Source of the DNA: a virus
Direction: 5' to 3' (one strand)
Virus record (IMG/VR): IMGVR_UViG_3300040801_002948
Span: 1-64,000 of that record
Length of the DNA: 64,000 bases
Shown here: piece by piece, positions 1 through 64,000 of the stretch
How the letters are laid out: each line of letters opens with the position of its first letter
Position numbering within the stretch: position 1 is the stretch's first letter
Translations under genes and position numbers: made by a program
Notes under the pieces: model-generated
The model's database searches: none
What the model saw: only the letters and a program-made list of their open reading frames with translations
What the model was told of the DNA's origin: nothing

Positions 1-90
1 GGTTTTAATAGCAGCTACAAATCAAGGGCATCTTGCAACCTGCAAATAAACCAAGTAAAATTTAATGATTAACTAAACAACAATTTTGAA

Positions 91-522
91 ATGGAAAAAC
101 AGAATCTTCCTATTACAGACGTTCGGGAAATGGTTGTTTTTTTGGTAATGCTTGTCATGTTTTATGATGAAGACTTACGCGACGGCCTTGACATTCCTGA
201 AGACTTTTTCAGTGCTGCTAAGCTTTTCCGGCCCGGCACAGATGCTTTCACCGGTGCCCGCGAAATCATTCCACAGTTGCTAGATATGGACGCGGCAGAA
301 TATCAGGAATTAAAAGAAGCCATTATGGAACTGGACATTTCTGATGACGCGGCAGAAGTAATTATTCAAGTGGCATTGATTGAAGGCATTCAAATCTTTA
401 TGTCAATGAACCGTATTGTCATTACAGTAAAAGAACAGCGCAAAGCCAAGGGCGGCGAACGTGGCCAAGTTGGAAACCCGGTAAAAAAACTGCTTGAACT
501 GAAGCGGAAAAAGAACGCTTAA
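91..522 (+). CDS. hypothetical protein (143 aa)
   Basis: Only long ORF here. ATG start. Followed by the intrinsic terminator at 611-643. No recognisable motif. Confidence 0.55.
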   Translation: MEKQNLPITDVREMVVFLVMLVMFYDEDLRDGLDIPEDFFSAAKLFRPGTDAFTGAREIIPQLLDMDAAEYQELKEAIMELDISDDAAEVIIQVALIEGIQIFMSMNRIVITVKEQRKAKGGERGQVGNPVKKLLELKRKKNA

Positions 523-610
523 TTTGCGTTTAAGCGCTGAAGGTTATACCTTTAGGCTTTGCATTGACTTTTACGGGTCTATTGTATGTATTGAAATGAA
601 AGTGAATAGA

Positions 611-643
611 AGCCCGCTGACAAAAATCAGCGGGCTTTTTTTA
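611..643 (+). terminator. intrinsic terminator
   Basis: Perfect 10-bp stem AGCCCGCTGA/TCAGCGGGCT, 6-nt loop, then TTTTTTT. Confidence 0.8.
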
Positions 644-702
644 TTTGGATAATTTACATATATTGGCGGCACTTTCATTTTTCAACCCGTAAACTTTAAA
701 CA

Positions 703-1851
703 ATGCAGTACAACATTTCTGCTGACCAAGAATTCTTGATTGACTTCAGCTTGTCCCTTTCTCAAGGCGCTGTTTTGAATTACTATGTCAAATGCCCGGT
801 GTGGGCAAGATGGACTGACATGAACGGCCGCCGGTTCTACCATATCAGCCGGAACAAAGTTATATCTGAATTTCCTGCCATTAGCATGAAGCCGGACACG
901 GTTTATCGTATTAATAAAGCACTAGAAAAGGCTTGCTTGATAGTTTACAGGACAGACAATAAAAAAGACTTTATAGCCCTTTCGCCGGTTCTTGAATACT
1001 GGATGAAAAAGAAGGATGAAATTTATCTTGCGCGGCTTGATAAAATGGGCCTTGAAGCAAAGCACCTTCAGTTTGAAAAAGAAGCCTTGAATTTGTTTGC
1101 TGACAACTCGGAAAAAAATCCGAGCAAAGCAGAAGAACGGCAAGAACTCGGAAAAAAATCCGAGACAGCTCGGAAAAAAATCCGAGATAACTCGGAAAAA
1201 AATCCGACAAATAAGAACAACAGTAATAAGAACACCAATAATAAGAACAAAGAACTGTCAAGCCTTTTTGCAAAAAAGGCAGTGAATGACCCTGAATTAC
1301 GGTTAATTGAAAGGCTGAACCCAAAGAACCTAAAGCACGCGGGGCTTATTTATGACGTGACAGCGCACTTTATAGAGAAGACCGGGAAGAAGCAAACAAA
1401 GCCTTACACACAAGGCATGTTTGATAAAGTGGTTTATTGGGCAAATAGGGGCTATAGGCTTGAAGACTTCAAAAAGGTCATTGACTTCAAAGTTTGGTAC
1501 TTTACAGAAAAATTCCCCAAGCCTGAAAATATCAACCTTGTTTCCTTTATCAGGAAGGAACATTTTGAAACAAACCTTAGCAGTGCCCAAGAATGGCAAG
1601 AAAACCCAGCACAGGGCAGCACAGAAGCTGTCAAGGGCGATATTTACTATTCAAGGTTTGTCAAGTTTATAGAAAACAACTATCCGCAGTTCAACGGCAT
1701 GGTGCCAAATGCTTCAAGGTTTTTTGAAGCAATAAGGAATAATCCGTCTAAAGCTCAACAATTGCGGCGGGTTGTTAACCTTTTGGCAAAAGAAAACCAC
1801 ACGCCAAACGGACAGGATTTTATCACTTTGATGAAAAAGTTTTCCAAATAA
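703..1851 (+). CDS. putative replication initiator / replisome organizer (DnaD-type C-terminus)
   Basis: 382 aa. wHTH-like N-terminus. Central K/N/E low-complexity linker that carries the DNA iterons. C-terminal KVVYWANRGYRLEDFKKVIDFKVWYF...NLVSFIRKEHFETNL resembles the conserved phage replisome-organizer C-terminus. The TAA stop lies inside the next promoter palindrome. Confidence 0.5.
   Translation: MQYNISADQEFLIDFSLSLSQGAVLNYYVKCPVWARWTDMNGRRFYHISRNKVISEFPAISMKPDTVYRINKALEKACLIVYRTDNKKDFIALSPVLEYWMKKKDEIYLARLDKMGLEAKHLQFEKEALNLFADNSEKNPSKAEERQELGKKSETARKKIRDNSEKNPTNKNNSNKNTNNKNKELSSLFAKKAVNDPELRLIERLNPKNLKHAGLIYDVTAHFIEKTGKKQTKPYTQGMFDKVVYWANRGYRLEDFKKVIDFKVWYFTEKFPKPENINLVSFIRKEHFETNLSSAQEWQENPAQGSTEAVKGDIYYSRFVKFIENNYPQFNGMVPNASRFFEAIRNNPSKAQQLRRVVNLLAKENHTPNGQDFITLMKKFSK
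1107..1208. repeat. four 18-bp palindromic iterons CTCGGAAAAAAATCCGAG (candidate ori)
   Basis: Copies at 1107-1124, 1147-1164, 1169-1186 and 1191-1208 (last base C in copy 4). They fall in three different reading frames of the host ORF. Confidence 0.75.
1210..1249. repeat. AATAAGAACA x3 at 15-bp spacing
   Basis: Units at 1210, 1225 and 1240, directly downstream of the iterons. A-rich. Confidence 0.7.
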
Positions 1852-1909
1852 TTTGGTTTGTATTTTTTTGGGCTTATCTTTACGCCATCGTTAACAAAAA
1901 CCACACAGC
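1844..1909 (+). promoter_or_regulatory. promoter-leader element, partly decayed copy
   Basis: CCAAATAATTTGG at 1844-1856. -7-like TATCTTTA. Leader CCATCGTTAACAAAAACCACACAGC. ATG at 1910. Confidence 0.55.
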
Positions 1910-2869
1910 ATGTTTGACAAGATTTTAGCTTTAAGGAATTTAGAAGTATCAAAAAGCCCGGCGGGCTACGCTGTTTATCACAAGCACCTTGAAACCGGCG
2001 CAAGCCTTTTTGATGATTTTGTGAATTTTGTCCTTCAGTATGACAGCTTTGAGCTTGACGAAATCCGCCGCGCTTACAGAGTTGTTTTCCTGCCAATATT
2101 AAATTCCCGTGGAATAGTGCTTCATGACGATGGCTTTAAGGTTCACGACATGAGAAGCTTTAAAAGAATGGGCACTTCCAAGGCAAACGCTGTCATTTTA
2201 GCGTTTGAAATGGGCCTGTGGGCTTTAAAAGACGTTAGTTGTCAAATTTCCAAGCCGCACTTGCACAAGTCATTGTATAAATTTCTTGATGTTTTGACAG
2301 TGGAGGTTGATGAATTATCCGGGCTATTTGTTTACCGTCCTACTTATGCCGGCCTTAAATGTTATGGCAATTTACATATGTTTGCCAATGATTTTATTGA
2401 AATAGTGGACTATTTTTACCCTGACCATTCATTCAGTGAGTATCAATTTGCTGTTCGCTACCATGAGCATTTTATAAAGCACGCTGTAAGGTGCGAAGTT
2501 GTTGAGCAACCAAGCGGCAACTTTTCTATTGGCGTTCCACTTTCGACCTATTCAAAGCATGAATTTTTAGTCTTTATAGCCTTGCTTGAATTGGAGCTAT
2601 TGGATATTTCCGGAGCAGACGTTTTAAGGCCTACCAATTCAACCGCTATTTACAGGGCTATAGACACCACGACCGGGCAAGAAGTTTTTATTGCAATTGG
2701 GTCTTACATAGAAGGCTATGTTCAATATGCAAAAATTAAGTCTGAAAAAGCTATGGCCCAAAGTTCAAGTTGGCTGTCAATCACACAAAGCCGCTTTGTG
2801 CGTTCAATGACAGGGCAGGATTTTTACAAGCTTTACGCCAATTTGCAATACATAAAGCCGCTTACCTAA
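1910..2869 (+). CDS. hypothetical protein (319 aa)
   Basis: ATG directly after the conserved leader. TAATG junction with the next ORF. Confidence 0.6.
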   Translation: MFDKILALRNLEVSKSPAGYAVYHKHLETGASLFDDFVNFVLQYDSFELDEIRRAYRVVFLPILNSRGIVLHDDGFKVHDMRSFKRMGTSKANAVILAFEMGLWALKDVSCQISKPHLHKSLYKFLDVLTVEVDELSGLFVYRPTYAGLKCYGNLHMFANDFIEIVDYFYPDHSFSEYQFAVRYHEHFIKHAVRCEVVEQPSGNFSIGVPLSTYSKHEFLVFIALLELELLDISGADVLRPTNSTAIYRAIDTTTGQEVFIAIGSYIEGYVQYAKIKSEKAMAQSSSWLSITQSRFVRSMTGQDFYKLYANLQYIKPLT

Positions 2870-3417
2870 TGCAAACTATTGAAGAAACCCTTTCTGAAGC
2901 GGAAAAGGTAAATTTATTGCGTGGCATGTTCGCAGGAATTGCGGACATTCGCCACGTATATGAAGGCACCGCTTCAAAAAAGGTGTGGGAACAGGGATAT
3001 AAATATTTGTCGTTTAAGATGGGCTATAAAATAGACACGCTTGACGGCATGAGCGGCGATGAAGCGCTAAAGGCTTATGACTTGCTTTTAAACCCTGAGC
3101 CAAAAGCATACCAAATTTTACATTACAGGTTTTTCAATACTTATGTTCAGCGCAATGAAGCATGGCTGAAAGTATATGGCGAAATGTTGCCGGAACAGCT
3201 TTTAACTGAACTATTTTTTGCTTTTGACCCTGAAGAACATTTTGCTTTAGCTTATCAGCGTGCCGGGCTTCAAGTCCAAGAACGCCAAATAATTCACAAA
3301 ACATTTGACCGGGCAAAAGCACTTCCTTATATTGCGGATGGCTGGTATTTTGGGTATGCGCCAAAAGACCGGTTGAACAAGCTACCAAACCACACAGCAT
3401 GTACATTGAATTTATAG
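2869..3417 (+). CDS. hypothetical protein (182 aa)
   Basis: Start moved from the ORF-track start (2770) to the internal ATG that forms a TAATG overlap with the upstream stop. Confidence 0.5.
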   Translation: MQTIEETLSEAEKVNLLRGMFAGIADIRHVYEGTASKKVWEQGYKYLSFKMGYKIDTLDGMSGDEALKAYDLLLNPEPKAYQILHYRFFNTYVQRNEAWLKVYGEMLPEQLLTELFFAFDPEEHFALAYQRAGLQVQERQIIHKTFDRAKALPYIADGWYFGYAPKDRLNKLPNHTACTLNL

Positions 3418-5582
3418 AAAACACTTTAAAGCACACAATGAAGGTTGTGGCGCTTTCTGATATCATTCAGGCCCGGCACCGGCCTTTCCAAGCTTATAGG
3501 ACAATTTTCCCTTTTGACAAGACGGTTTTCAGCCACCTTGAAAACACGAAAAGCGAAAAAGACCCTGAAGGGAACGTGAAAGGGTTTGCCGGGAAAGTCT
3601 TTTGTGATACCGTTTTTTTTGATATTGACGGAGGTGACAGCATTGAAGACATTGAAGTTGCCCGGCAGGAAACGCGTAAGCTTGCTAATTTTTTAGCAGT
3701 CCAATGCAATGTTCAGCCTGAACACATTGAAATATACTTCAGTGGCGGCAAGGGCTTTCACCTTGCTTTGCGCGCTGAACATTTTGGCGGTTTCCCGGCA
3801 AGCGCTGGCCTTCCGTCGCAAGTGCGGGCAATGCAAAAAGAATTAAAGCAAAAGCTTGGCCTGAACCACCTTGATACGGCTATTCAGGCCCCGGTGAAGT
3901 TCATCAGGCTACCAAACAGCAGGCACCAAAAAACAGGTTTGTACAAGATCAGGCTGAAGCCGCATGAACTTTCACTTGAAGTGGAAGAAATTATGGAAAT
4001 AGCGCAAGGTCCGGTAGACTACCTTGAAACCGGCGGAAGTATTATTTTGCCTTCTGAAGAACTTGTGGCCCTAAAGGAAAGGGCTTTAACCAAGCCCGAA
4101 AACAAAAACATCATTGAAGGGGAAGACGTGCCCAAAGGTGACAGCGCGCGGTTTGATATGGCTGTAAGGCTGACTTTAAGGAAGTACAGCCATGATGACT
4201 ATTTCCAGAACAACAGAAACAACTTTATGCACCAATTGGCCGCTTGGTGCAATGACCTTGGTGTTGGTGAAAAAGGCAATGGTGAAGTTGCTTTTGATAA
4301 AATTACTGACTATTGCGTTAACGTAATAGGTGATGACCCTGATACGTGGGACGTTGCAAACGTCCAAGGCACAATTTTAGGGCTATATGAACGTGACGCT
4401 GAAAAGTGGGCAGAAAAGAAAGCTTTTGTGGCTTTCCAAAATTCCCACATGGGCAGAAGCTTCAAGAACGAAATTGAACTTATTGAAACGTGCAAAGAGT
4501 TTGCGCGGAATAGTTCTTTCAGCTTGCGGCGCATACTGTTTTTTTTGCGGCAAGTGAACAATAATTTCGATCTTTCCCTTCCTGAAGCAAAGCTTGAAGA
4601 AATTGTTGCTAATTACAGTGAACGCACTTTTGAAAGGGATGAAAACAACCTTGGCTTCACAGCCGCTGAACTTGTCCCTGAAATAGCCGAAAATGTAAGC
4701 GCGGCAATTATGGGCAAAGCGCAAAGTTGCGGCATTGCGTTAGTTGACAAGCTGGAAGGCTATAATTTCCGGGGCAAGTATTGTCAGATATTGGGCAAGC
4801 AGGGCGTTGGTAAGTCGGCGCTTCTTCTTCAGGTTGCGCGTTCAATGTGCGAAGCCGGGCACCGGGCAGTAATTTCAACAATGGAAGACAGCCGCGTTGG
4901 TTTTGGTAAACGTATCTTGAAAGGCAGCTTTCAGGCTGAACCGATTCTTGATGACAATGACATTGTGATTGGATATGAAGACACGGTTCAGCGGCTTTCT
5001 AAATACTTTGCAGACCCTGAAAAGCGGCACCGGGCCATTGAAATGGTTCAGGAAGAACTTAACGGCCTTTATGGCGATAGGATGATAATTGACGATGAAA
5101 CCAGTATGGGGGCCGATCAATACAGGGTTTTTATTGAAGCTTTGATAAAAAAATATGGCCATGTTGAAGCGCTTGGCGTTGATGGCCATAGCATGATGGC
5201 TGACCACGGACTTGGGGAAGTCCATAATGATATTAGGAACGCGGCGGGCCTGAAGAAGCTTGCAAATGAATATAAAATTGGCGTTTTTGACCTTGTTCAT
5301 GTACCAACGCCAATTTCATCAATCCGGCGCGCCCTTCATGACGTGCCAAGGTCAGGAAGTAAAGTTGCTGAACCGGCTGACCTGTTTTTTAGCCTGTCAA
5401 GGTTTGAAGCTGAAGACAGCTTGCCTGATGACCCTAAATACATTCCCAATTATATACATTTCCAGTATTACGGGAAGCGGACAACGGGCAAAACGAAGAA
5501 CTTAGTGCTTGAGGTAGACTTCAACACTATGCACGTTCAAGTTTCAGACATACCGGTTGAAGAATTTACAAACCCGTTTTAA
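3399..5582 (+). CDS. bifunctional primase-polymerase (AEP) / P-loop replicative helicase
   Basis: N-terminal prim-pol motifs FFDIDGGD, SGGKGFHL and RLPNSRH. C-terminal Walker A GKQGVGKSALLL and Walker-B-like MIIDDE. ATG preceded by AAACCACACAGC. Confidence 0.8.
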   Translation: MYIEFIENTLKHTMKVVALSDIIQARHRPFQAYRTIFPFDKTVFSHLENTKSEKDPEGNVKGFAGKVFCDTVFFDIDGGDSIEDIEVARQETRKLANFLAVQCNVQPEHIEIYFSGGKGFHLALRAEHFGGFPASAGLPSQVRAMQKELKQKLGLNHLDTAIQAPVKFIRLPNSRHQKTGLYKIRLKPHELSLEVEEIMEIAQGPVDYLETGGSIILPSEELVALKERALTKPENKNIIEGEDVPKGDSARFDMAVRLTLRKYSHDDYFQNNRNNFMHQLAAWCNDLGVGEKGNGEVAFDKITDYCVNVIGDDPDTWDVANVQGTILGLYERDAEKWAEKKAFVAFQNSHMGRSFKNEIELIETCKEFARNSSFSLRRILFFLRQVNNNFDLSLPEAKLEEIVANYSERTFERDENNLGFTAAELVPEIAENVSAAIMGKAQSCGIALVDKLEGYNFRGKYCQILGKQGVGKSALLLQVARSMCEAGHRAVISTMEDSRVGFGKRILKGSFQAEPILDDNDIVIGYEDTVQRLSKYFADPEKRHRAIEMVQEELNGLYGDRMIIDDETSMGADQYRVFIEALIKKYGHVEALGVDGHSMMADHGLGEVHNDIRNAAGLKKLANEYKIGVFDLVHVPTPISSIRRALHDVPRSGSKVAEPADLFFSLSRFEAEDSLPDDPKYIPNYIHFQYYGKRTTGKTKNLVLEVDFNTMHVQVSDIPVEEFTNPF

Positions 5583-5803
5583 TGGGCACAGAAAGCATTT
5601 ACCAAGCATACCTTAGCGGGTTATTCGATAAAAAACTAAAACCTGTCAGCGGCAATGAAAAGGTTGTTGTGGCAAAAATCTTGAATGACAGTGAAGAAGC
5701 TGTTGATATTGAATGGGCGGAAGTGCCCTATCAATCAGCGCGTTTTGAAGATTTTATAAACAGGGGCTTCAAGTGGGCCCCGTCAAAAAGTGTATTCAAA
5801 TGA
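5582..5803 (+). CDS. hypothetical protein (73 aa)
   Basis: TAATG overlap upstream and ATGA overlap downstream, suggesting translational coupling. Confidence 0.5.
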   Translation: MGTESIYQAYLSGLFDKKLKPVSGNEKVVVAKILNDSEEAVDIEWAEVPYQSARFEDFINRGFKWAPSKSVFK

Positions 5804-6162
5804 TAATTAATGAAGCGACTTTTCAGATTATTGGCAACGTTGGAACGGAACCTGAACTGAAGCAAAGCGGCAATGGCACTACCTATTGTAATTTGTTTGT
5901 GCTTGTCAATGACAGCATAAAGCAGGCAAACGGCGAATACCGGCAGGAAACAAACCCTTTTAGCCTTGTAGCTTTTGCAAAAACGGCCGAACTCATTTCT
6001 AAGCATGTAAGCAAAGGAAATAAGGTTCTTATCAGAGGCCGGATAAACCGCAAGCAAGACCAAAACAACACTTATCAGGTTAATTTTGTGGTCTTGGATT
6101 TTAGCGTAATGAGCAAGCCTTCAGGCAGCGGTTCAACGCCACCACCACCGGGCAGCTATTAA
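5800..6162 (+). CDS. ssb: single-stranded DNA-binding protein
   Basis: OB-fold SSB pattern: NEATFQIIGNVGTEPELK..., FSLVAFAKTAE, KGNKVLIRGRI. Gly/Ser/Pro-rich C-terminal tail. Confidence 0.8.
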   Translation: MIINEATFQIIGNVGTEPELKQSGNGTTYCNLFVLVNDSIKQANGEYRQETNPFSLVAFAKTAELISKHVSKGNKVLIRGRINRKQDQNNTYQVNFVVLDFSVMSKPSGSGSTPPPPGSY

Positions 6163-6174
6163 AACCAAAACACT

Positions 6175-6339
6175 ATGAAGACTTTTTGCTATTTATTATT
6201 ATTGGCTGGCATGGCTTTCCATTTTGCCGCGTCAGACGCTTCAGGTTGGGGTCAGTTGATTTTTAGCCTATTGCTCGGCCTTGGGCTTGCGTCTGGCATT
6301 TCATGGGCTTACAGGGCTTTAAAACAGCGCAATTTGTAA
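6175..6339 (+). CDS. small membrane protein (54 aa, 2 predicted TM)
   Basis: Below the ORF-track length cutoff. Translation: MKTFCYLLLLAGMAFHFAASDASGWGQLIFSLLLGLGLASGISWAYRALKQRNL. Followed by a hairpin. Confidence 0.4.
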   Translation: MKTFCYLLLLAGMAFHFAASDASGWGQLIFSLLLGLGLASGISWAYRALKQRNL

Positions 6340-6353
6340 GCACCTGAAGCAAA

Positions 6354-6386
6354 GCCGGGCTTTGCGGAACAAAGCCCGGCTTATTA
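6354..6386 (+). terminator. intrinsic terminator-like hairpin
   Basis: GCCGGGC...GCCCGGC stem followed by TTATTAT. Confidence 0.5.
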
Positions 6387-6459
6387 TCGTTTTGAAGTAG
6401 TTGGTTTATAGTGTGTTATGGGCGCTAAATGCTTGGTGTGGTGAAAAACCGCTTTACTT

Positions 6460-7188
6460 ATGGCGCTTATGACACTTGAAGAATTCAGGACTTTGGCAAA
6501 AAAGGAAAAGACTAAAACGACAAGTTACGATGACAGGTATGACTTTTCAGTTTTGCCAACTGTAAAAACAGAAGGCAAGATTATTGTTGGAATCGACCCT
6601 GACACGGTAAACGCTGGCTGTGCTGTATATGACAGCGCGGCTGATAATGTTCTTTTTTATGAACTTGTCAAACCCACTAAGATCAGGGAATTTTTGTTTG
6701 ATACCGTACAGCAGCACGGGCGGCCTAACGTTGTTGTAAAGCTTGAAGTGCCGACAATGGCAACTATTTTTGGCACGAATGAGCGTTTAAAAAGAAGCTT
6801 AACGCTTCAGCGCTTGCCTAAAGTGACGATTGAACAGCGCTGCCTTATGCACCTTTTTCATTCAGCAAGGTGCAATGAAAAGGCAAACGCCATTATCCAG
6901 CAAATGGATGAACTGGCTTTGACTTATGAATTGGTGCCTTCTGACCATAGGATGAACTTTGAAAGCAAAAAGCTGAAGCCTATGAAAGATGAAGATTTTA
7001 TGCCTACGTTAGTCAGCCGCGTTCTTGCTGGCAATAAGCGCATTTATCCAAGCAAGGTCAGCGCCGCCAAGCTGAAGCGGGCATTCCCACAAGTAAAAGT
7101 TGCCGGGGAAGAAGACCAACGTGACGCTTTAATGCTTTGTATAAAAGAAGCAATTCTTTTGAAGCTGAAGGCCCGGAACAAATTATAA
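6460..7188 (+). CDS. RuvC-like Holliday junction resolvase (putative)
   Basis: IIVGIDPDTVNAGCAVYD resembles the RuvC GIDPG motif. C-terminal EEDQRDALMLCI resembles the DxxDAL acidic motif. Confidence 0.5.
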   Translation: MALMTLEEFRTLAKKEKTKTTSYDDRYDFSVLPTVKTEGKIIVGIDPDTVNAGCAVYDSAADNVLFYELVKPTKIREFLFDTVQQHGRPNVVVKLEVPTMATIFGTNERLKRSLTLQRLPKVTIEQRCLMHLFHSARCNEKANAIIQQMDELALTYELVPSDHRMNFESKKLKPMKDEDFMPTLVSRVLAGNKRIYPSKVSAAKLKRAFPQVKVAGEEDQRDALMLCIKEAILLKLKARNKL

Positions 7189-7299
7189 AAAGATAAATGT
7201 TGCTTGCCTTTTGCAAAGGCAATATTAAACGTTTACCTTTGAAGAATCAGACCAAAGCCCGTCCGTCAGGGCGGCCTTTCATGTCTGTGTGGTTAGAAT

Positions 7300-7334
7300 G
7301 GGGCCCGGCACTGAACCGGCCCCTTCTTTTTTTT
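7300..7334 (+). terminator. intrinsic terminator
   Basis: GGGGCCCGG / CCGGCCCC stem (one bulge) followed by TTCTTTTTTTT. Confidence 0.6.
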
Positions 7335-7355
7335 ATTCACTTTATTTCAAATGAT

Positions 7356-7751
7356 ATGGCTTTTTCTTGTGGGCTTCCTGAAATTCAGTCTTTGTTAAAT
7401 TGTACGGGGCGGAAAAATCAAGCGCTTAGTTGGGTTGAACGCCATTTCCCTGAAGTTTCTGGTTTTATTGGTGAGTTGCTTTCAATTGGCGGGAGCGGTA
7501 ACGCGGAGCTTTTTGGGTCATCAGATAGCCGTGTTTTAAATTTAGCCTTTTCGTTCCCTTTAAGGGAAGATGAAAAAACGCAACGGTTTTTAAAGACAGT
7601 ACGCAATTCTAAAAATATTCAAGAACTTATTGACGAACACGGTATTAGCTGTCAATTCCACGGCGTTCTTATCTACACTGAGGGCCAAGGCTTTGATTGG
7701 CAATACCAATCTTTAGTTGAAGAAATAATTGAAAAAATAATAAGATTTTAA
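7356..7751 (+). CDS. hypothetical protein (131 aa)
   Basis: The ORF-track start (7197) would read through a terminator. The first ATG after the terminator was chosen instead. Confidence 0.45.
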   Translation: MAFSCGLPEIQSLLNCTGRKNQALSWVERHFPEVSGFIGELLSIGGSGNAELFGSSDSRVLNLAFSFPLREDEKTQRFLKTVRNSKNIQELIDEHGISCQFHGVLIYTEGQGFDWQYQSLVEEIIEKIIRF

Positions 7752-7822
7752 CCAAATAATTTGGTGTTTACAAATAAGCGCTGTATATTTGACCTATCGT
7801 TAACAACAAAACACCACACAAC
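7752..7822 (+). promoter_or_regulatory. promoter-leader element, full copy
   Basis: CCAAATAATTTGG at 7752-7764, N20, TATATTTG, leader CTATCGTTAACAACAAAACACCACACAAC, ATG at 7823. Confidence 0.7.
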
Positions 7823-8191
7823 ATGATTCACGCAACAACATCCAAAGACCTGATGGGCAGTTTTTACAGCATTTGCGGCCGGAAGCTTACAGGCGTTGCA
7901 TCGGCTACGGTACACACTTCCGAATTTGCAAAAGCTAAAGCAGACGGCCACCGCGTTTGCTCCATATGCGCTGCTAAGCTGAAAGCTAAGCAGGAAGCTA
8001 AAAAGCGCGCGCCCAAGCCTAAAGGGCCTACAGCCAAGCAGTTGAACCGCTGGCTGAAAGAAGCTAAGCAAGATGTAAAGGACTTCAACCCTGTTTGGGC
8101 TGATGGCACACCAAAAGCGCCACACATTATTGAAAACCTGAAAGAGCGGGTTTCTGAATTGGAAAAATCGCTTCAGGAACTTGAAGCGTAA
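7823..8191 (+). CDS. hypothetical protein, Cys-pair (zinc-ribbon-like) N-terminus and basic coiled-coil C-terminus
   Basis: SICGRK...HRVCSICAAK, then a K-rich helix. Flanked by its own promoter and terminator. Confidence 0.6.
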   Translation: MIHATTSKDLMGSFYSICGRKLTGVASATVHTSEFAKAKADGHRVCSICAAKLKAKQEAKKRAPKPKGPTAKQLNRWLKEAKQDVKDFNPVWADGTPKAPHIIENLKERVSELEKSLQELEA

Positions 8192-8197
8192 GAAGGT

Positions 8198-8234
8198 GCC
8201 GGGCAAGTTTAAATGAACTGCTTGCCCGGCTTTT
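8198..8234 (+). terminator. intrinsic terminator
   Basis: GCCGGGCAAG / CTTGCCCGGC 10-bp stem followed by TTTT. Confidence 0.75.
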
Positions 8235-8256
8235 CAAAAAAACTTTAAAACAATAC

Positions 8257-8325
8257 CCAAATAATTTGGACGGCAATATAAAGCGCCGTATATTTGAACC
8301 ATCGTTAACAGCAAAACCACACAAC
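8257..8325 (+). promoter_or_regulatory. promoter-leader element, full copy
   Basis: CCAAATAATTTGG at 8257-8269, TATATTTG, AACCATCGTTAACAGCAAAACCACACAAC, ATG at 8326. Confidence 0.7.
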
Positions 8326-8646
8326 ATGAATTACAAAGGAACAAAGCTTACAAAACTTGCAATCACAATTGGCAATATCTTGCGCGGCAAAAAGTACGGC
8401 AAGATTGAAGCAAGCCTTGCTTTGCGCCTTGGTTACGAATATGCAGAACAGATTATTGCTGAAGGCCTTGAATACAAAGTTGTGAGGTTTTACAGCAAGT
8501 CAGAAAAGCGGAATGTTTCAAAGGTGGTTTTGATGCTGCCAACTAATAACCGGGATTTTCAAAACTATGAAGACTTGATTTTGAGAATACGCGGGGCAAA
8601 TTCATTCCGCCGGTACAAAACGTGCCTGTTAAAAAAAGTGTCATAA
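8326..8646 (+). CDS. hypothetical protein (106 aa)
   Basis: The start was set at the ATG following the leader. The ORF-track N-terminal extension from 8266 is a translation of the promoter element. Confidence 0.6.
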   Translation: MNYKGTKLTKLAITIGNILRGKKYGKIEASLALRLGYEYAEQIIAEGLEYKVVRFYSKSEKRNVSKVVLMLPTNNRDFQNYEDLILRIRGANSFRRYKTCLLKKVS

Positions 8647-9236
8647 TGAAAGCATTAAAGCTTGCAGGTTTTTTTGTTTGGATGGCAGTAGCTATTTTTG
8701 TTACCCAAAATTTTTTGAATGTTCTGGATTTTCTTGAAGAAGAAAACACGAGCAGCAAGATATCAAGAAACCACATTTCCTTTCGGGAAAAAGCTTTTCC
8801 TGATTCAGTCAAATTGCCGTATGGCATTGTTGGCGGAAAAAATAATACAATAAAACCACACAGAATGTACGAAATCAACAGAGACAAAGAAGGCAATGAA
8901 ATGCTGATTGCAGAAATGGATGACAGCTACCTTGTCACCAAGGAGAATTGGCTGTTAAAAAGGCTTGATGACGTTAATAACATGATGGACGGAAAGCACG
9001 AAATTCCAGCTTCGCAGCGGGGCCTTTTATCTGCGCGGATTATGGAAATGGACACTGAAGAACTTCAAGAACTTCAAAAGCGTTTGTTAAAGCAAATGTA
9101 CCCGTATATTGCAGAACTTTATTTGCGGGGCTTGTATGACTGCCAAGAACGGCTTCAAGTTGTATTGGGCCGCGCCGGGCAGTTGCGTATAAAGTTGCCC
9201 ACTGAAGTCTTGCCGCCGGCCCCTAATGACTATTAA
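8646..9236 (+). CDS. membrane-anchored hypothetical protein (196 aa)
   Basis: TAATG overlap with the upstream ORF. N-terminal TM LAGFFVWMAVAIFV. Contains an in-frame internal ATG (8865) preceded by AAAACCACACAGA. Confidence 0.55.
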   Translation: MKALKLAGFFVWMAVAIFVTQNFLNVLDFLEEENTSSKISRNHISFREKAFPDSVKLPYGIVGGKNNTIKPHRMYEINRDKEGNEMLIAEMDDSYLVTKENWLLKRLDDVNNMMDGKHEIPASQRGLLSARIMEMDTEELQELQKRLLKQMYPYIAELYLRGLYDCQERLQVVLGRAGQLRIKLPTEVLPPAPNDY

Positions 9237-9239
9237 AGA

Positions 9240-9256
9240 TTTTGTTTGTTAACGAT
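9240..9256 (+). other. anti-leader site A (reverse complement of the conserved leader core)
   Basis: TTTTGTTTGTTAACGAT compared with the reverse complement of ATCGTTAACAACAAAA: one extra T. Lies between the TAA at 9234-9236 and the terminator at 9262-9303. Confidence 0.6.
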
Positions 9257-9261
9257 TTTCC

Positions 9262-9303
9262 GCGCGCGCCTTGCAGGTTCTCAGCCTATGGCGCGCGCTT
9301 TTT
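9262..9303 (+). terminator. intrinsic terminator
   Basis: GCGCGCGCC / GGCGCGCGC stem followed by TTTTT. Confidence 0.75.
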
Positions 9304-9314
9304 AATTTGCAGCC

Positions 9315-9719
9315 ATGAAAAGCCTGTTTCAGAAAATTGCTGAATTCTTTTTCCCATTAAAAACCGTTTCCCGTCCGTTCTATGGGCACGCGGGCACTGA
9401 CAGCGGCTTTGTATGCTGGCTACCTGAAGAAGCGGGCACAGCGTCAAAGTATGCGCGTTTCGTGGGCCGTTTTTCGCCTGTCACCGATTGTTTAGACAAA
9501 GCAGCGGTTTTTTCAGTTATTGACGTTGAAGAAGATGAAGGCGCGTATAAAGTTTTTGACGCTGAAGACCTTGAACGCTTGATGAAAGACATTTTCAGCC
9601 TTGAAAGGGAATTTCCCAAAAATGTTTACGTGCCAAAAGATGTTGTTTACGGCGACCAGCAAAGCAGCATCTTTGTAGACAGGACAACAAAGGTTGCAAA
9701 CCCGTTCTATTTGGATTAA
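9315..9719 (+). CDS. hypothetical protein (134 aa)
   Basis: Clean ORF with an ATG start. Confidence 0.55.
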   Translation: MKSLFQKIAEFFFPLKTVSRPFYGHAGTDSGFVCWLPEEAGTASKYARFVGRFSPVTDCLDKAAVFSVIDVEEDEGAYKVFDAEDLERLMKDIFSLEREFPKNVYVPKDVVYGDQQSSIFVDRTTKVANPFYLD

Positions 9720-9763
9720 ATAAACATTTTGCATATATTGTTGACGCTTCAAAACAACAATAT

Positions 9764-11506
9764 ATGGCCACACAGACCGAAAGTACACAAGCTACTGATA
9801 ATGAGCGGGTTGTAGATAATGCGAACTTGTTCGGGCGTTTTTACGCTCGAATGATAAAGCGGGACATTAAAATAAAAGTGTCCGCGCACGCAGTTAGTAT
9901 AATGTTGACTTCTTTTGTCACTTATACTGTTTTTGTAAACACGTTCAATGCCATTGGATTGACCGGGCGCTTTATTGCTGCTGTTTCTGTTTTCCTTTCC
10001 ATTATTGTAAGCTTGTCAATTGAATCAGGTTTTACCGATCAATGGCACCTGTTTTTTCGCCAAAAGCTTTATGAAGGCAATGGCGAAAGCTGGATAAGGA
10101 TGAAGAAGGTAAACCTTTTCAAGCTGATTCTTTTTAGCGTGCTTAACCCTTTGACGCTGACTATAGGCGGCATTAATGTCGGGAACAATGTTCTTCCAAC
10201 GTACAAAGGCTATGACGTTTCAAAGCTTCATAGTGTCTTCCAATCTCAAAAAAGCGAAGTTGACAGCAAAGCAGAAAAAAGGGTGAGTTATTACAGTGAC
10301 TTGCAGAAAGGTCAGGAAGAACTTATAAAAGCGAAGTATGAAAAGCTAATTGCCAGTGCAGAAGCTGAACAGGTTAGATGGGACAGCTTAGAAAAAATTA
10401 GGAACAAGACTTATCTTTCCTTGAAAACAAAAGCCATACAGCAGGCGCAAAAGTACGCGGCTGATATGGCCGGCGAACTTGCCGCTGTTTCAAGCAAGTA
10501 TGAAGAAAAAAGGCAAAGTGAGCTAAACGCGGCCATAGCGGAAAAAGAAAGGATTGAATCGGTTTATCAGGAAAGGAAAAACCAGCTTGAAGAAACGCAC
10601 GGCACCGGGCGCACGATTCATAATACTACCCGGTGGACGTTAAAGATTTTTTCAGTCCTAGTTGGTTTTTTCGCTTGGGTGGTGGTCATTTTTGCCAGTT
10701 ATCAAGAAGAACTTTATGCTTTTGAAACGCGGCAAGATATGGGCGCGGAAGAAGCGGATTTGACCGATTCAGCTTTTCGCAGGCTTCAGGCAAGCCTTGG
10801 CAGTAATGTTCAAACACGGCTTCATAATTTGGCGGCAATGGCTGAATCAGTAGCGCCGGAAAAAAGGGATAGAGAATATTACCGGCAAAACGGTTTTAAA
10901 GTCTTCCAGCGCGTTGGAAGCGTTGAAGCCCGTGAAGCTGAGCGCCAAGCAAAGCAAATGGCTGAGCGTTTGAAGGAAGAAGAAAAAATTGCAGAACTTA
11001 CAAGGCAAATTCAGGATTTGAAGGCAAAGCTTTCAACTGTGGTTGAACAAAAACCAGCGGTTCCAACAGTTGTCCCAAAAGCCGAAGCACCGGCAAGGCC
11101 ACCTGAAAAAGAAAGCGCTTCTGTTTCAGAGCGGCCGGATTTTTCAAGGCCACTTTTGAATATTGGCAAAGTTCAATATCAGGAAGGGCGCACAAAAATA
11201 AAAGGGCTGGAAATAGAAATGCGGAGCGGGCAGGCTTTTTTTGTCCATAAGTTTAAAAAGAAGGGTAAAGCGCTGGAAGCCTTGAAAGACCAAGACTATT
11301 GCCGCACGGCTCAAGGCACGTATAAAACAAGGGTAAAGGAAAGCACCGAAAAGCTTGTCCAACTTGAACTTCAGGGCGGTTCAGAAAAGTCTATTGCCCG
11401 GGCCCGGCGCGCCCTTGAAAATCGCAATGAAAAGTACCGATATTGGTCTTTGGCTTATATTGTGCTTCAGTCACTCAATAAACAGTTTAACAACCAATTC
11501 AAATGA
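9764..11506 (+). CDS. large multi-TM / coiled-coil membrane protein (580 aa)
   Basis: Several hydrophobic segments (residues about 45-90, 115-140 and 290-315), separated by long E/K/Q-rich helical regions. Confidence 0.65.
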   Translation: MATQTESTQATDNERVVDNANLFGRFYARMIKRDIKIKVSAHAVSIMLTSFVTYTVFVNTFNAIGLTGRFIAAVSVFLSIIVSLSIESGFTDQWHLFFRQKLYEGNGESWIRMKKVNLFKLILFSVLNPLTLTIGGINVGNNVLPTYKGYDVSKLHSVFQSQKSEVDSKAEKRVSYYSDLQKGQEELIKAKYEKLIASAEAEQVRWDSLEKIRNKTYLSLKTKAIQQAQKYAADMAGELAAVSSKYEEKRQSELNAAIAEKERIESVYQERKNQLEETHGTGRTIHNTTRWTLKIFSVLVGFFAWVVVIFASYQEELYAFETRQDMGAEEADLTDSAFRRLQASLGSNVQTRLHNLAAMAESVAPEKRDREYYRQNGFKVFQRVGSVEAREAERQAKQMAERLKEEEKIAELTRQIQDLKAKLSTVVEQKPAVPTVVPKAEAPARPPEKESASVSERPDFSRPLLNIGKVQYQEGRTKIKGLEIEMRSGQAFFVHKFKKKGKALEALKDQDYCRTAQGTYKTRVKESTEKLVQLELQGGSEKSIARARRALENRNEKYRYWSLAYIVLQSLNKQFNNQFK

Positions 11507-11826
11507 GAAAGCAAAGAATAAAAGCGGCTATTGATTACGCTGCAAAGCTGTTTGTGCTTCTGCTGAACCAAGCCGGGCTTTGGGTTGCGGTTTCAAGTAC
11601 GTCAGGTTTTTTCCATTGGCTTATGTGGTTTGTTTTTGTATTCATGACAGTTGGCGTTGTCTTGTCACAAGTTGCTGAAGGCTTGGCTTTTTACCACGTC
11701 AAAAGGTATGAACGCGAAAATGAAATAAGCTTTGCCCGGAATTACGCGGCGGCTTTGTATGCTTCAAGGCGATTCAATTACAGCGTTGCAAAAAAAGCAA
11801 TTGACCGGCTTTTGAATGTCAAATAA
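11503..11826 (+). CDS. membrane protein (107 aa, 2 TM)
   Basis: ATGA overlap with the upstream ORF. TM segments: LFVLLLNQAGLWVAV and LMWFVFVFMTVGVVL. The stop TAA lies inside the palindrome-like TCAAATAATTTGG. Confidence 0.6.
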   Translation: MRKQRIKAAIDYAAKLFVLLLNQAGLWVAVSSTSGFFHWLMWFVFVFMTVGVVLSQVAEGLAFYHVKRYERENEISFARNYAAALYASRRFNYSVAKKAIDRLLNVK

Positions 11827-11879
11827 TTTGGATTTTGTTTTTTATTCCTGTATGTTTGCAACTATAAACCACACATGAC
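11819..11879 (+). promoter_or_regulatory. promoter copy with diverged leader
   Basis: TCAAATAATTTGG, N20, TATGTTTG (a TAnnTTTG match), leader CAACTATAAACCACACATGAC, ATG at 11880. Confidence 0.55.
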
Positions 11880-12869
11880 ATGAGTACAAGCAAAACAACT
11901 ACCACAAAGAAGGCGGCACCGGCAAAGAAACCGGTGGCTAAAGCAAAAAGCGTTGAAGACATTTACAGCGCGGCGGAATTAGAAGCTTTAAGCCGTATTT
12001 ACGGCAAGCTTGACGGCCTTGATTTTATTGTGAGCAAGGCCGAACAAGTGAAGGCAAATCTTCAGCTTTGGCTTCAGGGCTGTAAGACTAACCCGGAATG
12101 GGTGAAGAAGATTAAAGACGGCCGCCGGTTGTCTTCTGTTGACGCGCAATTGACGCGCCTGAAGGCTACTGCGATGTTTGGCCCTTACGGCGCTAAATGG
12201 GGCGTCAGAAAAAAGAAGTTCGACCTTCAGGACTTGGGGCCTGTTGACATCGGCGGTGGCCGTTCAGTGCCTGCCCTTTTGCTGATGCTTACAGCAGAAT
12301 TTTACTATCCAAGCCCTATTGACGGCACAGAAATCAGCTTTGAGACAGAAGGAAGCATTTGGGTTTTTCAGGTTGAGCGGGGCGTTTACAAGCCGGTCAC
12401 AGACCTTATGAAGCGGGTTTCAACGGCCGTTGTCAGCAAATCGCTTTCTTTTATTGGGGTTAATTCTGATGTATTTGAAGGCCGGTTTGATGACCAAGAA
12501 TATCAGCACCAAATTGGTGAACATTTCCAGCCGTTTTTGGCTGAAGTGCCTGACGCGAAGCCGCCAAAAGCACAGCCAAAAACAAGCGCGCCTTCACCGG
12601 TCATTGAATTCAACAAAGACCAAGTGAAGCAACTATTCAAGTGGTTCAACGCTGAATGGGATTCAAATGGCGTGAAGTCTTTCCTTGAATCGAAAGGCTA
12701 TGACATTGACGAAAACAGCCTTAACAAAATCAAGTGGGCTAAGTTCTTCTTCAATCAAATGGCCCAAGATGGAAAGGTTGAACCGGATGACTTTGATAAA
12801 AAAGTGAATCAAAGCTTTGCAACGCTTATCCGTGAAAGCTGGAAAGATTACGCTAATGCACAAAAGTAA
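11880..12869 (+). CDS. hypothetical protein; possible Rad52/Sak-like single-strand annealing protein with a basic AKP-rich N-terminal tail
   Basis: KKAAPAKKPVAKAK tail. AMFGPYGAKWG and SLSFIGVNSDVFEG loosely resemble Rad52-family motifs. The functional call is weak. Confidence 0.35.
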   Translation: MSTSKTTTTKKAAPAKKPVAKAKSVEDIYSAAELEALSRIYGKLDGLDFIVSKAEQVKANLQLWLQGCKTNPEWVKKIKDGRRLSSVDAQLTRLKATAMFGPYGAKWGVRKKKFDLQDLGPVDIGGGRSVPALLLMLTAEFYYPSPIDGTEISFETEGSIWVFQVERGVYKPVTDLMKRVSTAVVSKSLSFIGVNSDVFEGRFDDQEYQHQIGEHFQPFLAEVPDAKPPKAQPKTSAPSPVIEFNKDQVKQLFKWFNAEWDSNGVKSFLESKGYDIDENSLNKIKWAKFFFNQMAQDGKVEPDDFDKKVNQSFATLIRESWKDYANAQK

Positions 12870-13359
12870 ACCTTCACCTTTATGGGCTTATGAAGCGGCT
12901 GAGTATTGGGTCAATTGGTACAGGGCTTTGCCTTCCGTTGACCCAATTCACAAAGCTACTTTGTTGACAGCGCGGCGGAAGCTTGCAGCGGCAAAAGCCG
13001 CGCTGTCAACAGACTTTGGTGAAGCAAGGTATTTGAAAGACTATTTCAAGCACCAAGCAAAGGCAAAGCGTTCAGAGTTTTACAAAGACACTCGCAGCCA
13101 TTACAGCACAAATGAAGACTGTAAAAATGCAGCTTACATAAGGTACGCGGACTTGGAAGAAAAGGCGGCTATTTATGCCGGCCATTATTCACGTCTGGAA
13201 ATGCTTTTAGACAGCATGAAAGACGTGTTAATAAGCATTGGTTACGATATTGCAGAATTAACGGAAGAACGGCGCTACAGTGCGCATATAGAAGCGGCAA
13301 ATATTGGCCGGATGTTAGAAGAAGTAAATAAAAAGCTTAAAAATGAAAACGCTGATTAA
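12856..13359 (+). CDS. hypothetical protein (167 aa)
   Basis: The internal ATG was chosen to minimise overlap. Predicted helical. Confidence 0.45.
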   Translation: MHKSKPSPLWAYEAAEYWVNWYRALPSVDPIHKATLLTARRKLAAAKAALSTDFGEARYLKDYFKHQAKAKRSEFYKDTRSHYSTNEDCKNAAYIRYADLEEKAAIYAGHYSRLEMLLDSMKDVLISIGYDIAELTEERRYSAHIEAANIGRMLEEVNKKLKNENAD

Positions 13360-13645
13360 CGTTGTGGCGGTTTTGGCTGTTGTATTCGCAGCCGCTGTTT
13401 ATTTCCTGCCTGAAAGTTACTTGCCTTTTGATAAGGGCCAACAACATCAGGCAAGAACGGTTTATGTTGTCAATGGTGTCTGGCTGGAAAAGGGCGGAAT
13501 TTACAATTCAAACGAAATAGTAAATTTTTTCCCTAAATTGTCAGGGTTTACGGTTATTGACAGCACCGGCAAGGAAGTCTTTATTGACTTTAAAAATGTT
13601 TCAAATGATTCGATTAATACCCACAAAGTACAGCGGCAAAAATAG
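13343..13645 (+). CDS. N-terminally anchored small protein (100 aa)
   Basis: TM segment LINVVAVLAVVFAAAVYFL. Confidence 0.55.
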   Translation: MKTLINVVAVLAVVFAAAVYFLPESYLPFDKGQQHQARTVYVVNGVWLEKGGIYNSNEIVNFFPKLSGFTVIDSTGKEVFIDFKNVSNDSINTHKVQRQK

Positions 13646-13968
13646 CGTTAGCCTTTCAACGGCTTCGCCTGATTCAAAGCCTTTGCCCGTCTACAGGGGC
13701 AAAAAGCATTATATTTCTAGGTTTGTTCTTGAACGGCCTTTGCGTGTTTTGTGGGTAATATTTGGCGGGAATTTGCATATTTTTTGCAGCCAGCCAGAAA
13801 TTGAAGTATCTGTTTTCCCTGCTGTTTATAAAAAGGTCTTATTGGCCCGTTCTGGCAGCGGTTTTAGTACAAAGTACAGCCTTTCTTTTTTTTCAAGAAT
13901 CGTTTTTTTATTCTTAGGGGCTTACTATTTTAGGTTTCCAAAAACTGAACGCATTAAAATAAAAATTT

Positions 13969-14268
13969 ATGCAGCGTAGTACCTTTTTGAAAATTATTGT
14001 AGCGTTGACACTGCTCAACACTTTAGGGCTTTGCCTTTTGGTTTTTTCAACTGACATATTGAGGCCTGATTCAGTAGTGCAGCATGAAATTGGCGCAAAA
14101 GACAGCCTTGACTTAGAGTTTCAGCGCCTTATGAATGACCGGGTAAATAGCACGCGTCAGCAGTTTTTGAAAAATGACAGCATGTTTGCAACTTTTGCCA
14201 CGGAAACCCGTAAATTGAGTGTTAGGAACGCGAAGCTGATAGACAGCTTGGTTGTTCAAAAAGAATAG
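13969..14268 (+). CDS. N-terminally anchored small protein (99 aa)
   Basis: TM segment FLKIIVALTLLNTLGLCLLVF. First gene after a 320-bp ORF-free spacer. Confidence 0.55.
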   Translation: MQRSTFLKIIVALTLLNTLGLCLLVFSTDILRPDSVVQHEIGAKDSLDLEFQRLMNDRVNSTRQQFLKNDSMFATFATETRKLSVRNAKLIDSLVVQKE

Positions 14269-14273
14269 GGGCT

Positions 14274-14900
14274 TTGGCGGGCATAAAAAACAAGGCAGTG
14301 CAAAAGGAAGTATTACTAGCGATTATCAGCGCTATAGGCGGCGGCGTTTTGACTTTTATCATTAACCTGTTCAGGGAATCAAAAAGTACCTATCAGCTAG
14401 TCTTTAAAGAAAGGCAAGAAGAACTTCAGCGCTTGCGCGAAGATTTTGAAGCCTTGAAAAGCGTATGGGCCGAACAGGTTGAAAAAACGCAACATTCAAA
14501 AGCGAAAATATCAGACTTGCGAAGCCAGATTTTAATGATGCAAGTCTCTGAAAACTCTTTTCCTTTCCCGCAGTGGCTGTCATCTTCTTCTGACCTTGAA
14601 TTATTATCTTTTAATGACTTGTTTGTTAAAGAACTTGTAAGCAAGTTCAGCAAACAAACGCGGGCAGAAATCACAGGAAAACCAATTGAAGAAGTCCTGC
14701 CTGATGACTTAGGCAGGGCTTTTGTTTCTGAAGCAAACAAAGTTCTTGAGACAAAAGCGGCTGTTTATTCTTTGGTCAATGTAAACAATACCGTTTATCT
14801 TGTCATAAAATATCCTAGCATGTTTGAAGACAATATATTTGCCATCAATGGAATGGGCATTAACTTTGACAAAATATCAAACGCTTGCACTTATGAATGA
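14274..14900 (+). CDS. membrane-anchored coiled-coil protein with PAS-like C-terminal domain
   Basis: TTG start, with no in-frame ATG before residue ~88. TM segment LLAIISAIGGGVLTFIINLF. C-terminal ITGKPIEEVLPDDLGRAFVSEANKVLETKAAVYSLVNVNNTVYLVIKYPSMFEDNIFAINGMGINF fits a PAS-fold pattern. Confidence 0.45.
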   Translation: MAGIKNKAVQKEVLLAIISAIGGGVLTFIINLFRESKSTYQLVFKERQEELQRLREDFEALKSVWAEQVEKTQHSKAKISDLRSQILMMQVSENSFPFPQWLSSSSDLELLSFNDLFVKELVSKFSKQTRAEITGKPIEEVLPDDLGRAFVSEANKVLETKAAVYSLVNVNNTVYLVIKYPSMFEDNIFAINGMGINFDKISNACTYE

Positions 14901-15348
14901 TGATAAGATAACTTTGATTCCGACTTTTAACGCACCTGAAAAGAACTATATGTCAGCGGTGGCAAAGTTTTCAGAAAGCGCTTCAACAGGTGTTTGTCGG
15001 GATTATTTTTTACTTACCACAATGCTAACGCCACCACGTAGCCTTTGGCGGGCCCCTGAAGCTCAAACACCAAAAGGCTTTGCCAGTGCTTACCGTCAGT
15101 ATTTGCAAACAATTGATGCACCGCGCGCGCTTGAAGCGCTTGTTCAGTTTATGAAAAGCAGGCGGGTAAAGCATTTATTTTTGGTGACTACAAAAACAAA
15201 AAGGTCTTATGAAGGCGCGCTTGTGCTGCTTGATTTTGTCAAGGAATACGGTATGCAAGTAAACATGAATAACCGCCGGTTCAATATGAACGCAATAAAG
15301 GCAGGGGAAGAAGCCCCGCTGCCTGAAGAAGATGGCCTTCTTTTTTAG
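14893..15348 (+). CDS. hypothetical protein (151 aa)
   Basis: Start set at the ATG overlapping the upstream stop (ATGAATGA). Confidence 0.45.
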   Translation: MNDDKITLIPTFNAPEKNYMSAVAKFSESASTGVCRDYFLLTTMLTPPRSLWRAPEAQTPKGFASAYRQYLQTIDAPRALEALVQFMKSRRVKHLFLVTTKTKRSYEGALVLLDFVKEYGMQVNMNNRRFNMNAIKAGEEAPLPEEDGLLF

Positions 15349-15354
15349 TAGTTG

Positions 15355-15423
15355 TTAAATTATTTGGTTTTTCAAATAGTTTGGCATAACTTAGCGTCAT
15401 CGTTAACAAAAACCACACAGGCG
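15355..15423 (+). promoter_or_regulatory. promoter-leader element, decayed copy
   Basis: TTAAATTATTTGG. Degenerate -7 TAACTTAG. Leader GTCATCGTTAACAAAAACCACACAGGCG. ATG at 15424. Confidence 0.45.
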
Positions 15424-16128
15424 ATGACTGAAAAATTCAAACCTTTTAAGCCAGTCCGTTACAAAGCTATTCCATTAGTCAGGCCGGGCAGCAAGTTAGC
15501 TAAAGAATACCACGGCGACCACAGGCGGCGCGTTGAACACAACGTCAGCGTCTATTGTGGGTTTTCAGGGGCTTTTGAAGCTTTTGCTTTGATGCTTGAG
15601 TTAAAGGATTTGTATTGGAAAGCCTACCACAAGCACGGGCGCGCCTGTATGGAATTTAACCCTGAAGCAAGCGTTGCTTTGCGTGCCCTTCCGGATGAAA
15701 TTGATTACTATGCAATTTCTGAAGGAATCCCAAAGGGTTTTGACCGTCACAATTCTCGCCATACCTGTTTGGTCGAAAGCATTGAAAATTGGGAGGAAAC
15801 GACAATGAAAAGACAAGGGCCCTTGCTCAAGTGCTTTCAAGGCCTAAGCTTTATTTTTTGGGTATCAATGACCGGCAAGGTGACCGGCAAAGAAGAAGAA
15901 ATTGCCGAAAAAGTGTCAATTATGGCGCGCAATTCAAAAAGCTTTGTTGGCCTGTTTTATACCGGTACTTCAGGGAATTTTATTGTATCTTCAAGCTATC
16001 AGCCGACAAGGAAGAAGGCCCTGTCAGAAGCACTTGCTGAAAAGGGTTTAAAATTCGTGTTTGTGCCTTCAAAGGTGCCCGGTTTTGAATGGCTTTCAAT
16101 TAACCTTTTAAACTTTGAAAAATGCTAG
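15424..16128 (+). CDS. hypothetical protein (234 aa)
   Basis: Start at the ATG after the leader. The ORF-track extension is a translation of the element. Confidence 0.6.
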   Translation: MTEKFKPFKPVRYKAIPLVRPGSKLAKEYHGDHRRRVEHNVSVYCGFSGAFEAFALMLELKDLYWKAYHKHGRACMEFNPEASVALRALPDEIDYYAISEGIPKGFDRHNSRHTCLVESIENWEETTMKRQGPLLKCFQGLSFIFWVSMTGKVTGKEEEIAEKVSIMARNSKSFVGLFYTGTSGNFIVSSSYQPTRKKALSEALAEKGLKFVFVPSKVPGFEWLSINLLNFEKC

Positions 16129-16556
16129 ATTTTAGCGGCAAGTCCGCAGAAGAAATTATTGAAGTGCTGGAAGGGCTTGGCGATGTTGTGCCCAACCAGA
16201 CCTATCAGCGCGAACTTTCGCCTGAAGAACTGGAAGACCGCAAGCGGGCTATTGTTGAAACAGCCAAAGACTTGCTTGAAGTTACCGCAGAGAAAAAACA
16301 AATTGCGAAGCAGTACAACGACCGCCTGAAAGAGTTGCGCAAAAAGTCAGGTGAACTTGTCACTGAAATACAGACCGGCTTCACGGAAGAAGTAGGCACG
16401 CTTTATTTGGTGCCTGACTATGCCACCGGGAAAATGCTTATTTATGACGCTGACGGCGGCCTTGTCCTGAAGCGCGCGCTTCAGGCGGGTGAGCGTCAGT
16501 CTTCATTGTTACGTGAATTAAATAACCAAAGATTGAAAGATGGAACCAACGATTAA
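16122..16556 (+). CDS. hypothetical protein (144 aa)
   Basis: Overlapping start. Central coiled-coil. Confidence 0.55.
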   Translation: MLDFSGKSAEEIIEVLEGLGDVVPNQTYQRELSPEELEDRKRAIVETAKDLLEVTAEKKQIAKQYNDRLKELRKKSGELVTEIQTGFTEEVGTLYLVPDYATGKMLIYDADGGLVLKRALQAGERQSSLLRELNNQRLKDGTND

Positions 16557-17256
16557 AATTGAAAACTTACCTGATGACGGGCTGAATATCAGGACGGGTG
16601 ACCTTCCGGACATAATTGAACGCCAAGGCTTTGACCTGTCAGCAAACATTGACGCGCCGTTTGATTTTTGCCTTCAGCAAAGGCCCGCGCCTGAAACGTC
16701 CTTGTTTATTGTGAGCCGCGAAGACGCTTGCGTTGTTTTCAGGACTAATATAAACATGCCTGAAAGCTTTCAGGATGAAATCAAAGGCACTGTTTTTGTT
16801 ACGAATGAAGCGGCTTATTTGTGCGGCGGTAATTCGTATGCGCCCGCAAGCCTTGGCAAGTATTTGCGCGAACGTGCGGCGCTTTTGTTTGAAGACCAAG
16901 CCGGGGCGGGTATTCTTATTTCCCGGCTGATAAACCTTGAAGCGAAAGTTGAAAAGGAACTGAAAGCGTCCGAAAATGAAGAACGCACAAAGAAATCAAT
17001 GATTTTAAACACGATCATTGAAACGAACCTGCCAAAGTCAATTGACTTCAAAATGAGGATTATTGAAGGCGAAGACCCGGTTTCGGTCACGGTTCCGCTG
17101 TGGGTTGAAGAACGGAACGGCAGCGTTTATGCAACCTTAGACTTTGGGCCATATTTTTTAGAAGATATCATTTCAGAAGTATTGGAAACCCGGATTAGTG
17201 CTTTTCAGAAGCGCACAGGCGGCAATTACACTTTCTATCGTGTAGACTACCGATAG
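16540..17256 (+). CDS. hypothetical protein (238 aa)
   Basis: Clean ORF that overlaps the upstream gene by 17 nt. Confidence 0.55.
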   Translation: MEPTIKIENLPDDGLNIRTGDLPDIIERQGFDLSANIDAPFDFCLQQRPAPETSLFIVSREDACVVFRTNINMPESFQDEIKGTVFVTNEAAYLCGGNSYAPASLGKYLRERAALLFEDQAGAGILISRLINLEAKVEKELKASENEERTKKSMILNTIIETNLPKSIDFKMRIIEGEDPVSVTVPLWVEERNGSVYATLDFGPYFLEDIISEVLETRISAFQKRTGGNYTFYRVDYR

Positions 17257-17315
17257 TTAACCAAATGCCCGCTGTGGCTTCCTATAGGCTTCCAGCGGGC
17301 AAAAACCACACAAGC

Positions 17316-17963
17316 ATGAAGATTTTATTCATAGATACCGAAACGACCGGATTGAAGCCGTCAACGGCTGACGCTTTTCAAATTGGCGGCATTTTAATAG
17401 AAACCGGCGCGGGTGAGATATTGCGCGAACAGCGATTTTTTACAGAGTATTGCCCAAAGGTTTTAACAGAAGGTGAACTTAGTGAGCAAAACAAAGCTTG
17501 CCATGGCTACACAGAAGCAGCAATAAACAATTTGGGAAGCCCAAAACAGGCTTTTGAAGTGCTTTCAAATTTCCTGTATTATGCAAATGGGGGCAAAGTG
17601 TCAGAAGAAACCGGCAATTATCCAATTTTGATTGCAGGGTGGAACGTAAGTTTTGACATTGGTTTTTTGCGGAAAGCTATTGGCCAATTTGCCCGGTTTA
17701 AATGGCAGGATTATTTTCACCCTTATACGTTTATTGATATCAAAGGCGCGGCGCTTGCGTTTGAATCAGCGCGCGTTTTTGATGAACCCGTGGAAAGTTA
17801 CAGCCTTGGTAACTTTATAGACCGGTATGGCTTGAAAGTTGGGAAAGGTTATATTCAGGCCTACCAAGATGGCCCGCGCTTTCATGCCGCGCATAATGCA
17901 GCGTATGACGCTGAAATGACCTTCCAAGTGTACAAGCATTTATTTTTTAATCAAACCCAATAG
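17316..17963 (+). CDS. DnaQ-like 3'-5' exonuclease (DEDDh)
   Basis: MKILFIDTETTGL (Exo I), GWNVSFDIGFL (Exo II), HNAAYDAEMT (Exo III). ATG preceded by AAAAACCACACAAGC. Confidence 0.8.
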   Translation: MKILFIDTETTGLKPSTADAFQIGGILIETGAGEILREQRFFTEYCPKVLTEGELSEQNKACHGYTEAAINNLGSPKQAFEVLSNFLYYANGGKVSEETGNYPILIAGWNVSFDIGFLRKAIGQFARFKWQDYFHPYTFIDIKGAALAFESARVFDEPVESYSLGNFIDRYGLKVGKGYIQAYQDGPRFHAAHNAAYDAEMTFQVYKHLFFNQTQ

Positions 17964-17965
17964 AA

Positions 17966-18211
17966 ATGGAAATGGAATTGACGCTGACCTATTTGGTCAC
18001 CACGCTTTCAAAGCCAACGCGCCCCGGCTTTCCGGGCGGCACTACTTCTGAATTCCTGTTCACTTTGCCTGAAAAAGTGCGCATGAAATTAAAGGAAGAA
18101 CCGAAGCCCGGCAACATTCAGCTTGAAGCGTATGAGCCGCCAATTTTTAAGCGCACCGGCTTTCATGTTTTCAGCCTTGTGCATGTGGTAGCCGAAAAGG
18201 TAAGGCCGTAA
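17966..18211 (+). CDS. hypothetical protein (81 aa)
   Basis: Tightly packed behind the exonuclease gene. Confidence 0.5.
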   Translation: MEMELTLTYLVTTLSKPTRPGFPGGTTSEFLFTLPEKVRMKLKEEPKPGNIQLEAYEPPIFKRTGFHVFSLVHVVAEKVRP

Positions 18212-18277
18212 ACAATAGTCCATAATTCAGGCAAGGCGCGCTTTTAAAGTTGTGCCTTGCTTAAAAAATGTAAACAA

Positions 18278-18844
18278 ATGACACTTGACCAAACAGCTTA
18301 CTTTGTTAAATTCATTAACTACAGCCTTAGCGCTCAAAAACTAACCTTGGGCTTGTTGAAGCAGGTACTTAACGATTTGCCAATAGATTCTGACCTTTTT
18401 GAAAAGCAGGTCATTGCACTTAAAACCCAAACTGAAGTACTGGAAAAAACAAAGGTTGTATTGGAAAGGCTAAAGGATGCACAAAAAGATCCGTTCCCTG
18501 AAGTGCATATTGATGAAACAGAAGTTGCAAGTGATATTGATATCAAGCTAGTTGCCCGCTATGCTTTTGACAAATCAAGCCCAATGTTTAGGCCTGTTGG
18601 TTCAGACCTGTCATTTGATGGGCTTACCCACTTAAAGGGCGCGCAAGCTGCTGACGGCAATTTGACCCGGTTAGGCGCTTTTTTTGTCATTGAAACGCTT
18701 GTCATTGGGCTTGCCAGCATTATGAAGAACATGAGCGACACGGGCGAAATTAAAGACCATGAATTCATGAGCGAAGTGGTAGACAGATTGGGCGTTCATT
18801 TTTTGAACCTAGACAATATGCAAGCGTCAGTTCAGAACAAGTGA
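18278..18844 (+). CDS. hypothetical protein (188 aa)
   Basis: First ATG in the ORF; the ORF-track start at 18257 is a TTG inside a hairpin. Confidence 0.5.
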   Translation: MTLDQTAYFVKFINYSLSAQKLTLGLLKQVLNDLPIDSDLFEKQVIALKTQTEVLEKTKVVLERLKDAQKDPFPEVHIDETEVASDIDIKLVARYAFDKSSPMFRPVGSDLSFDGLTHLKGAQAADGNLTRLGAFFVIETLVIGLASIMKNMSDTGEIKDHEFMSEVVDRLGVHFLNLDNMQASVQNK

Positions 18845-18879
18845 TTTTTTCAAATTAAAACCACGGCAAAGATACTCAA

Positions 18880-19401
18880 ATGAGGCACCAAGCCATAAGG
18901 CTGACAGAAACGGAATTGCACATGGCGGCGGCCATAGGCTTTGGGCGAATTGTGAACAACAGGCAAGAATGTTTTCAAAGCCCTACAACCTACAGTAAGC
19001 CGGAACGCCATCAAATAGGCAATATGATTTTTGGCGCTTTGGCTGAAATGGCAGTAGCAAAGATTTTGGGCGGGTATCAGCAGATGATTTTTGGCCAAAG
19101 GCTTTCTTCAGATGTTATTGCCAGCGGTTACCAAATAGAAGTGCGTTCAAGCGATTCGCCAAACGGTAATTTGCTTGTTTATCCGTATGAACTAAACAAG
19201 GGGTGTGTTTTTGCTTTAGTGACCGGGAAAATACCTGAATTCACTTTTCAGGGGTGGGCCACGTCGGCGGACGTGCAAAGTAAGTCTTATGCTTTCAGGA
19301 GCAAGAACGGCAAGCAGATGCACAGATTGCTTCAGCGGGACTTGCGGCCGGTTTCAGAGTTGGTTTCTTTAATTCAAAATAATAGACATGCAAACCATTG
19401 A
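18880..19401 (+). CDS. putative PD-(D/E)XK-type nuclease
   Basis: GALAEMAVAKILG ... SSDVIASGYQIEVRSS gives a D-x9-E-x-R/K arrangement. Motif-level guess only. Confidence 0.35.
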   Translation: MRHQAIRLTETELHMAAAIGFGRIVNNRQECFQSPTTYSKPERHQIGNMIFGALAEMAVAKILGGYQQMIFGQRLSSDVIASGYQIEVRSSDSPNGNLLVYPYELNKGCVFALVTGKIPEFTFQGWATSADVQSKSYAFRSKNGKQMHRLLQRDLRPVSELVSLIQNNRHANH

Positions 19402-19861
19402 GTTTTATAAAAAACACCGGGCCACAGCGGCTTATTTGCGTTTCAAATTCCGCTTCAGGTACGCTGAAGACGCGGTTGTAAACGGCAAGACTTGCGAACA
19501 CCCGGCACAAGTGCCGCTTTATGTTTCAAAGGGCAAATACCCTGACAAAGAAAACTATATAGTAGCGCTTTTGAATTTAGAAACCGGCGTTCTTGACAGT
19601 TGGCTAAAGGGCGTTAAGGCAAGCTTTCACCTGAAAGGGCCTGACGGCTTTACAGGAACTTTGATATCAAACAATGCTGAAACAATATTCAGAGTAAAAG
19701 AAACGGGCGTGCCGGGCTTCTTATCGCGGGATGACGGCGACAGTGACTATTTGGTTTTTGACGTAAATGGCAATGGTGAAATTGTTGGCTGGAATGGGGC
19801 AAGTCTTGACTTGTCTGATTTGGTAAGTGCGCACCACTTTGAAATTGGAAAAGATGACTAA
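19388..19861 (+). CDS. hypothetical protein (157 aa)
   Basis: Clean ORF that overlaps both neighbours. Confidence 0.55.
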   Translation: MQTIEFYKKHRATAAYLRFKFRFRYAEDAVVNGKTCEHPAQVPLYVSKGKYPDKENYIVALLNLETGVLDSWLKGVKASFHLKGPDGFTGTLISNNAETIFRVKETGVPGFLSRDDGDSDYLVFDVNGNGEIVGWNGASLDLSDLVSAHHFEIGKDD

Positions 19862-20522
19862 AGACGGAAGAGTTAAAGTGCTGAACGCTTATGCGGGCGT
19901 TGGGGGCAATAGGGAGCTTTGGCCAAACGACAAAGTGAAAGTTACGGCGGTCGAGCTTGAACCGTACATTGCTGAAATATACCAAGGGCGGCACCCTGAA
20001 GATGAAGTCATTGTTGGCGATGCGCACGAATACATTTTAAAGAACCACAAGAATTTTGACTTTGTTTGGGCTTCGCCACCGTGCCCAAGCCACAGCCAGA
20101 CCAATTGGTTTTTGAATGCGCAAGGCGTTGTTCGTTATCCTGACATGAAGCTATGGCAAGAAATTCTTTTGCTTCAGAGCTTTCACCGTGGCGGGCTTTA
20201 TGTCGTTGAGAATGTAAAAACCTACTATGAACCGCTGATAAAGCCACAGCCAATTGGTAGGCACTACTTTTGGGCGAATTTCCGGCTTCCTATTGAACAG
20301 GGCTTGCAATCGGTCAAGATAGGCCGAATGGACAAGCTGAAAGACGGCACACGGGGCGACAAGCGCGAAAATTTAGCCGGCCATGGTATTGAGTTGCCAC
20401 CGGGCACAAAGAACGCTGACAAGTTGCTAAGGAATTGCCTTTCACCTGAAATTGGCCTTGCTATATTCAACCAAGCTTGGCAGGTGCTGACTACCGGTGA
20501 TTATACACTAAAAATGTTTTGA
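19854..20522 (+). CDS. short DNA (cytosine-5) methyltransferase-like protein
   Basis: LNAYAGVGGN (motif I-like), ASPPCPSHS (Pro-Cys, motif IV-like), LYVVENV (motif VI). Only 222 aa. Confidence 0.6.
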   Translation: MTKDGRVKVLNAYAGVGGNRELWPNDKVKVTAVELEPYIAEIYQGRHPEDEVIVGDAHEYILKNHKNFDFVWASPPCPSHSQTNWFLNAQGVVRYPDMKLWQEILLLQSFHRGGLYVVENVKTYYEPLIKPQPIGRHYFWANFRLPIEQGLQSVKIGRMDKLKDGTRGDKRENLAGHGIELPPGTKNADKLLRNCLSPEIGLAIFNQAWQVLTTGDYTLKMF

Positions 20523-20523
20523 T

Positions 20524-20760
20524 ATGAACTATTTGGAAGGCGAACAGCTACAAAAGCGCGCTGCTGCCCTTAGAAGGCATATTGGCAAGCGTGTGCAGTA
20601 TTTACGGGAATGTGATATTGATAAAAGCGGGCGCGGTTACTTTTTTCCGCGTTTAGGCCGGATAACTAAAGTTCATGGCAGGAACATTTGGTTTGATGAA
20701 AGCCCGGAATGGCTTCCTGATGTTAGGGAAATTGTTTTGATAAATGATAAAACCACATAG
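20524..20760 (+). CDS. hypothetical protein (78 aa)
   Basis: Compactly spaced ORF. Confidence 0.5.
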   Translation: MNYLEGEQLQKRAAALRRHIGKRVQYLRECDIDKSGRGYFFPRLGRITKVHGRNIWFDESPEWLPDVREIVLINDKTT

Positions 20761-20761
20761 C

Positions 20762-20974
20762 ATGAGCAAGACTAAAAAGTTTAGGTACATTTTAAAGACC
20801 CGCAGCGGTGTAATTTTGGTGGAAAGGATTATTGAATTTGGTTCTTTTGAACACCCTTTCCCGGAAGACTGGCAAAGCAGGTCTGCTGTTATCAACCAAG
20901 TCCAAAGGCAAGCCGATGACCTGATAAGTGAATTTATTGATGTTGAAATTACTGAATATGAAGAAGAAGAATGA
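20762..20974 (+). CDS. hypothetical protein (70 aa), acidic C-terminus
   Basis: ATG preceded by AAAACCACATAGC. Confidence 0.5.
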   Translation: MSKTKKFRYILKTRSGVILVERIIEFGSFEHPFPEDWQSRSAVINQVQRQADDLISEFIDVEITEYEEEE

Positions 20975-21293
20975 AGGCCCAATTGTTGTGGGTTCTGTCA
21001 TCATTGAAGGCCCGGAAGACTTGAGCGTTGGCATGTACGCTGAGCGCTTTGAAATTAAAGCAGAAAACGGCGGCTTTGAATTTTATGACGCTCAAGAACT
21101 TAGTTCTTTTGTTGGCTACCTTCAGGACGCGTTTGAAATTTTGACCGGTGAACGGTGCCTTGTCCGCTTTAATGACGCTGAAGGCGAAACCAGCCGTTTG
21201 CCGTGCCCGCACTTAGGCACAAGCAATTGTGAATTTATGTGTTTGACACGGTGCCTGAAGGGCTTTTCTTTTACAAAAGGCGTAAACCAATAA
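20958..21293 (+). CDS. hypothetical protein (111 aa)
   Basis: The internal ATG was chosen. Cys-rich C-terminus CPHLGTSNCEFMCLTRC. Confidence 0.45.
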   Translation: MKKKNEGPIVVGSVIIEGPEDLSVGMYAERFEIKAENGGFEFYDAQELSSFVGYLQDAFEILTGERCLVRFNDAEGETSRLPCPHLGTSNCEFMCLTRCLKGFSFTKGVNQ

Positions 21294-21296
21294 ACT

Positions 21297-21776
21297 ATGC
21301 TGTCAATAAATTATAACTGTTACCGCAGGGGCTATGAAGGGCAGAAAAAGCCAGCTTATGTGAAGACCGGCACAATTGCCGCGAAGTATTACCGGGAAGG
21401 CAAGGAAGACCGGCACAACGGCAAGCCAGACCGTTACGCGGCACAATACGAAAGCCGGGAAGACTTAAAGCAGCGGGCGCACCGTTCAACTGTCATCTAT
21501 CAAGAACCGCCGGTTTTGACGCGGGCGCAAATAGTGGTAGAAAAAGACAGTGACCCAACACAAAGCTTTTCTTATACCCTTATTGGCATTATTGGCGGCT
21601 TGTCAGAGGAAGACCATGAAGCCATTGAAGAAGCTATTTATTCAGCTATGGACGGGCACGGTTGGCCTGAAGAAGGCATTGTTTTTGTAGACCTAAAGGA
21701 AGCAGGCGAACGGCAAGACGTTTTTTGGGTCAAGTTCTATATTGTCACTGACATTTATATTCTTGCCCTTACTTAG
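21297..21776 (+). CDS. hypothetical protein (159 aa)
   Basis: Clean ORF. Confidence 0.55.
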   Translation: MLSINYNCYRRGYEGQKKPAYVKTGTIAAKYYREGKEDRHNGKPDRYAAQYESREDLKQRAHRSTVIYQEPPVLTRAQIVVEKDSDPTQSFSYTLIGIIGGLSEEDHEAIEEAIYSAMDGHGWPEEGIVFVDLKEAGERQDVFWVKFYIVTDIYILALT

Positions 21777-21787
21777 TTGCCATTTCT

Positions 21788-21843
21788 TTTGGTTGTTTGA
21801 TTCTTATGGCTTACCTTTAACGGTGCATTAAAACCACACAAGC
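21788..21843 (+). promoter_or_regulatory. candidate weak promoter (TTTG-N20-TACCTTTA) with AAAACCACACAAGC leader
   Basis: The spacing and boxes resemble the decayed copy at 27599. ATG at 21844. Confidence 0.35.
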
Positions 21844-22008
21844 ATGAATAATTTAGCAAGCATTTTGGACGACTATGCAAGCGGCGTTTCCACGCGCGAA
21901 GAAGCGATAAACGACCTGTTGAAGGCGCGCCGGTTCACAAACCGCTTATTCTTTTTGGCAGGCATTGCGGCGGGCTTTATCCTGTTCACTTTAATTCATT
22001 CAGCATGA
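21844..22008 (+). CDS. small C-terminally anchored membrane protein (54 aa)
   Basis: Below the ORF-track cutoff. Translation: MNNLASILDDYASGVSTREEAINDLLKARRFTNRLFFLAGIAAGFILFTLIHSA. Confidence 0.4.
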   Translation: MNNLASILDDYASGVSTREEAINDLLKARRFTNRLFFLAGIAAGFILFTLIHSA

Positions 22009-22139
22009 AGTTGAAGCGTTTCAGTTTAAAGATGGACAAGCGCGTTGTTTACTGGCTTGACCGCATGTTCAAAGATGCAATGATAGGCCTGATTTGCTTG
22101 GCTGTTTTCTTCATTTTGGGTATATTCATGTTTGGATAA
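22005..22139 (+). CDS. small membrane protein (44 aa)
   Basis: ATGA overlap with the 21844 ORF. Translation: MKLKRFSLKMDKRVVYWLDRMFKDAMIGLICLAVFFILGIFMFG. Confidence 0.35.
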   Translation: MKLKRFSLKMDKRVVYWLDRMFKDAMIGLICLAVFFILGIFMFG

Positions 22140-22140
22140 A

Positions 22141-22530
22141 ATGAGCAGAAGTAGAATGCCAAGTCAAAGGTCAATACATGACCATTGGGCGGAAACGTTG
22201 GCTGAACAGTACGGCAAGTTTTGGATAGAAAGAACTACCGATGTTTGTTTTGCTTGTGGCACAAAAGGTGTTGTTGAGCGGTGCCATATATTGGCGGTTT
22301 TTGACGGCGGCACCCACGACATTGAAAACCTTCACTTGCTTTGTAGGGAATGCCACATTGAAAGCGAATATTTAAACGGTTCTTTTTACTGGAAGTGGTT
22401 TAAGTACAAAGGGCCGTTAAATTCGGCATCTTTAAAGCGGCAACAAAGCCTTATTGGCTTCCTTTCTGAATTGTGCGCAACGGGCCATGAATTGCCACCG
22501 AGTTATAAAGATTTGGTTCAGCTAAAATAA
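22141..22530 (+). CDS. HNH endonuclease
   Basis: CFACG...ERCHILAVFDGGTHDIENLHLLCRECH. Confidence 0.85.
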   Translation: MSRSRMPSQRSIHDHWAETLAEQYGKFWIERTTDVCFACGTKGVVERCHILAVFDGGTHDIENLHLLCRECHIESEYLNGSFYWKWFKYKGPLNSASLKRQQSLIGFLSELCATGHELPPSYKDLVQLK

Positions 22531-22536
22531 GGCATT

Positions 22537-22983
22537 ATGAAATATACACTTATTACCGTGGCCCAATATCGGGCGCTGTCTATTCTTTGTGAGAACGGCC
22601 CGCTTTCGGCTTCTGAATTTGGCTTGATCTTTTGGGCAGGCCACAAAGCCCACAACAAAGTAAGCAACGGCGGCAACGGTGCCCAAAGGGGAAAGGCCGG
22701 GTGGCTTATGGCGGGCAGCTACTTAGGCAAGCTCAAAAAGCGCGGCTTGGTTGAAGAACGTACCTTCAGGCAATTCACGGTAACTGATTACAGCAAAAAG
22801 GCCGTTCTTTGGCACAAGAAAAGTATTTACCGGGAATGGCTAAGGCAGGCAGAAAAGGAATGTGAAGAAATAGGCCACGGCGGCGCAATTTTCCAAGGGC
22901 ACCTGAAGCAAGGCTTTTTCAAGCCCTTCTTTCTAAATGGCTTTAGTCCTGAAATGGTAGCAATTGAAACCCTGCCCTTCTGA
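22537..22983 (+). CDS. winged-helix DNA-binding protein (putative)
   Basis: QYRALSILCENGPLSASEF ... YLGKLKKRGLVEE, a MarR-like wHTH pattern. Confidence 0.45.
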   Translation: MKYTLITVAQYRALSILCENGPLSASEFGLIFWAGHKAHNKVSNGGNGAQRGKAGWLMAGSYLGKLKKRGLVEERTFRQFTVTDYSKKAVLWHKKSIYREWLRQAEKECEEIGHGGAIFQGHLKQGFFKPFFLNGFSPEMVAIETLPF

Positions 22984-23012
22984 ACTGCAAAAACTTTTTC
23001 TAAAGAAAATTG

Positions 23013-23083
23013 CCAAATAATTTGGACGGTAATATAAAGCGCCTTATCTTTGAACCATCGTTAACAGCAAAACCACACAGAAA
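23013..23083 (+). promoter_or_regulatory. promoter-leader element, full copy
   Basis: CCAAATAATTTGG at 23013-23025, TATCTTTG, AACCATCGTTAACAGCAAAACCACACAGAAA, ATG at 23084. Confidence 0.7.
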
Positions 23084-23488
23084 ATGACAACTTCAACTTC
23101 AATTTTGACCCTTGCTTCAGAAATCTATTCTAGCAACTGCAAGCAAGACCCTGAATTCAACAGCCTTTCATCTGAAAGCATTGCCGCCGCCGTTCGGGTT
23201 GACTTATCTGATAAGCTTGGGCGCAAGCTTACAGACGTGGAAGAAGACATGGTTGATGAAGCCCTTCTTTTGTTTGGCGTTGGCGAAAAGCCAAAGCCTT
23301 CTGTCAAGCTGACCAAAAAGCAGGCCTATGTAATGGCTTGCTTGAAGCATCAAGGCGGCAAGATGGAAGTTGAAGTGGGCCCTTTGAGCGGTTTTCACTT
23401 CAGCACGTTGAACAGCCTGAAGAACAAAGGCCTTATTGAGCTTTACAAAGGGGCCTATAAAATGTGGAAAATCAAAAAACTAGGATAA
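23084..23488 (+). CDS. hypothetical protein with C-terminal wHTH-like domain
   Basis: KKQAYVMACLKHQGG...STLNSLKNKGLIEL. Confidence 0.5.
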   Translation: MTTSTSILTLASEIYSSNCKQDPEFNSLSSESIAAAVRVDLSDKLGRKLTDVEEDMVDEALLLFGVGEKPKPSVKLTKKQAYVMACLKHQGGKMEVEVGPLSGFHFSTLNSLKNKGLIELYKGAYKMWKIKKLG

Positions 23489-23736
23489 TGAAAATTGAAC
23501 CTGACCGCCGTGGGATAGAACACGGCTTCACCGTTAACGGCCACGTAAGTATTCATGGCCATATCCACGCGCCGGAAGACTGGCACCTGACGTGCCGGCC
23601 TTTACAAATCTTTGGCGAACGGATTTGCAAGAAAGGCGACCTGAAGCCGGAACAAGTAATCGTTGAAGTGCGCAAGATGTTAGAAGCGCGCCGGGCAGAC
23701 TTTGATAGGTTCATTTCTCAACTTCGCCCTTTTTAA
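23488..23736 (+). CDS. hypothetical protein (82 aa)
   Basis: TAATG overlap with the upstream ORF. The ORF-track GTG start was rejected. Confidence 0.5.
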   Translation: MKIEPDRRGIEHGFTVNGHVSIHGHIHAPEDWHLTCRPLQIFGERICKKGDLKPEQVIVEVRKMLEARRADFDRFISQLRPF

Positions 23737-23760
23737 GCGGTTTAAAGCACTTTCCGTTTT

Positions 23761-23786
23761 CAGCGTACACTACCACGCTGTTTTTT
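23761..23786 (+). terminator. intrinsic terminator
   Basis: CAGCGT/ACGCTG stem followed by TTTTTT. Confidence 0.55.
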
Positions 23787-23842
23787 GACATCGCCTTAAA
23801 TGCGCTAAAAAAACCGCATTGCGGGCTAAAATAAGAATCGAA

Positions 23843-24073
23843 ATGAAGCTGATTGATTATGTGGGCACAGAAGGGCCTTGTTTGGTTATCGAAAGGCCCA
23901 CAGACTTATTCCCGGCTTTAGACCATATTCAGAACATAATGATTGAACTGGAAGAAAGCACAGGCAGCACAGAAGCGGCACGCTGTGTTGAATTCATTTC
24001 AGGCCTAATGGAACAAGCGGAAGCCAACGGCTTTGGGAGCCATGACGATGTTGAAAACGTAGAACACAGATAA
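23843..24073 (+). CDS. hypothetical acidic protein (76 aa)
   Basis: First ATG of the ORF. Confidence 0.5.
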   Translation: MKLIDYVGTEGPCLVIERPTDLFPALDHIQNIMIELEESTGSTEAARCVEFISGLMEQAEANGFGSHDDVENVEHR

Positions 24074-24333
24074 TGACAGAAAGCAGGGCGAACGAATACC
24101 GGGCACTAAAGCAGGTCAAGAACCCAAGCTTGAAGCAGCGGCTTCAGTTGTTTGAATTGGAATCAGAAGTACAGCAGACAACCAACCTTTTGCGATATAG
24201 CCCGCAAGACCGGCAAATTATACTTTCAGGCGTTGGGCTGTGGCGGTTCATGCGCGGCCTTCCTTTAAAGCCTGAAAAGCGCGACCTTTTTCAAACATTT
24301 TACAATACAGATACCAAAGAACATGAACAGTAG
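24073..24333 (+). CDS. hypothetical protein (86 aa)
   Basis: TAATG overlap with the upstream ORF. Confidence 0.5.
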   Translation: MTESRANEYRALKQVKNPSLKQRLQLFELESEVQQTTNLLRYSPQDRQIILSGVGLWRFMRGLPLKPEKRDLFQTFYNTDTKEHEQ

Positions 24334-24586
24334 CAAAAACCCAAATCACACCACGTATGACGTTACTAAGGCGGCGCATGGCGACACGGTTGCAATTGGC
24401 TTGTTCTGGCTATGCAAAGACGGTGACCCAACGCAAGCCATTTTTTACAAAGGTGAGCCGCAAGGGAACAAAGACGTTCTTGTAAGCAATAGGTTTGTTG
24501 GCATGGTTCGCCGGGAAACAGGTTGGCCCGTTGAAGTTATCCAAATAGAACTGGCATTTAAGCCGCAAAGGAAGTTTATAAAATGA
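24323..24586 (+). CDS. hypothetical protein, paralog A of a tandem pair
   Basis: Shares WLCKDGD..QAIFY...ETGW.VEV..IE.AF.P with the next ORF. Confidence 0.6.
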   Translation: MNSSKNPNHTTYDVTKAAHGDTVAIGLFWLCKDGDPTQAIFYKGEPQGNKDVLVSNRFVGMVRRETGWPVEVIQIELAFKPQRKFIK

Positions 24587-24828
24587 AGTTTACCACGCAT
24601 GACATAAACGAGATTAAGACAGGGCGCGTTGTTATTTGCAACGCTTATTGGCTTTGCAAAGATGGCGACACGAAGCAGGCCATCTTTTATGGGTCAACAG
24701 CGCAATGTAATAAAAACCGGTCTATCCCTGACCGGCTAAAAGCGCATACAGAGAAAAAAACCGGCTGGAAGGTTGAAGTGGTTTATGTAGAAATAGCGTT
24801 TAGGCCGCCGCAACCGCAGTGGGTTTAA
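24583..24828 (+). CDS. hypothetical protein, paralog B of a tandem pair
   Basis: ATGA overlap. The paralogy is visible by eye. Confidence 0.6.
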   Translation: MKFTTHDINEIKTGRVVICNAYWLCKDGDTKQAIFYGSTAQCNKNRSIPDRLKAHTEKKTGWKVEVVYVEIAFRPPQPQWV

Positions 24829-24855
24829 AGAAGTGTTGTTCATAGCAAGTTAGGC

Positions 24856-24891
24856 GGCGCAATGCTACTTTTGTGGTGTTGCGCCCTTTTT
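24856..24891 (+). terminator. intrinsic terminator
   Basis: GGCGCAA/TTGCGCC stem followed by CTTTTTC. Confidence 0.55.
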
Positions 24892-24932
24892 CGTATATTG
24901 TTTGTTAGTGCTTGGTGCAAAATCTTAATTCG

Positions 24933-25355
24933 ATGCGTTTTAAAAAGAAGGAACTTGAAGAAGCGGCCCTTGAAGCTATAAAGAAGCACGGGGCTTTAAC
25001 AATAACTGACGTAACGGCCTATTTGCCTTGCAGCCGGGAAACGTTTTATTCCAAGAACTTGCACAAATCTGACGTTATAAAAAGGGCCCTTGAAGACCAG
25101 CGCATAAAGACGAAAGCCAAGCTTCGCAAAAAGTGGCTTGAAGGCCAACAGCCATCAACACAAATTGCCCTTTACAAGCTGATAGGCACACCGGCGGAAG
25201 CTGACCGGCTTAATGGCGTTGTGCGCGAACAGACGGTAAACCACGCGCTTGAAAAGGATTTGCAGTCATGGAAAGACTTGCCGCTGGAAGTCCGGGAAAA
25301 GATTGCTGACCTTCTGGAAGAACACCAAGAACAAGCCACAAATGACAATGAATGA
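24933..25355 (+). CDS. terS: terminase small subunit (putative)
   Basis: 140 aa. HTH-like ALTITDVTAYLPCSRETFYSK. ATGA overlap with the large terminase. Confidence 0.5.
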   Translation: MRFKKKELEEAALEAIKKHGALTITDVTAYLPCSRETFYSKNLHKSDVIKRALEDQRIKTKAKLRKKWLEGQQPSTQIALYKLIGTPAEADRLNGVVREQTVNHALEKDLQSWKDLPLEVREKIADLLEEHQEQATNDNE

Positions 25356-26791
25356 AAACCATTGCAGGCCTGAAGAAGTCCTTGATGGAAGACCGGTTTT
25401 TGCGGTTCTTCACTGAATTTTGGCCGGTCATTGTTGAGGACAAGCTAATAATGAACTGGCATATTGAATTTATCGCTGATGAACTTCAAAAAGTTGGGGA
25501 ATGGGTGATTAATAGGCAACCAAAGGAATACGACCTATTGATAAACGTGCCGCCGGGAAGCTCAAAGTCAACGCTTGCAAGCATTATGTTCCCGGTCTGG
25601 CTTTGGGTCAAAGACCCTTCTTTGCGGATAATTTCAGGAAGTCATTCGTCATCTTTGGCAATGCGCCACGCGGCACGGAGCCGGGACATTATCAGAAGTG
25701 AAAAATTTCAGTTCTATTTTGGCGAACGGTTTGAAATGCGCAAAGACTTTGACAGCAAAGGGTATTACATGAACACCCAAAAAGGCGAACGTCAGGTGAC
25801 TTCCGTGGGTGCAAACATTACCGGTTCACATGCGCATTTACTATTGGTTGATGACCCTATAAACGTCAAGGAAGTCATTAGTGAAACGATTCTTGAAACG
25901 GCTTGCAATTGGGTAGATAAGACCCTTTCAACGCGTGTTGTGGAAAAAAGCCAAGTGCCCACGGTTCAAATTATGCAACGCGCGGCGGGAAAAGACCCTT
26001 CCGGGGAATGGCTAAGGCAGGCAGAAAAGGAAGGGCGGCAAATCAGGCATCTTTGCATACCTTCAGAAGATAAATATAGGGTGAACCCGCCTGAACTTCG
26101 CAAGTATTACCAAAATGGCCTTATGGATGAAAAACGGCTTTCGCGTGAAGTCCTTGACGCTTTTCATGCAAAACTTGGTTCTGATGGCTACAGTGGGCAA
26201 TTTGGGCAAGATATCAAACCGCCGGGCGGCAACATTATCACAGAAGCCATGCTTCCTATTTTGGAATGGTTCAGCCTGCCAGACGCGGCAAAGGGCGTGA
26301 CAGTTAACTTTGTTATTGATAGCAGTGACAAAGAAAAAAGGCACAATGACCCTACAGGGTGCCTTGCTTATATCGCCGTGCAAGGCTATATTTTTATTTT
26401 GGATTACTTCAGCATAAGGGCCCGGTTTTCTCGCCGCTTACAAGCGCTTCAGGCTTTTGTTGAAAAGTACGGAAGCCCAAACAGCCGCGTTTATATAGAG
26501 CCGAAAAGTTCAGGCATTGCCATGTATCAATATTTGTCCGATAACACCAAGCTAAATGCGGAAGAATGGCAAATGTCAGAAGGTGACAAGGTGCGGCGGG
26601 CCCAAGCCATTACGCCTTTTTTAGAGCAAAACCGGGTCTTCCTAATGCGCGGGGCATGGAACCGGGACTTTATAACGGCTTGTACGGGCTTTCCAAAACT
26701 TGCACATGATGAAGAAGTTGATGTTTTGGTAATGGCAGTAACAAACGGCATAGTGCGCGGGGAAGAAAGCTACTATAATTTTTATGACTAA
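25352..26791 (+). CDS. terL: terminase large subunit
   Basis: Walker A-like NVPPGSSKSTLAS, Walker B HLLLVDDP. C-terminal RNaseH-like nuclease acidic motifs (FVIDSSD, HDEEVDVL). Confidence 0.85.
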   Translation: MKTIAGLKKSLMEDRFLRFFTEFWPVIVEDKLIMNWHIEFIADELQKVGEWVINRQPKEYDLLINVPPGSSKSTLASIMFPVWLWVKDPSLRIISGSHSSSLAMRHAARSRDIIRSEKFQFYFGERFEMRKDFDSKGYYMNTQKGERQVTSVGANITGSHAHLLLVDDPINVKEVISETILETACNWVDKTLSTRVVEKSQVPTVQIMQRAAGKDPSGEWLRQAEKEGRQIRHLCIPSEDKYRVNPPELRKYYQNGLMDEKRLSREVLDAFHAKLGSDGYSGQFGQDIKPPGGNIITEAMLPILEWFSLPDAAKGVTVNFVIDSSDKEKRHNDPTGCLAYIAVQGYIFILDYFSIRARFSRRLQALQAFVEKYGSPNSRVYIEPKSSGIAMYQYLSDNTKLNAEEWQMSEGDKVRRAQAITPFLEQNRVFLMRGAWNRDFITACTGFPKLAHDEEVDVLVMAVTNGIVRGEESYYNFYD

Positions 26792-26811
26792 TTTTGTAAA
26801 AACAACCAGCA

Positions 26812-27477
26812 ATGAACCAAGACAACCGGCAAGACCCTATAAAGATGGGCCTGAAGTTAGAAAGCGAAGTGTTTGAACTTGCGCAAAAAGATCAGGCAGA
26901 AGCTGTGAGCCATGCGCTTCAGGCAATTAGCCAAGCGCCAAGCCTGTTTATTTATTCGCCCCTGCCCTATGGCGTGTTATTTATGGGCGAAGCAATGAAG
27001 CCTTCAGAATGGCCTTACATTGACAAGCATATTGCTTTTGCAGTAGCCAACGCGGCGCGCACAGGTAACCTTCAGCCGCTCATTCAGGAATGGGAAAGCA
27101 AGGCACCGCACGCGTTTGTTTACTCAGCACTTTGGCAAGCGCTTCTTCCGGAACTGGAAGTGCAGGCCGGCAATAGTGACAGCAATAGTTTTGTTGAAGT
27201 GTGCGCGGCTTCCGCTGAACGTAGGCAAAATTTCTCTATAAAAGCCGCTGAACGCATTGTGCCGGGTGAAGTGCTGTCTTTCCGCCACATTGACCCTGAC
27301 CGGCTGGAAGTCCGCACAGAAGGGCTGAAATTAAGCCTGAAAGGAACGGTGGTAATGGGCACGCCGTTTGGCTGGACAATAGACGCTGAAATTGACGCGG
27401 CAATTGACATTGGCGTAAAAACCGGCTTTCCTTACGAACTCATTGAAGTTTATAGAGCTTTGCACCCTGAAAACTAA
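26812..27477 (+). CDS. hypothetical protein (221 aa)
   Basis: Clean ORF. Confidence 0.55.
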   Translation: MNQDNRQDPIKMGLKLESEVFELAQKDQAEAVSHALQAISQAPSLFIYSPLPYGVLFMGEAMKPSEWPYIDKHIAFAVANAARTGNLQPLIQEWESKAPHAFVYSALWQALLPELEVQAGNSDSNSFVEVCAASAERRQNFSIKAAERIVPGEVLSFRHIDPDRLEVRTEGLKLSLKGTVVMGTPFGWTIDAEIDAAIDIGVKTGFPYELIEVYRALHPEN

Positions 27478-27552
27478 TTACTATCTTTGTACAAATCAAT
27501 TTATTAACCGTTGCGCGGTTTTTACTTTGGTTTAATGGGATTATGAAGATAT

Positions 27553-27587
27553 GGCCGGTACTCATGAAGCGCCGGCCTTTTCTTTTT
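27553..27587 (+). terminator. intrinsic terminator
   Basis: GGCCGG...CCGGCC stem followed by TTTTCTTTTT. Confidence 0.6.
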
Positions 27588-27598
27588 GCATCTTTTTG

Positions 27599-27666
27599 CT
27601 AAATTATTTGGTACTCTGAACATCTTGCTTTACCTTTATGGCATCGTTAACAACAAACCGAACGTC
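27599..27666 (+). promoter_or_regulatory. promoter-leader element, slightly decayed copy
   Basis: CTAAATTATTTGG, TACCTTTA, GGCATCGTTAACAACAAACCGAACGTC, ATG at 27667. Confidence 0.55.
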
Positions 27667-27915
27667 ATGAAAAATTACAGCGCCTTAGTAAAAAGCAAAG
27701 AAAAGCGGATTTTAACCGCAAAAGGGAATAAGTTTGTTTGGCGCTGCATTGACGTTGCAGCAGAACAGCGGGGCTTGAACCGTTATTCAAAAGAACTGAA
27801 TCCGCTGAAGGAAAAGCTTCGCAATTTGTTGCACCACTTGATAATTGATAAAGGGCTTTCAGCCACTGAAATAAAAGCGATTATCAAAGAAAGTTGCAAT
27901 CTTTTTGCCAAATAA
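27667..27915 (+). CDS. hypothetical protein (82 aa)
   Basis: Cassette ORF. The stop TAA is the centre of the next palindrome (27908-27920). Confidence 0.6.
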   Translation: MKNYSALVKSKEKRILTAKGNKFVWRCIDVAAEQRGLNRYSKELNPLKEKLRNLLHHLIIDKGLSATEIKAIIKESCNLFAK

Positions 27916-27975
27916 TTTGGTATTTACGAATAAGCGCTGTATATTTGAACCATCGTTAACAACAAACCGAACGTC
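27908..27975 (+). promoter_or_regulatory. promoter-leader element, full copy
   Basis: CCAAATAATTTGG, TATATTTG, AACCATCGTTAACAACAAACCGAACGTC, ATG at 27976. Confidence 0.7.
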
Positions 27976-28308
27976 ATGAAAAAGTCAATCGAAAATAAGG
28001 CTATCATTGAAGCACTGAAGGAAGTAGCAACTGACGGCTGGAAAGACAGCGCCACACATGCCACAATGGAAGCGGCGCTTGTGGCTGTGAACTATGCTTC
28101 AGGCATAAATTCAGGTTGGTACAATCCTAAAGCCGTAAAAGTGGAAGGGCTGGAAGGTTTTTTCATGGTCAATGAAAACGGCGGGCTTTGGTATGAATCA
28201 AGAATCATTGAAGCTTCAAACGGCTTCACTATTCAAAACATGACGCTAAAGGCGTTTAACGAATTTGAAGCAAATCTTGGTAAGCACCTTGACCGGCTTG
28301 AAAAATAA
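27976..28308 (+). CDS. hypothetical protein (110 aa)
   Basis: Cassette ORF. Confidence 0.6.
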   Translation: MKKSIENKAIIEALKEVATDGWKDSATHATMEAALVAVNYASGINSGWYNPKAVKVEGLEGFFMVNENGGLWYESRIIEASNGFTIQNMTLKAFNEFEANLGKHLDRLEK

Positions 28309-28323
28309 ACTTCAATCTTTTTG

Positions 28324-28394
28324 CCAAATAATTTGGCGCTTTCATTTACTTGCCGTATATTTGAACCATCGTTAACAACAAAACCACACAGACA
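28324..28394 (+). promoter_or_regulatory. promoter-leader element, full copy (consensus-like)
   Basis: CCAAATAATTTGG at 28324-28336, N20, TATATTTG at 28356-28363, AACCATCGTTAACAACAAAACCACACAGACA, ATG at 28395. Confidence 0.75.
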
Positions 28395-28790
28395 ATGACA
28401 GCTTCAATCAAAGTAGGCAGCAAAATCCGGGCAAAAGTCACTTCTTCTTCATCTTTTTACCTTGAAGTAGAAGGCAACGTCACCGCCATCAACGGCGCGC
28501 GCATTTCCATCCAAGCTACTATGGTAAAAGACCGCTACTCTAAGGAATGGAAGCAGCACCCAACGTCATGCGCTATGAACGTAAGGGAGGAAAATGCAAC
28601 GCTGATTGAAGCGGAAGGCGCGCCGGAAAGCACCGGTGAAATGCTTCAGCAGGTTGTTGCCGCGTTCCTGCCTGCCACGCGGGTAATGAACCAAGGCGAA
28701 CTTACCGCGCACATTCAGAAGATGGGCTATAGCCGGGCCTTTGCGGCTAAGCTTTCAAAAATGTGCTTCCTGAAAGCGCAAGGCAAGTAA
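28395..28790 (+). CDS. hypothetical protein (131 aa)
   Basis: Cassette ORF. Confidence 0.6.
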   Translation: MTASIKVGSKIRAKVTSSSSFYLEVEGNVTAINGARISIQATMVKDRYSKEWKQHPTSCAMNVREENATLIEAEGAPESTGEMLQQVVAAFLPATRVMNQGELTAHIQKMGYSRAFAAKLSKMCFLKAQGK

Positions 28791-28798
28791 AACAGGAA

Positions 28799-28840
28799 GC
28801 CCGGCAAGCGCTACCAAAAGCCATGGCGGGCAACTTTTTT
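28799..28840 (+). terminator. intrinsic terminator (family with 30659 and 31561)
   Basis: GCCCGGC...GGCGGGC stem (one mismatch) followed by AACTTTTTT. Confidence 0.5.
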
Positions 28841-28851
28841 CATCTTTTTCG

Positions 28852-28923
28852 CCAAATTATTTGGTATTTACAATAAAGCCCCGTATATTTGAACCATCGT
28901 TAACAGCAAAACACCACACACAC
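28852..28923 (+). promoter_or_regulatory. promoter-leader element, full copy
   Basis: CCAAATTATTTGG, TATATTTG, AACCATCGTTAACAGCAAAACACCACACACAC, ATG at 28924. Confidence 0.7.
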
Positions 28924-29175
28924 ATGAGAACGAAAATCACAGAAATCCGCGTAGTAATCACAACCAAGGCCCCTTTCCACGTGTGGGCCAAGTATGACAA
29001 CGGACTTCGCAAGTACGAAGGCTTTGACGTTGCTGAAACCGTTGAGGCGGCACATGAGCGCGCCCGCGAATTGGCAACCACGCTAAACGCGGACTTCCGT
29101 AGCGTGACAGACACCGTGAATGTTTCAGTATATGGCACTGACGGCGCTGAAACCAAAAGCAGCTACCGCGTTTAA
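28924..29175 (+). CDS. hypothetical protein (83 aa)
   Basis: Cassette ORF. The ORF-track extension from 28861 is a translation of the element. Confidence 0.6.
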   Translation: MRTKITEIRVVITTKAPFHVWAKYDNGLRKYEGFDVAETVEAAHERARELATTLNADFRSVTDTVNVSVYGTDGAETKSSYRV

Positions 29176-29184
29176 TGGGAAAAT

Positions 29185-29224
29185 AAGCCTGAAGGCATAA
29201 AAGGCCCTTCAGGCTTATTTCTTC
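29185..29224 (+). terminator. intrinsic terminator
   Basis: AAGCCTGAAGG / CCTTCAGGCTT 11-bp stem followed by ATTTCTTC. Confidence 0.6.
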
Positions 29225-29240
29225 ATTAAAATCACACAGC

Positions 29241-29453
29241 ATGTTTAAGCAGAAAAACGGCCTGCAAAAAGCGGGCGTTATTGTCATGATTCTTGGCGTT
29301 GTAGGCTTTTTGGTTTCAAATCAATTTGCGCTTTATCCGGGCGTTCAGTTCAAAGGCTACCTTGTGGCCACTGTTTTTGTCCTTGGCGGCCTTTTGATTA
29401 AAATCCAAGGGGACAACCAAGAAAAGAGCAAAAAAGGCTTTGACAACGAATAA
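29241..29453 (+). CDS. small 2-TM membrane protein (70 aa), holin-like topology
   Basis: TM segments AGVIVMILGVVGFLV and YLVATVFVLGGLLIKI. Charged C-terminal tail. ATG preceded by AAAATCACACAGC. Confidence 0.5.
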   Translation: MFKQKNGLQKAGVIVMILGVVGFLVSNQFALYPGVQFKGYLVATVFVLGGLLIKIQGDNQEKSKKGFDNE

Positions 29454-29500
29454 AAGCCTATATTAAGCGGTGAAGCTTACAGCTTTACCGTTGGCATAGT

Positions 29501-29541
29501 GCCCCGCATTACAAAAGAGTATTGCCGGGGCGCTTTTTTTT
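29501..29541 (+). terminator. intrinsic terminator
   Basis: GCCCCG...CGGGGC stem followed by GCTTTTTTTT. Confidence 0.6.
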
Positions 29542-29551
29542 CATCTTTTCG

Positions 29552-29622
29552 CCAAATTATTTGGTAATTACGAACAAGCGCTTTATATTTGTACCATCGT
29601 TAACAACAAAACCACACAGACA
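29552..29622 (+). promoter_or_regulatory. promoter-leader element, full copy
   Basis: CCAAATTATTTGG, TATATTTG, TACCATCGTTAACAACAAAACCACACAGACA, ATG at 29623. Confidence 0.7.
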
Positions 29623-29910
29623 ATGAAAAAGGCAACATTCCCAAAGCAGATGACAGAGCGCGGCCAAAAGTGGGCGGGCGTTCCCGTAGTCAAAACGATC
29701 ATTATCCGCGAAAGCGGCAACAAAGTTTTCAAGCCTTCAAAAGAAATCCCTTGCGCGGGTTGGTGGCTGTCATTCCTTGAAGAAAACGGTTTCTTCCGGC
29801 GCATGATTCAGGGGCGCATTGTAGGCACTACCACGGTACTTTGGGAAAATAACGAAGGTCAGCGCTTCCGCACTGACTTTGGCGCGGAAATGGAAGATAT
29901 TGAAGGCTAA
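29623..29910 (+). CDS. hypothetical protein (95 aa)
   Basis: Cassette ORF. Confidence 0.6.
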   Translation: MKKATFPKQMTERGQKWAGVPVVKTIIIRESGNKVFKPSKEIPCAGWWLSFLEENGFFRRMIQGRIVGTTTVLWENNEGQRFRTDFGAEMEDIEG

Positions 29911-29918
29911 AGGAACCT

Positions 29919-29950
29919 GCCCGGCGCTTGATAGGTGCCGGGCTTTATTT
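29919..29950 (+). terminator. intrinsic terminator; hairpin core identical to 33817-33843
   Basis: GCCCGGCGC-TTGATAG-GTGCCGGGC followed by TTTATTTT. Confidence 0.65.
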
Positions 29951-29962
29951 TAAATATTCAAG

Positions 29963-30020
29963 CCAAATGTCTTGGAATCCAAAATAAATGGCTTATTTTC
30001 GCATTAAATAAACCACACAG
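29963..30020 (+). promoter_or_regulatory. decayed promoter copy
   Basis: CCAAATGTCTTGG, N19, TATTTTCG, leader CATTAAATAAACCACACAG, ATG at 30021. Confidence 0.35.
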
Positions 30021-30224
30021 ATGAAAAAAGAGACATCAAGACGAATGAAAGCGGCCGCCGCTTGGGCCGAATCTGACGCTTTTGCACGTTGGCAAGCGTA
30101 TCAGCGGAAGCGGCCCACATGGTCAAACCCTACACACCCGAACCATGACAAATGGGTAGTTAGGAAAAACAAAGCTCTAAGGGCAAAAAGGGCTATTTAC
30201 CGGAAGCACAATATTTTAATTTGA
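30021..30224 (+). CDS. hypothetical basic protein (67 aa)
   Basis: ATG after AAACCACACAG. Confidence 0.5.
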   Translation: MKKETSRRMKAAAAWAESDAFARWQAYQRKRPTWSNPTHPNHDKWVVRKNKALRAKRAIYRKHNILI

Positions 30225-30409
30225 TACCCTACAAAGTCCGGCTTCAAGCCTTGGTGCGGGCGCTTTCTGTGTTCGTGTCAAAGCTTGAAGTTTTTATCAG
30301 CCAACACGAAGCCCAAAGCCCAACGGTTGCGGGTATTTTATCAAACATCAAAAGTCAAATTCAAAATGGCATCAGCAAAATCAACGAAGAAGCAAAGAAC
30401 GAAAAGTAA
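30221..30409 (+). CDS. doubtful ORF (62 aa, TTG start)
   Basis: No ATG start. Overlaps the 30366 ORF by 44 nt. Kept only because it fills an otherwise non-coding 140 nt. Confidence 0.2.
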   Translation: MIPYKVRLQALVRALSVFVSKLEVFISQHEAQSPTVAGILSNIKSQIQNGISKINEEAKNEK

Positions 30410-30653
30410 AGCGCCGGAAAAAGGGCGGTTTGTGCCACTTGCCACGGCGGCGGCTCAATACCATGACCTAATAGCGCAAAAACTAAAGGAAATGGGAAGA
30501 AACCCTTCTTCAATCGGTTCTGTGGCTTCAGACCCTATCAAAAGCAGCACGTTTCAGAACATGAAGCACGGGCAAGCCAGCGCGCCCACAATTGCAAAGG
30601 TGGAAGCGTGGCTTGGGAAAAAGCCTTCTGAAGTCTACCTGAAAATACAGTAA
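30366..30653 (+). CDS. small basic protein with XRE/Cro-like HTH C-terminus (putative regulator)
   Basis: The internal ATG was chosen. K-rich N-terminus. ...SSIGSVASDPIKSSTFQNMKHGQASAPTIAKVEAWLG resembles an HTH. Confidence 0.4.
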   Translation: MASAKSTKKQRTKSKAPEKGRFVPLATAAAQYHDLIAQKLKEMGRNPSSIGSVASDPIKSSTFQNMKHGQASAPTIAKVEAWLGKKPSEVYLKIQ

Positions 30654-30658
30654 TTCAG

Positions 30659-30698
30659 GCCCGGCCCGCCATGAAAAGCAAAGCCGGGCATTTTTTTT
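30659..30698 (+). terminator. intrinsic terminator (near-identical to 31561)
   Basis: GCCCGGC-CCGCCATGAAAAGCAAA-GCCGGGC followed by ATTTTTTTT. Confidence 0.7.
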
Positions 30699-30709
30699 GC
30701 ATCTTTTCG

Positions 30710-30779
30710 CCAAATAATTTGGCTTTTACATTTACTTCCTGTATATTTGAACCATCGTTAACAGCAAAACACCACACAC
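30710..30779 (+). promoter_or_regulatory. promoter-leader element, full copy
   Basis: CCAAATAATTTGG, TATATTTG, AACCATCGTTAACAGCAAAACACCACACAC, ATG at 30780. Confidence 0.7.
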
Positions 30780-31064
30780 ATGAAAAAGCAGGAATTCCAA
30801 GCAAAGGCAGAAAAGCAGGTTCAAGATTTTCTAAAGGCTTTTAATCAGGGGCAAATAGTTCTTGGCGGAAAGGTCTTCACCTTTGAAAGTGCCGGGAAGT
30901 ACAGCGTTTGCATAAAAGGCGAACGTGGCGCTTCTTACAGGGTTTCACCGTGCCCGAATTGCACAGTGGACGGTAATAAAGAATTAGCTGTTTACACTAT
31001 CAGCCGCAATTCGCGCGCTGTAGACTTTACTTTGATTAACGGGAAATACACTGAATTAAAATAA
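30780..31064 (+). CDS. hypothetical protein (94 aa)
   Basis: Cassette ORF. Contains CPNC. Confidence 0.6.
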   Translation: MKKQEFQAKAEKQVQDFLKAFNQGQIVLGGKVFTFESAGKYSVCIKGERGASYRVSPCPNCTVDGNKELAVYTISRNSRAVDFTLINGKYTELK

Positions 31065-31069
31065 AGTTG

Positions 31070-31137
31070 CCAAATTATTTGGCACTTTCGATTGCTTGCC
31101 CTATCTTTGAAACATCGTTAACAACAAACCGCAAGAC
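31070..31137 (+). promoter_or_regulatory. promoter-leader element, full copy
   Basis: CCAAATTATTTGG, TATCTTTG, AAACATCGTTAACAACAAACCGCAAGAC, ATG at 31138. Confidence 0.7.
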
Positions 31138-31554
31138 ATGCCACACATTCACTTTTCTTGGAAGACTTCAAAAACTGCAAACGGCTTTCAGTTCACAGTT
31201 AGCCTTAACCAATCACTAAGCGCGCCAAACGCAGAAGGCCGCTATGTGAACACTAAAGTAATTAAAACCGGCACGCTGCCCACGCGGGCCCGCGCAAAGA
31301 CAATGGCGCAAAAGTGGGTCAGGTTCTTTAAGTGGGAATGGAAAATTCGCCTTGAAGCGGCTGAAGAAGACCTTCAGATTTTAGAGCAAAGCGGCGCTTC
31401 AGGAATAACCGGTACAAACCGGGGCACTGTCATGACAAGCTTTGACGATGGCGTTTACTTGTTCCGGGCGCAAAACAATTTCTTCCTTCAGTCATCAGAC
31501 CGCCAAAAAGCACTGATGGCGCTTGCAGAAGTGTATATTGTAATGCGGGACTAA
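31138..31554 (+). CDS. hypothetical protein (138 aa)
   Basis: Cassette ORF. Confidence 0.6.
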   Translation: MPHIHFSWKTSKTANGFQFTVSLNQSLSAPNAEGRYVNTKVIKTGTLPTRARAKTMAQKWVRFFKWEWKIRLEAAEEDLQILEQSGASGITGTNRGTVMTSFDDGVYLFRAQNNFFLQSSDRQKALMALAEVYIVMRD

Positions 31555-31560
31555 ACGCAA

Positions 31561-31600
31561 GCCCGGCACGCCACGAAAAGCAAAGCCGGGCAACTTTTCT
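31561..31600 (+). terminator. terminator hairpin (near-identical to 30659)
   Basis: GCCCGGC-ACGCCACGAAAAGCAAA-GCCGGGC followed by AACTTTTCTT (weak T-run). Confidence 0.5.
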
Positions 31601-31612
31601 TACATTATCTTG

Positions 31613-31682
31613 CCAAATTATTTGGTAATTACAATTGAGCGCCGTATATTTGAACTATCGTTAACAGCAAAAGAAAGACATT
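31613..31682 (+). promoter_or_regulatory. promoter-leader element, full copy
   Basis: CCAAATTATTTGG, TATATTTG, AACTATCGTTAACAGCAAAAGAAAGACATT, ATG at 31683. Confidence 0.7.
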
Positions 31683-32033
31683 ATGTTTACAATCAATGAC
31701 CCGCGTTTCACAGACCCTTCAAAGAAAGCACAATTGGAAGCAGACCTGAAGCGGATAGCCGCTTACCTTGAGCGCACAGAAGCGTTTCAGGAAAGCTTGC
31801 GCGCTCAAGCGCCAAAGCGCCCGGAAGCGCCAAAGGTCGAATGGCAGGACTTTGAAGGCACTGAAGTTTTGCGCAAAGGCGCTGACGGCCGTTTTTTGGC
31901 TGTTCCTGCGAATGGCCGCAAATCTTGCCGCACTTATGCAATCATTGACACGCAAGACCGGTCAGATATCTTTTGCCAAGTATCTAAGGCCGAAGTTTAC
32001 AACTGGCTTGCAACTGCTAATGAAGATTTTTAA
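31683..32033 (+). CDS. hypothetical protein (116 aa)
   Basis: Cassette ORF. Confidence 0.6.
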   Translation: MFTINDPRFTDPSKKAQLEADLKRIAAYLERTEAFQESLRAQAPKRPEAPKVEWQDFEGTEVLRKGADGRFLAVPANGRKSCRTYAIIDTQDRSDIFCQVSKAEVYNWLATANEDF

Positions 32034-32053
32034 CACTTTCAAACCATACAGAC

Positions 32054-32314
32054 ATGAGCAAAGAAGAATTTGAAGCTTTAGACCCTAACAGCCCAAAGGC
32101 TAAAGCAATGCGAAAAAACGCTGAAGAAGCGGGCAAGAAAGGCTACCTTGCTAAGGTCAAGGAACGTAAAACAAAGAAGCGGCGCTTGATTCAGAAAGGA
32201 GGCGTTAACACAAAGACCGGCGAGTTTAAGCCGGAAGAAACGCTGAAAGTAAAGGGCGGCTTTAAAACCCGCATAAGGGCCCGCTTCTTCAGGGACAAAA
32301 CAGAAGAAGAATAA
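32054..32314 (+). CDS. very basic small protein (86 aa)
   Basis: About 30% K/R. ATG preceded by CAAACCATACAGAC. Confidence 0.55.
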   Translation: MSKEEFEALDPNSPKAKAMRKNAEEAGKKGYLAKVKERKTKKRRLIQKGGVNTKTGEFKPEETLKVKGGFKTRIRARFFRDKTEEE

Positions 32315-32335
32315 ACGGTTTGTTTTAGGTTGTTA

Positions 32336-32369
32336 GGCCCGCACAGAAGCGCTGTGTGGGCCTTTTTTT
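32336..32369 (+). terminator. intrinsic terminator
   Basis: GGCCCGCACAG / CTGTGTGGGCC stem (one mismatch) followed by TTTTTTT. Confidence 0.7.
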
Positions 32370-32382
32370 GTATATTGGTGGC

Positions 32383-33036
32383 ATGGCAAAGCAAATTGTA
32401 TTTTTGGACGCGGGGCACGGCGGAATTGACCCGAACACGGGGCAATATACCACGGCCCCAAGCAAAATGTTCAGGTTTGACCCTGACCAACTGGAAGCCC
32501 ACGGTGACGGCTATATTTATGAAGGCGTTTTGAACCGGGCTATCTGTGATTTTATGGCCTATCATTTGCGGAATTTGGGAATTTTAGTTTTCCCGGTTTA
32601 TGACGCTGTTGAAGATACGGCGCTTGATACGCGGGTAAGTATGGCAAACGCTGTATTTGCTTCAATGGGCCCTTCTGACGCGGGTTTATTTGTTTCTGAA
32701 CATTGCAACGCTTCAAGGGCGCATAATGCTTCAGGATTTGAAATATTCACTTCGCCGGGCAATACAAAATCAGACCGGGCAGCAGATTTTATTTATACGC
32801 AAGTTGGGGCCTTGGTGCCTTCTTTGCGGAAGCGCCCTGACTACAGTGACGGCGATGCAGATAAAGAAGCTTTTTTTAAAGTATTGGTTGAAACAGCTTT
32901 GCCGGCCGTACTTATTGAAAATGGGTTTATGGACTTTTTGAAAGACGCTGAGCGTTTATTAAACCCTTCCTTCCTAAATTTAATGGCACAAGCCAAAGCA
33001 ATTGGAATCTTCAAATATTTTGCAACTATCAAATAA
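32383..33036 (+). CDS. N-acetylmuramoyl-L-alanine amidase (Amidase_3-type endolysin)
   Basis: FLDAGHGGIDPNTG, VSEHCNAS and AVLIENGFMDF match the MurNAc-LAA zinc-ligand pattern. Confidence 0.85.
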   Translation: MAKQIVFLDAGHGGIDPNTGQYTTAPSKMFRFDPDQLEAHGDGYIYEGVLNRAICDFMAYHLRNLGILVFPVYDAVEDTALDTRVSMANAVFASMGPSDAGLFVSEHCNASRAHNASGFEIFTSPGNTKSDRAADFIYTQVGALVPSLRKRPDYSDGDADKEAFFKVLVETALPAVLIENGFMDFLKDAERLLNPSFLNLMAQAKAIGIFKYFATIK

Positions 33037-33092
33037 TTTGCATAAATTGCCGCTTTAGTCCATTACACACTATATCCAAGCACTGCCCAAGT

Positions 33093-33124
33093 CCTGAAAT
33101 TAAACCTTCAGGGCTTTTTTTTTG
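33093..33124 (+). terminator. intrinsic terminator
   Basis: CCTGAA/TTCAGG stem followed by GCTTTTTTTTT. Confidence 0.5.
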
Positions 33125-33134
33125 CATCTTTTTG

Positions 33135-33205
33135 CCAAATAATTTGGCGCTTTCGTTTACTTCCTTTATATTTGTACCATCGTTAACAACAAAACCACAC
33201 AGACA
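33135..33205 (+). promoter_or_regulatory. promoter-leader element, full copy
   Basis: CCAAATAATTTGG, TATATTTG, TACCATCGTTAACAACAAAACCACACAGACA, ATG at 33206. Confidence 0.7.
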
Positions 33206-33397
33206 ATGAAAAAGTCATTAACAGAGTTGGAAGAAAAAGCGGCACAGATTGCAGAAAAGCACCCAAAGACAAAAGCCAAGGTTATCTTCAGCCCGTGGGC
33301 GCATGGCTACTTTATTGAAGTTGCCACAGTAGACCAAGCAAAAGCGCTGAGCGAAATTCATAAAGGCTTCCGCTTTTCTTCCGGTTCTTATCAATAA
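33206..33397 (+). CDS. hypothetical protein (63 aa)
   Basis: Cassette ORF. Confidence 0.55.
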   Translation: MKKSLTELEEKAAQIAEKHPKTKAKVIFSPWAHGYFIEVATVDQAKALSEIHKGFRFSSGSYQ

Positions 33398-33403
33398 TAC
33401 AAA

Positions 33404-33455
33404 GCCCGGCAAAAAATAATCGCCAAATATTTTGGAATTGCCGGGCGGCTTTTTT
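33404..33455 (+). terminator. terminator hairpin that encloses the next -33 palindrome in its loop
   Basis: GCCCGGCAA (33404-12) / TTGCCGGGC (33438-46) followed by GGCTTTTTT. The loop carries CCAAATATTTTGG. Confidence 0.55.
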
Positions 33456-33492
33456 ATCTTTGAACCATCGTTAACAACAAAACCACACAGTC
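33423..33492 (+). promoter_or_regulatory. promoter-leader element, full copy
   Basis: CCAAATATTTTGG, N20, TATCTTTG, AACCATCGTTAACAACAAAACCACACAGTC, ATG at 33493. Confidence 0.65.
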
Positions 33493-33810
33493 ATGAAGAT
33501 TCAGGATTTTCTTACGGCAAGCGCAAACCACAGCCGCATAGAATTTAACGTTAAAGGCCGGTCGTTTACGCACTTTTACACGCGTGAACAGTGGGAAGAA
33601 GCGCTGATTGAAAACGGCCTTAGCCGCCGGTTTGCAAGCCTTATTTTCGATAAGTTTCTTGGCCATGACAGCGCGCCAAGAACAATTGGCGAAAAGATTC
33701 AAATGCACGTAAAAACGGTAAAGCAGGCGCGCGAATATGGCGAAGCCTTGCAGGATTGCACAAACGCGGCTGAGCTTGAAGCGTTTTGCGAGTATTTTAA
33801 CAATAAGTAA
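33493..33810 (+). CDS. hypothetical protein (105 aa)
   Basis: Cassette ORF. Confidence 0.6.
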   Translation: MKIQDFLTASANHSRIEFNVKGRSFTHFYTREQWEEALIENGLSRRFASLIFDKFLGHDSAPRTIGEKIQMHVKTVKQAREYGEALQDCTNAAELEAFCEYFNNK

Positions 33811-33816
33811 CAACGG

Positions 33817-33843
33817 GGCCCGGCGCTTGATAGGTGCCGGGCC
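33817..33843 (+). other. conserved hairpin without T-run (core identical to 29919-29943)
   Basis: GGCCCGGCGC-TTGATAG-GTGCCGGGCC, 16 nt upstream of the ATG at 33860. Confidence 0.6.
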
Positions 33844-33859
33844 TACAAAACCACACAAA

Positions 33860-34210
33860 ATGGAAGTTCAAGATATTGTGGACGAAATCAACTTTAGAAA
33901 AGAAGAAGCAGGCCGCCAAGCCAAGGTAATGCGCGCGGCTTCCGCGCAAACATTTGACGAAGAACTATCTTCAAGCTGTTTCAACATGCAGCTTGCCCTT
34001 TCCCGGTTCCAAAAAGAGTTGATAATGTTGCGCGGCAATATTCAGGAAAAGTCCGACTTTATGAAAGTCCTGAATCAAAAGGCAGCGCAAGTTGAAAAAG
34101 CGATTCTTGACCATTACAAAGAAGGGCAAGAACCGGCCCGGCACCTTGGGTTTATGTATGAATTTCTGAAGAAGCTAAAGGCGAAAATTTATGACGGTGC
34201 GCAAGATTAA
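33860..34210 (+). CDS. hypothetical coiled-coil protein (116 aa)
   Basis: ATG preceded by AAAACCACACAAA. The ORF-track extension from 33737 reads through the hairpin. Confidence 0.55.
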   Translation: MEVQDIVDEINFRKEEAGRQAKVMRAASAQTFDEELSSSCFNMQLALSRFQKELIMLRGNIQEKSDFMKVLNQKAAQVEKAILDHYKEGQEPARHLGFMYEFLKKLKAKIYDGAQD

Positions 34211-34452
34211 CGGCGGCCGCGCTTATTTTACGCGCGCCGGGCTTTTTTTAATGGCGTTCACCACGCTTTCAGAATGGCGCGCTTTTGATATTCGCGCGCG
34301 GGCTTGGTTCTTGTCCCTGTCAACGCATAGAGTGTACAGGGCCGAAGAACAGCCTGTCAAGTATCTTTTCAAATACCGGTCTTTGGTAGTGTTCGGCATC
34401 AGCTTTGGCTTTGGTGCGCGGCCTGCCAAAGGTTGGGGCAAAATCAAATCTT

Positions 34453-34863
34453 ATGCCCTTACAGAGCTATAGGCCAACATCTTTGCACCCTTCAGTAAAG
34501 ATTGGCGACCACGGTTTTTGGTGGTGCCTTGGTTGGATTATTGAAGCCCAAGAACACCCGCTTTTATTGCCCTATACTTGCTATAGGGACACGGACACGG
34601 AAGAAGACGGTGAGCAAGACTTTGGCACAGTCCGTGACGCGGTTCAGCACGCTATCAGAAACCCGTTCCTTGCTGCTGATAGGAACCTTTCTGACTACGG
34701 GCACACACAGGCACGCCGGGTGCCTGAAGGTATCTTCAGGGGCTTTAAATGGCGCTTTGACGGCCGTTTCAATTGCTACTTCATTGAAGGGCATAGCGTG
34801 CCACAATTAAGAAAAACTGACATTTACACAACAATAAAAACAATGCAAGATGGCAAAAGGTAG
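34453..34863 (+). CDS. hypothetical protein (136 aa)
   Basis: First ATG of the ORF. The start is uncertain and no promoter copy lies upstream. Confidence 0.4.
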   Translation: MPLQSYRPTSLHPSVKIGDHGFWWCLGWIIEAQEHPLLLPYTCYRDTDTEEDGEQDFGTVRDAVQHAIRNPFLAADRNLSDYGHTQARRVPEGIFRGFKWRFDGRFNCYFIEGHSVPQLRKTDIYTTIKTMQDGKR

Positions 34864-35119
34864 CCAGTTCTTATTTGTTTACACAGGCAAGCGGACGTTC
34901 CAGTTTTACGCTTCAGATATTGAAGTGTTTAACCATTATAGAGTAAACGAGCGTTTTGTTTGCCGGGTATCTTTCAAAAAAAGCCCTGACGGCTTAAACG
35001 TGCCTTATATAGGGTTTACCGTTTCGAGTTTCAAGGAAGTGCGCGCTTTATCTCAATGGCTTGATGAAAGCAGGGGAAGCGGCACAGATGACTATTTTTT
35101 AACAATAAAAACCACATAA
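34850..35119 (+). CDS. hypothetical protein (89 aa)
   Basis: Overlapping ATG start. Confidence 0.5.
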   Translation: MAKGSQFLFVYTGKRTFQFYASDIEVFNHYRVNERFVCRVSFKKSPDGLNVPYIGFTVSSFKEVRALSQWLDESRGSGTDDYFLTIKTT

Positions 35120-35120
35120 C

Positions 35121-35339
35121 ATGGAAGACTTTCGTTTTGTAGAACGCGTAAATGACGGCATTACAAAGGGCTTTAATCTTTTGACATGGTACGGCGGCAA
35201 AGACTACCTGACCAAGTTTGCCTTCCTTGGATTCATAAAGTATGAAGACAAGCCGCTTGTTTTGAACATTCTTTTTGTGGGCCTGCCTTGGTACATTTGG
35301 GCATTAGCCGGAATTCTTTATTTTTTCTTGACCCGGTAA
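35121..35339 (+). CDS. small membrane protein (72 aa)
   Basis: C-terminal hydrophobic LVLNILFVGLPWYIWALAGILYFFL. ATG preceded by AAAAACCACATAAC. Confidence 0.5.
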   Translation: MEDFRFVERVNDGITKGFNLLTWYGGKDYLTKFAFLGFIKYEDKPLVLNILFVGLPWYIWALAGILYFFLTR

Positions 35340-35349
35340 GCCGTTGCAA

Positions 35350-35385
35350 TACAGTCAGTTATAAAAGCTGACTGTATTTTTTTGC
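35350..35385 (+). terminator. intrinsic terminator
   Basis: ATACAGTCAG / CTGACTGTAT perfect 10-bp stem followed by TTTTTT. Confidence 0.8.
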
Positions 35386-35395
35386 ATCTTTTTCG

Positions 35396-35464
35396 CCAAA
35401 TAATTTGGCATTTGTAATTACTCGCCGTATATTTGAACTATCGTTAACAACAAAACCACACAGC
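35396..35464 (+). promoter_or_regulatory. promoter-leader element, full copy
   Basis: CCAAATAATTTGG, TATATTTG, AACTATCGTTAACAACAAAACCACACAGC, ATG at 35465. Confidence 0.7.
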
Positions 35465-35713
35465 ATGAATATCAAGACGCAAATCACAGAAACAGCAGAA
35501 TACAGAAGCACTTTAGTCAAAGTTGGCAAGACCGAATGGGCGGTCATGGTGGTGACTGGAAAAACAAATTACGTGTCAGTGCGCAAGGTTACAAGTAACC
35601 CGTTCGGCGCGCTGGGAAAGCAGTTTGAAAACGCTGATGCTGCTATTGCAAATTACAAGTCAGCAAAGATGCAAGCTATGTTGATTCAGGTATTTGACAT
35701 GCTTCAAAAGTAA
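35465..35713 (+). CDS. hypothetical protein (82 aa)
   Basis: Cassette ORF. Confidence 0.6.
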   Translation: MNIKTQITETAEYRSTLVKVGKTEWAVMVVTGKTNYVSVRKVTSNPFGALGKQFENADAAIANYKSAKMQAMLIQVFDMLQK

Positions 35714-35742
35714 AAATAAGCCGGGCTTTAGGGTAAAACCTG

Positions 35743-35813
35743 CCAAATGATTTGGTTATTATAATTGTCCGCCGTATATTTGAACTATCGTTAACAACAA
35801 AACACCACACGAC
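35743..35813 (+). promoter_or_regulatory. promoter-leader element, full copy
   Basis: CCAAATGATTTGG, TATATTTG, AACTATCGTTAACAACAAAACACCACACGAC, ATG at 35814. Confidence 0.7.
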
Positions 35814-36113
35814 ATGACAAATTCAGAAAAGCTTGGCATTACCTTTGAAAACATTATGGCGCTTGGCGCTGAAACCATCGCCCGCCGTTCAGCGCGGGTT
35901 TATATCAACTACCTGTATTATATGAATGGTGGCGGTGGCTACACTAAGAAAGCCGTTGAAAAGATGGAAGCGCGCCAAAAGGAACTGACGCTTCAGGACG
36001 TTGAAGGCTTTGCCCGGTCAGTTGTCCGGGTAATTGATAAAGCGCCGGAAACGTGCCCAACAAAGCGCTATTTTCAAAAAGCTTATGCGCAATGGTTTGC
36101 GCCCAAAAAATAG
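35814..36113 (+). CDS. hypothetical protein (99 aa)
   Basis: Cassette ORF. Confidence 0.6.
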   Translation: MTNSEKLGITFENIMALGAETIARRSARVYINYLYYMNGGGGYTKKAVEKMEARQKELTLQDVEGFARSVVRVIDKAPETCPTKRYFQKAYAQWFAPKK

Positions 36114-36165
36114 ACTATAATAAGCCGGGCTTTAGGCCCGGTATTTCTTCACCTTACAACCAATA

Positions 36166-36366
36166 ATGATGAAACCGAACGTAGTATTTTTTGACGGGAC
36201 TTCCTACTATGTTGACAGCGCTGAAATGGCCGAGCAAGAAAAGGCTGACGGCGCTGAAGTGGTGGCTTCTTTTGACACTATGGAAGAAGCTGAAGCTTTG
36301 GCTGATGAAAAAATGGCCGAAGCTTACCCGCCGCACATGAACCGTTCCTTCACCGGTTACAGGTAG
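36166..36366 (+). CDS. small acidic protein (66 aa)
   Basis: About a quarter of residues are D/E. No own promoter copy. Confidence 0.5.
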   Translation: MMKPNVVFFDGTSYYVDSAEMAEQEKADGAEVVASFDTMEEAEALADEKMAEAYPPHMNRSFTGYR

Positions 36367-36404
36367 ACTAACAGCCTGAAGGTGAGCAACTTGAAAAATA
36401 AGTG

Positions 36405-36472
36405 CCAAATAATTTGGTTTATAAAGTTGCTTGCCTTATCTTTGAAACATCGTTAACACAAACCACGCAAAC
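36405..36472 (+). promoter_or_regulatory. promoter-leader element, full copy
   Basis: CCAAATAATTTGG, TATCTTTG, AAACATCGTTAACACAAACCACGCAAAC, ATG at 36473. Confidence 0.7.
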
Positions 36473-36892
36473 ATGAAAGACAGACAGTTTATTCAAAGCT
36501 TGATAGACCAATTGCATTTTAACCAGTCAATAAGCTTTGGTACAGAAGAAGACCTTCTGACCGTAACGCACATGCGCGTTAGCGCCTATGAAAGCGCTTT
36601 CTTTTTCACCTTAAATGGGCAAGCGCATGACAAGTATAAAACCGCGTTAGGCGCGGGCCTTGGGTGCAATGGCTTTCTTGAAAAAGGTTTCCGGCTTGAA
36701 CTTGAGCCGGAAGAAGCTGTCATGGCCCTTAGAATGGCTTTAGAAAGGCATGATTCAGAACTTGTTTTGGAGCTTCTGAACCCTGACCGGCGCGAAAGCT
36801 TGCCGGATTGGGAAGAAGCGCCTGACTACATTTTTGATGACTGGCAGGGCTATGAAAGCAAGGCATTGAAATTTCTTGAACGGTTCCAGTAA
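36473..36892 (+). CDS. hypothetical protein (139 aa)
   Basis: Cassette ORF. Confidence 0.6.
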   Translation: MKDRQFIQSLIDQLHFNQSISFGTEEDLLTVTHMRVSAYESAFFFTLNGQAHDKYKTALGAGLGCNGFLEKGFRLELEPEEAVMALRMALERHDSELVLELLNPDRRESLPDWEEAPDYIFDDWQGYESKALKFLERFQ

Positions 36893-36903
36893 AAATTGCA
36901 ATA

Positions 36904-37344
36904 ATGATTGATTATAAAACAATAAAGGGTGACATAAAACTTTGGCTTTGCACCGGGAAAGGCGGCGCAAAGAAGCGCATAAACGCAAAGCGGCTGAAGA
37001 CACCAAAAGCGGCCGCTTTGTATGCAGAAAAGACAGGGCTTGAACGGCCTATAGTAGTGACCGGCCTTTTAACGCACGCGGAAACAAAGCCTGTCTTCCG
37101 GCTTGAACGGCCGGGCTTTGAACAGTTCTTGCTTGACCAAACAATAAAGGTAGCCGCCAAGCACCTTGAAGCATACCGGGCGCGAATGGAAGGCGATGAA
37201 AAAGCAAAGGCACAAATGGAAGACCTGTTTTTATGCTTTTGCGCGCTGAATAAGGAAGCCGCAAAAGTTTCAACTGAGCTTGCCGGGGCTGTTTACCGGG
37301 CTTGGTCTGACGGCGCTTTTTTGCCGGTGAAGATTATAGTTTAA
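36904..37344 (+). CDS. hypothetical protein (146 aa)
   Basis: Second gene of the last cassette operon. Confidence 0.55.
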   Translation: MIDYKTIKGDIKLWLCTGKGGAKKRINAKRLKTPKAAALYAEKTGLERPIVVTGLLTHAETKPVFRLERPGFEQFLLDQTIKVAAKHLEAYRARMEGDEKAKAQMEDLFLCFCALNKEAAKVSTELAGAVYRAWSDGAFLPVKIIV

Positions 37345-37349
37345 AGATA

Positions 37350-37366
37350 TTTTTGTTGTAACGATG
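37350..37366 (+). other. anti-leader site B (reverse complement of the conserved leader core)
   Basis: TTTTTGTTGTAACGATG compared with the reverse complement of CATCGTTAACAACAAAA: one base missing. Lies between the TAA at 37342-37344 and the terminator at 37374-37409. Confidence 0.6.
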
Positions 37367-37373
37367 TTTTACA

Positions 37374-37409
37374 GCCGCGTGCCTTTTGCTTGGTGCGCGG
37401 CTTTTTTTT
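37374..37409 (+). terminator. intrinsic terminator
   Basis: GCCGCG...CGCGGC stem followed by TTTTTTTT. Confidence 0.7.
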
Positions 37410-37429
37410 ATCTTGCACAAAAGTCTATT

Positions 37430-38077
37430 ATGAAAAACCCAAAATTTAAGGCGCTTGTGGAAGCGTCTATGGATTGCATTGAAGACGCGCAAGCCAAGGG
37501 CGAAGGAAAGATTATTGTGAACTTTCTTTCGCTTATGTCAGAGCGTGTGTACGGTGAGCCGGGCAACCTTGCGAAAGCGCTTAATCTTCAGCCTTCAATT
37601 TTGTCAGCGCCAAAAGTGCCGCGTGTGAAGTCCGGGGCAAGTCAATTGTCAAAGCTTGGGCAAGATCAGCGCAAAAATTGTGCAACTTGCCCTGATGCAA
37701 AGGAAATTGAAAAGGCCTTGCCCGGCATCAGCACAAGCCGGAAGCAGAAGACCGGGGCAGATAGAGCCGCACAGGGCGACTTTCAAAAGGAAGCTGAACA
37801 GATAGCCGGTGAACCCGACAAAGACCCGCCACAGGACGCGCCTGACCTTACAGCGGCAAAAAAAGAAGAAGGCTTGCCTTCGCACCCTTCAGAGTGCCGC
37901 ACCCTTGAGCAATTGAAAAAATGGTATGGCTTTGGTACTGCCCGGCCTGAATCAGATATTGCAGAAGCAATAAAAGCTGACCTTGATTTGTTACAGGTTG
38001 ACTACAGCGGCCGCCTTTCAAAGGCTGACAGCTTGGTAAAGGAATTCTTCAGTAAAGTGATTCAGGGCAATGATTAA
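37430..38077 (+). CDS. hypothetical protein (215 aa)
   Basis: First ATG after the terminator. The ORF-track start at 37364 lies inside the hairpin. Confidence 0.5.
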   Translation: MKNPKFKALVEASMDCIEDAQAKGEGKIIVNFLSLMSERVYGEPGNLAKALNLQPSILSAPKVPRVKSGASQLSKLGQDQRKNCATCPDAKEIEKALPGISTSRKQKTGADRAAQGDFQKEAEQIAGEPDKDPPQDAPDLTAAKKEEGLPSHPSECRTLEQLKKWYGFGTARPESDIAEAIKADLDLLQVDYSGRLSKADSLVKEFFSKVIQGND

Positions 38078-38945
38078 AATAAGGGTTGAAACGGCGAACG
38101 GTGAACAGCAAGAAATAAGGCTTATTTCTGACTACAGGGAAGTAACGCACAGCCAGTACATTGATTTTATGTATGCTAAAGGCCGCTATAGTGAAGCGGT
38201 TGTCAGCATTGACCCAACGCAAGACGGCGCAACGGCGATGGCTGAAGCGCTTTCTTTTGTCACAGAAGGCGATATCAGCAACATTCCTTTTATGTTGCCT
38301 GAAGATGACCTTGAAGCAGGGACTTTGCCGCCGCTTCAGGAAGGCATAAGCCTTTTAAGAATGTTCTTCTTTGCTGAATCGGTCTTAATGGCTTACAGTC
38401 CGGAAGACAGGAAGCAGGAATTGCTTGCTGAAGATTACGCTTACACACACAAAGGTAAAAAGCGAGTGCTGACCCAAAAGCGCGCCACGCGGGCCATTGC
38501 CAAGCGGGGCATGACAACAATGGAAGTCATTGAAACAAACGCTTTGTACCATACCCTGAACCAATTACTGAAGGTAAAATCAGACAAGTACGGTGAACGG
38601 CATTTTGAAGCGGACTTGAAAATGCTGGCAATATTGCTAAGGCCTGAAGGTGAAGCCCTTCCTTTGCGAATGAAAGAGCGCAATGAATACATTGAACAGA
38701 ATGCCCGTGAATTGTCGGACGTGCCCAATTATGTCATAAAAGACGTATCTTTTTTTTTGACGCGTACATGCAAGGCCTTAGAAGTGTCGGTGAGTACGCC
38801 GCTTTTTTTGATGGCGCACCGGAATTTAATTTCACATCAGGAAATAAACAAAATGATGGTGGAAATGATAAAAAAGCATATAGGGAGCAATACGCTGAGT
38901 TCATTAGTAAACACTTGGGGCCCCGGTGGGTATACCGGGAAATGA
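38070..38945 (+). CDS. hypothetical protein (291 aa)
   Basis: Overlapping start. First of a translationally coupled chain. Confidence 0.55.
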   Translation: MIKIRVETANGEQQEIRLISDYREVTHSQYIDFMYAKGRYSEAVVSIDPTQDGATAMAEALSFVTEGDISNIPFMLPEDDLEAGTLPPLQEGISLLRMFFFAESVLMAYSPEDRKQELLAEDYAYTHKGKKRVLTQKRATRAIAKRGMTTMEVIETNALYHTLNQLLKVKSDKYGERHFEADLKMLAILLRPEGEALPLRMKERNEYIEQNARELSDVPNYVIKDVSFFLTRTCKALEVSVSTPLFLMAHRNLISHQEINKMMVEMIKKHIGSNTLSSLVNTWGPGGYTGK

Positions 38946-39055
38946 TGGATTCGCCGTTGTTAGGTTCAGCAACAGGTGAAGACCGGCTTTCGGCAATGCT
39001 TAACCTAGATTTTGAATTGACAGTTGATTACCTAACTAGGAAAATGATTAAATGA
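38942..39055 (+). CDS. tiny ORF (37 aa), doubtful
   Basis: ATGA overlaps at both ends link the 38070 and 39052 ORFs. Confidence 0.25.
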   Translation: MMDSPLLGSATGEDRLSAMLNLDFELTVDYLTRKMIK

Positions 39056-40740
39056 TGAACAAGAAAAAACAGGCTTTGCGCCTAATTAGGCAACAGCAGC
39101 TTCAAGAAAGGCGCGAATTGCTGCTTGCTGAACGCGAATGGGATATAATGTTGCCGGAAGAACCGGTGACGGTATTCAACGGGCCCGTTGCAAACGCGCG
39201 GAATTGGGGCTTTGACTACCTGACAAAAGGCCTTTCAAAGTTTGAAATGAAAAGCCCGGTCACAATAAATGTTGCTGACACGGGCGCGCTGTCTGCGAAT
39301 AAGTATCTTCAGCACCTTGATACGGAGCTTGCCAAGGACTACACAGATGGCCGTGACGGGCTTTTGGATGGCCATGACCACTTCAGCCATTGCCAAGGTA
39401 TTATTGGCGCTACAAAAGAAGGTATTGGCGTATTATGGCACCCTTTGCTTCGCCAACATTTCAGTCAGTTCTTGCAATTCGGAAGCCGCGTACTTCTGAA
39501 CGGCGGTGCAGGTTCTTATGAATGGGTTGAACGGTACGCAAACGCAATGGCCGACTTGTACACCAAAAACCCGCGCATAAAAGACAAGCCTTTCATTCTG
39601 TCTTGGTCATTCGGTGGCAGTGGTAGCCATCAAGGCGTTGCAGACGCTGTTAACTACCTTGAAGACTTGGGCATTTTTGTTGTTTCTTCAGCGGGCAATA
39701 ATGGCGTTTCAGTGGGCTTTCCGGCGCGCCTTGCGCCTGTCTTTGCTTCAGCGGCCTTTGACAGCGGCGAAAACCGGGCAAGCTTCAGCGGGCGCGGGCA
39801 AGAACTTTCTTTTTGCGCGCCGGGCGTTCAAATCCTGTCTTGCGGTGCTGACCAAGATGAACTGTTGTACATGAACGGCACTTCAATGTCAGGGCCCGGG
39901 AACGCGGCAATGCTTGCTTTGCTGTTGGCGCAAAATCCGGATTTGACACCAAAAGAAGTCCGCGCTTTGTTGGAAGCGGGCGACCTTACCAAAGACCTTG
40001 GAAACGCGGGATTCGATGACTTGTATGGTTGGGGCGCAACTACTGCGGGCACCGTTCTTGATGAACCCGCTGACGTTCCAGACAATCCAGATGAACCGGG
40101 CGACGGCCCCGGCGATGAACCCGGAAACCCGGAAGCACCGATTGACAAAAAGCCGTTTAAAGAGCGTCAGCACGCTTTTGAACTGGAAGTTGAAGCGCTT
40201 ATTGTTTACAGCCGGATGAATCAGCGGGCGCGGGCGGAAATGGGCCTTTCTGATGAACCGTTTGAATTTATGCTTGATTCGCCGGAAGGCGCAAACATAC
40301 TCAGCAGGCAAGCGGCGGAATTTGCCAGACTGGACGCTATTGAAATGAAAGTTACTTCAAAGCGTGCCGGGGAAGCCATTTCGGCCTACTTGCTTGAATA
40401 TGCTGAAGGGTATTATCAAAACCGTGGCTTTGGCCTTCCTTACCTTGTGGATATCAAGTATATTCTTGGCGTGGCCGGGTATTTCCTTTTGTTGGACTTG
40501 TTCAAGAACAAGCGGGACTTGTTCAATGAGATCACAAACGTCCGCTTCCTTGGTTGGGAAGGTGAAAGCTATTCAGGCATAATGCACCGGGCCCCGGTAT
40601 GGGAACGCGGCACAACGCCATACCTTAGCACCATTGAAGAATTTACCACGGCATTTGAACAGCAATTTGGCTTGCGTTTGCCGGTTCCAAATGGCGGCGC
40701 ATATGTTGACGGCGGGGAACGAATTATTTCTAAGCGATGA
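39052..40740 (+). CDS. subtilisin-like serine protease (peptidase S8) with Pro/Asp/Glu-rich linker and ~190-aa C-terminal domain
   Basis: Catalytic triad contexts: INVADTGA (Asp), HFSHCQGIIGA (His), MNGTSMSGPGNAAMLALLLA (Ser). Linker: DEPADVPDNPDEPGDGPGDEPGNPEAP. Confidence 0.85.
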   Translation: MMNKKKQALRLIRQQQLQERRELLLAEREWDIMLPEEPVTVFNGPVANARNWGFDYLTKGLSKFEMKSPVTINVADTGALSANKYLQHLDTELAKDYTDGRDGLLDGHDHFSHCQGIIGATKEGIGVLWHPLLRQHFSQFLQFGSRVLLNGGAGSYEWVERYANAMADLYTKNPRIKDKPFILSWSFGGSGSHQGVADAVNYLEDLGIFVVSSAGNNGVSVGFPARLAPVFASAAFDSGENRASFSGRGQELSFCAPGVQILSCGADQDELLYMNGTSMSGPGNAAMLALLLAQNPDLTPKEVRALLEAGDLTKDLGNAGFDDLYGWGATTAGTVLDEPADVPDNPDEPGDGPGDEPGNPEAPIDKKPFKERQHAFELEVEALIVYSRMNQRARAEMGLSDEPFEFMLDSPEGANILSRQAAEFARLDAIEMKVTSKRAGEAISAYLLEYAEGYYQNRGFGLPYLVDIKYILGVAGYFLLLDLFKNKRDLFNEITNVRFLGWEGESYSGIMHRAPVWERGTTPYLSTIEEFTTAFEQQFGLRLPVPNGGAYVDGGERIISKR

Positions 40741-41375
40741 CTGAATTTATAGTACCTGAAGGGCGGCACAAAAGCAGGCCCTTCAGGTTTAGCCCTTCTT
40801 TTTGTGAGTACAAGCCGGAAAAGGCCATAATGGTCAACCAAGGCGAAAGCTCAAAGTATATTGTCAGGGATTCGGCCGGCAATATGCACGTTGACCAATG
40901 GGACTGGCTTAAAGTGCTGGGAAGGCAATTTCATGTAAACCCGCACAAAAATACTTACATGCTTGCCACGCGGTTCAACCCTATTGAAGATGTGTTTGAA
41001 TACACTTCTTACTTTCACGTTAATGGGCGCGTTTATGTTGGCACCTTGTTTCAAAATCCGGGCATCAGTTTTGATTTGCTGAAGAAGGCAAAGAAAGACT
41101 TGTCAAAGGGCAAAATTGAAACCTTTGCAGCAAACCAATATAAAGAGCTTGTAATGTTCCGCCGGCCTATAGCGGTCAGAAAAGCAGGTCAGCCGCTGTT
41201 TATTGATGAAATTACAGAACATTCACTTTGCCGGTATGGCTTCCGGTACAAAGAAGAAGAAAGGCTGACTGTCAAGCCAATAAGCCGGAATTGGTTTAGC
41301 CTTAAAATATACCCTTGGTTTGGGGGCACTTCAAAAGCGCCTTCAGACTGGAAAGTTGTTATTCATAATTGGTAA
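40737..41375 (+). CDS. hypothetical protein (212 aa)
   Basis: ATGA overlap with the protease gene. Confidence 0.55.
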   Translation: MTEFIVPEGRHKSRPFRFSPSFCEYKPEKAIMVNQGESSKYIVRDSAGNMHVDQWDWLKVLGRQFHVNPHKNTYMLATRFNPIEDVFEYTSYFHVNGRVYVGTLFQNPGISFDLLKKAKKDLSKGKIETFAANQYKELVMFRRPIAVRKAGQPLFIDEITEHSLCRYGFRYKEEERLTVKPISRNWFSLKIYPWFGGTSKAPSDWKVVIHNW

Positions 41376-41385
41376 GGCAGATTTT

Positions 41386-41424
41386 GCGCCGGGCCCCAAT
41401 GACTGGAAGCCCGGCGCTTTTTTT
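41386..41424 (+). terminator. intrinsic terminator at a convergent gene junction
   Basis: GCGCCGGGC / GCCCGGCGC 9-bp stem followed by TTTTTTT. Confidence 0.75.
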
Positions 41425-41782
41425 ACATGCCGTCAATAAGGTCTTCAATTTCGTCCATAACGCCGGAAAAAGATGGGTTAATGATTGATGTTAAAATCTG
41501 AAGGGCGGCTTCTGCCTTTTCCCGGTCATTGTCCATGACTAGCAAATTAGCCGTCTGAAAAGCCTTTTGCCCGGTCAATATCTTTGAACCCGGCCCGGCC
41601 CTTAATGTGCCGTTAACGTCAACAAAAACGCTTTCATTGTCATCAGTCTGGACAATTGACACAAGCGCTTTAACTTCTTTTCCAGGATAAACCCAAGCGC
41701 CGGCCTTGACCATAGCTTTTGCCAAGTCTTTGTTTTTGGCCCAACTGCCCTGTTGTGTTCGTACTACGAAAATAATTTCCAT
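41423..41782 (-). CDS. hypothetical protein (119 aa)
   Basis: Third gene of a minus-strand operon. Confidence 0.6.
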   Translation of the reverse strand: MEIIFVVRTQQGSWAKNKDLAKAMVKAGAWVYPGKEVKALVSIVQTDDNESVFVDVNGTLRAGPGSKILTGQKAFQTANLLVMDNDREKAEAALQILTSIINPSFSGVMDEIEDLIDGM

Positions 41783-41808
41783 ATCTGCATGGTTTAAATG
41801 TTAAAAAA

Positions 41809-42183
41809 TTAATTTATTGGTTTTATTAAGAACTCTGCAAGCAACTTATCTTTCAAATCGTATGCCTTGAAGAACAAAATTCCGTTCTTTTCTGTATGCA
41901 GGCACAGCCGCACAGTTCGCGGGAAGTCAGGGTTGAAAGCGCGCTGATTTTCCGTGACGTTATAGAACTTGCGCCGGGCGGCACCTGCAAAAGGGCTGTC
42001 AGCGTCAAAACTTTCTTCGCCGTGGTCTTCACCATAAATAAATTCAATACGGGGCGTGCTTATTATTTGGCAATTTTGCGGCATTACGTCAGAAAGCGTT
42101 CCTGTTTCTGATATTACCAAATACCCGGCACCGGTCTTCCTTATGACCTTGTGCCGGGCGTTGTTTATTATCGCTACTAGCAT
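41809..42183 (-). CDS. hypothetical protein (124 aa)
   Basis: Minus strand. Overlaps the upstream gene by 7 nt. Confidence 0.6.
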   Translation of the reverse strand: MLVAIINNARHKVIRKTGAGYLVISETGTLSDVMPQNCQIISTPRIEFIYGEDHGEESFDADSPFAGAARRKFYNVTENQRAFNPDFPRTVRLCLHTEKNGILFFKAYDLKDKLLAEFLIKPIN

Positions 42184-42446
42184 TTTTCAATGTTTACTTC
42201 TTCAATTTCTTCTTCAGTGTTCAGCCAATAGCGGTCATTATTTGCCGCGCATTCGCGCATTTCGGCAAGCGTTGGCCGCGCGAACGTATTATAGGAACGC
42301 TTGAGAATAACCGCTTTGTAGCGGGTGAAATACGTTTCCGGAATTTGGCTGATTGAATCAAACCACTTTGTTTGCGTGGTGGTTTGGTCAATGTTTTCAA
42401 AGCGGATGGCGAAAACTGTTTTTCTGATTGGTGTGCGGTCTGTCAT
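42177..42446 (-). CDS. hypothetical protein (89 aa)
   Basis: ATG directly follows a minus-strand copy of the leader. Confidence 0.6.
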   Translation of the reverse strand: MTDRTPIRKTVFAIRFENIDQTTTQTKWFDSISQIPETYFTRYKAVILKRSYNTFARPTLAEMRECAANNDRYWLNTEEEIEEVNIEKC

Positions 42447-42517
42447 TGTCTGTGTGGTTTTGTTGTTAACGATGGTTCAAAGATAAGACAACCAAGCGAG
42501 AATACCAAATTATTTGG
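42447..42517 (-). promoter_or_regulatory. promoter-leader element, full copy on the minus strand
   Basis: Minus-strand reading: CCAAATAATTTGG, TATCTTTG, AACCATCGTTAACAACAAAACCACACAGACA, ATG (42446). Confidence 0.7.
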
Positions 42518-42525
42518 AATAACAT

Positions 42526-42729
42526 TTAGTTATTGAATAATTGCTTGACAACTGCCTTGGCTGTTTTGCCCGCGCCGGTGCTTTCTTCCCAAGCTTTAAA
42601 GGTCATTCCGGCTTCCTTCATTTCATAGGCTTCTTTAAACAGCTCAATAGTTGATTCAGACAGCAAAAAGGTTTTAGTTGCTTCGCTTGCTGCCTTAAAG
42701 CTTTTTGTGGACTTGATGAAATTTTTCAT
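42526..42729 (-). CDS. hypothetical protein (67 aa)
   Basis: Start at the ATG after the leader. The ORF-track extension to 42834 is a translation of the element. Confidence 0.6.
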   Translation of the reverse strand: MKNFIKSTKSFKAASEATKTFLLSESTIELFKEAYEMKEAGMTFKAWEESTGAGKTAKAVVKQLFNN

Positions 42730-42798
42730 GGTGTGTGGTTTTGTTGCTAACGATGGTTCAAAGATAGGGCAAGCAAACGTAATTACCAAATTATTTGG
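42730..42798 (-). promoter_or_regulatory. promoter-leader element, full copy on the minus strand
   Basis: Minus-strand reading: CCAAATAATTTGG, TATCTTTG, AACCATCGTTAGCAACAAAACCACACACC, ATG (42729). Confidence 0.7.
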
Positions 42799-42821
42799 CA
42801 AAAAGATTGCAATTATTTTTG
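42794..42821 (+). promoter_or_regulatory. candidate divergent + strand promoter sharing the palindrome
   Basis: TTTG at 42794-42797 (right arm of the same palindrome), N16, TATTTTTG at 42814-42821 (matches TAnnTTTG). Lies upstream of the tail block that starts at 42903. The spacer is shorter than in the other copies. Confidence 0.35.
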
Positions 42822-42902
42822 CATTGCCGCGCATGGCGTTGATTTTGCAAGTGTTTCAAAGCCTTGTGGGTTTATGTTATTTTGGGCCAAAAGGGCCTAA
42901 AT

Positions 42903-43613
42903 ATGAATCTATTTGAAGACGCTTTAAAGCGTGTTGTAATGTTTGCGCCTTATGGGCCTGACAGGTTGAATTGTTTTTCTAAGGTCACAACGTTTTCTGA
43001 ATTTTCTGAAAACTGCTTTGGCGCTACTTATGAAGACTATGTGAACGGTGATTACTATGCGCGCGAATGGGTAGGCGCGGGCGCAAGCCGTGAAAACATG
43101 CGCACGGAATTTAACGCGCTGACCATATACGAACAACACCGGGGCGGGGGCCCTTTCGCGTCTTACATAGTGAACATTCTTGCGCCGGTGGCTTACTCTG
43201 ATGACGCGACAAACCACGGCAAGCCACGGACAAAAAGAACGGCTTCAAGGTCTTGTTTTGCCAATGCCCAATATGTTCTTCAGCAGCTTTCTAAATACTA
43301 CCTTTTTGAATTTATAGACGGCACCGGGAATGAATATTCAGCGTATTGTTCAGAGCAATACGCGGCTTGGCTTTTATCTTCCCAAGGCTATCAGCAGGCG
43401 CGGAATACAGCGCGCAAGCTTGATGCTTCAATAATGGGCTTTAAAGACATCAAGATAACGGCGAACACGTTTGATGAAATTGGCATTGTTGACGTAATGG
43501 GCTGCTTTATGGAATTCAGGGTGAAGAACTGCTTTGACATTGAAGCTGAAGAACAGTTCTTCAATGAAGGCGAACTGAAGGTAAATGTGACAAATTATGG
43601 CGGCTACAGGTAA
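42903..43613 (+). CDS. structural-module protein (236 aa), function unknown
   Basis: First ATG of the ORF; the ORF-track start is a TTG. Sits two genes upstream of the tape measure. Confidence 0.5.
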   Translation: MNLFEDALKRVVMFAPYGPDRLNCFSKVTTFSEFSENCFGATYEDYVNGDYYAREWVGAGASRENMRTEFNALTIYEQHRGGGPFASYIVNILAPVAYSDDATNHGKPRTKRTASRSCFANAQYVLQQLSKYYLFEFIDGTGNEYSAYCSEQYAAWLLSSQGYQQARNTARKLDASIMGFKDIKITANTFDEIGIVDVMGCFMEFRVKNCFDIEAEEQFFNEGELKVNVTNYGGYR

Positions 43614-44079
43614 AATAATTGTCCGGCTAATGCTTCAGCATTTGGTTGACGGGGCAAAAGAAGAACTCACAGAACAGGGCCATGTAGCATCAGGCGCGGG
43701 CCTGAAATCGCTTGAAGCAAAAATTCAGGTGACGCCAACGGGATTTTTGGGGCTTGTGCTTGTGGAAAAATACGTTCTTGACCTTGACCAAAGGCAGCGG
43801 CCAAAGGTGGTGCCTATAGGCGATTTGCTAAAGTGGGCAAGCAATGTTGGCAACTTCACAACAGCGGGCAATAAGCTTGCCTTTGCGCGGCGCGTTCAGT
43901 TCAGCATTGCGCGCTTTGGCGTGCCAACGCCGGGCAGTTTTCTTTTCACTAACAATGGCCGGCGAACTGAATGGGTGAAATATGGGGCTTTGCGCGTGGA
44001 AAAACGGCTTGACAGGTTAATTGATGACCCTGATTTTGTGCGGTCAATACTGGATGACGCTATAAGACAAAGGCCTTAA
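43597..44079 (+). CDS. structural-module protein (160 aa), tail-assembly position
   Basis: Immediately upstream of the tape measure. Call is by position only. Confidence 0.45.
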   Translation: MAATGKIIVRLMLQHLVDGAKEELTEQGHVASGAGLKSLEAKIQVTPTGFLGLVLVEKYVLDLDQRQRPKVVPIGDLLKWASNVGNFTTAGNKLAFARRVQFSIARFGVPTPGSFLFTNNGRRTEWVKYGALRVEKRLDRLIDDPDFVRSILDDAIRQRP

Positions 44080-44091
44080 AAAAAAGTACAG

Positions 44092-47000
44092 ATGGCAAAG
44101 GTAATTGCATACGAATTAAGGATAAACGGAATAGACGTTTCCATTAAAAATGGCAATCAGCTAAAGGAAGCAATAAAGCTTTTGAACCGTGAACTGAACC
44201 GCACAGAAGACGCGGCCAAATTCCGTGAAATCCAAAAAGACCTTGGTGCTTTAAAGCAGATACAAAAAGAAGTTAGGGACGAAACCCGAAAGCAAGGGCG
44301 CGCATTTGAAGAAGCTGGAAAAAAAGGCACAGGCAGCTACAGAGAATTACAGCTTCAAATGTCAAGGCTAAAGAAGGAATTCAAAGAGCTTTCAGCAGCA
44401 GAAAGGCAGGGCGATGTAGGGCAGCGGCTTCAGAAAAACATTGCCGGGCTATCAGGGCAGCTAAAGCGCATTGACAAAGACCTTGGCGATAATTTTAGAA
44501 ATGTTGGTAACTATCAGTCAGCGTTGGGCGGCGCTTTCGGTTCACTTAAAGCGGGATTGCTTGCAGCCGGTATTTCTATAGGGCTTCAGCAAATCAATGA
44601 AGCGCTTGTGGCATCTATCCGGCTTTTTGCTGACTTTACTAATCAAATTGCAACGCTTCAGGCAATCAGTGGCGCTTCCGGCGATGAAATTGAATTTCTG
44701 GAAGGGCGGGCGCGGGCCCTTGGTGAAACAACACAATTCACAGCTTCGCAAGTGGCACAGCTTCAGACTAACTTTGCGCGTGTGGGCTTTAACACAAGCG
44801 AAATTGACGCGGCAACAGAATCAACGCTTGACTTGGCGCTTGCCACCGGTGAAGACCTTGCTGAAAGCGCTGATGTGGTAGCTTCAACGCTTGGCGGCTA
44901 CCAACTAGCAGCGCGGGAAACCAAGCGTGTCAATGATGTTCTTGCGGCTTCCTTCAATAGTACGGCCCTTCAGCTTGAAACGTTTTCTGAATCGTCAAAG
45001 CTTGTGGCACCAATTGCCGCTACGCTTGGCATTACAATAGAGCAAAGCACGGCATCAATAGGCGCGCTGGCTGACGCTGGCTTGCGTGGTACTGTTTCAG
45101 GTACAGCGCTAAGAAGGGTGTTCACTGAACTTGGCACGGAAGGCAGCAAGCTTTCAGAACGGCTTGGCCTTGTGGTCAACGATTCAGAAAGCTTTGAACA
45201 GGCTTTAACAAAGCTTGGGGAAGAAACAATTACTGTTTCAGAAGCTACAGAATTGGTGGGCAGGAATGCGGCTTCAGCCTTTGTTGTCTTTGCCGCGTCA
45301 GCGCCAAAAATTCAAGAACTTACAGCAGCTTTTAACGATGCTTCAGAAGCGGTTGACCAATACGGCAACAAAGTAGGCGCGGCGGCGGCGGCTTCAGCCA
45401 TTATTGAAGACACGCTGACCGGTGACATTAATAAATTCCAGTCAGCGCTTGAAGGCTTTCAGCTTTTCTTTGTAGACTTATTTGACGATCAGCTAAGAAG
45501 CGCTATTCAGGGGACCACAAGCCTTTTCAGGCCTTTACAGACAGCCACAGCAGCACTGTTTGAATTATTTGCGCCCTTGGTTCAAGAAATACGGCGCTTG
45601 GGGCGGAACATTGGGATAGTAGGCGGGGAAGTGGGGCTGTTTGAAGGCCTTGCCCGGTTTTTGGTGGGCACGCTTGGCTTATTGGTCAATGTGGTCACAA
45701 GTGTAATACGCGGGTATAATGTGCTGTCTGAAGCGATTCAGGAAACGGCGGCTTCCGGTGAAGGCTTTATCAGCGGCTTTCTTCAAGGTGTTATTGATGC
45801 TTTTGGCGTTATCATTGACCTTGCATCAAAGGTGCCCGGCTTCCTTAGTGGCGTGGTAACGTCTTTTGCTGACTTCCGGGACAGCTTTTTGACCGGCGAT
45901 GACTTTAACCTTGCAGAAAGCTTTGAACGTGGCAGGAAAGCCGCTGAAGACTTTTTTGCAGCGGGCAAGGAAAAGGAACAAGACATTTTGCAGCCGCTTC
46001 AGCTTACGGAAGAACAGCTTTTAAAGCTTGACGAACTTTACCGGCGGCTTTCAGAAACAACAGGGCTTTCATTAAACCAAATACGCGGGATTGGTGAAGA
46101 AGTAGTAAAGAACGCTGAAACCTATGAAGGGGCCCTTGGCGATATTCAGACCCGCGTTTTGAAGCTTTTCACCGATCAACAAACAGCAGCGGCGGCCCGT
46201 GGTGGTGACGGGGCCGGCGGTGACAGCGGCGGCGGCGCGGCGGCGGGGCCTGCTGGCAGTATTAAAGCCCTTCAGGAACAGGTTGCACAGCTAAAGCAGG
46301 AACTTGACGTGCAAACCACGGAAAGCGGCATTCAGCGCGTAATTGAACAGCTTATTGAAAAGCAGTCAGAACTTGAAGACCTTCAGCGGACGGTTGAAAC
46401 CATCCGGAATGTGGCTGAAGAAGCGGTTGTTGATTTTGATGGGGCCAATGTTGGGGCTGATGTTCAAATTGAAGATGTAGGCGGGGAATCAGATCAAGAA
46501 TACATTCAGCGGCAGCAAGAAATAATTGACGCGCGGGCGCAAGCAGCAATTCAGGCGCTTCAATCGGAAGAACTATCTTTCCAAGAATATGAAAACAGAA
46601 AGACAGAAATTTTGCGCGAAGCAGAAATGGAACGGCTTGAACTTCAGCTTGCCTTTGCGCAGGAAGGCACGGCGGAATATCTGGCTATTAAGAACAAAAT
46701 GTATGAGCTTGAAACACAGCGCGCAAGGGAAGCAAAGCAGAACCAAGAAGAAGTTGAAGAACAGTTTTATGAAGAAATAAAACAGCTTGGCTTTCAGTTT
46801 TTGCAAGACACTTTAAACAATCAATTTCAAGGCCAATTAAATGCGATTGAAGAACGGAAGAACAAGCAAATTGAAGCGCTTGAAGAAGAACAGCGGCGGC
46901 GCTTAGAGCTTGCCGAAGAAGGGAGCCTTGAGGAAGAAAGGCTTTTAAGGGAATTTGAACAGCAGCGGCAAGAAATTGAACTTGAAGCGGCAAGGAAAAG

Positions 47001-47640
47001 CAAAGAGATTCAAGTCAAGCAGGCAATTGCCAACACGGCGCTTGCCATTGGTAATGCGCTGGCAACAGTAAAACCATTTGCGCCCAATGCGATTGCAGCG
47101 GCCGCAATTGCAGCCGTTCAGGGCGCTATTCAGGTGGCAACAATACAAAGCCAGACTTTTGCAAAGGGTGGGCGCATAAAGGGCCCGGCGCACAGTCAAG
47201 GCGGTGTTCCTGCTGTTGTCCGCTCAACAGGCCAACGTGTTGAGCTTGAAGGCGAAGAAGGCGTAATAAATAAACGTTCAATGCGGTCTTCAAAAGTTGT
47301 CACTGTCACCGGGCGGCCGGCTGAGATTGCAAGCGCAATTAATGCAATGGACAATAACGGTGTGCCCTTTTCGGGCATCCCCAAAGCCCGGCTTCGCTAT
47401 AAATTCCAGACGGGCGGCGTAATACCTTCCGCCACACAACTGAACCTTGCTTCAGGCGGGCAAAATGCACAAGGTTCTTCTTTTGTTGTATCTTTAGAAC
47501 CTGAAGCGCTTGAAGGGCTAAGGATGGCCGTATATGACGGCAGCCGGGGCGGAGCCAAAGACGGCAGCCGTGAAGGCATCAGCGATAGTGCAAAATCTAA
47601 AGCGCGGCAAGACCTGTTGAATAAAAGGACAAATTTATAA
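44092..47640 (+). CDS. tail tape measure protein
   Basis: 1182 aa, mostly helical/coiled-coil. Hydrophobic central segments, a Gly-rich patch (GGDGAGGDSGGGAAAG) and a long E/Q/R-rich coiled-coil. Typical size and position. Confidence 0.8.
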   Translation: MAKVIAYELRINGIDVSIKNGNQLKEAIKLLNRELNRTEDAAKFREIQKDLGALKQIQKEVRDETRKQGRAFEEAGKKGTGSYRELQLQMSRLKKEFKELSAAERQGDVGQRLQKNIAGLSGQLKRIDKDLGDNFRNVGNYQSALGGAFGSLKAGLLAAGISIGLQQINEALVASIRLFADFTNQIATLQAISGASGDEIEFLEGRARALGETTQFTASQVAQLQTNFARVGFNTSEIDAATESTLDLALATGEDLAESADVVASTLGGYQLAARETKRVNDVLAASFNSTALQLETFSESSKLVAPIAATLGITIEQSTASIGALADAGLRGTVSGTALRRVFTELGTEGSKLSERLGLVVNDSESFEQALTKLGEETITVSEATELVGRNAASAFVVFAASAPKIQELTAAFNDASEAVDQYGNKVGAAAAASAIIEDTLTGDINKFQSALEGFQLFFVDLFDDQLRSAIQGTTSLFRPLQTATAALFELFAPLVQEIRRLGRNIGIVGGEVGLFEGLARFLVGTLGLLVNVVTSVIRGYNVLSEAIQETAASGEGFISGFLQGVIDAFGVIIDLASKVPGFLSGVVTSFADFRDSFLTGDDFNLAESFERGRKAAEDFFAAGKEKEQDILQPLQLTEEQLLKLDELYRRLSETTGLSLNQIRGIGEEVVKNAETYEGALGDIQTRVLKLFTDQQTAAAARGGDGAGGDSGGGAAAGPAGSIKALQEQVAQLKQELDVQTTESGIQRVIEQLIEKQSELEDLQRTVETIRNVAEEAVVDFDGANVGADVQIEDVGGESDQEYIQRQQEIIDARAQAAIQALQSEELSFQEYENRKTEILREAEMERLELQLAFAQEGTAEYLAIKNKMYELETQRAREAKQNQEEVEEQFYEEIKQLGFQFLQDTLNNQFQGQLNAIEERKNKQIEALEEEQRRRLELAEEGSLEEERLLREFEQQRQEIELEAARKSKEIQVKQAIANTALAIGNALATVKPFAPNAIAAAAIAAVQGAIQVATIQSQTFAKGGRIKGPAHSQGGVPAVVRSTGQRVELEGEEGVINKRSMRSSKVVTVTGRPAEIASAINAMDNNGVPFSGIPKARLRYKFQTGGVIPSATQLNLASGGQNAQGSSFVVSLEPEALEGLRMAVYDGSRGGAKDGSREGISDSAKSKARQDLLNKRTNL

Positions 47641-47642
47641 AG

Positions 47643-48821
47643 ATGGCTGTTACACTTGTTTCTTCGCCTGATAGTGTTGTTACCCGTTTGCCAAAGGTTG
47701 AATGGGTTTTGCGGCTTGCCAATTCCGGAACATACCCTAACGAACGGTATATGTTTTACCGGCTTGAAATAGTGGGAACTGGTTTCTTGCAGGCGGCGCG
47801 CAATGTTATCACGGCGGCGGGCATAAATATACCTTTGGATTTTTCAGATATATTGAAGCCCTATCTTTCTATTCCTTTTCCGGGGCTTTCCGGGGCAAGC
47901 TATCAGACAATAAATTCGTCAACGGTTGATATTAGGCTTGAGTACGGCGAATATCAGTTCAACGTTGAAACCCAAGCCCGGACAACAGTAAGTACTTCAC
48001 AGTCAAGCACGGTAAAAGTCATTGACGGTTCAAGGCAGTTTTTTGACGATACAATTAACCCTTCAAATGACCATGTAGTTTTAAGCCGCCGGCCGGCGCA
48101 AAAAAGCATAGGCCTGAATCAACATGACTGGCTTTATGTTTTGGTTTCTACAGGCCAAGTGTGTATTGTGACAGTAAGTATTTATGACGCGGCGGGCGGG
48201 CTTTTGGGCACGCATGGCCAAGCGATGTTTCAGGGCCAAATTGGGTATGTGCCTATAGGCGGGGCCAACATGATAACGCAAGCAGCGTCAGCAGCGGGCC
48301 CCAAGGAAGATTGGGCTTATGCCATTGTGTCTTTGACAAACCTTGTGAATTGGTCAAGGACTGAATTTAGGGTTGATTTTGACCGGTCAGAATGCAATGA
48401 ACAACCGGCTGAAATACTGTTTCAAGAACCTATTGGCGGGTTTACTTCAATTGGTTTTGACAGCGTTGACTTTGCCGTTCAAAGGCAGGCTTCAATTGCT
48501 GTTTCAAAATACCAGCACAGTGCAAGCCTTTCTGATAATATCGCTGAAGGCAGCGGCGGGCGTTCTGTGGCATCTTTGCGCGGCCCGGAAGTGTTGACCT
48601 TCAGGCGGGCGTTTGATGCGCGCACAGCGCGGGAAATGCGGGGCCTTATTCGTTCGTTAGCGGCAAGTAAGCGCCACTTTGTTAAGTATGAATTGCCCAA
48701 CGGCAATATTGAAGCCATACCGGCTATATTAGAAAGCTCTAATATTTCAAGTTATACAGATGGCGAAGATTTTGAACTTGAAGTGCAATTGACAATATTC
48801 AAAGACTTAATCAGCGCTTAA
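47643..48821 (+). CDS. tail protein (distal-tail-protein position)
   Basis: 392 aa, directly after the tape measure. Call is by position only. Confidence 0.4.
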   Translation: MAVTLVSSPDSVVTRLPKVEWVLRLANSGTYPNERYMFYRLEIVGTGFLQAARNVITAAGINIPLDFSDILKPYLSIPFPGLSGASYQTINSSTVDIRLEYGEYQFNVETQARTTVSTSQSSTVKVIDGSRQFFDDTINPSNDHVVLSRRPAQKSIGLNQHDWLYVLVSTGQVCIVTVSIYDAAGGLLGTHGQAMFQGQIGYVPIGGANMITQAASAAGPKEDWAYAIVSLTNLVNWSRTEFRVDFDRSECNEQPAEILFQEPIGGFTSIGFDSVDFAVQRQASIAVSKYQHSASLSDNIAEGSGGRSVASLRGPEVLTFRRAFDARTAREMRGLIRSLAASKRHFVKYELPNGNIEAIPAILESSNISSYTDGEDFELEVQLTIFKDLISA

Positions 48822-51010
48822 TGAAAGATTATATCCAATTGCTTACAGTGCCTTCAAATGCGCCTTCAAATTTTCTTGAGAATGGGCAGCTTTTTTTGGA
48901 CACGGCTGAAGGGTTTTCTTTTTCAATAACAGAAAACGCGGCGCAACTTACGCAAGCCAATGACTTAAAAGGCGATGGGCTGCTTTCAATTGGCTTGCCA
49001 AAAACACCAAAAAACCTTTTTGTATTTAACAAGTATTTAAGCCCAAATCAAGCAAGCGCGGTTTTTGACCCTTTGGAGGTTGTTTGCATTACCGGCGGCA
49101 TGAAAGTTTTGCCGCAAAACCTTTGTTTTTTCAAGTCCGCTTCAGATGAAACAGAAGGGCTTGGTTCGATAGAAATAGAATTGCTGCCCGGCAATGAATA
49201 TTGGGTTTCTAAGGCAAAGAATTTATACTTGAATCAAATCGACCTTGGAAGCTTTCAGGTGACGGTGAACAGCATCTTGAACAACTGGAATGAAGACGGG
49301 CTTTATATTGACGCGAACGAAAACAATAGTGTTTGGCCTGTCATCAATTACGGGCGTTTCATGAGGCCCCAAGATGACTTTTACGGCATAATGATTGAAG
49401 ATTTGCGCCCGTTGATATCAATGCACGGGCTTTTAAAGCAGGGCTTCAAAGCCATTGGCTATAAATTCCAAAGCCCGCTGACCGGGGCTGAATGGTTCAA
49501 TCGTCTTTGGGTTTATGAACTGGCTGAAAAATTGGACTATGAAGACCGGGGCGTTGAATTCCAAGGCTACACAAGAAATCTTTCTTCGCAAGCGGCGGGC
49601 GGGCAGTTTATCTTTGGCCCGCATGTGCCGCTAAATTTCCCTGACAGGATAAATGACCCTTCAGACGGCTTTTCACAACAGGACGTTGAAACGGTGCCGC
49701 AAGTTGGTTCTTATGAAGCTACAATGTGGCAATACACACGGCCCGGCAATTCAGACTTCAGGAGCGTGCTAACTTTCCGGGTCAGCAGTAGCCTTTTTGG
49801 CGCTTATGATACTTTTTTTGATGTAGCACTGTATTCTTACCCTGACCAAGAAAGGCTGGACATTGAACCAAATATTGAAATTCCACAAGGCGCAAATTTT
49901 GCTGACGTTGAAGTTGTCTTCAATTTCAATGTTGAATTTGGGCAAAGGGTATATTTGGCCATTGAGGCCGTTCATGGGTCAATAACCGGGCTAAATATTA
50001 CGCTTGACATTCTTGCCGGTGCTGAATGGCAACTTTCCCCTGAATCAGACCAAATCTATCCGGGCGACACGGTTCCAACGGGGCAATTGCTTCACCCTGA
50101 ACGCACTTTCTTTGAATTCCTGAAAGGTTGTGCGCATTTGTTCTTTGGCAAGATTGAAGAAGACCGGGAAGCGCGGACAATTACGATTTTTCCGCCGGAG
50201 CGCACAAGGGTTTTTGAAGATGAAATTGAAGGGTTTTTCCTAAGCAGAGACAATTTTAAAGATTTGTCTGAATACATAGTTGACGGCAGCGAAGAAATAC
50301 AGATTGAAGATGAAGAAACAGCGCGCTTTGTGCGGCTTTCTTTTGCTGATTCAGACTGTGGTTTCATAAATGCTGAAGAACTGGAAGATGAAGCGCCGCT
50401 TTATTCGCGATTGGTTGACCTTGGTGAAGGTGAAGACCGTATTGAACGCTATGAAAACCCACACTTTGAACCTACTGCAAATATAGACTTTTACCGCCGG
50501 TCAATTCCGGCAATGTGGGAAGAAACAAAGCCTGAAGCGCCGGGCCTGAAAATTGGGCCACGCGTGCTTTATTGTGTTGGCAATGTTGACATGAAAATTG
50601 GCGCAACTACAGTTGAAGAAAGTTCAGCTTGGGTTTTTGAAACCTATGAATTGAAAAAAATACTTTATTTTGGGCAGGAACCAAGGCGGCCTTACCTTGA
50701 CGGCGGGGCAACTGTTGTTTCTGATAAAAGCGTTGTTTACCAAGCGACTGAAGAAAATGAACTTGACCTTTTCAAAATGTTCTGGAAGTTCAAAGTTTGG
50801 CAATTGAACTATTCAAAAAACTACATTTATACAGCGGTTTTGCCTTTTGAAGTTTTTGATTCAATTAGCTTTAGGCAGCTTGTTTTTGTGGCATACAGGC
50901 AAACAGTTCTTGCCGGTTCTTTGCAGTCCAAAGAAAACTATGAACCGGCAAACGATATGGCCGCACAGATTACAATAAAACCGGATGCACGGCCTTTTGA
51001 AGGATTTTGA
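48821..51010 (+). CDS. tail tip / baseplate hub protein (Tal position)
   Basis: 729 aa, second gene after the tape measure, TAATG junction. Call is by position only. Confidence 0.4.
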   Translation: MKDYIQLLTVPSNAPSNFLENGQLFLDTAEGFSFSITENAAQLTQANDLKGDGLLSIGLPKTPKNLFVFNKYLSPNQASAVFDPLEVVCITGGMKVLPQNLCFFKSASDETEGLGSIEIELLPGNEYWVSKAKNLYLNQIDLGSFQVTVNSILNNWNEDGLYIDANENNSVWPVINYGRFMRPQDDFYGIMIEDLRPLISMHGLLKQGFKAIGYKFQSPLTGAEWFNRLWVYELAEKLDYEDRGVEFQGYTRNLSSQAAGGQFIFGPHVPLNFPDRINDPSDGFSQQDVETVPQVGSYEATMWQYTRPGNSDFRSVLTFRVSSSLFGAYDTFFDVALYSYPDQERLDIEPNIEIPQGANFADVEVVFNFNVEFGQRVYLAIEAVHGSITGLNITLDILAGAEWQLSPESDQIYPGDTVPTGQLLHPERTFFEFLKGCAHLFFGKIEEDREARTITIFPPERTRVFEDEIEGFFLSRDNFKDLSEYIVDGSEEIQIEDEETARFVRLSFADSDCGFINAEELEDEAPLYSRLVDLGEGEDRIERYENPHFEPTANIDFYRRSIPAMWEETKPEAPGLKIGPRVLYCVGNVDMKIGATTVEESSAWVFETYELKKILYFGQEPRRPYLDGGATVVSDKSVVYQATEENELDLFKMFWKFKVWQLNYSKNYIYTAVLPFEVFDSISFRQLVFVAYRQTVLAGSLQSKENYEPANDMAAQITIKPDARPFEGF

Positions 51011-51194
51011 TGAACAGGGATTAAGGGAACTTGGCGAACAAGTACGCGCTGAAGGGCATCAGCACGGGCTTAAAGGTGTTATGGACGTTTTGCAAAAACA
51101 CGGGCTTATCGAAAATTGTACAGCTTGTAATAAAAGTAAAGCGTTGGCATGGCTTCAGATAATTTTGAACGGCACCCAAAGCGGGAAGCAATGA
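50985..51194 (+). CDS. hypothetical protein (69 aa)
   Basis: Overlaps the upstream end by 26 nt. Confidence 0.4.
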   Translation: MHGLLKDFDEQGLRELGEQVRAEGHQHGLKGVMDVLQKHGLIENCTACNKSKALAWLQIILNGTQSGKQ

Positions 51195-51430
51195 TTGTAA
51201 AGGTGGTTCAGGAAGTGTTCAAGCAAGATGTTTCTTGTTTGGAAGACATTCCTGAAGGCCTTCTTTTGTTCTTTGCCTACCAAGACTATAAAACCCTGAT
51301 AAGGCCGCTTGTGGATATAGCGCGCCAACGTGGGCAAACCAACGGGCAAATTGCCATTACATTTGGCGTTTCTAAAGGGTTTGTTGAATATCATTTTTCA
51401 ACGCATAGCCTTTTGGAAGAAGAAGAATGA
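51191..51430 (+). CDS. small HTH protein (79 aa), putative regulator
   Basis: ATGA overlap with the upstream ORF. RQRGQTNGQIAITFGVSKGFVEYH resembles a sigma-region-4/LuxR-like HTH. Acidic tail. Confidence 0.4.
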   Translation: MIVKVVQEVFKQDVSCLEDIPEGLLLFFAYQDYKTLIRPLVDIARQRGQTNGQIAITFGVSKGFVEYHFSTHSLLEEEE

Positions 51431-51582
51431 TGTTTAAGTTTTGGTTATTATTTGTTTACACTCTGAAGGCTTGGCGCTAACGCGTCAGGCCTTTTTGCAT
51501 TGGCAAACAATGCAGAACAGGCGTAAAGCCTTTCTTTGCCGGGCCTTGGTTTTTATTTTTGAGCGAAACAAAACCAATTCAA

Positions 51583-52665
51583 ATGCCTAAAGGCACGCTA
51601 AGGATTCGCACAGTTAGAAATATTGGTTGGGGCTTTAATGATGCAGACCTTGAAGAACAGCTTTCAGGCTTTTCAGGAAACAGAATTGAAGTGCCAATTA
51701 ACAGCTATGGCGGTGACGTTTTTAGTGGCCTTGCAGCTTACAACCTTTTGCGCGGGCGTTCTGAGAAAATCAATACCAAGATTCTTGGCATCGCCGCAAG
51801 TATGGGCACAATTTTAAGCGCTTCAGGTTCTTCCGGGATGGTGGAAATGCCTGAAAATGGCTATTACATGATTCACAACCCGAAAGGCGGGAATTACAGT
51901 GAATCGGAAAAGATGGCAAGCTTTGCTGACCTTTTGCGCCAAATGGAATTGGATATGGCTAATATTTACCGAAAGCGCACACAAAGCGCGGGGCAAGATA
52001 TCAGCCTTGAAACAATCCAAGAATGGATGCGGAAGGAAAAGTGGTTCAACGCTGAAGCCGCTTTGAAGTATGGTTTTGTGGATAAATTGACCGATGGCGT
52101 TAAGCTTTCGGCTCATGTGAATATGGATGAACTAAAGGGGCTTTATTCTAACGTCCCTGATACTCTTTTAAGCAAAAATTATTATCAGATGGGATTTAAA
52201 GACCAGTTCAAAGCCCTTGCAGATGGATTCACTAAGCTTGTGAACTCAATGGAAGAAGAAGGCACAGGAGGCACAGAAGGCGCAAAGCCTGATGCTGAAG
52301 GGCAAGCCCCGGAAAATACCGGCGGGCAAGATTCAGGCAAGCCCGAAGGCAAGCCCGAAAGTAAAGCAGAAGGCGAAAAGCCTAACGCTGAAGCGCCTGA
52401 AGTAAGCGCGAAAATTGAAAAGCTGGAAGCAAGTGTTTCAGACATGAAAAGCGCGCTTGAAACAGTAACCGAAACCTTCAAGGCCGCACAAGCCACAATG
52501 GCTTCAATGGCGAAGACTATTGAAGACCAAAAAAAGGCCAATGCTGCTTTAAAGCAGATGGTCGTTGGCAAGTCTGAAGGCGGGAAAAACACAGCGCCGG
52601 CCGCCGCTGAAGCGATGGCGGAAAAAACCTTCCGTGAAGTGACGAATGAAGCTGAATTTGGCTAA
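51583..52665 (+). CDS. ClpP-like (S14) prohead protease fused to scaffold-like C-terminal region
   Basis: INSYGGDVFSGLAAYN, GIAASMGTIL and YMIHNP are ClpP Ser/His contexts. The C-terminal 150 aa are E/K/A-rich and coiled-coil. Confidence 0.75.
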   Translation: MPKGTLRIRTVRNIGWGFNDADLEEQLSGFSGNRIEVPINSYGGDVFSGLAAYNLLRGRSEKINTKILGIAASMGTILSASGSSGMVEMPENGYYMIHNPKGGNYSESEKMASFADLLRQMELDMANIYRKRTQSAGQDISLETIQEWMRKEKWFNAEAALKYGFVDKLTDGVKLSAHVNMDELKGLYSNVPDTLLSKNYYQMGFKDQFKALADGFTKLVNSMEEEGTGGTEGAKPDAEGQAPENTGGQDSGKPEGKPESKAEGEKPNAEAPEVSAKIEKLEASVSDMKSALETVTETFKAAQATMASMAKTIEDQKKANAALKQMVVGKSEGGKNTAPAAAEAMAEKTFREVTNEAEFG

Positions 52666-52729
52666 AGTTGGCCTTCAGTAACCGTGTGTTTGGCGACACT
52701 TGTATTTCCTTAACAACTATTCAGAAATT

Positions 52730-53944
52730 ATGCAAAAATTACTGATTAAGCCACAGCCAACGCCGGGCAATGACAACGCTTTCTTCTTCACAGATAAGAC
52801 GTTGAACCAATTGGCCCGGGCGCGCTATCAGGACACGTTTGGTTTCTATCAGAACACCTTCAACCTGTTCAGCTACATGCAGATGAACCGGCGCAACCAA
52901 TTTGTCGTGCATTACCCGAAAGGCACGCCGCTTGTGTGGCAGCCTTATCAGGCCTGTTCCTACAATACCACCGGTTCAATCACTCTTGACCGACGGGAAC
53001 TGACACCTGACCCTATCTACATGAAGGAACGCTTCTGCCATGATAGCTTGATGGATTCCTGTTTTGAACATTTCATCAACTACGATGCAAACGGCGATAT
53101 CAGCCTTTCACCTGAAGGCGTGCGCATGTTCAACATGCTTATTGAAGAACTGATGGCCAACGCACAGCTTGGCTTCCGTATCAGCGCCGTTTCCGGGCAG
53201 ATGTTTGACGTTGATTCGGTCAATTTCAGCATGGACAATACTGCAAACATTGAAGACCTTTTCAAGCGAGTACACCCAACGCTTAAAGGCGTTCTGAAAA
53301 TCGCTTACGACCAAGCGCAAATTGATGCGCCTTGGATGGACTTGGACGTTGCTGCTGACACGGATTTTGATGAAATGGGCGAGTTTACCGGAAACCCTGT
53401 TGACGCGGTTGAAGCTATTGCGGCCAAAGCGCCAAAGCCTTTGCGCCAATTGTACAAGCGCGGCGGGACAGTGACCGGTAACCGGTTCAACTTCCTTCCT
53501 ATCATTGTTTGTTCTGATGGGTGGTACAGCGCTTTCTTGCGCCGGTACAATGAAGAAGGCGCACAAGTAGCGCTGAACCGGGTACGCCTGAGCAAGCGGA
53601 CGTTTGGCGCTGAAAATAGCCCAACGCCTACGGAAGTCATGTATCTTGACGGGCGGGTGCCTATTGTGCCGCTGTCTGAAATTACCGGCTTTGACCAATA
53701 CGTTGAAGGCAACCTTAACTTCCTTGGAATTGTCGCTTCCGGCAATATGCAAGTTGGTTCAAGCTTTACGGGCTTGCCAAACGATATTGAAGGCCGGGAC
53801 ATTGGCGTAATGATTGGCCGGGACAATGACATGCACAGTGACAGCTATGGTTCTTATACCGTGCTTTCACACGTACTGGCAAAGACTGCAATTGCAGATA
53901 AAAACTACTTTGCCGGGTGCATCAATCATACGGTGCCCGCATAA
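52730..53944 (+). CDS. major capsid protein (candidate)
   Basis: 404 aa, immediately after the protease/scaffold gene. Followed by a strong hairpin at 53953-53995. No motif-level proof. Confidence 0.55.
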   Translation: MQKLLIKPQPTPGNDNAFFFTDKTLNQLARARYQDTFGFYQNTFNLFSYMQMNRRNQFVVHYPKGTPLVWQPYQACSYNTTGSITLDRRELTPDPIYMKERFCHDSLMDSCFEHFINYDANGDISLSPEGVRMFNMLIEELMANAQLGFRISAVSGQMFDVDSVNFSMDNTANIEDLFKRVHPTLKGVLKIAYDQAQIDAPWMDLDVAADTDFDEMGEFTGNPVDAVEAIAAKAPKPLRQLYKRGGTVTGNRFNFLPIIVCSDGWYSAFLRRYNEEGAQVALNRVRLSKRTFGAENSPTPTEVMYLDGRVPIVPLSEITGFDQYVEGNLNFLGIVASGNMQVGSSFTGLPNDIEGRDIGVMIGRDNDMHSDSYGSYTVLSHVLAKTAIADKNYFAGCINHTVPA

Positions 53945-53952
53945 ATGGCCAA

Positions 53953-53995
53953 ACCTTAAAGGGTTTCATTTAGCCCTTTAAGGTGCCTTTTCTTT
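53953..53995 (+). terminator. strong hairpin / terminator after the capsid gene
   Basis: ACCTTAAAGGG / CCCTTTAAGGT perfect 11-bp stem followed by GCCTTTTCTTT. Confidence 0.7.
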
Positions 53996-54014
53996 AACTT
54001 AAAAACTGATAGCA

Positions 54015-54584
54015 ATGCCAGATTTTAGTTGCCAGTTGCCGGCCATTACCACCGTTGATAATTGCCAAGACCAAGGCGGGCTTTTGACCGTTTTCTGGAC
54101 TGATTCAAGCAATATTGATTGGGAAGCGATGGCCACGGCTACCAATTACACAGACGGGACTTTCAGCGTTCAGTCATGGGTACTGACCACGGGTTCTTGG
54201 AATGAAATCACGTTTGAACGTGAAAACGGGCGGCTTGACAGCCTTTACACTTCCGGTACGAATTACTATGAAGTCAGCCTTTTGAACCTGCTGCTGAAAG
54301 GCCATGAAAAGGCGCGTACCATTGCAATGGGGCAAGCAATTCCCTGTTGTGGTATCATTGCGCAAGTTCATGACAACAACAGCAAGGCGCGTATCATTGG
54401 CAAGGAATTTATCAATGGCGCTTGGGTTGACCCTGTTCGGCGCTTGCGTATTACGCGGCACCTTGACACCACCGGCGCTTTCGGAACGGAAGACGACCTT
54501 GCCCGTGACGAATTTGACCTGACTGCCCGGCACAGTAAGCCTTTGCCTTACTCTGACGTGGATATTGCCACAATGCGGGCATAA
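54015..54584 (+). CDS. structural protein (189 aa), role unknown
   Basis: Position in the head/tail module. Predicted beta-rich. Confidence 0.45.
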   Translation: MPDFSCQLPAITTVDNCQDQGGLLTVFWTDSSNIDWEAMATATNYTDGTFSVQSWVLTTGSWNEITFERENGRLDSLYTSGTNYYEVSLLNLLLKGHEKARTIAMGQAIPCCGIIAQVHDNNSKARIIGKEFINGAWVDPVRRLRITRHLDTTGAFGTEDDLARDEFDLTARHSKPLPYSDVDIATMRA

Positions 54585-54600
54585 TTTCAAAAAACCAAGA

Positions 54601-54849
54601 ATGGCTGATTTTAAATATGGCCCTTCAGAGTTTGCCCAAATTTCACCTGTTCGCGTTGGACTGCCTGCAAAAGGCGGTTCACGCGTATTGGTGGGGCTTG
54701 GTGGTGAGTTCAAAGGGCATACAACAACGCCTGAAGCAACGCCTGAACAATACCGGCAAGCCTATGAATTAGGGTATGCAAAATATGTGGTCAGGGAAGA
54801 AGTAAAAGTTGCTTCAAAGAAGAAAGAAGGCGATAAAAAAGAAAGTTAA
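54601..54849 (+). CDS. hypothetical structural-module protein (82 aa)
   Basis: The internal ATG was chosen. K/E-rich tail. Confidence 0.45.
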   Translation: MADFKYGPSEFAQISPVRVGLPAKGGSRVLVGLGGEFKGHTTTPEATPEQYRQAYELGYAKYVVREEVKVASKKKEGDKKES

Positions 54850-56177
54850 TGTACAGGCTGAAGAACCCTTTGCCAAAAGCCTTAAAGGATGAACACCGTT
54901 TATCTGAATTCTTCCAGAATTACAGGCTTGTGCCATTTGCCGGGTCTTCAAGGTACACTTCGCATAGTTATTTGCGGCTATTGAATGACTTGTATGAGCT
55001 AAGCCCAAGCCATGAAGCTTGTATTGATGACTTAGGGTTCTATTGTTTTGAAGGCACGCCAACGCTGATAAAGAAACCAGCGGGCTTTGTAACGGCACAG
55101 CAGGCAGATGAAGAAGAAATTCCTGAAGCTGAAGTTGTTGCTGTTTCTGAAGCGCTGGCTGACGTGGGTTTGACGTTTATGAAAATAGTAGACGTGGCCG
55201 GGCATTTATACCGGGACTGGAAAAAGACCGGAAACGCTTTTTTGCGCTATCAGCAGTTAGAAATTTCGGGTGAAAAAATTGTCCGGATTGAAGCGGTTGA
55301 CCCTATGGACATTATGTATTTGTACACTGAAAAGGGTGAACCGTTAACGGGCATTTATAGTGAAACGTTCTTTGAAGGCTATTTTCGGGAAATGCCGGAA
55401 TTTGTCAATTTTTACCCGTTCTTCCGGGAAATTGAAAATGGCGTTGAAACGATTATTCATTACAAGCATCAGCGCGACCACGGCAAGTGGTACGGCAGGC
55501 CTGACAGCCTTGCTGCAATTGTTTCAATGCTTACTGAATACCAATACTTGCTTCACAATATGAAAGTGTCAGCAAGTGAAGTTGCAAACAAGGCTATTTT
55601 TGCTTTTAAGCGGAAAAATACCGGTTCAAGCCTTCCGGGCATGAAAGGCACAAGCGCGGCTGACTTGCATTTTGAATCAATGGCGGCGGCTTTAAGGCGG
55701 AAAGGGACAAATAAAGGCAGCACAGAAGAAGTTGACGGCATTGGTGTAATTACTTACCCGGATGAACCGCCAAAGATGTACAGCATGGAAATTGACCGGG
55801 ATTGGAGGTATTTTACTTCAGTAATGCCGCACGCGTCATCTGTCATCTACCACCAAGGGCACCGTTGGTCTGAACTAATCAACGGGCACCGGGCCACACC
55901 GGGAAGCATAGGCGGGAACGTTTTGATTGACCAATTCAAAATAGTGAACACGGCAATTGTCAAGCCCACACAGTCAAGATGGTCACAGCAATACGTGAAC
56001 AAGCTTTTTGAACTTATTGGGCAGTTTACCGGCATTGAAGAACTTGGCGGCTTTAGCCTGATGTTTGAAGACAAAATTACAAGCTTGGTTGGAAGCTTGT
56101 CAGGCGGAACCCAGCAGGGCACGCCAATAGATGAACCGATTGAAGAACCTGAAACCGGCGGCGATGACGATAATTAA
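54849..56177 (+). CDS. portal protein (candidate)
   Basis: 442 aa; by elimination, the only ORF I consider a portal candidate in size and composition. KWYGRPDSLAAIVSMLTEYQYLLHNMKV is portal-like. Acidic C-terminus. Confidence 0.45.
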   Translation: MYRLKNPLPKALKDEHRLSEFFQNYRLVPFAGSSRYTSHSYLRLLNDLYELSPSHEACIDDLGFYCFEGTPTLIKKPAGFVTAQQADEEEIPEAEVVAVSEALADVGLTFMKIVDVAGHLYRDWKKTGNAFLRYQQLEISGEKIVRIEAVDPMDIMYLYTEKGEPLTGIYSETFFEGYFREMPEFVNFYPFFREIENGVETIIHYKHQRDHGKWYGRPDSLAAIVSMLTEYQYLLHNMKVSASEVANKAIFAFKRKNTGSSLPGMKGTSAADLHFESMAAALRRKGTNKGSTEEVDGIGVITYPDEPPKMYSMEIDRDWRYFTSVMPHASSVIYHQGHRWSELINGHRATPGSIGGNVLIDQFKIVNTAIVKPTQSRWSQQYVNKLFELIGQFTGIEELGGFSLMFEDKITSLVGSLSGGTQQGTPIDEPIEEPETGGDDDN

Positions 56178-56901
56178 CAAAGAAGAAGTGGTGCGGCTTA
56201 CGGAGCTTGAGACAGGTTTTTTTGACCGGTTGAGCATTCGCAATATAAAGCTTGTGGAAGCTCAACTGAAAACCACTTGCATTGGCCCTGACCTTTATGG
56301 GGCGCTTGTGGCGGCACTGACGGACTTTTCCGGCGCTTTGCAATACTCAAGCGGCACAACTTACACAATAGGCGAAACGGTTTTTTACAATGGCGTTTAC
56401 AGGGAAGCCACAAAAAGCACCACGCTTGAACCAAGCCATGACTTTGCTTGGAAAGATGCTGAAAAGTTCAATGACGCGGCATTGAATGAACTGTGGAATG
56501 AAAAGGGTCTTGGTGAAGTTTTTGCTTATGCAGTGCTGGCAGATTCATTGCCATTAATCAAAACAAAGACCCGGAACGCGGGCCTTGTGAATAACTTTTC
56601 ATCAGGTGAACAGCGCGCGGTTCAGTATGACATCAGGGACGCTGAAGATTACATTATCAATACAGCGGGCAGGTGGATAGACGTATTTGTTGCCAACTAC
56701 AAAACCGCCGGTTTGCCTTACAGCGTGCCTTGTGTGGACAACTATGAACAATGCACTTGTAATTCAGCGTGCGCAAGCGGTGAAGCAACAAATTTGGAGC
56801 GAATTTTTTATGGCGGCTTTGACTACATAGGGCAAACAAATACCTTGTGCCGGGCCTGCAAAAGAAAAATGTATAATTCGGGGCATTATGGCGTTTATTG
56901 A
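56164..56901 (+). CDS. hypothetical structural-module protein (245 aa)
   Basis: Overlapping start. Cys-rich C-terminus. Confidence 0.5.
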   Translation: MTIINKEEVVRLTELETGFFDRLSIRNIKLVEAQLKTTCIGPDLYGALVAALTDFSGALQYSSGTTYTIGETVFYNGVYREATKSTTLEPSHDFAWKDAEKFNDAALNELWNEKGLGEVFAYAVLADSLPLIKTKTRNAGLVNNFSSGEQRAVQYDIRDAEDYIINTAGRWIDVFVANYKTAGLPYSVPCVDNYEQCTCNSACASGEATNLERIFYGGFDYIGQTNTLCRACKRKMYNSGHYGVY

Positions 56902-57214
56902 TGAACTTAAAAAGGGTGGCTTAAAGCTTGAAAAGGCTTTATGGGAAAAGACCAAAAAAATGATTTTTGCTTCCGGCGAAATGGCACCGGAAGGCACGCA
57001 AGAAAAACGGGTTAACGTTTGCAAAAATTTGCTTGGCGAAAACAAGCCTTGCCCGTATTACGGACAGGTGGCACCTTTCCCAACCGAACAGCTAAAACTT
57101 GAAGGCTGTGAAAGTTGCGGTTGTCCATTTGAGACAAAGGCCCGAATGGTAAAAGCCTTTGGCCAGACTGTAAAATGCCCGCACCCTGATGGTAACAAGT
57201 GGGCAAATTTGTAA
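56888..57214 (+). CDS. small Cys-rich protein (108 aa)
   Basis: VCKN...CPYYG...CESCGCP...KCPH suggests zinc binding. Confidence 0.5.
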   Translation: MAFIDELKKGGLKLEKALWEKTKKMIFASGEMAPEGTQEKRVNVCKNLLGENKPCPYYGQVAPFPTEQLKLEGCESCGCPFETKARMVKAFGQTVKCPHPDGNKWANL

Positions 57215-57230
57215 TTCAAAAACTTTAGGA

Positions 57231-57983
57231 ATGAACTTTGAAACCATTTCACCAAACGAGCGCGGCCGGCTTCATGCAAACCCAAACCGCAACCCAAAAA
57301 CACAGCTTGCCGCAATTGGTACGTGTGACGATTACGGTGCCGTAGGACGTGACGTAATTACCGGCATTGACGGTGACCTTACGGCAATTACCATTGATGG
57401 CGTTGAATACGCTTTTGACAGTGCTGTTGACCATACTGACGTTGACGCGGTTGAAGCGGCCATTGCTGACAAGTTGGAAAACGCGGGCCCTTCAAGCGAA
57501 TACAACATTTGGGTAAAAGCCCGCTATGTTGATTCAGAACTTTCCGTTGTCCATGACGGCCGGCGCACAATTAGCGTCATTGACAAATCAGGCGGCACGT
57601 TCAGCGCTACCCGGTTGACTTCTGAAAAGACAGTCAGCAAGTACACAGTTCAGGACGTTGTTGGTGCTATTTCTGTTTCCTATGGCGGCACCACTCAAGC
57701 GCTGGCAAATAGCCCGTATGCGCACAGCGGGACGGCTGGCACAGATGCGACCACGGCGGCAAGCATTGAAACTGACCTTGTGGCAGCGCTTACGGCAGTT
57801 GGCTTGTCACCTGTTGGCAGCGCCCTTGTTTACCGGGAAACATCAGGCAGCGGCGCGTCAGTTGCTGTTGATAACGCTGAAAGCGCCTATGACATTACCT
57901 TCTGGATTGAAAAGCCGTCCGGTGACGTTAGCCTTAACGGCACAGTCCTGAAGGCAGAAGAAACTACTGTTGAAGTAGTGTAA
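57231..57983 (+). CDS. hypothetical structural-module protein (250 aa)
   Basis: The internal ATG was chosen. Ala/Ser/Thr/Val-rich. Confidence 0.5.
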   Translation: MNFETISPNERGRLHANPNRNPKTQLAAIGTCDDYGAVGRDVITGIDGDLTAITIDGVEYAFDSAVDHTDVDAVEAAIADKLENAGPSSEYNIWVKARYVDSELSVVHDGRRTISVIDKSGGTFSATRLTSEKTVSKYTVQDVVGAISVSYGGTTQALANSPYAHSGTAGTDATTAASIETDLVAALTAVGLSPVGSALVYRETSGSGASVAVDNAESAYDITFWIEKPSGDVSLNGTVLKAEETTVEVV

Positions 57984-58007
57984 ATTTTCACCGAGTTCGC
58001 CAAACCC

Positions 58008-58045
58008 GGGCCCCTGCCTTGTTTTCAGGGCGGGGGCTATTATTT
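58008..58045 (+). terminator. terminator-like hairpin
   Basis: CCCCTGCC / GGCGGGGG stem (one G-U pair) followed by CTATTATTTT. Confidence 0.45.
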
Positions 58046-58052
58046 TGACCGT

Positions 58053-59039
58053 ATGCGTATTTTTTTGACTGTTTCTTTTTTGCTGTTGTGCTTTATTGGC
58101 TTTTCGCAAAACCAGCGAAAGTTCAATTTAAGGTGCGCAGAAGGGGACACGCTAATAAATGACCCTTACTGTGATTGGTGCCAAGTAGGTGAAACTTATT
58201 ACCACTATGGCGTAACTATTGAAAGCCCTTCACAGCGCTTTGAATACATAAGGCACCCTTACACCGCGCGCGGCATAAATGACCGGTTCATTGAAATAAC
58301 TTACGACCGGGACAGTGTTTTTTTGGTGGACAAAAGCTTCACTGTTTTTGAAAACACGGCAATGAAAGTTGTACTTGATAGCTTAAATGGGTGCCCTACA
58401 GCACCGGAAGTGCCGGGCACGGGATGCACGCGAATAGATACAATGTATATTGCTAATGACAGCATTTGCATTGCGCTTGATTGCGACACTACCCTATTTT
58501 GTCAAGACCTTAGTCAATACCGGGACAGCTTGAGTGTTGGCGGTGTCACTGTTTACCGGGAATATTGGACAAGCTTAAATACAGATCAGCTTGCAGTAAC
58601 TGTAAACGGCGGTTCATTGCCTACAGCCACGCGGCAAATCTTTGTGAACGTGGAAGGCATCAAGCAAAAGGAAGGCGCGGCGGGCGTTGGCGACTACACA
58701 GTAAACGGGCCTTTGATAGAATTCAATTATACCCTTGAAGATGAAGACGTTGAAGTTTGGTTCATTGATGAAACGGGGCCTGTTGAAGTTTACCGGGAAT
58801 ACTTCACCGGGCTGAATTCAAGCAGCTTTTCCGTTTCGGTCAATGGTGGTGTTTTGCCCGTCCTAAACCAAGCTTTAAAAGTCTTCATTGAAGGGCAGAA
58901 GCTTTCAGAAGGGCCCAATGGCGATTATGAAATAACAGGCAATTCAATCAATTTAAAATACACCCTTGAAGATGAAGACGCTGAAGTTTGGTTCATTATG
59001 AACACTTCAGATGTAGGCTTTTTGGGCTTATTCAGGTAG
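58053..59039 (+). CDS. protein with signal-peptide-like N-terminus and an internally duplicated ~80-aa domain
   Basis: N-terminus MRIFLTVSFLLLCFIGFSQ. VYREYWTSLN...EDEDVEVWFI is repeated as VYREYFTGLN...EDEDAEVWFI. Confidence 0.6.
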   Translation: MRIFLTVSFLLLCFIGFSQNQRKFNLRCAEGDTLINDPYCDWCQVGETYYHYGVTIESPSQRFEYIRHPYTARGINDRFIEITYDRDSVFLVDKSFTVFENTAMKVVLDSLNGCPTAPEVPGTGCTRIDTMYIANDSICIALDCDTTLFCQDLSQYRDSLSVGGVTVYREYWTSLNTDQLAVTVNGGSLPTATRQIFVNVEGIKQKEGAAGVGDYTVNGPLIEFNYTLEDEDVEVWFIDETGPVEVYREYFTGLNSSSFSVSVNGGVLPVLNQALKVFIEGQKLSEGPNGDYEITGNSINLKYTLEDEDAEVWFIMNTSDVGFLGLFR

Positions 59040-59041
59040 CT

Positions 59042-59464
59042 ATGAGATTTTTACCGGGAACGGCAATTTTTATTGAAGTAAAAAACCTTGGTTTTCAACG
59101 TCTTGGCGTTGGCGAAACAGCGCTTATTTGCGGGTTTAAGTCAGGTTTTTGTTCAAAGAACAATCCTTCAGTCAGATTTTTTGCAGAACGGAAGACAGAA
59201 GGCGACTATTTCATTTACCCTGAATGGAAAATTGGGCTAAGGCGAATAAAAGGCTTGGCCGCTGTTTGCCAAAAAGGCGACACGGTTTATTTGTTTGCTG
59301 AATACAAGAAAGGGGAAATGGCCGTTTTTGTCCAAAAGAAAGGGCAAGAACGAACACCGGGCTTCGTTTCGCAAATGCCCACAGGCTTCATTTCGCGGCT
59401 TGTGCGCCCTTTTTATGCAATTAAGACATCAATACAAAGGCTGACATGGAAAAAGTTAAAATAG
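59042..59464 (+). CDS. hypothetical protein (140 aa)
   Basis: The internal ATG just after the upstream stop was chosen. Confidence 0.4.
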   Translation: MRFLPGTAIFIEVKNLGFQRLGVGETALICGFKSGFCSKNNPSVRFFAERKTEGDYFIYPEWKIGLRRIKGLAAVCQKGDTVYLFAEYKKGEMAVFVQKKGQERTPGFVSQMPTGFISRLVRPFYAIKTSIQRLTWKKLK

Positions 59465-62400
59465 CAGCGTTATTTGCGCTTGTGCTTTGTGGGTTTTCTT
59501 CTTTAGCACAAACAGACCCGGTGACAAGGGTGAAACCGTACAGAATTGAAGGTAGCGCCGCGCCGGGGCAAGTTATTGTTGCAGACGCTGAAAATGATGG
59601 CCGGTGGAATGACAGCTTGGTTTATTGGCAAGGCTTTTTGACAATTAACGGCGACACGGCAATAACTGAATGGCAAATTGTTGATGAATTTCAAATTGCT
59701 TCAGACATTTTGACAATTAGTTTGTCAAATGATGGGCAAGCGCCGCTTTCGGTTGACTTGTCGGCTTACCTTGATAATACAGACACGCAAGATTTATCTT
59801 TTGCGGGCACTACCCTTTCCCTGACCGATGGGGGAAGCGTTGACCTTTCCAGCTTGCAAGACGGCACCGGGACTGATGACCAAACGCTTTCTTTAGCTGG
59901 CAATACTCTTTCTATTGAAGACGGGAACAGCGTTGACCTTTCCGGCATTAGTAGTCAAGACAACCAAACAGTTGATACATTCAGTTTGTCCGGAACAGTC
60001 CTGACCTTTGCATTGGAGCGGGACAACGAAAGCCCTTACACAGTTGACCTTTCGGGATTACAGGACGGCACCGGAACAGACGACCAAAATTTAACCCTTG
60101 CAGGCAATACGCTTTCTATTGAATCGGGCAATAGTGTAAGCCTTGCGGCCTACCTTGATAATACAGACACGCAAGATTTATCTTTTGCAGGCACTACCCT
60201 TTCTTTGACTGACGGCGGAAGCGTTGACCTTTCGAGCCTGCAAGACGGAACCGGTACAGACGATCAGCAAGTAAACACATTTAGCCTGTCAGGCACTGAT
60301 TTGACGCTTGAAATTGAAAGCGATGGTCAAGCACCGCATATTGTTGATTTGTCCAGCTTACAAGACGGCACCGGAACTGATAGCCAAACCCTTTCTTTTG
60401 CTATTGCTTCCGGCGATTTGTCTATATCTTCAGGCAATACAGTAAACATTCCAGCGATGGCCGGCGCAACGTCATCAGCGGACGGTGAACAAGGCTTTGT
60501 TCCTAAACCTACGGCAGGTGAAGAAAATCTTTTCTTGCGCGGCGATGGCACTTGGGGCAATCCTACCACTGGCGGCGATAATTGGGGAAGCCAAGTTGCG
60601 CAAACATCAGGCTTTATTGGCGGCGATGGCACGGGCCCTAACGCTATCAGCCTGATTCAAAACGGCGCGTCAAATGGACAAGGTTTAATTTACGATTCAG
60701 GCGCGGGCGAATGGACAGCGCGCGCCCAACTTGACAGCCAAAGTTTGAGCTTCGCAGGCACCACGCTTTCCCTGACAAATGGCGGAAGCGTTGACCTTTC
60801 CATTTTGCAGGACGGCACCGGCACAGATGACCAACAAATTCAGCTATTTAGTTTGTCTGGCACTACTTTAGAAATAGACCTTGAAGGTGACGCTTCAAGC
60901 CCGCATACAGTCAATCTTTCGAGCCTTCAGGACGGCACCGGCACAGACGATCAGAAAGTAAACACATTTAGCCTGTCAGGTACTGACTTGACCCTTGAGA
61001 TTGAAGGCGATGGCCAAGCGCCACACGTTGTTGACCTTTCGAGCCTTCAGGACGGCACCGGCACTGATGACCAAAACTTAACCCTTGCAAGCAATACGCT
61101 TTCTATTGAATCAGGAAACAGTGTGAGCCTTGCAGCTTACCTTGACAACACAGACACACAAGACTTATCTTTGGCGGGCACTACCCTTTCCTTGACTAAT
61201 GGCGGCAGCGTTGACCTTTCCGGGTATCTTGATAACACAGATAGGCAAACCGTTGACACTTTCAGTCTATCCGGAACAATTTTGACCCTTACCTTAGAAA
61301 ATGACAACGAAACGCCTTATTCAGTCAACCTTTCGAGCCTTCAGGACGGCACAGGGACGGATAATCAAGCATTAAGTTACGGCGGCGGTGGTTCATTGTC
61401 TATTAGCAATGGAAACAGTGTTGACCTTTCAGACTTGCTTGACAACACGGACACGCAAGATTTATCTTTAGCGGGCACTACCCTTTCCCTGACCAATGGC
61501 GGAAGCGTTGACCTTTCCGGAATAGTTGGTGACGATGATTGGCGGTTTACTGGCACTGAAAATCATTCAAGCCATGCTTTCAGAATAGGCCAAACAAGCA
61601 TTGGCACGTCTTCAAGCGGGTATGGTTTGCGCGTTGACACTAACTTTCAGTTTAATGTTTACGGAAACGCCAATACATTTGACTGGCAAGACGGCACCGG
61701 AAGAAGTGTTGACAAAGGTTTAATGTGGGAAGGCGCGGGCGGTTCGGACGGTTCGGGCCCAAAGGCTGGCACAAACAACAGCTTTATTTTGTCAACAGAT
61801 GACGCGGCAATTGGCGCAAATGATGTTTTAGGCAGTATTTTGTTTTCAGGTGAAGCGCCGGGCCTTGGAGCGGTCAGGCGGTCAGCAATGATAAAAGCTT
61901 ACGCTTCCGCCGGTTGGACATCTTTAAACAATGCCACTGATTTAAGCTTTTACGCAGTGCCTTCAGGAAGCACTACCCTATCAAGAATAATGAGCTTAAA
62001 AGCCAATGAACGCATTGAATTGCCTTCTTATTCAGGCTTTTCAGATGGCATTCCAGACTATTTTATTGGCATGAGCAACGCGGAAGAATTGACGCGGCAC
62101 AGCATCGCTGGAACGGCTTCTGATGGGAAGGTGCTAAAGCTTGATTCAGGCGGTCTTTCTTGGCAAGATGACAATGAAGGCGCGGCGGCCGTATCTGTTG
62201 ATTTGAACTTACTTAGGGACACGATAGAAGTCACCGGGCACGGCTTTACGGCAAGCCAAACACCAATACCGTTTTTTGTTGACAGGTCATCAGGCAGCGT
62301 TGGCAATATAGGTGCAGCAGTCAACAGTTCAGATGAAAAAACGCACAGCGGTTTTATTGTTGAAGTGCTAAGTGTTGACAGCCTAGTTGTTGCCACCGGC

Positions 62401-63921
62401 GGTGTGTTTAATAAGTCCGGGCACGGGTATTTAATTGGGCGCGACTATTTTACCACGGGTACAGCGCACAGCTATGACACTATAGCGCCGGCCGGGCAGA
62501 TAAACGACTTTGTTTGGACAGTATTGGACGCTAACAGGCTTCTTTTGAAGGATGTTCGGCCTTATGACCCTTCAGATGACAGCGGGGCAAGCGGCGGCCT
62601 TTGGTTTTCCAACGGCACTATTGCTGAATTTGTCCCTGCTTCAGACACGCTTGGTGTTGGCGGCGTTAATGGCATTTCTGTTGATGTTTTTTCTGATAGC
62701 CTTCAAATAGGTCTTGACCTTGCCGGGCTGACTTCGCCTTCTGTTGATGGCGCTGACTTTATGCTTGTGGAAGATCAAAGCACCGGGCTTGCTTACCGGG
62801 CAACTGTTTCTGATATAGCCGGGGCGGGAACAGCGCAAAGCCTGTCTATAACAGAAGCTACCGGAGAATTGTCCATTAGCAGCGGGAATACTGTTGACCT
62901 TTCCGAACTAATTGATGAACAGGTAAACACTTTGCTTGTTGCCGGTTCAAATATAACGTTGACTTACGATGACAGCGCAAACACTTTAACTGTTGATGCT
63001 GACGATACGCAAGATTTAAGCCTTGTTGGAAACAGCCTTCAGCTTGTCAACGGCGGAAGCGTTGACCTTTCCGGATATCTTGACAACACGGACAGCCAAA
63101 CCTTGTCTTTTAATGTAGGCGCGGGCGAATTAAGCATTTCCGGGGGCAACACAATTAATATTTCTGACATCAATACAGATGACCAAACATTAAGCTTTGA
63201 CAATGCCGCTTGGACGGTTTCAATAAGCGATGGCAACACAATTGACATTGGCGAATTGATTGAAGATAAAATGAGCGCAACGATAGTTGGCGGCACTGAT
63301 ATTGAAGCGGTTTACAATGACGTGCTGAATGAAGTAAGGTTAAATTATACTGGCACGGGTGGTGGCGACCCTGACCAAACATTAAGCTTTACAAGCACAA
63401 GTTTGACGATATCCGGCACCGGCGGCAATACTGTTGATATCAGCCACGCGGCAACACATTTGCGCGCCGGGGCTGATGAAATAGACGGCGACCAAATTGA
63501 TATTGACTGGAACCCAATAGGCAGTTATACGCCTTCTTCCGCGCCTTCTGAAGTCTCGCACCCTGACCACTTGACTGCGCACCTTTACGGTATTGGTGAA
63601 AAGCTCTCTGAATTAATGCCGAACAACAAAGGAAGCCAAACTTCCGGGGCAATAGATTGGAATGGCAAATACAATGGCTTTGTGCCTATTAGCATGACAG
63701 GCGCTTCCTCAAAAACAATTACGATGACAGGTGCATTAAGCGGGGGCGGGGCTTACATTATTCGCTTCACAGGTGCTGATGACACTGATACGGTAACGTG
63801 GCCGGCAAATGTCGAATATGAAGACGGGTCAGCCGTTGGCACTGATATTTTAGCAGATGGGCGGCGAATGGTGCAAATGTATTATGACGGCACAGACTAT
63901 ATAATTGCAGGCGGATATTAA
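59446..63921 (+). CDS. giant repetitive tail-fibre-like protein (1491 aa) with signal-peptide-like N-terminus
   Basis: N-terminus MEKVKIAALFALVLCGFSSLAQ. At least 30 copies of a ~20-aa unit (xLSLxGxTLSLxxGGSVDLSxLQDGTGTDDQ / YLDNTDTQ). GFVPKPTAGEENLFLRGDGTW is a motif I associate with phage fibre proteins. Confidence 0.7.
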   Translation: MEKVKIAALFALVLCGFSSLAQTDPVTRVKPYRIEGSAAPGQVIVADAENDGRWNDSLVYWQGFLTINGDTAITEWQIVDEFQIASDILTISLSNDGQAPLSVDLSAYLDNTDTQDLSFAGTTLSLTDGGSVDLSSLQDGTGTDDQTLSLAGNTLSIEDGNSVDLSGISSQDNQTVDTFSLSGTVLTFALERDNESPYTVDLSGLQDGTGTDDQNLTLAGNTLSIESGNSVSLAAYLDNTDTQDLSFAGTTLSLTDGGSVDLSSLQDGTGTDDQQVNTFSLSGTDLTLEIESDGQAPHIVDLSSLQDGTGTDSQTLSFAIASGDLSISSGNTVNIPAMAGATSSADGEQGFVPKPTAGEENLFLRGDGTWGNPTTGGDNWGSQVAQTSGFIGGDGTGPNAISLIQNGASNGQGLIYDSGAGEWTARAQLDSQSLSFAGTTLSLTNGGSVDLSILQDGTGTDDQQIQLFSLSGTTLEIDLEGDASSPHTVNLSSLQDGTGTDDQKVNTFSLSGTDLTLEIEGDGQAPHVVDLSSLQDGTGTDDQNLTLASNTLSIESGNSVSLAAYLDNTDTQDLSLAGTTLSLTNGGSVDLSGYLDNTDRQTVDTFSLSGTILTLTLENDNETPYSVNLSSLQDGTGTDNQALSYGGGGSLSISNGNSVDLSDLLDNTDTQDLSLAGTTLSLTNGGSVDLSGIVGDDDWRFTGTENHSSHAFRIGQTSIGTSSSGYGLRVDTNFQFNVYGNANTFDWQDGTGRSVDKGLMWEGAGGSDGSGPKAGTNNSFILSTDDAAIGANDVLGSILFSGEAPGLGAVRRSAMIKAYASAGWTSLNNATDLSFYAVPSGSTTLSRIMSLKANERIELPSYSGFSDGIPDYFIGMSNAEELTRHSIAGTASDGKVLKLDSGGLSWQDDNEGAAAVSVDLNLLRDTIEVTGHGFTASQTPIPFFVDRSSGSVGNIGAAVNSSDEKTHSGFIVEVLSVDSLVVATGGVFNKSGHGYLIGRDYFTTGTAHSYDTIAPAGQINDFVWTVLDANRLLLKDVRPYDPSDDSGASGGLWFSNGTIAEFVPASDTLGVGGVNGISVDVFSDSLQIGLDLAGLTSPSVDGADFMLVEDQSTGLAYRATVSDIAGAGTAQSLSITEATGELSISSGNTVDLSELIDEQVNTLLVAGSNITLTYDDSANTLTVDADDTQDLSLVGNSLQLVNGGSVDLSGYLDNTDSQTLSFNVGAGELSISGGNTINISDINTDDQTLSFDNAAWTVSISDGNTIDIGELIEDKMSATIVGGTDIEAVYNDVLNEVRLNYTGTGGGDPDQTLSFTSTSLTISGTGGNTVDISHAATHLRAGADEIDGDQIDIDWNPIGSYTPSSAPSEVSHPDHLTAHLYGIGEKLSELMPNNKGSQTSGAIDWNGKYNGFVPISMTGASSKTITMTGALSGGGAYIIRFTGADDTDTVTWPANVEYEDGSAVGTDILADGRRMVQMYYDGTDYIIAGGY
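59707..61520 (+). repeat. intragenic tandem/higher-order repeat region 1 of the fibre gene
   Basis: DNA-level near-identical blocks, for example 59761-59885 vs 60141-60265, 60055-60185 vs 61040-61170, and 60241-60355 vs 60925-61040. Interrupted by a unique insert at about 60440-60735. Confidence 0.8.
62830..63440 (+). repeat. intragenic repeat region 2 of the fibre gene (more diverged units)
   Basis: Units LSITEATGELSISSGNTVDLSEL, DLSLVGNSLQLVNGGSVDLSGYLDNTD, TLSFNVGAGELSISGGNTINISD, and others. Confidence 0.7.
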
Positions 63922-63933
63922 AAAAAAGGAAGT

Positions 63934-64000
63934 ATGAAAGCTTTTTTGTCAACGTTTTTCTTGGTCTTGCCCTTTGTTTTAAATGGGCAATTTTATGCGC
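63934..64000 (+). CDS. partial ORF (5' end only) with signal-peptide-like N-terminus
   Basis: MKAFLSTFFLVLPFVLNGQFYA... runs off the window. Confidence 0.4.
   Translation, partial: MKAFLSTFFLVLPFVLNGQFYA

Follow-up and report, generated by a model that had tools for sequence, protein, structure and literature searches.

The hyperplastic regions of T4-type phages carry promoter-early stem-loop (PeSL) cassettes (Arbiol et al. 2010, PMC2839356; Comeau et al. 2014, PMC4122927), an arrangement that Arbiol et al. also compared with integrons (PMC2839356). SPO1's module for host takeover comprises 26 small early genes in 12.4 kb according to PMC6873191, which cites Stewart et al. 1998. In the window (the whole 64,000-nucleotide stretch analysed here), a 9.8-kb region (27599-37409) holds 13 co-oriented full copies of one element and one decayed copy at 29963, a count that the first-pass annotation had given and that motif counts and the fixed layout bear out. 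The source is an uncultured, tape-measure-type tailed phage of ~67 kb. The block is organised as about 16 short transcription units, 13 of which begin with one standardised regulatory module. The best explanation, to which as a whole a probability of about 0.75 is given, is that the region is a hyperplastic accessory-gene block in a tailed phage of ~67 kb that looks lytic and infects a Bacteroidota host.

The repeated element and its small genes

The element spans ~70-90 nt and comprises, in order, a 13-nt palindrome CCAAATWATTTGG, an invariant 19-nt spacer, TAnnTTTG, 4 nt, the sequence ATCGTTAAC and a G-poor leader of 23-28 nt that ends at the ATG. The register is the same in all 20 full copies. 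With at most one mismatch allowed, the window has 20 sites of the palindrome CCAAATWWTTTGG where 2.0 would be expected (0/100 shuffles), and 22 of the leader core CATCGTTAACA where 0.7 would be. The 13 full copies of the array all lie on the + strand within 27599-36472, each with its ATCGTTAAC core 23-28 nt upstream of an ATG. In order, the parts of the array are as follows.

27547..27592, +, terminator (hairpin dG -16 kcal/mol plus T-run) closing the TerL/221-aa late unit before the first element
27599..27666, +, element copy 1; palindrome CTAAATTATTTGG, weak -7 box TACCTTTA, ATCGTTAAC core at 27643
27667-27915, +, gene after copy 1 (82 aa, basic)
27908..27975, +, element copy 2; ATCGTTAAC core 27952; leads 27976-28308 (110 aa); its palindrome overlaps the preceding gene's stop codon, with no terminator in between
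28324..28394, +, element copy 3; core 28368; leads 28395-28790 (131 aa); terminator 28799-28840
28852..28923, +, element copy 4; core 28896; leads 28924-29175 (83 aa) and 29241-29453 (70 aa)
29498-29541, +, terminator of the copy 4 unit
29552..29622, +, element copy 5; core 29596; leads 29623-29910 (95 aa; 29% homolog in L002)
29919-29943, +, hairpin plus T-run closing the copy 5 unit
29963..30020, +, decayed element; 3-mismatch palindrome CCAAATGTCTTGG, no -7 box, distal leader AAACCACACAG kept
30021-30224 and 30366-30653, +, genes after the decayed element; terminator 30659-30698
30710..30779, +, element copy 6; core 30754; leads the lone gene 30780-31064 (94 aa)
31070..31137, +, element copy 7; core 31114; leads 31138-31554 (138 aa)
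31561-31591, +, hairpin after the copy 7 gene (dG -16.9, z -3.1, weak U-run)
31613..31682, +, element copy 8; core 31657; leads 31683-32033 (116 aa) and 32054-32314 (86 aa)
32335-32363, +, terminator of the copy 8 unit
32383..33036, +, N-acetylmuramoyl-L-alanine amidase (endolysin); terminator 33089-33116
33135..33205, +, element copy 9; core 33179; leads 33206-33397 (63 aa)
33404..33492, +, element copy 10; core 33467; leads 33493-33810 (105 aa) and 33860-34210 (116 aa); its palindrome (33423-33435) is enclosed by the terminator hairpin 33404-33446
33818..33859, +, junction scar; 25-nt hairpin identical to 29919-29943, joined straight to the distal leader (CTACAAAACCACACAAA-ATG) with no promoter
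34453..35339, +, element-free three-gene stretch (34453-34863, 34850-35119, 35121-35339), after a ~200-nt non-coding gap (34254-34452) and before a terminator (35345-35386)
35396..35464, +, element copy 11; core 35440; leads 35465-35713 (82 aa)
35743..35813, +, element copy 12; core 35787; leads 35814-36113 (99 aa)
36124-36142, +, hairpin after the copy 12 gene, followed by the acidic gene 36166-36366 (66 aa)
36405..36472, +, element copy 13; core 36449; leads 36473-36892 (139 aa, acidic) and 36904-37344 (146 aa)
37373..37410, +, strong terminator (dG -21 kcal/mol plus T8); array end

Three gene models need comment: the start of 33860-34210 is placed after the hairpin, the ORF 34191-34472 is doubtful because of its overlap with a probable terminator, and beyond the array the first gene begins at 37430 instead of 37364. 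Eight further copies lie outside the array, six on the + strand and two on the - strand.

1844..23083, +, six replication-module copies; palindromes at 1844, 7752, 8257, 11819, 15355 and 23013; genes led by them start at 1910, 7823, 8326, 11880, 15424 and 23084
41423..42798, -, small inverted block with two copies; palindromes 42786-42798 and 42505-42517
42729-42526, 42446-42177, 42183-41809 and 41782-41423, -, four small ORFs of the inverted block, led by its two copies

The element is accordingly no array-specific device, although its density is about nine-fold higher in the array (1.3 copies per kb) than elsewhere (0.15). Nor are the boundaries identical, as had been claimed: they are similar only, with a mean pairwise identity of 68% among copies, the most similar pairs reaching 94% over 84 nt. 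Conservation reaches 87-94% in the palindrome, the -7 box and the initial transcribed sequence and 45% in the spacer and upstream parts. Many copies, a palindrome and an HNH endonuclease that Pfam detects somewhere in the window might recall a small MITE-like, non-autonomous mobile element or the target of a homing endonuclease, spread through the genome. This is scarcely credible, since every copy is co-oriented with its gene at a fixed distance from the ATG, terminal inverted repeats and target-site duplications are absent, and what is conserved corresponds exactly to promoter and leader functions.

The sequence supports a description of the region as an accessory block, rich in ORFans, that lies between TerL and the tail/head genes. 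Codon scores, positive in frame and negative off frame for all, back about 24-25 ORFs of 62-217 aa, in line with the roughly 25 first reported. Several other early claims also hold: the cassette proteins show no paralogy, the product of 36166-36366 is acidic (pI 4.2), that of 32054-32314 is basic (pI 10.1) and that of 29241-29453 has two hydrophobic segments. Pfam, PHROGs, NCBIfam and PADLOC matched the amidase alone, again as first noted, and gave no cassette match to host-takeover, defence or anti-defence families. By its annotation the amidase is a lysis gene of the usual sort; the main element is absent before it, and a T-run and TATATTGG (32371) lie upstream. The units appear self-contained, a view supported by the promoter consensus, the standard leader, the small ORF and the frequent terminator of each. 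Hairpins with T-runs occur at about 12-14 sites in the array (dG -12 to -23 kcal/mol), including the places first cited, and single genes make up 8 of the 13 element-led units; the picture of mostly terminator-closed single-gene units is weakened by four junctions that have no terminator, for which reason some read-through polycistrons are likely.

Promoter, leader and palindrome

The consensus of the Bacteroidota primary sigma factor is -33 TTTG / -7 TAnnTTTG, with the G of the -7 box placed at -5 (PMC6847099). The element matches such a promoter followed by a leader devoid of a Shine-Dalgarno sequence. Host primary sigma would read the -33 TTTG in the right arm of the palindrome and, after a fixed 20-nt gap, the -7 TAnnTTTG, with transcription predicted from the consensus to start at the A of the conserved ATCGTTAAC. 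The TTTG is invariant even where the TA is lost (L002 has CACCTTTG); the element also fits a fair sigma-70-type promoter (TTGGYA-17-TATATT). The leaders, 23-28 nt long, G-poor and unstructured (MFE 0 to -3 kcal/mol), with AAAA at -12 to -15 and A at -3, would direct Shine-Dalgarno-independent translation. Among 92 genes none has a strict Shine-Dalgarno sequence and 68 have A at -12, and the names attached to TerL relatives are Pontibacter, Hymenobacter and Bacteroidota. Together with the invariant TTTG, these features point to a host in the phylum Bacteroidota.

The GC hairpins with T-runs would insulate many units, and the strong terminators at 27547 and 37373 would bracket the block and isolate the late terminase and tail operons. 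Since the module precedes replication genes elsewhere and is absent from structural genes, it can be read as the phage's general early/middle promoter, with the array as its densest site and the timing predicted from the consensus. Promoter activity, start sites and terminator efficiency are likewise predictions from consensus.

The initial transcribed sequence is the best-conserved block (94%), which would also suit a single-block promoter at -12 to +10 (TATATTTGAACCATCGTTAACA) for a phage-encoded or virion-delivered RNA polymerase in place of the host enzyme. Unrelated AT-rich phage fragments carry the block in multiple copies, and crass-like Bacteroidota phages have a virion RNA polymerase (bioRxiv 10.1101/2020.03.07.982082). 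However, Pfam finds no RNA polymerase or sigma factor anywhere in the window, the DFDxD motif is missing from each of its large proteins, and the block itself includes a -7 box that fits the host type perfectly, a -33 TTTG lying at the canonical distance from it. In phi14:2, moreover, it is the host-polymerase promoters that share an upstream motif, whereas the early transcripts of the virion polymerase have none in common (bioRxiv 10.1101/2020.03.07.982082). A dedicated phage polymerase is therefore very improbable.

The palindrome, 89% conserved and overlapping -33 in every copy, would most likely be an operator for a dimeric regulator in addition to its place in the promoter; no candidate for a palindrome-binding protein was found. 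Operator function could also be its chief role, the array then being a regulon switched as a block, for instance in early shut-off or immunity. Mycobacteriophage stoperators and start-associated sequences (clusters A and K) offer a parallel as short conserved intergenic sites, 20-35 per genome, whose orientation follows transcription; stoperators are asymmetric repressor sites of temperate phages, not promoters. A palindrome is retained in this place in every related lineage, each time with arms of its own, L068 showing a symmetric swap (CCTAA...TTAGG for CCAAA...TTTGG). Yet two L068 copies are asymmetric, and sigma recognition explains part of the conservation, since the right arm falls on the expected -33 TTTG. 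The palindrome here is also embedded in a promoter, unlike stoperators, and Pfam identifies no repressor, helix-turn-helix protein or integrase in the window. As the chief function an operator is thus possible but tentative; it is compatible with the hyperplastic-block reading, the two being non-exclusive.

Turnover and recombination of cassettes

Five related lineages (L001, L002, L004, L066 and L068; TerL 46-60% identical) have a small-ORF array of 9-10 kb or longer directly after TerL, which agrees with the initial view that the array splits terminase from the remaining morphogenesis genes. Each has its own version of the element, with the palindrome right arm exactly 20 nt from the -7 box. 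Gene content is almost wholly turned over, with homologs in the relatives' arrays for 5 of 26 cassettes; in the upstream module, by contrast, about 8 of 16 genes are shared collinearly. The product of 30780-31064 has a 38% homolog in L002 and belongs to a sparse family of stand-alone small proteins. The cassette-level variation first proposed shows as turnover between these lineages and as reordering relative to L002, and is not seen at close range: nine population contigs, the only close relatives of the window phage and 99.9-100% identical to it, are collinear with no cassette indel, as are the near-identical contigs of the relatives.

Under the hyperplastic-block reading, the promoter/leader copies would form short direct repeats between unrelated ORFs and serve as substrates for homologous recombination, which would delete, insert and reorder whole cassettes with expression undisturbed, as PeSLs do in T4-type phages. 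Evidence for this comes from short contigs of other phages. The cassette 31683-32033 has homologs in L002 (47% aa) and L072 (79% aa, ~80% nt). Homology between L072 and the window is confined to this cassette, beginning inside the promoter element and ending about 8 nt past the stop codon, and the neighbouring genes in L072 are unrelated to those in the window. L072 and L118 differ by a two-cassette indel that includes the same gene and has a direct repeat of the ~24-nt leader core on either side; illegitimate recombination might also produce one such indel. In this comparison a promoter-plus-gene block is ~90% nt identical between phages with unrelated terminases. Within the window the element copies are mosaic: most of them match best with a copy that is not their neighbour, parts of one copy find their closest matches in different copies across the genome, internal scars occur at 33818 and 29963, and all four gametes are present at 424 of 666 informative site pairs, a pattern that in short constrained motifs can reflect recurrent mutation.

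A plainer account sees an ordinary early region in which a strong promoter and an optimal leader are kept by selection for expression, while turnover comes from generic illegitimate recombination together with gene loss (the 'moron' model) and crossing over gives the element no particular part. The presence of the element before conserved replication genes, its conservation in functional blocks only, the genome-wide mosaicism of the relatives beyond the array and the near-identical contigs lacking indels all fit. It is less easily reconciled with an L072/L118 crossover inside the repeated leader core, with an L072/window homology block that starts within the element, with copies whose sub-segments match different partners, or with the three genes common to L002, each first after an element in both genomes yet in different order. 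On balance this account is rather unlikely, though not negligible. Exchange at cassette boundaries, as first suggested, is favoured by the L072 homology edge, the L072/L118 indel, the L002 reordering and the mosaic copies, and no indel was seen in the window phage itself; cassette recombination has indirect but real support, being seen in relatives and inferred for the window genome.

Comparison with described systems

A formal parallel is the integron array, with unrelated small ORFs in a row split by a repeated, partly palindromic site. Here, however, neither an integrase nor attC-type sites are present, and each cassette has its own promoter in place of the common Pc promoter. The crAss-like Cellulophaga phage phi14:2, likened by description and not by sequence, has a repeated, extended multi-block host-RNAP promoter conserved in related phages (bioRxiv 10.1101/2020.03.07.982082). 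Its tripartite 'middle' promoters precede conserved middle/late genes (RNA polymerase, IHF, portal) and not ORFan cassettes, and no cassette shuffling is described there.

The SPO1 module and the array both have about 25 small genes, mostly without an assigned function, in ~10 kb and many short operons, with, in the account of PMC6873191, a consensus promoter and a translation start per operon that are both strong. That account places the SPO1 module in the terminal redundancy and describes several of its products as toxic or as shutting off host functions. By analogy, the cassette genes are probably host-interaction genes.

The analogy with PeSLs drawn by the first-pass annotation is apt, the composite module and the ORFan-rich region both matching (PMC2839356, PMC4122927). 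Each system has a composite intergenic module of host-primary-sigma promoter, stem-loop terminator, translation start signal and ATG, in many copies concentrated among small ORFans between conserved modules. The copy at 33404-33492 has a hairpin within its promoter, as do some PeSL subclasses, and the crossovers of cassette indels in relatives fall in the interval from the -7 box to the ATG, which is also the one reported for PeSL mini-circles. The differences lie in the Bacteroidota -33/-7 promoter as opposed to sigma-70 -35/-10, a conserved A/C-rich leader replacing the Shine-Dalgarno sequence, a conserved 13-nt palindrome over -33 with a conserved initial transcribed sequence, separate upstream terminators of varied sequence instead of the shared GGGG...CCCC motif, and a ~67-kb tape-measure-type tailed phage instead of a T4-like myovirus. 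Mini-circles and promoter and terminator activity belong to PeSLs, the present elements being known from sequence alone. The region is judged a PeSL-like hyperplastic region and, by analogy, is best regarded as what Bacteroidota phages have in place of the variable regions of early genes in T4-like phages and SPO1, not as a novel type of system.

Layout of the array and its repeated element

The window belongs to a metagenomic contig of 67,384 bp from a phage with a putative Bacteroidota host. Its array of small ORFs, here called cassettes, has a strong terminator on either side, at 27547 and 37373, and separates the terminase genes from the tail and head genes.

1-24 kb: replication genes (primase-helicase, SSB, exonucleases, methylase)
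24.9-26.8 kb: TerS and TerL, directly before the array
27599-37409: the array, 9.8 kb, about 25 small ORFs
After the array, in order: unannotated genes and S8 peptidase, minus-strand block, tape-measure tail module, prohead protease and capsid region

The order from 24.9 to 54 kb (TerS/TerL, accessory array, tape-measure tail, prohead protease and capsid) is unusual and conserved. An S8 subtilase gene lies at 39052-40740 among the late genes.

A repeat search across 26-39 kb recovers families of 9-12 copies that are up to 114 nt long. The palindrome CCAAATWWTTTGG, with at most one mismatch, is found at 20 sites in the window versus 2.0 expected, and the leader core CATCGTTAACA at 22 versus 0.7; none of 100 shuffles reached either count. 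Extraction of every copy in register recovered the 13 full copies reported for the array by the first-pass annotation, all on the plus strand between 27599 and 36472. In all of them the 13-nt palindrome is followed after exactly 19 nt by TAnnTTTG (the -7 box) and, 4 nt further on, by ATCGTTAAC; the leader measures 23-28 nt in total and leads into the start codon (ATG) of an ORF of 63-139 aa. The decayed copy described at 29963 is also present: its palindrome has three mismatches, the -7 box is gone and the distal leader AAACCACACAG-ATG is kept. The element is not restricted to the array. Eight extra copies lie outside: six belong to the replication module, and a minus-strand pair at 42.5-42.8 kb leads a small inverted block; 13 of the 21 copies fall within the 9.8-kb array. 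The boundaries had been proposed to be identical, but the copies are only alike, some pairs (for example 28368 and 33179) reaching 94% identity over 84 nt. They are mosaic, with best partners mostly non-adjacent and sub-segments of one copy pairing differently, and all four gametes occur in 424 of 666 site pairs. The minus-strand block (41423-42834), with the S8-peptidase genes on one side and the tail module on the other, holds four small ORFs in opposite orientation led by two element copies and resembles an inverted mini-array.

Under a codon model derived from the large genes, all the cassette ORFs, annotated earlier as coding, have positive in-frame scores, and their scores in the other frames are negative. 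The weakest scores belong to 30021-30224 and 34191-34472, and three gene starts of the earlier models were adjusted. Terminator-like sites number 37 at 27-38 kb compared with 18.8 +/- 4.2 in shuffles, and a separate hairpin scan places hairpins with T-runs after 12-14 genes (dG -12 to -23 kcal/mol). Some nine of the 13 array copies have, within about 60 nt upstream, a GC hairpin followed by a T-run or U-rich tail, and the hairpin at 33404-33446 encloses the -33 region of one copy. The array had been described as mostly single-gene units with their own terminators; eight of 13 are single-gene, and four junctions have no terminator. The amidase gene lies inside the array without an element and is preceded by a terminator followed by a T-run and TATATTGG.

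Several features of the array stand apart from this layout. Two unrelated genes 3.9 kb apart are each followed by the same 25-nt GC hairpin, GCCCGGCGCTTGATAGGTGCCGGGC (29919-29943 and 33818-33842), of which the second copy has no T-run and is joined to a distal leader. This junction at 33818, where the hairpin runs straight into the distal leader, and the decayed promoter at 29963 look like putative recombination scars. A GC-rich non-coding gap of about 200 nt without an element (34254-34452), overlapped by the doubtful ORF 34191-34472, folds moderately more stably than shuffles (z -2.1). Between 28000 and 32000 the GC skew is near 0, compared with about +0.1 elsewhere, and the AT skew rises, which suggests that this stretch differs from the rest of the genome in composition and perhaps in origin.

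The element as predicted promoter and leader

In 20 copies TTTG, 20 nt and TAnnTTTG stand in a fixed register that equals the Bacteroidota version of the host primary-sigma consensus, marking the element as a predicted promoter. The -7 box reads TAT[AC]TTTG in 16 of the 20, and the -33 TTTG is exactly 20 nt upstream in every copy. Promoters of the Bacteroidota primary sigma factor (sigma-ABfr) carry TTTG at -33 and TAnnTTTG (TAHHTTTG) at -7, about 19-21 nt apart, with the G of the -7 box at -5 (Baez et al. 2019, PMC6847099). Because the element matches this geometry, the A of ATCGTTAAC is the predicted transcription start. A strict Shine-Dalgarno sequence precedes none of 92 genes and SD-like 4-mers are no commoner than at random positions. 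Enrichment of A is strong from -14 to -10, and 68 of the 92 have A at -12. Starts without a Shine-Dalgarno sequence and with upstream A enrichment are the signature given by Baez et al. (PMC6847099). The TerL homologs are named from Pontibacter, Hymenobacter and Bacteroidota MAGs, and TTTG is unchanged even where one relative has lost the TA of the -7 box. The translation signals, the homolog names and the invariant TTTG together support a probable Bacteroidota host.

The leaders and the first ~38 coding nucleotides are essentially without structure in predicted folding. The distal leader motif ACCACAC is also found ahead of promoter-less genes (21 of 92 genes in all), which suggests that the distal leader acts alone as a translation-initiation region. 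Recognition of the element by a phage RNA polymerase was considered and dropped: Pfam recognised no phage RNA polymerase, sigma factor, integrase or repressor among the window proteins, and the DFDxD motif is absent from the large ones. Rfam and tRNA scans were empty. For the predicted host-sigma promoter, early or middle use is the best reading because the element precedes replication and array genes and never structural genes, and it is solely this distribution from which early timing of the array is read.

The motif TATATTGK, the class to which TATATTGG belongs, is over-represented (12 observed, 2.4 expected) and usually follows a T-run.

659, 9734, 24894 and 32371: TATATTGK upstream of the element-less genes at 703 and 9764, TerS at 24933 and the amidase at 32383
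11456, 21738, 22287, 31534 and 40857: further TATATTGK sites

It may represent a second promoter class, perhaps late, without the -33 palindrome. As promoter of the amidase gene it would leave a nearly leaderless mRNA.

Related lineages, cassette proteins and breakpoints

Searches at the DNA level found no relatives in GenBank phages (megablast), IMG/VR (by TerL and element pattern) or GTDB genomes (element pattern). A first metagenome scan gave no useful close relative, and when IMG/VR was scanned with the relatives' own elements the L002 contig itself was the only match. The nearest TerL homologs have 60%, 58%, 49%, 48% and 46% identity and lie on contigs of 45-65 kb. In all five related lineages small, well-spaced ORFs occupy at least 9-10 kb directly after TerL, and in one of them (L066/L067) the array runs up to the tape-measure gene. 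Elements were extracted lineage by lineage, a generic palindrome-plus-box scan being too noisy. The lineages differ in their repeated element, and in every one the right palindrome arm TT(T/A)GG has its end exactly 20 nt ahead of a -7-type box, after which comes a lineage-specific A/C-rich leader; TTTG-AAnC-ATCG is common to the window and lineages L004 and L068. Since every lineage has its own element of one geometry, the design is old and clade-wide, and it evolves in concert within genomes. The palindrome arms differ between lineages mostly symmetrically, a swap between CCTAA...TTAGG and CCAAA...TTTGG occurs within L068, and such changes point to a putative dimeric DNA-binding factor for the palindrome. 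The L068 elements (e.g., 11585-11640) have a longer conserved leader of about 45 nt, opening with a 5' hairpin, GAAGCGGGAAGCGCTTC, that is likewise conserved and may help to stabilise the mRNA.

Homologs of only five of the 26 cassettes occur in the relatives' arrays, whereas about half of the L002 upstream module is shared collinearly. Three genes common to L002 and the window each come first after an element in both, and their order is C-A-B versus A-B-C. The cassette proteins are mutually dissimilar with no paralogs among them, as had been judged by eye, and the acidic, basic and two-transmembrane calls hold. The amidase is likewise the only member of a known family, the other 25 of 26 ORFs having none in Pfam, PHROGs, NCBIfam or PADLOC; these searches also gave no homology to known effectors. 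AlphaFold2 models of the products of 31683-32033 (116 aa) and 36473-36892 were too poor for use (pLDDT 57 and 49). An exhaustive search with the product of 30780-31064 (94 aa) yielded a sparse family of small proteins, and its matches to beta-repeat proteins were heterogeneous and judged non-specific. In the TerL-proximal array of the related phage L066, an anti-restriction-like ArdC-N / MPTase-PolyVal gene (14187-15080) is the only functional hint at counter-defence genes in such arrays.

Recombination between element copies had been proposed to exchange cassettes. The only close relatives of the window phage, nine population contigs from six sister samples, are 99.9-100% identical to it and show no indels; near-identical contigs of L002, L066 and L068 show none either. 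Twelve contigs from several projects (L072-L080), each about 1.5 kb long, encode a 79%-identical homolog of the 116-aa cassette protein of 31683-32033. At the nucleotide level L072 and the window are homologous, at about 80%, over a block that starts at the spacer's 3' end and the -7 box and stops about 8 nt beyond the stop codon; the two are unrelated in the -33 region, in part of the leader and in the genes downstream. L072 also has a 96-nt promoter element (92% identity) and a 115-aa gene (~90%) in common with L118, a 17.6-kb IMG/VR contig with a Terminase_1-type TerL, an HK97-type portal and a RecT/YqaJ module, whose terminase and portal are unrelated.

L072:130-1334 and L118:8817-9267: promoter-plus-gene block shared at ~90% nucleotide identity by otherwise unrelated phage contigs

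In L118 the promoter is fused directly to the 115-aa gene, and in L072 two cassettes (~750 bp), the 116-aa protein homolog and a 90-aa gene, stand between them. All three L072 junctions repeat a leader core of ~24 nt, and the crossover falls within it. Exchange at cassette boundaries finds indirect support in the homology block and in the indel, both of which break in the element, but none is seen in the window phage with its 99.9-100% identical relatives; the breakpoint case is a single indel in other phages and gives no rate. A sister-sample variant of the cassette gene 31683-32033 (L081, P0129) carries an in-frame deletion of six residues (APKRPE) and is otherwise identical, which shows micro-heterogeneity within the phage population.

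A core found in unrelated phages and comparison with known systems

The sequence TAT(A/C)TTTG-N4-ATCGTTAACA occurs in multiple copies before small ORFs of AT-rich metagenome fragments that have no proteins in common with the window.

L010: seven elements in 3.5 kb, with their own terminators
L034: four elements
L016 and L029: two elements each
L008/L043, L014 and L021/L047: further fragments with the -7 box and the ATCGTTAACA core

The -33 regions of these fragments are quite different from that of the window, and some have inverted repeats spanning the spacer. A second metagenome scan, with the leader core, returned mostly chance matches plus unrelated AT-rich phages with the core, and blastn against isolated phages gave noise only. 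Mimicry of a host sequence was dropped: a scan of bacterial genomes with the -7 and initial-transcribed core produced 36 single matches, about the chance frequency, the best-looking of which precedes a Saprospiraceae ECF sigma gene. Because the core recurs in unrelated AT-rich fragments and the ~90% block crosses terminase types, the promoter-leader could be, beyond a strong expression signal, a shared linker language for swapping ready-to-express cassettes among unrelated Bacteroidota phages, with the lineage-specific palindrome read by a co-evolving dimeric regulator at about 20 sites per genome. The probability of this reading is put at roughly one in five. The strict conservation of ATCGTTAAC across unrelated phages could hint at a further step in transcription or translation initiation in Bacteroidota.

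The array provides 20 natural variants of compact promoter, leader and terminator parts for Bacteroidota, where genetic parts are scarce, and its ~25 ORFan proteins are candidate host-interaction genes to screen. As the first-pass annotation had supposed, promoter-terminator cassette arrays or their shuffling were not found described for Bacteroidota phages in the literature searched. Repeated, extended host-polymerase promoters are already known from the Bacteroidota phage phi14:2 (bioRxiv 10.1101/2020.03.07.982082). An integron cassette array differs in that Pfam finds no integrase among the 69 non-array and 26 array proteins here, and the repeats are promoters and not attC-like. Unlike a temperate phage with its stoperator or operator array, the window has no integrase and no repressor or helix-turn-helix family that Pfam recognises, although a divergent regulator is possible. 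SPO1's host-takeover module has a similar architecture, a cluster of small genes with strong promoters and translation starts, which in the array are predicted ones (PMC6873191).

Functionally, the region is a hyperplastic region of the PeSL type, named after the promoter-early stem-loop cassettes of T4-type phages. Both have a predicted host-sigma promoter motif, an associated stem-loop and a concentration of small non-conserved ORFs, and the L072/L118 indel is the outcome described for PeSL shuffling (PMC2839356). In contrast to PeSL, the promoter is of another type, the conserved leader lacks a Shine-Dalgarno sequence, the palindrome lies over the -33 region, the initial transcribed sequence is conserved and the phage is of another type. 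If confirmed, PeSL-type shuffling, for which T4-type phages of Proteobacteria and cyanobacteria are so far the only documented case, would extend to another phage type and host phylum, built there from the Bacteroidota's own promoter and a Shine-Dalgarno-less leader.

Follow-up and report, generated by a model that had tools for sequence, protein, structure and literature searches.

Why should a phage carry, between the stop codon and the terminator of one of its own early operons, a nearly complete inverted copy of the leader with which its early transcripts are predicted to begin? The DNA around position 37,350 of the window raises this question, the window being the whole 64-kb stretch analysed here. 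The stretch covers the greater part of a 67.4-kb contig in a microbial-mat metagenome, and the phage is tailed and uncultured. A sequence-only reading had described the element, site B (37350..37366, + strand, TTTTTGTTGTAACGATG), as a reverse-complement leader with one base missing, placed right after the TAA of the ORF at 36904-37344 and ahead of a terminator, at the end of a cassette array. The letters bear out each part of that description. The reverse complement of site B, CATCGTTACAACAAAAA, equals the 17-base early-leader box CATCGTTAACAACAAAA minus one A; the copy runs from +17 to -1 of the leader, and the deleted base lies inside GTTAAC. Five nucleotides (AGATA) separate site B from the stop codon, and six separate it from a hairpin at 37373-37402 (11 bp, 8 of them G-C) that is followed by T8. 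This terminator (37373..37409, + strand) has the G+C-rich hairpin, the U tract, and the location downstream of a stop codon that mark an intrinsic terminator, and the local fold has a predicted energy of -23.9 kcal/mol (z = -4.2). Site B stands at the end of the early cassette array, which occupies 27.6-37.3 kb.

The phage itself is remote from anything deposited. A megablast comparison with deposited phage records returned nothing similar, a search of IMG/VR with the large terminase (TerL) found no relative, a search of the same collection with the exact early leader gave no match, an Rfam scan of the whole window detected no family, and three metatranscriptomes from the same sample contained no contig of this phage. 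The primase/helicase (3399-5582), large terminase (25352-26791), tape-measure protein (44092-47640), and prohead protease (51583-52665) can be recognized among many small ORFs without a family match. The nearest terminases are 58-60% identical, and remoter ones lie in Pontibacter and Hymenobacter genomes, which points to a host in the Bacteroidota. A search for the leader pattern in 185,579 genomes gave 18 matches, about the random number, a few of them in Flavobacteriaceae 5′ UTRs, and no host was identified in this way. Several other features of the window deserve a mention. The 1491-aa ORF at 59446-63921, at the end of the structural region, holds many diverged tandem repeats with units of ~90-300 nt and the motif ...GGSVDLS..., and its product is probably a fibre or adhesin-like tail protein. 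A 562-aa protein with a subtilase (Peptidase_S8) domain is encoded at 39052-40740, between the early array and the tail genes, and is kept in two of the relatives introduced below (R2 and R3, the latter also L224); a homologue search with it returned generic S8 peptidases only. Two intervals, 14269-14847 (579 nt) and 56178-56887 (710 nt), contain no ATG-initiated ORF of at least 50 aa in a simple ORF map; they could be non-coding features or harbor genes that begin with another start codon.

What the inverted copy could mean depends on what the leader box is. One early promoter module occurs in 20 copies between 1845 and 42790 of the window (for example at 28314-28394), 18 on the + strand and two, at 42473 and 42754, on the - strand. 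Each copy consists of CCAAATAATTTGG, a spacer of 19 or 20 nt, TA(T/C)(A/C)TTTG, 4 nt, ATCGTTAACA(A/G)CAAAA, CCACACA.., and an ATG, with ATCGTTAACA identical in 19 of the 20; the consensus of the box can also be written AUCGUUAACA(A/G)CAAAA. Bacteroidota promoters combine a -33 TTTG with a -7 TAnnTTTG ~19-21 nt apart, and transcription in Flavobacterium johnsoniae starts 5 nt after the final G of the -7 box, which puts this G at -5 (PMC6847099). All 20 copies (CCAAATAATTTGG-N19/20-TA(T/C)(A/C)TTTG) fit this sigma-A consensus, and by the F. johnsoniae rule the predicted +1 is the A of ATCG, so that the phage-specific and nearly invariant box would form +1..+17 of every early mRNA. The -33 palindrome and the -7 box are generic: single copies stand at no fewer than 140 unrelated metagenome and IMG/VR loci, often before tRNA genes and also before ordinary genes, and a search of these collections with the generic promoter pattern as a route to relatives returned only unrelated Bacteroidota loci. 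Across the 20 promoters, the +1..+17 box is better conserved than the -7 and -33 elements. Substitutions within its paired part are A to G only (+11 in five copies, +8 in one). The early leaders are A/C-rich and lack a Shine-Dalgarno sequence, as is usual for the Bacteroidota. The two - strand copies drive four small minus-strand genes at 41376-42834, which stop at a shared hairpin (41376-41422), convergent with the + strand gene 40737-41375.

The operon that ends in site B is itself driven by this module. Its promoter and leader (36405..36472, + strand) comprise the -33 palindrome CCAAATAATTTGG at 36405-36417, the -7 box TATCTTTG at 36437-36444, and the leader ATCGTTAACACAAACCACGCAAAC, which reaches to the ATG at 36473; the -7 box rule predicts +1 at A36449 (PMC6847099). 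Two + strand cistrons follow, 36473..36892 (139 aa) and 36904..37344 (146 aa, TAA at 37342-37344), neither with a family match. Past the terminator, a -7-like box, TTATCTTG (37408..37415, + strand), is fused to the T run and lies ahead of the gene 37430..38077 (+ strand, 215 aa), for which it would serve as a promoter element. That gene is conserved in R2 and in two further relatives, L148 and L149, the last two too different to be informative; a homologue search with its protein returned only itself. A public gene call (37364-38077, 237 aa) starts at an ATG within the inverted box and reads through the terminator; it is probably too long, because the R2 homologue begins directly after its own terminator. 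A minus-strand sigma-70-like match across the site (GTTACA-N18-TATAAT, 37362-37333) was set aside because the phage uses Bacteroidota-type promoters. Read and contig data over site B contained no variant strain.

The same arrangement is found once more. Operon A is also bicistronic and has a type-1 early promoter and leader at 8258..8325 (+ strand; predicted +1 at A8301). Its inverted leader box, site A (9240..9257, + strand, TTTTGTTTGTTAACGATT), has one extra T, and its part TTGTTAACGAT is perfectly complementary to +1..+11. Site A lies 3-4 nt past the TAA of the ORF at 8646-9236 and is followed by an intrinsic terminator (9262..9303, + strand) made of a hairpin at 9262-9298 and T5, after which come TTAATTTG and the ATG at 9315. 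The fold at site A (-26.8 kcal/mol, z = -3.3) likewise has the features of an intrinsic terminator. The earlier claims that A and B share a layout of stop codon, seed, and terminator as well as a junction (TTAAAGAT, TTTT), and that each closes a bicistronic operon driven by the element (promoters 8301 and 36449), are thus correct.

Could two such copies arise by chance? We took as the chance model 300 first-order Markov sequences of 64 kb with the window's dinucleotide transition frequencies and scored both strands. A 17-mer match is expected 0.003 times per 64 kb at an edit distance of at most 1 and 0.13 times at an edit distance of at most 2. Smith-Waterman scores are 28 for site A and 29 for site B, and every other non-promoter match scores 21 or less, so the scan for comparable matches at random positions comes back empty. 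The inverted copies are real, and chance does not account for them. No orphan copy of the box other than A and B exists in the 64-kb window; these two lie 3-5 nt past a stop codon and 4-6 nt before a hairpin, and none was found in direct orientation or inside genes. Terminators inside the array, where another early promoter comes next, have no inverted box. The sequence-only reading had argued from two independent occurrences against chance. Chance is indeed removed; as to independence, the two sites have a left junction in common: 8 nt to the left of the box agree (shuffle p = 0.03), within them TTAAAGAT including the stop codon, which in operon B belongs to TTAAAGATA (37341..37349, + strand). 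To the right, TTTT follows GAT(G) in site B and GAT in site A.

Because the left junction is common to both, sites A and B may stem from one event. It would not be a segmental duplication, which is ruled out by the unrelated proteins that flank them. Homology of the two hairpins is not supported either, since the similarity between the hairpins, and between the parts downstream of them, does not exceed what two terminators of this genome show in general. The sequences allow a single origin, after which a short piece spread, as well as two separate origins under a shared constraint. A decayed minus-strand promoter is ruled out by the lack of any -7/-33 remnant adjoining either box. A transposon or MITE with terminal inverted repeats is rejected, although leader and anti-leader do flank 0.9-kb units: the ORFs match no transposase family, the flanks show no duplication, and no copies were found elsewhere.

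The shared junction also bears on the possibility that the sites do nothing at all. An inverted box fragment may have been captured once by a terminator, possibly been copied to a second place, and now be decaying as a non-functional by-product of recombination, an explanation that we consider rather unlikely and still worth serious weight. Phage cassette arrays with repeated promoters, such as the T4-type PeSL cassettes, are hot spots of shuffling, and the 20 near-identical promoter modules of this phage could recombine illegitimately or by template switching. Sites A and B each have an indel that is absent from all 20 working leaders, and the common left junction would allow one origin. The match of site B further continues 1-4 nt upstream of the predicted +1, as for a DNA copy of the promoter at 31114 or 36449; such an extension is expected of a DNA copy and not of selection on RNA pairing. 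The earlier reading had noticed this extension and used it in favor of the leader match. Its GATGTTTT does agree with the AAACATCG promoter variant, which 31114 and 36449 carry as GAAACATCG. As an argument it is weak, because the bases lie upstream of the predicted +1 and because site A shares the TTTT without being complementary there to its own operon's promoter. Against debris from recombination, however, both orphans agree in orientation, in their limits (+1..+17), and in lying between a stop codon and a terminator; neither copy is flanked by a trace of the -7 box or of CCACACA, no orphan stands in direct orientation or within a gene, and the A and B hairpins are not detectably homologous, which speaks against copying of a whole module.

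Orientation and limits gain a meaning when the sites are considered as RNA. Since the box is +1..+17 of the early promoters, RNA from A or B would be the complement of the 5′-terminal 16-17 nt in almost every early mRNA. This complementarity covers the conserved box only and in site A stops exactly at the predicted +1. If transcription starts at the A of ATCG, site A RNA can form a perfect duplex with +1..+11 and, beyond a bulge of one base, pair with +12..+16. Site B RNA would pair first with +1..+7 and then, past an A of the leader that bulges out, with +9..+17. With 17 of the 20 leaders, either site is predicted to form a duplex of -14 to -15.4 kcal/mol, compared with -2.6 to -10.8 kcal/mol for the 5′ regions of 15 other genes used as controls. 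Three leaders pair more weakly: copies 1887 and 15399 (-13.1 and -10.6 kcal/mol) and copy 36449 (-11.9 and -9.9 kcal/mol). The last is the leader of operon B itself, ATCGTTAACACAAACC, which is thus the worst partner of site B (-9.9 vs -15 kcal/mol) if +1 is the A of ATCG; the weakness would not apply if transcription started a few bases farther upstream. Thermodynamic folds of the whole transcripts (965 and 1001 nt), in which ribosomes and kinetics are ignored, nevertheless give a leader/anti-leader pairing probability of 0.8-1.0 per base in both operons, with a helix of 11 bp, a bulge, and 5 bp in operon A and of 7-11 bp, a bulge, and further pairs in operon B. Neither anti-leader is tied up in local folding. 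The A to G changes at +8 and +11 face a U in both sites and are therefore tolerated as G.U pairs; the pattern represents about two events (roughly p = 0.15) and is not significant.

We therefore lean, at somewhat less than an even chance, toward sites A and B acting as 3′-UTR anti-leaders, in cis and possibly also in trans as a 3′-UTR-derived antisense RNA. Each ~1-kb transcript could close on itself through a 16-17-bp helix of its 5′ and 3′ ends with one bulge, and a stable 3′ fragment consisting of anti-leader and terminator hairpin could pair in trans with the 5′ ends of other early mRNAs. Initiation in the Bacteroidota relies on an unstructured A-rich leader and no Shine-Dalgarno sequence. 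Pairing of the leader would leave only ~8 free nt before the AUG. With the box 3-5 nt past the stop codon, a terminating ribosome would cover it, and pairing would hinge on translation of the second cistron. The outcome could be repression or stabilisation. Such a role accounts for the orientation of the sites, their placement in the transcript, their exact limits, their tolerance of single-base indels, and their energetics. Both orphans are RNA-complementary in orientation and lie inside a transcribed 3′ UTR, and the single-base indel in each is a change that a bulge tolerates and a DNA operator usually does not, which favors RNA. Against it count that the leader of operon B is the poorest partner of site B, that there are only two sites and these have a common left junction, and that no significant inverted copy was found in the examined parts of three relatives.

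The surroundings of the two sites bring in two further explanations. Several places in the genome have a terminator, hairpin plus T run, fused to the -7-like TAnnTT(T)G, and an ATG follows after 5-50 nt. These type-2 junctions lie at 9299-9314, 24887-24932, 32363-32382, 37402-37429, and 51550-51582, and equivalents exist in R2 (L145/L146). The -7-like boxes at sites A and B are TTTTTAATTTG at 9299 and TTTTTTTTATCTTG at 37402, 5-14 nt before the next ATG. Further junctions of this type precede the gene before the terminase (24933), 32383, and the prohead protease (51583), and those before 9315 and 32383 are near-leaderless. The genes behind them (the terminase operon, the prohead protease, and gene 37430) are conserved and probably later genes, and sites A and B thus probably sit where transcription from early promoters meets genes of another, later promoter type. 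Weaker G/U-rich GTTGTT tracts occur in the interval between stop codon and terminator of two further type-2 junctions, at 24829-24855 and 32315-32335, partly complementary to the AACAAC of the leader; the tract at 32315 has a Smith-Waterman p of ~0.04.

This border position would also fit a box that is bound as DNA. A regulator of phage or host origin could bind the +1..+17 box as its operator and so silence the early promoters, and through the inverted copies it could act on the non-early genes downstream; p4 of phi29 plays such a double part, as a repressor of early and an activator of late promoters. In keeping with a specific trans-acting partner, conservation is higher in the box than in the -7 and -33 elements, and the relatives carry boxes of their own at this position. 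A double-stranded site is orientation-independent, both sites mark borders to genes without an early promoter, and the distance from the T complementing +1 to the final G of TTAATTTG or TTATCTTG is 53 or 50 bp. Still, we find this improbable. The indels fall at different positions of the box, one of them inside GTTAAC, and would shift any protein contacts relative to one another; apart from GTTAAC the box lacks dyad symmetry; the type-2 junctions at 24887, 32363, and 51550 lack the box; no regulator was found, the operon proteins matching no family; and the shared RNA-complementary orientation and position upstream of a terminator would be coincidence. Alternatively, a G/U-rich tract could precede type-2 terminators for a compositional reason such as termination efficiency or a processing site. 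The GTTGTT tracts before the terminators at 24.83 and 32.32 kb are what such a tendency would produce, and the common AU-rich junction could be an endonuclease site. Yet the resemblance of A and B extends over the full 17-nt box, ATCGTTAAC included, a 16/17 match that exceeds a compositional tract by far, and the type-2 junctions of the relatives are not G/U-rich, which makes a compositional origin most improbable.

Relatives were found through TerL and the tape-measure protein and then by walking along IMGVR_UViG_3300012855_000001. R1 is a Logan contig (L141; 21 kb examined), R2 is the IMG/VR record just named (L142/L144-L147; 51 of 65 kb examined), and R3 is L224 (21 kb examined). All three retain the cassette array and the host-type promoter, and in each the +1 box is genome-specific: right after the -7 element stands CCAGACAACAAC in R1, ATTGTCAGAGAGATACAAC in R2, and CATCGGAAGCGGGAAGCGCTTC, with its own 5′ hairpin, in R3. 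The -33/-7 spacers are variable among the relatives. That the box is kept inside each genome, differs from one genome to another, and lies beside a variable spacer argues for a specific partner, and the boxes of the relatives look like the result of concerted evolution or of such a genome-specific partner. No significant inverted copy of the own box was found in the examined parts of R1, R2, or R3. At the spot orthologous to site B, R2 and R3 have a stop codon and, after ~25 nt, a terminator with its T run and a -7-like box, followed downstream in R2 by a homologue of gene 37430 and in R3 by an unmatched ORF upstream of the gene-38070 homologue. In that spot R2 offers only UCUCUCU against AGAGAGA (p 0.06-0.15) and R3 offers nothing (p ~0.5). 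Conservation of the seed or its co-variation with the target, as is asked of a 3′-UTR-derived RNA, was not seen in R1, R2, or R3, with TerL 58-60% identical. The missing counterparts fit a recombination by-product. They weaken the case for function and do not refute it, because the relatives are distant. The function proposed by the sequence-only reading is supported in part, by orientation, position, limits, and thermodynamics, and it finds no echo in a significant inverted box in the examined parts of the relatives.

Several known systems bear on the anti-leader proposal. Leader-trailer helices are formed in rRNA operons, which also have antitermination complexes tethered by boxA (PMC10250234, PMC2724277). 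The phage resembles them in that complementary sequences flank a ~1-kb transcribed unit, and differs in that its units encode proteins. The leader also contains UUAACAA, the core of the E. coli rrn boxA ugcucuuuaacaa (PMC2724277), a likeness of 7 nt that was noticed post hoc and against an E. coli reference, and it resembles the Bacteroidota tRNA-Lys leader CATCGCTTAACAGCAAAA found with the same promoter type at four metagenome loci (L073, L080, L129, L130), which is one base from the phage leader variant CATCGTTAACAGCAAAA. By analogy, the box could be a boxA-like tether of early 5′ ends to the elongating polymerase in an antitermination or processivity complex like that of rRNA and tRNA operons, and the inverted copy an "anti-box" that, once transcribed ahead of the terminators between early and later genes, pairs with the tethered leader, strips the complex, and re-arms termination, an idea that we regard as a long shot. 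The leader-trailer helix would then be cut, and the released 3′ fragments would titrate other early leaders. If true, this would be an RNA-only device that insulates and shuts off early transcription in a phylum without Shine-Dalgarno-based initiation.

For the anti-leaders as such, the closest precedents are the 5′/3′-UTR pairings of icaR in Staphylococcus aureus (PMC3868564) and of hbs in Bacillus subtilis, the latter a 14-bp long-range helix (PMC5737220). The phage helix of 16-17 bp with a bulge is of comparable length to that of hbs, and the predicted outcome would be similar, namely, blocked initiation and an RNase III substrate as for icaR or altered RNase access as for hbs. Unlike in either precedent, the phage target is the 5′-terminal 17 nt and not the Shine-Dalgarno region, and the 3′ UTR is very short (~30 nt from stop codon to terminator). 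The target is, moreover, common to ~20 transcripts, which makes action in trans possible. In trans, the resemblance is to 3′-UTR-derived sRNAs of enterobacteria such as CpxQ and SroC, the seed of which lies just upstream of the intrinsic terminator of the mRNA itself. The phage has the same order of stop codon, seed, and terminator, a single-stranded seed beside a stable hairpin with a U tail, and an AU-rich stretch at the stop codon that could be a cleavage site. Its seed, however, aims at the phage's own early leaders and not at host mRNAs, and it is not conserved in the relatives. To our knowledge, the Bacteroidota have no Hfq.

Two further comparisons concern the form of the transcript and of the array. 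In the fold-back inhibition of hok mRNA (fbi/tac), the 3′ end pairs with the 5′ end. As in hok, the extreme 5′ end of the phage RNA would pair with a 3′-terminal element and the full-length mRNA could be stable or translationally inert, whereas the phage has no recognisable toxin-antitoxin context and no sequence relation to hok. The array of small early ORFs, with a near-identical early promoter before and a stem-loop terminator after each, is like the PeSL cassettes of T4-type phages, with the difference that its promoters are of the Bacteroidota -33/-7 type. PeSLs have not, as far as we know, been described with inverted leader copies. Even as relics, the two sites would document the inverted debris that repeats of a promoter module can leave behind in a cassette array. 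If leader and anti-leader do pair, a single sequence of 17 nt would link ~20 early transcripts to two 3′-UTR antisense elements and would give the phage a compact, purely RNA-based handle on early expression, be it for self-limitation, mRNA stability, or the early-to-late switch. A phage case would then join the few proven bacterial 5′/3′-UTR interactions, and it would come from the Bacteroidota, where phage gene regulation is almost unstudied. An antisense function is plausible, and should the sites be functional, they would represent a variant of known 5′/3′-UTR or 3′-UTR-antisense regulation in this unstudied group of phages and hosts.
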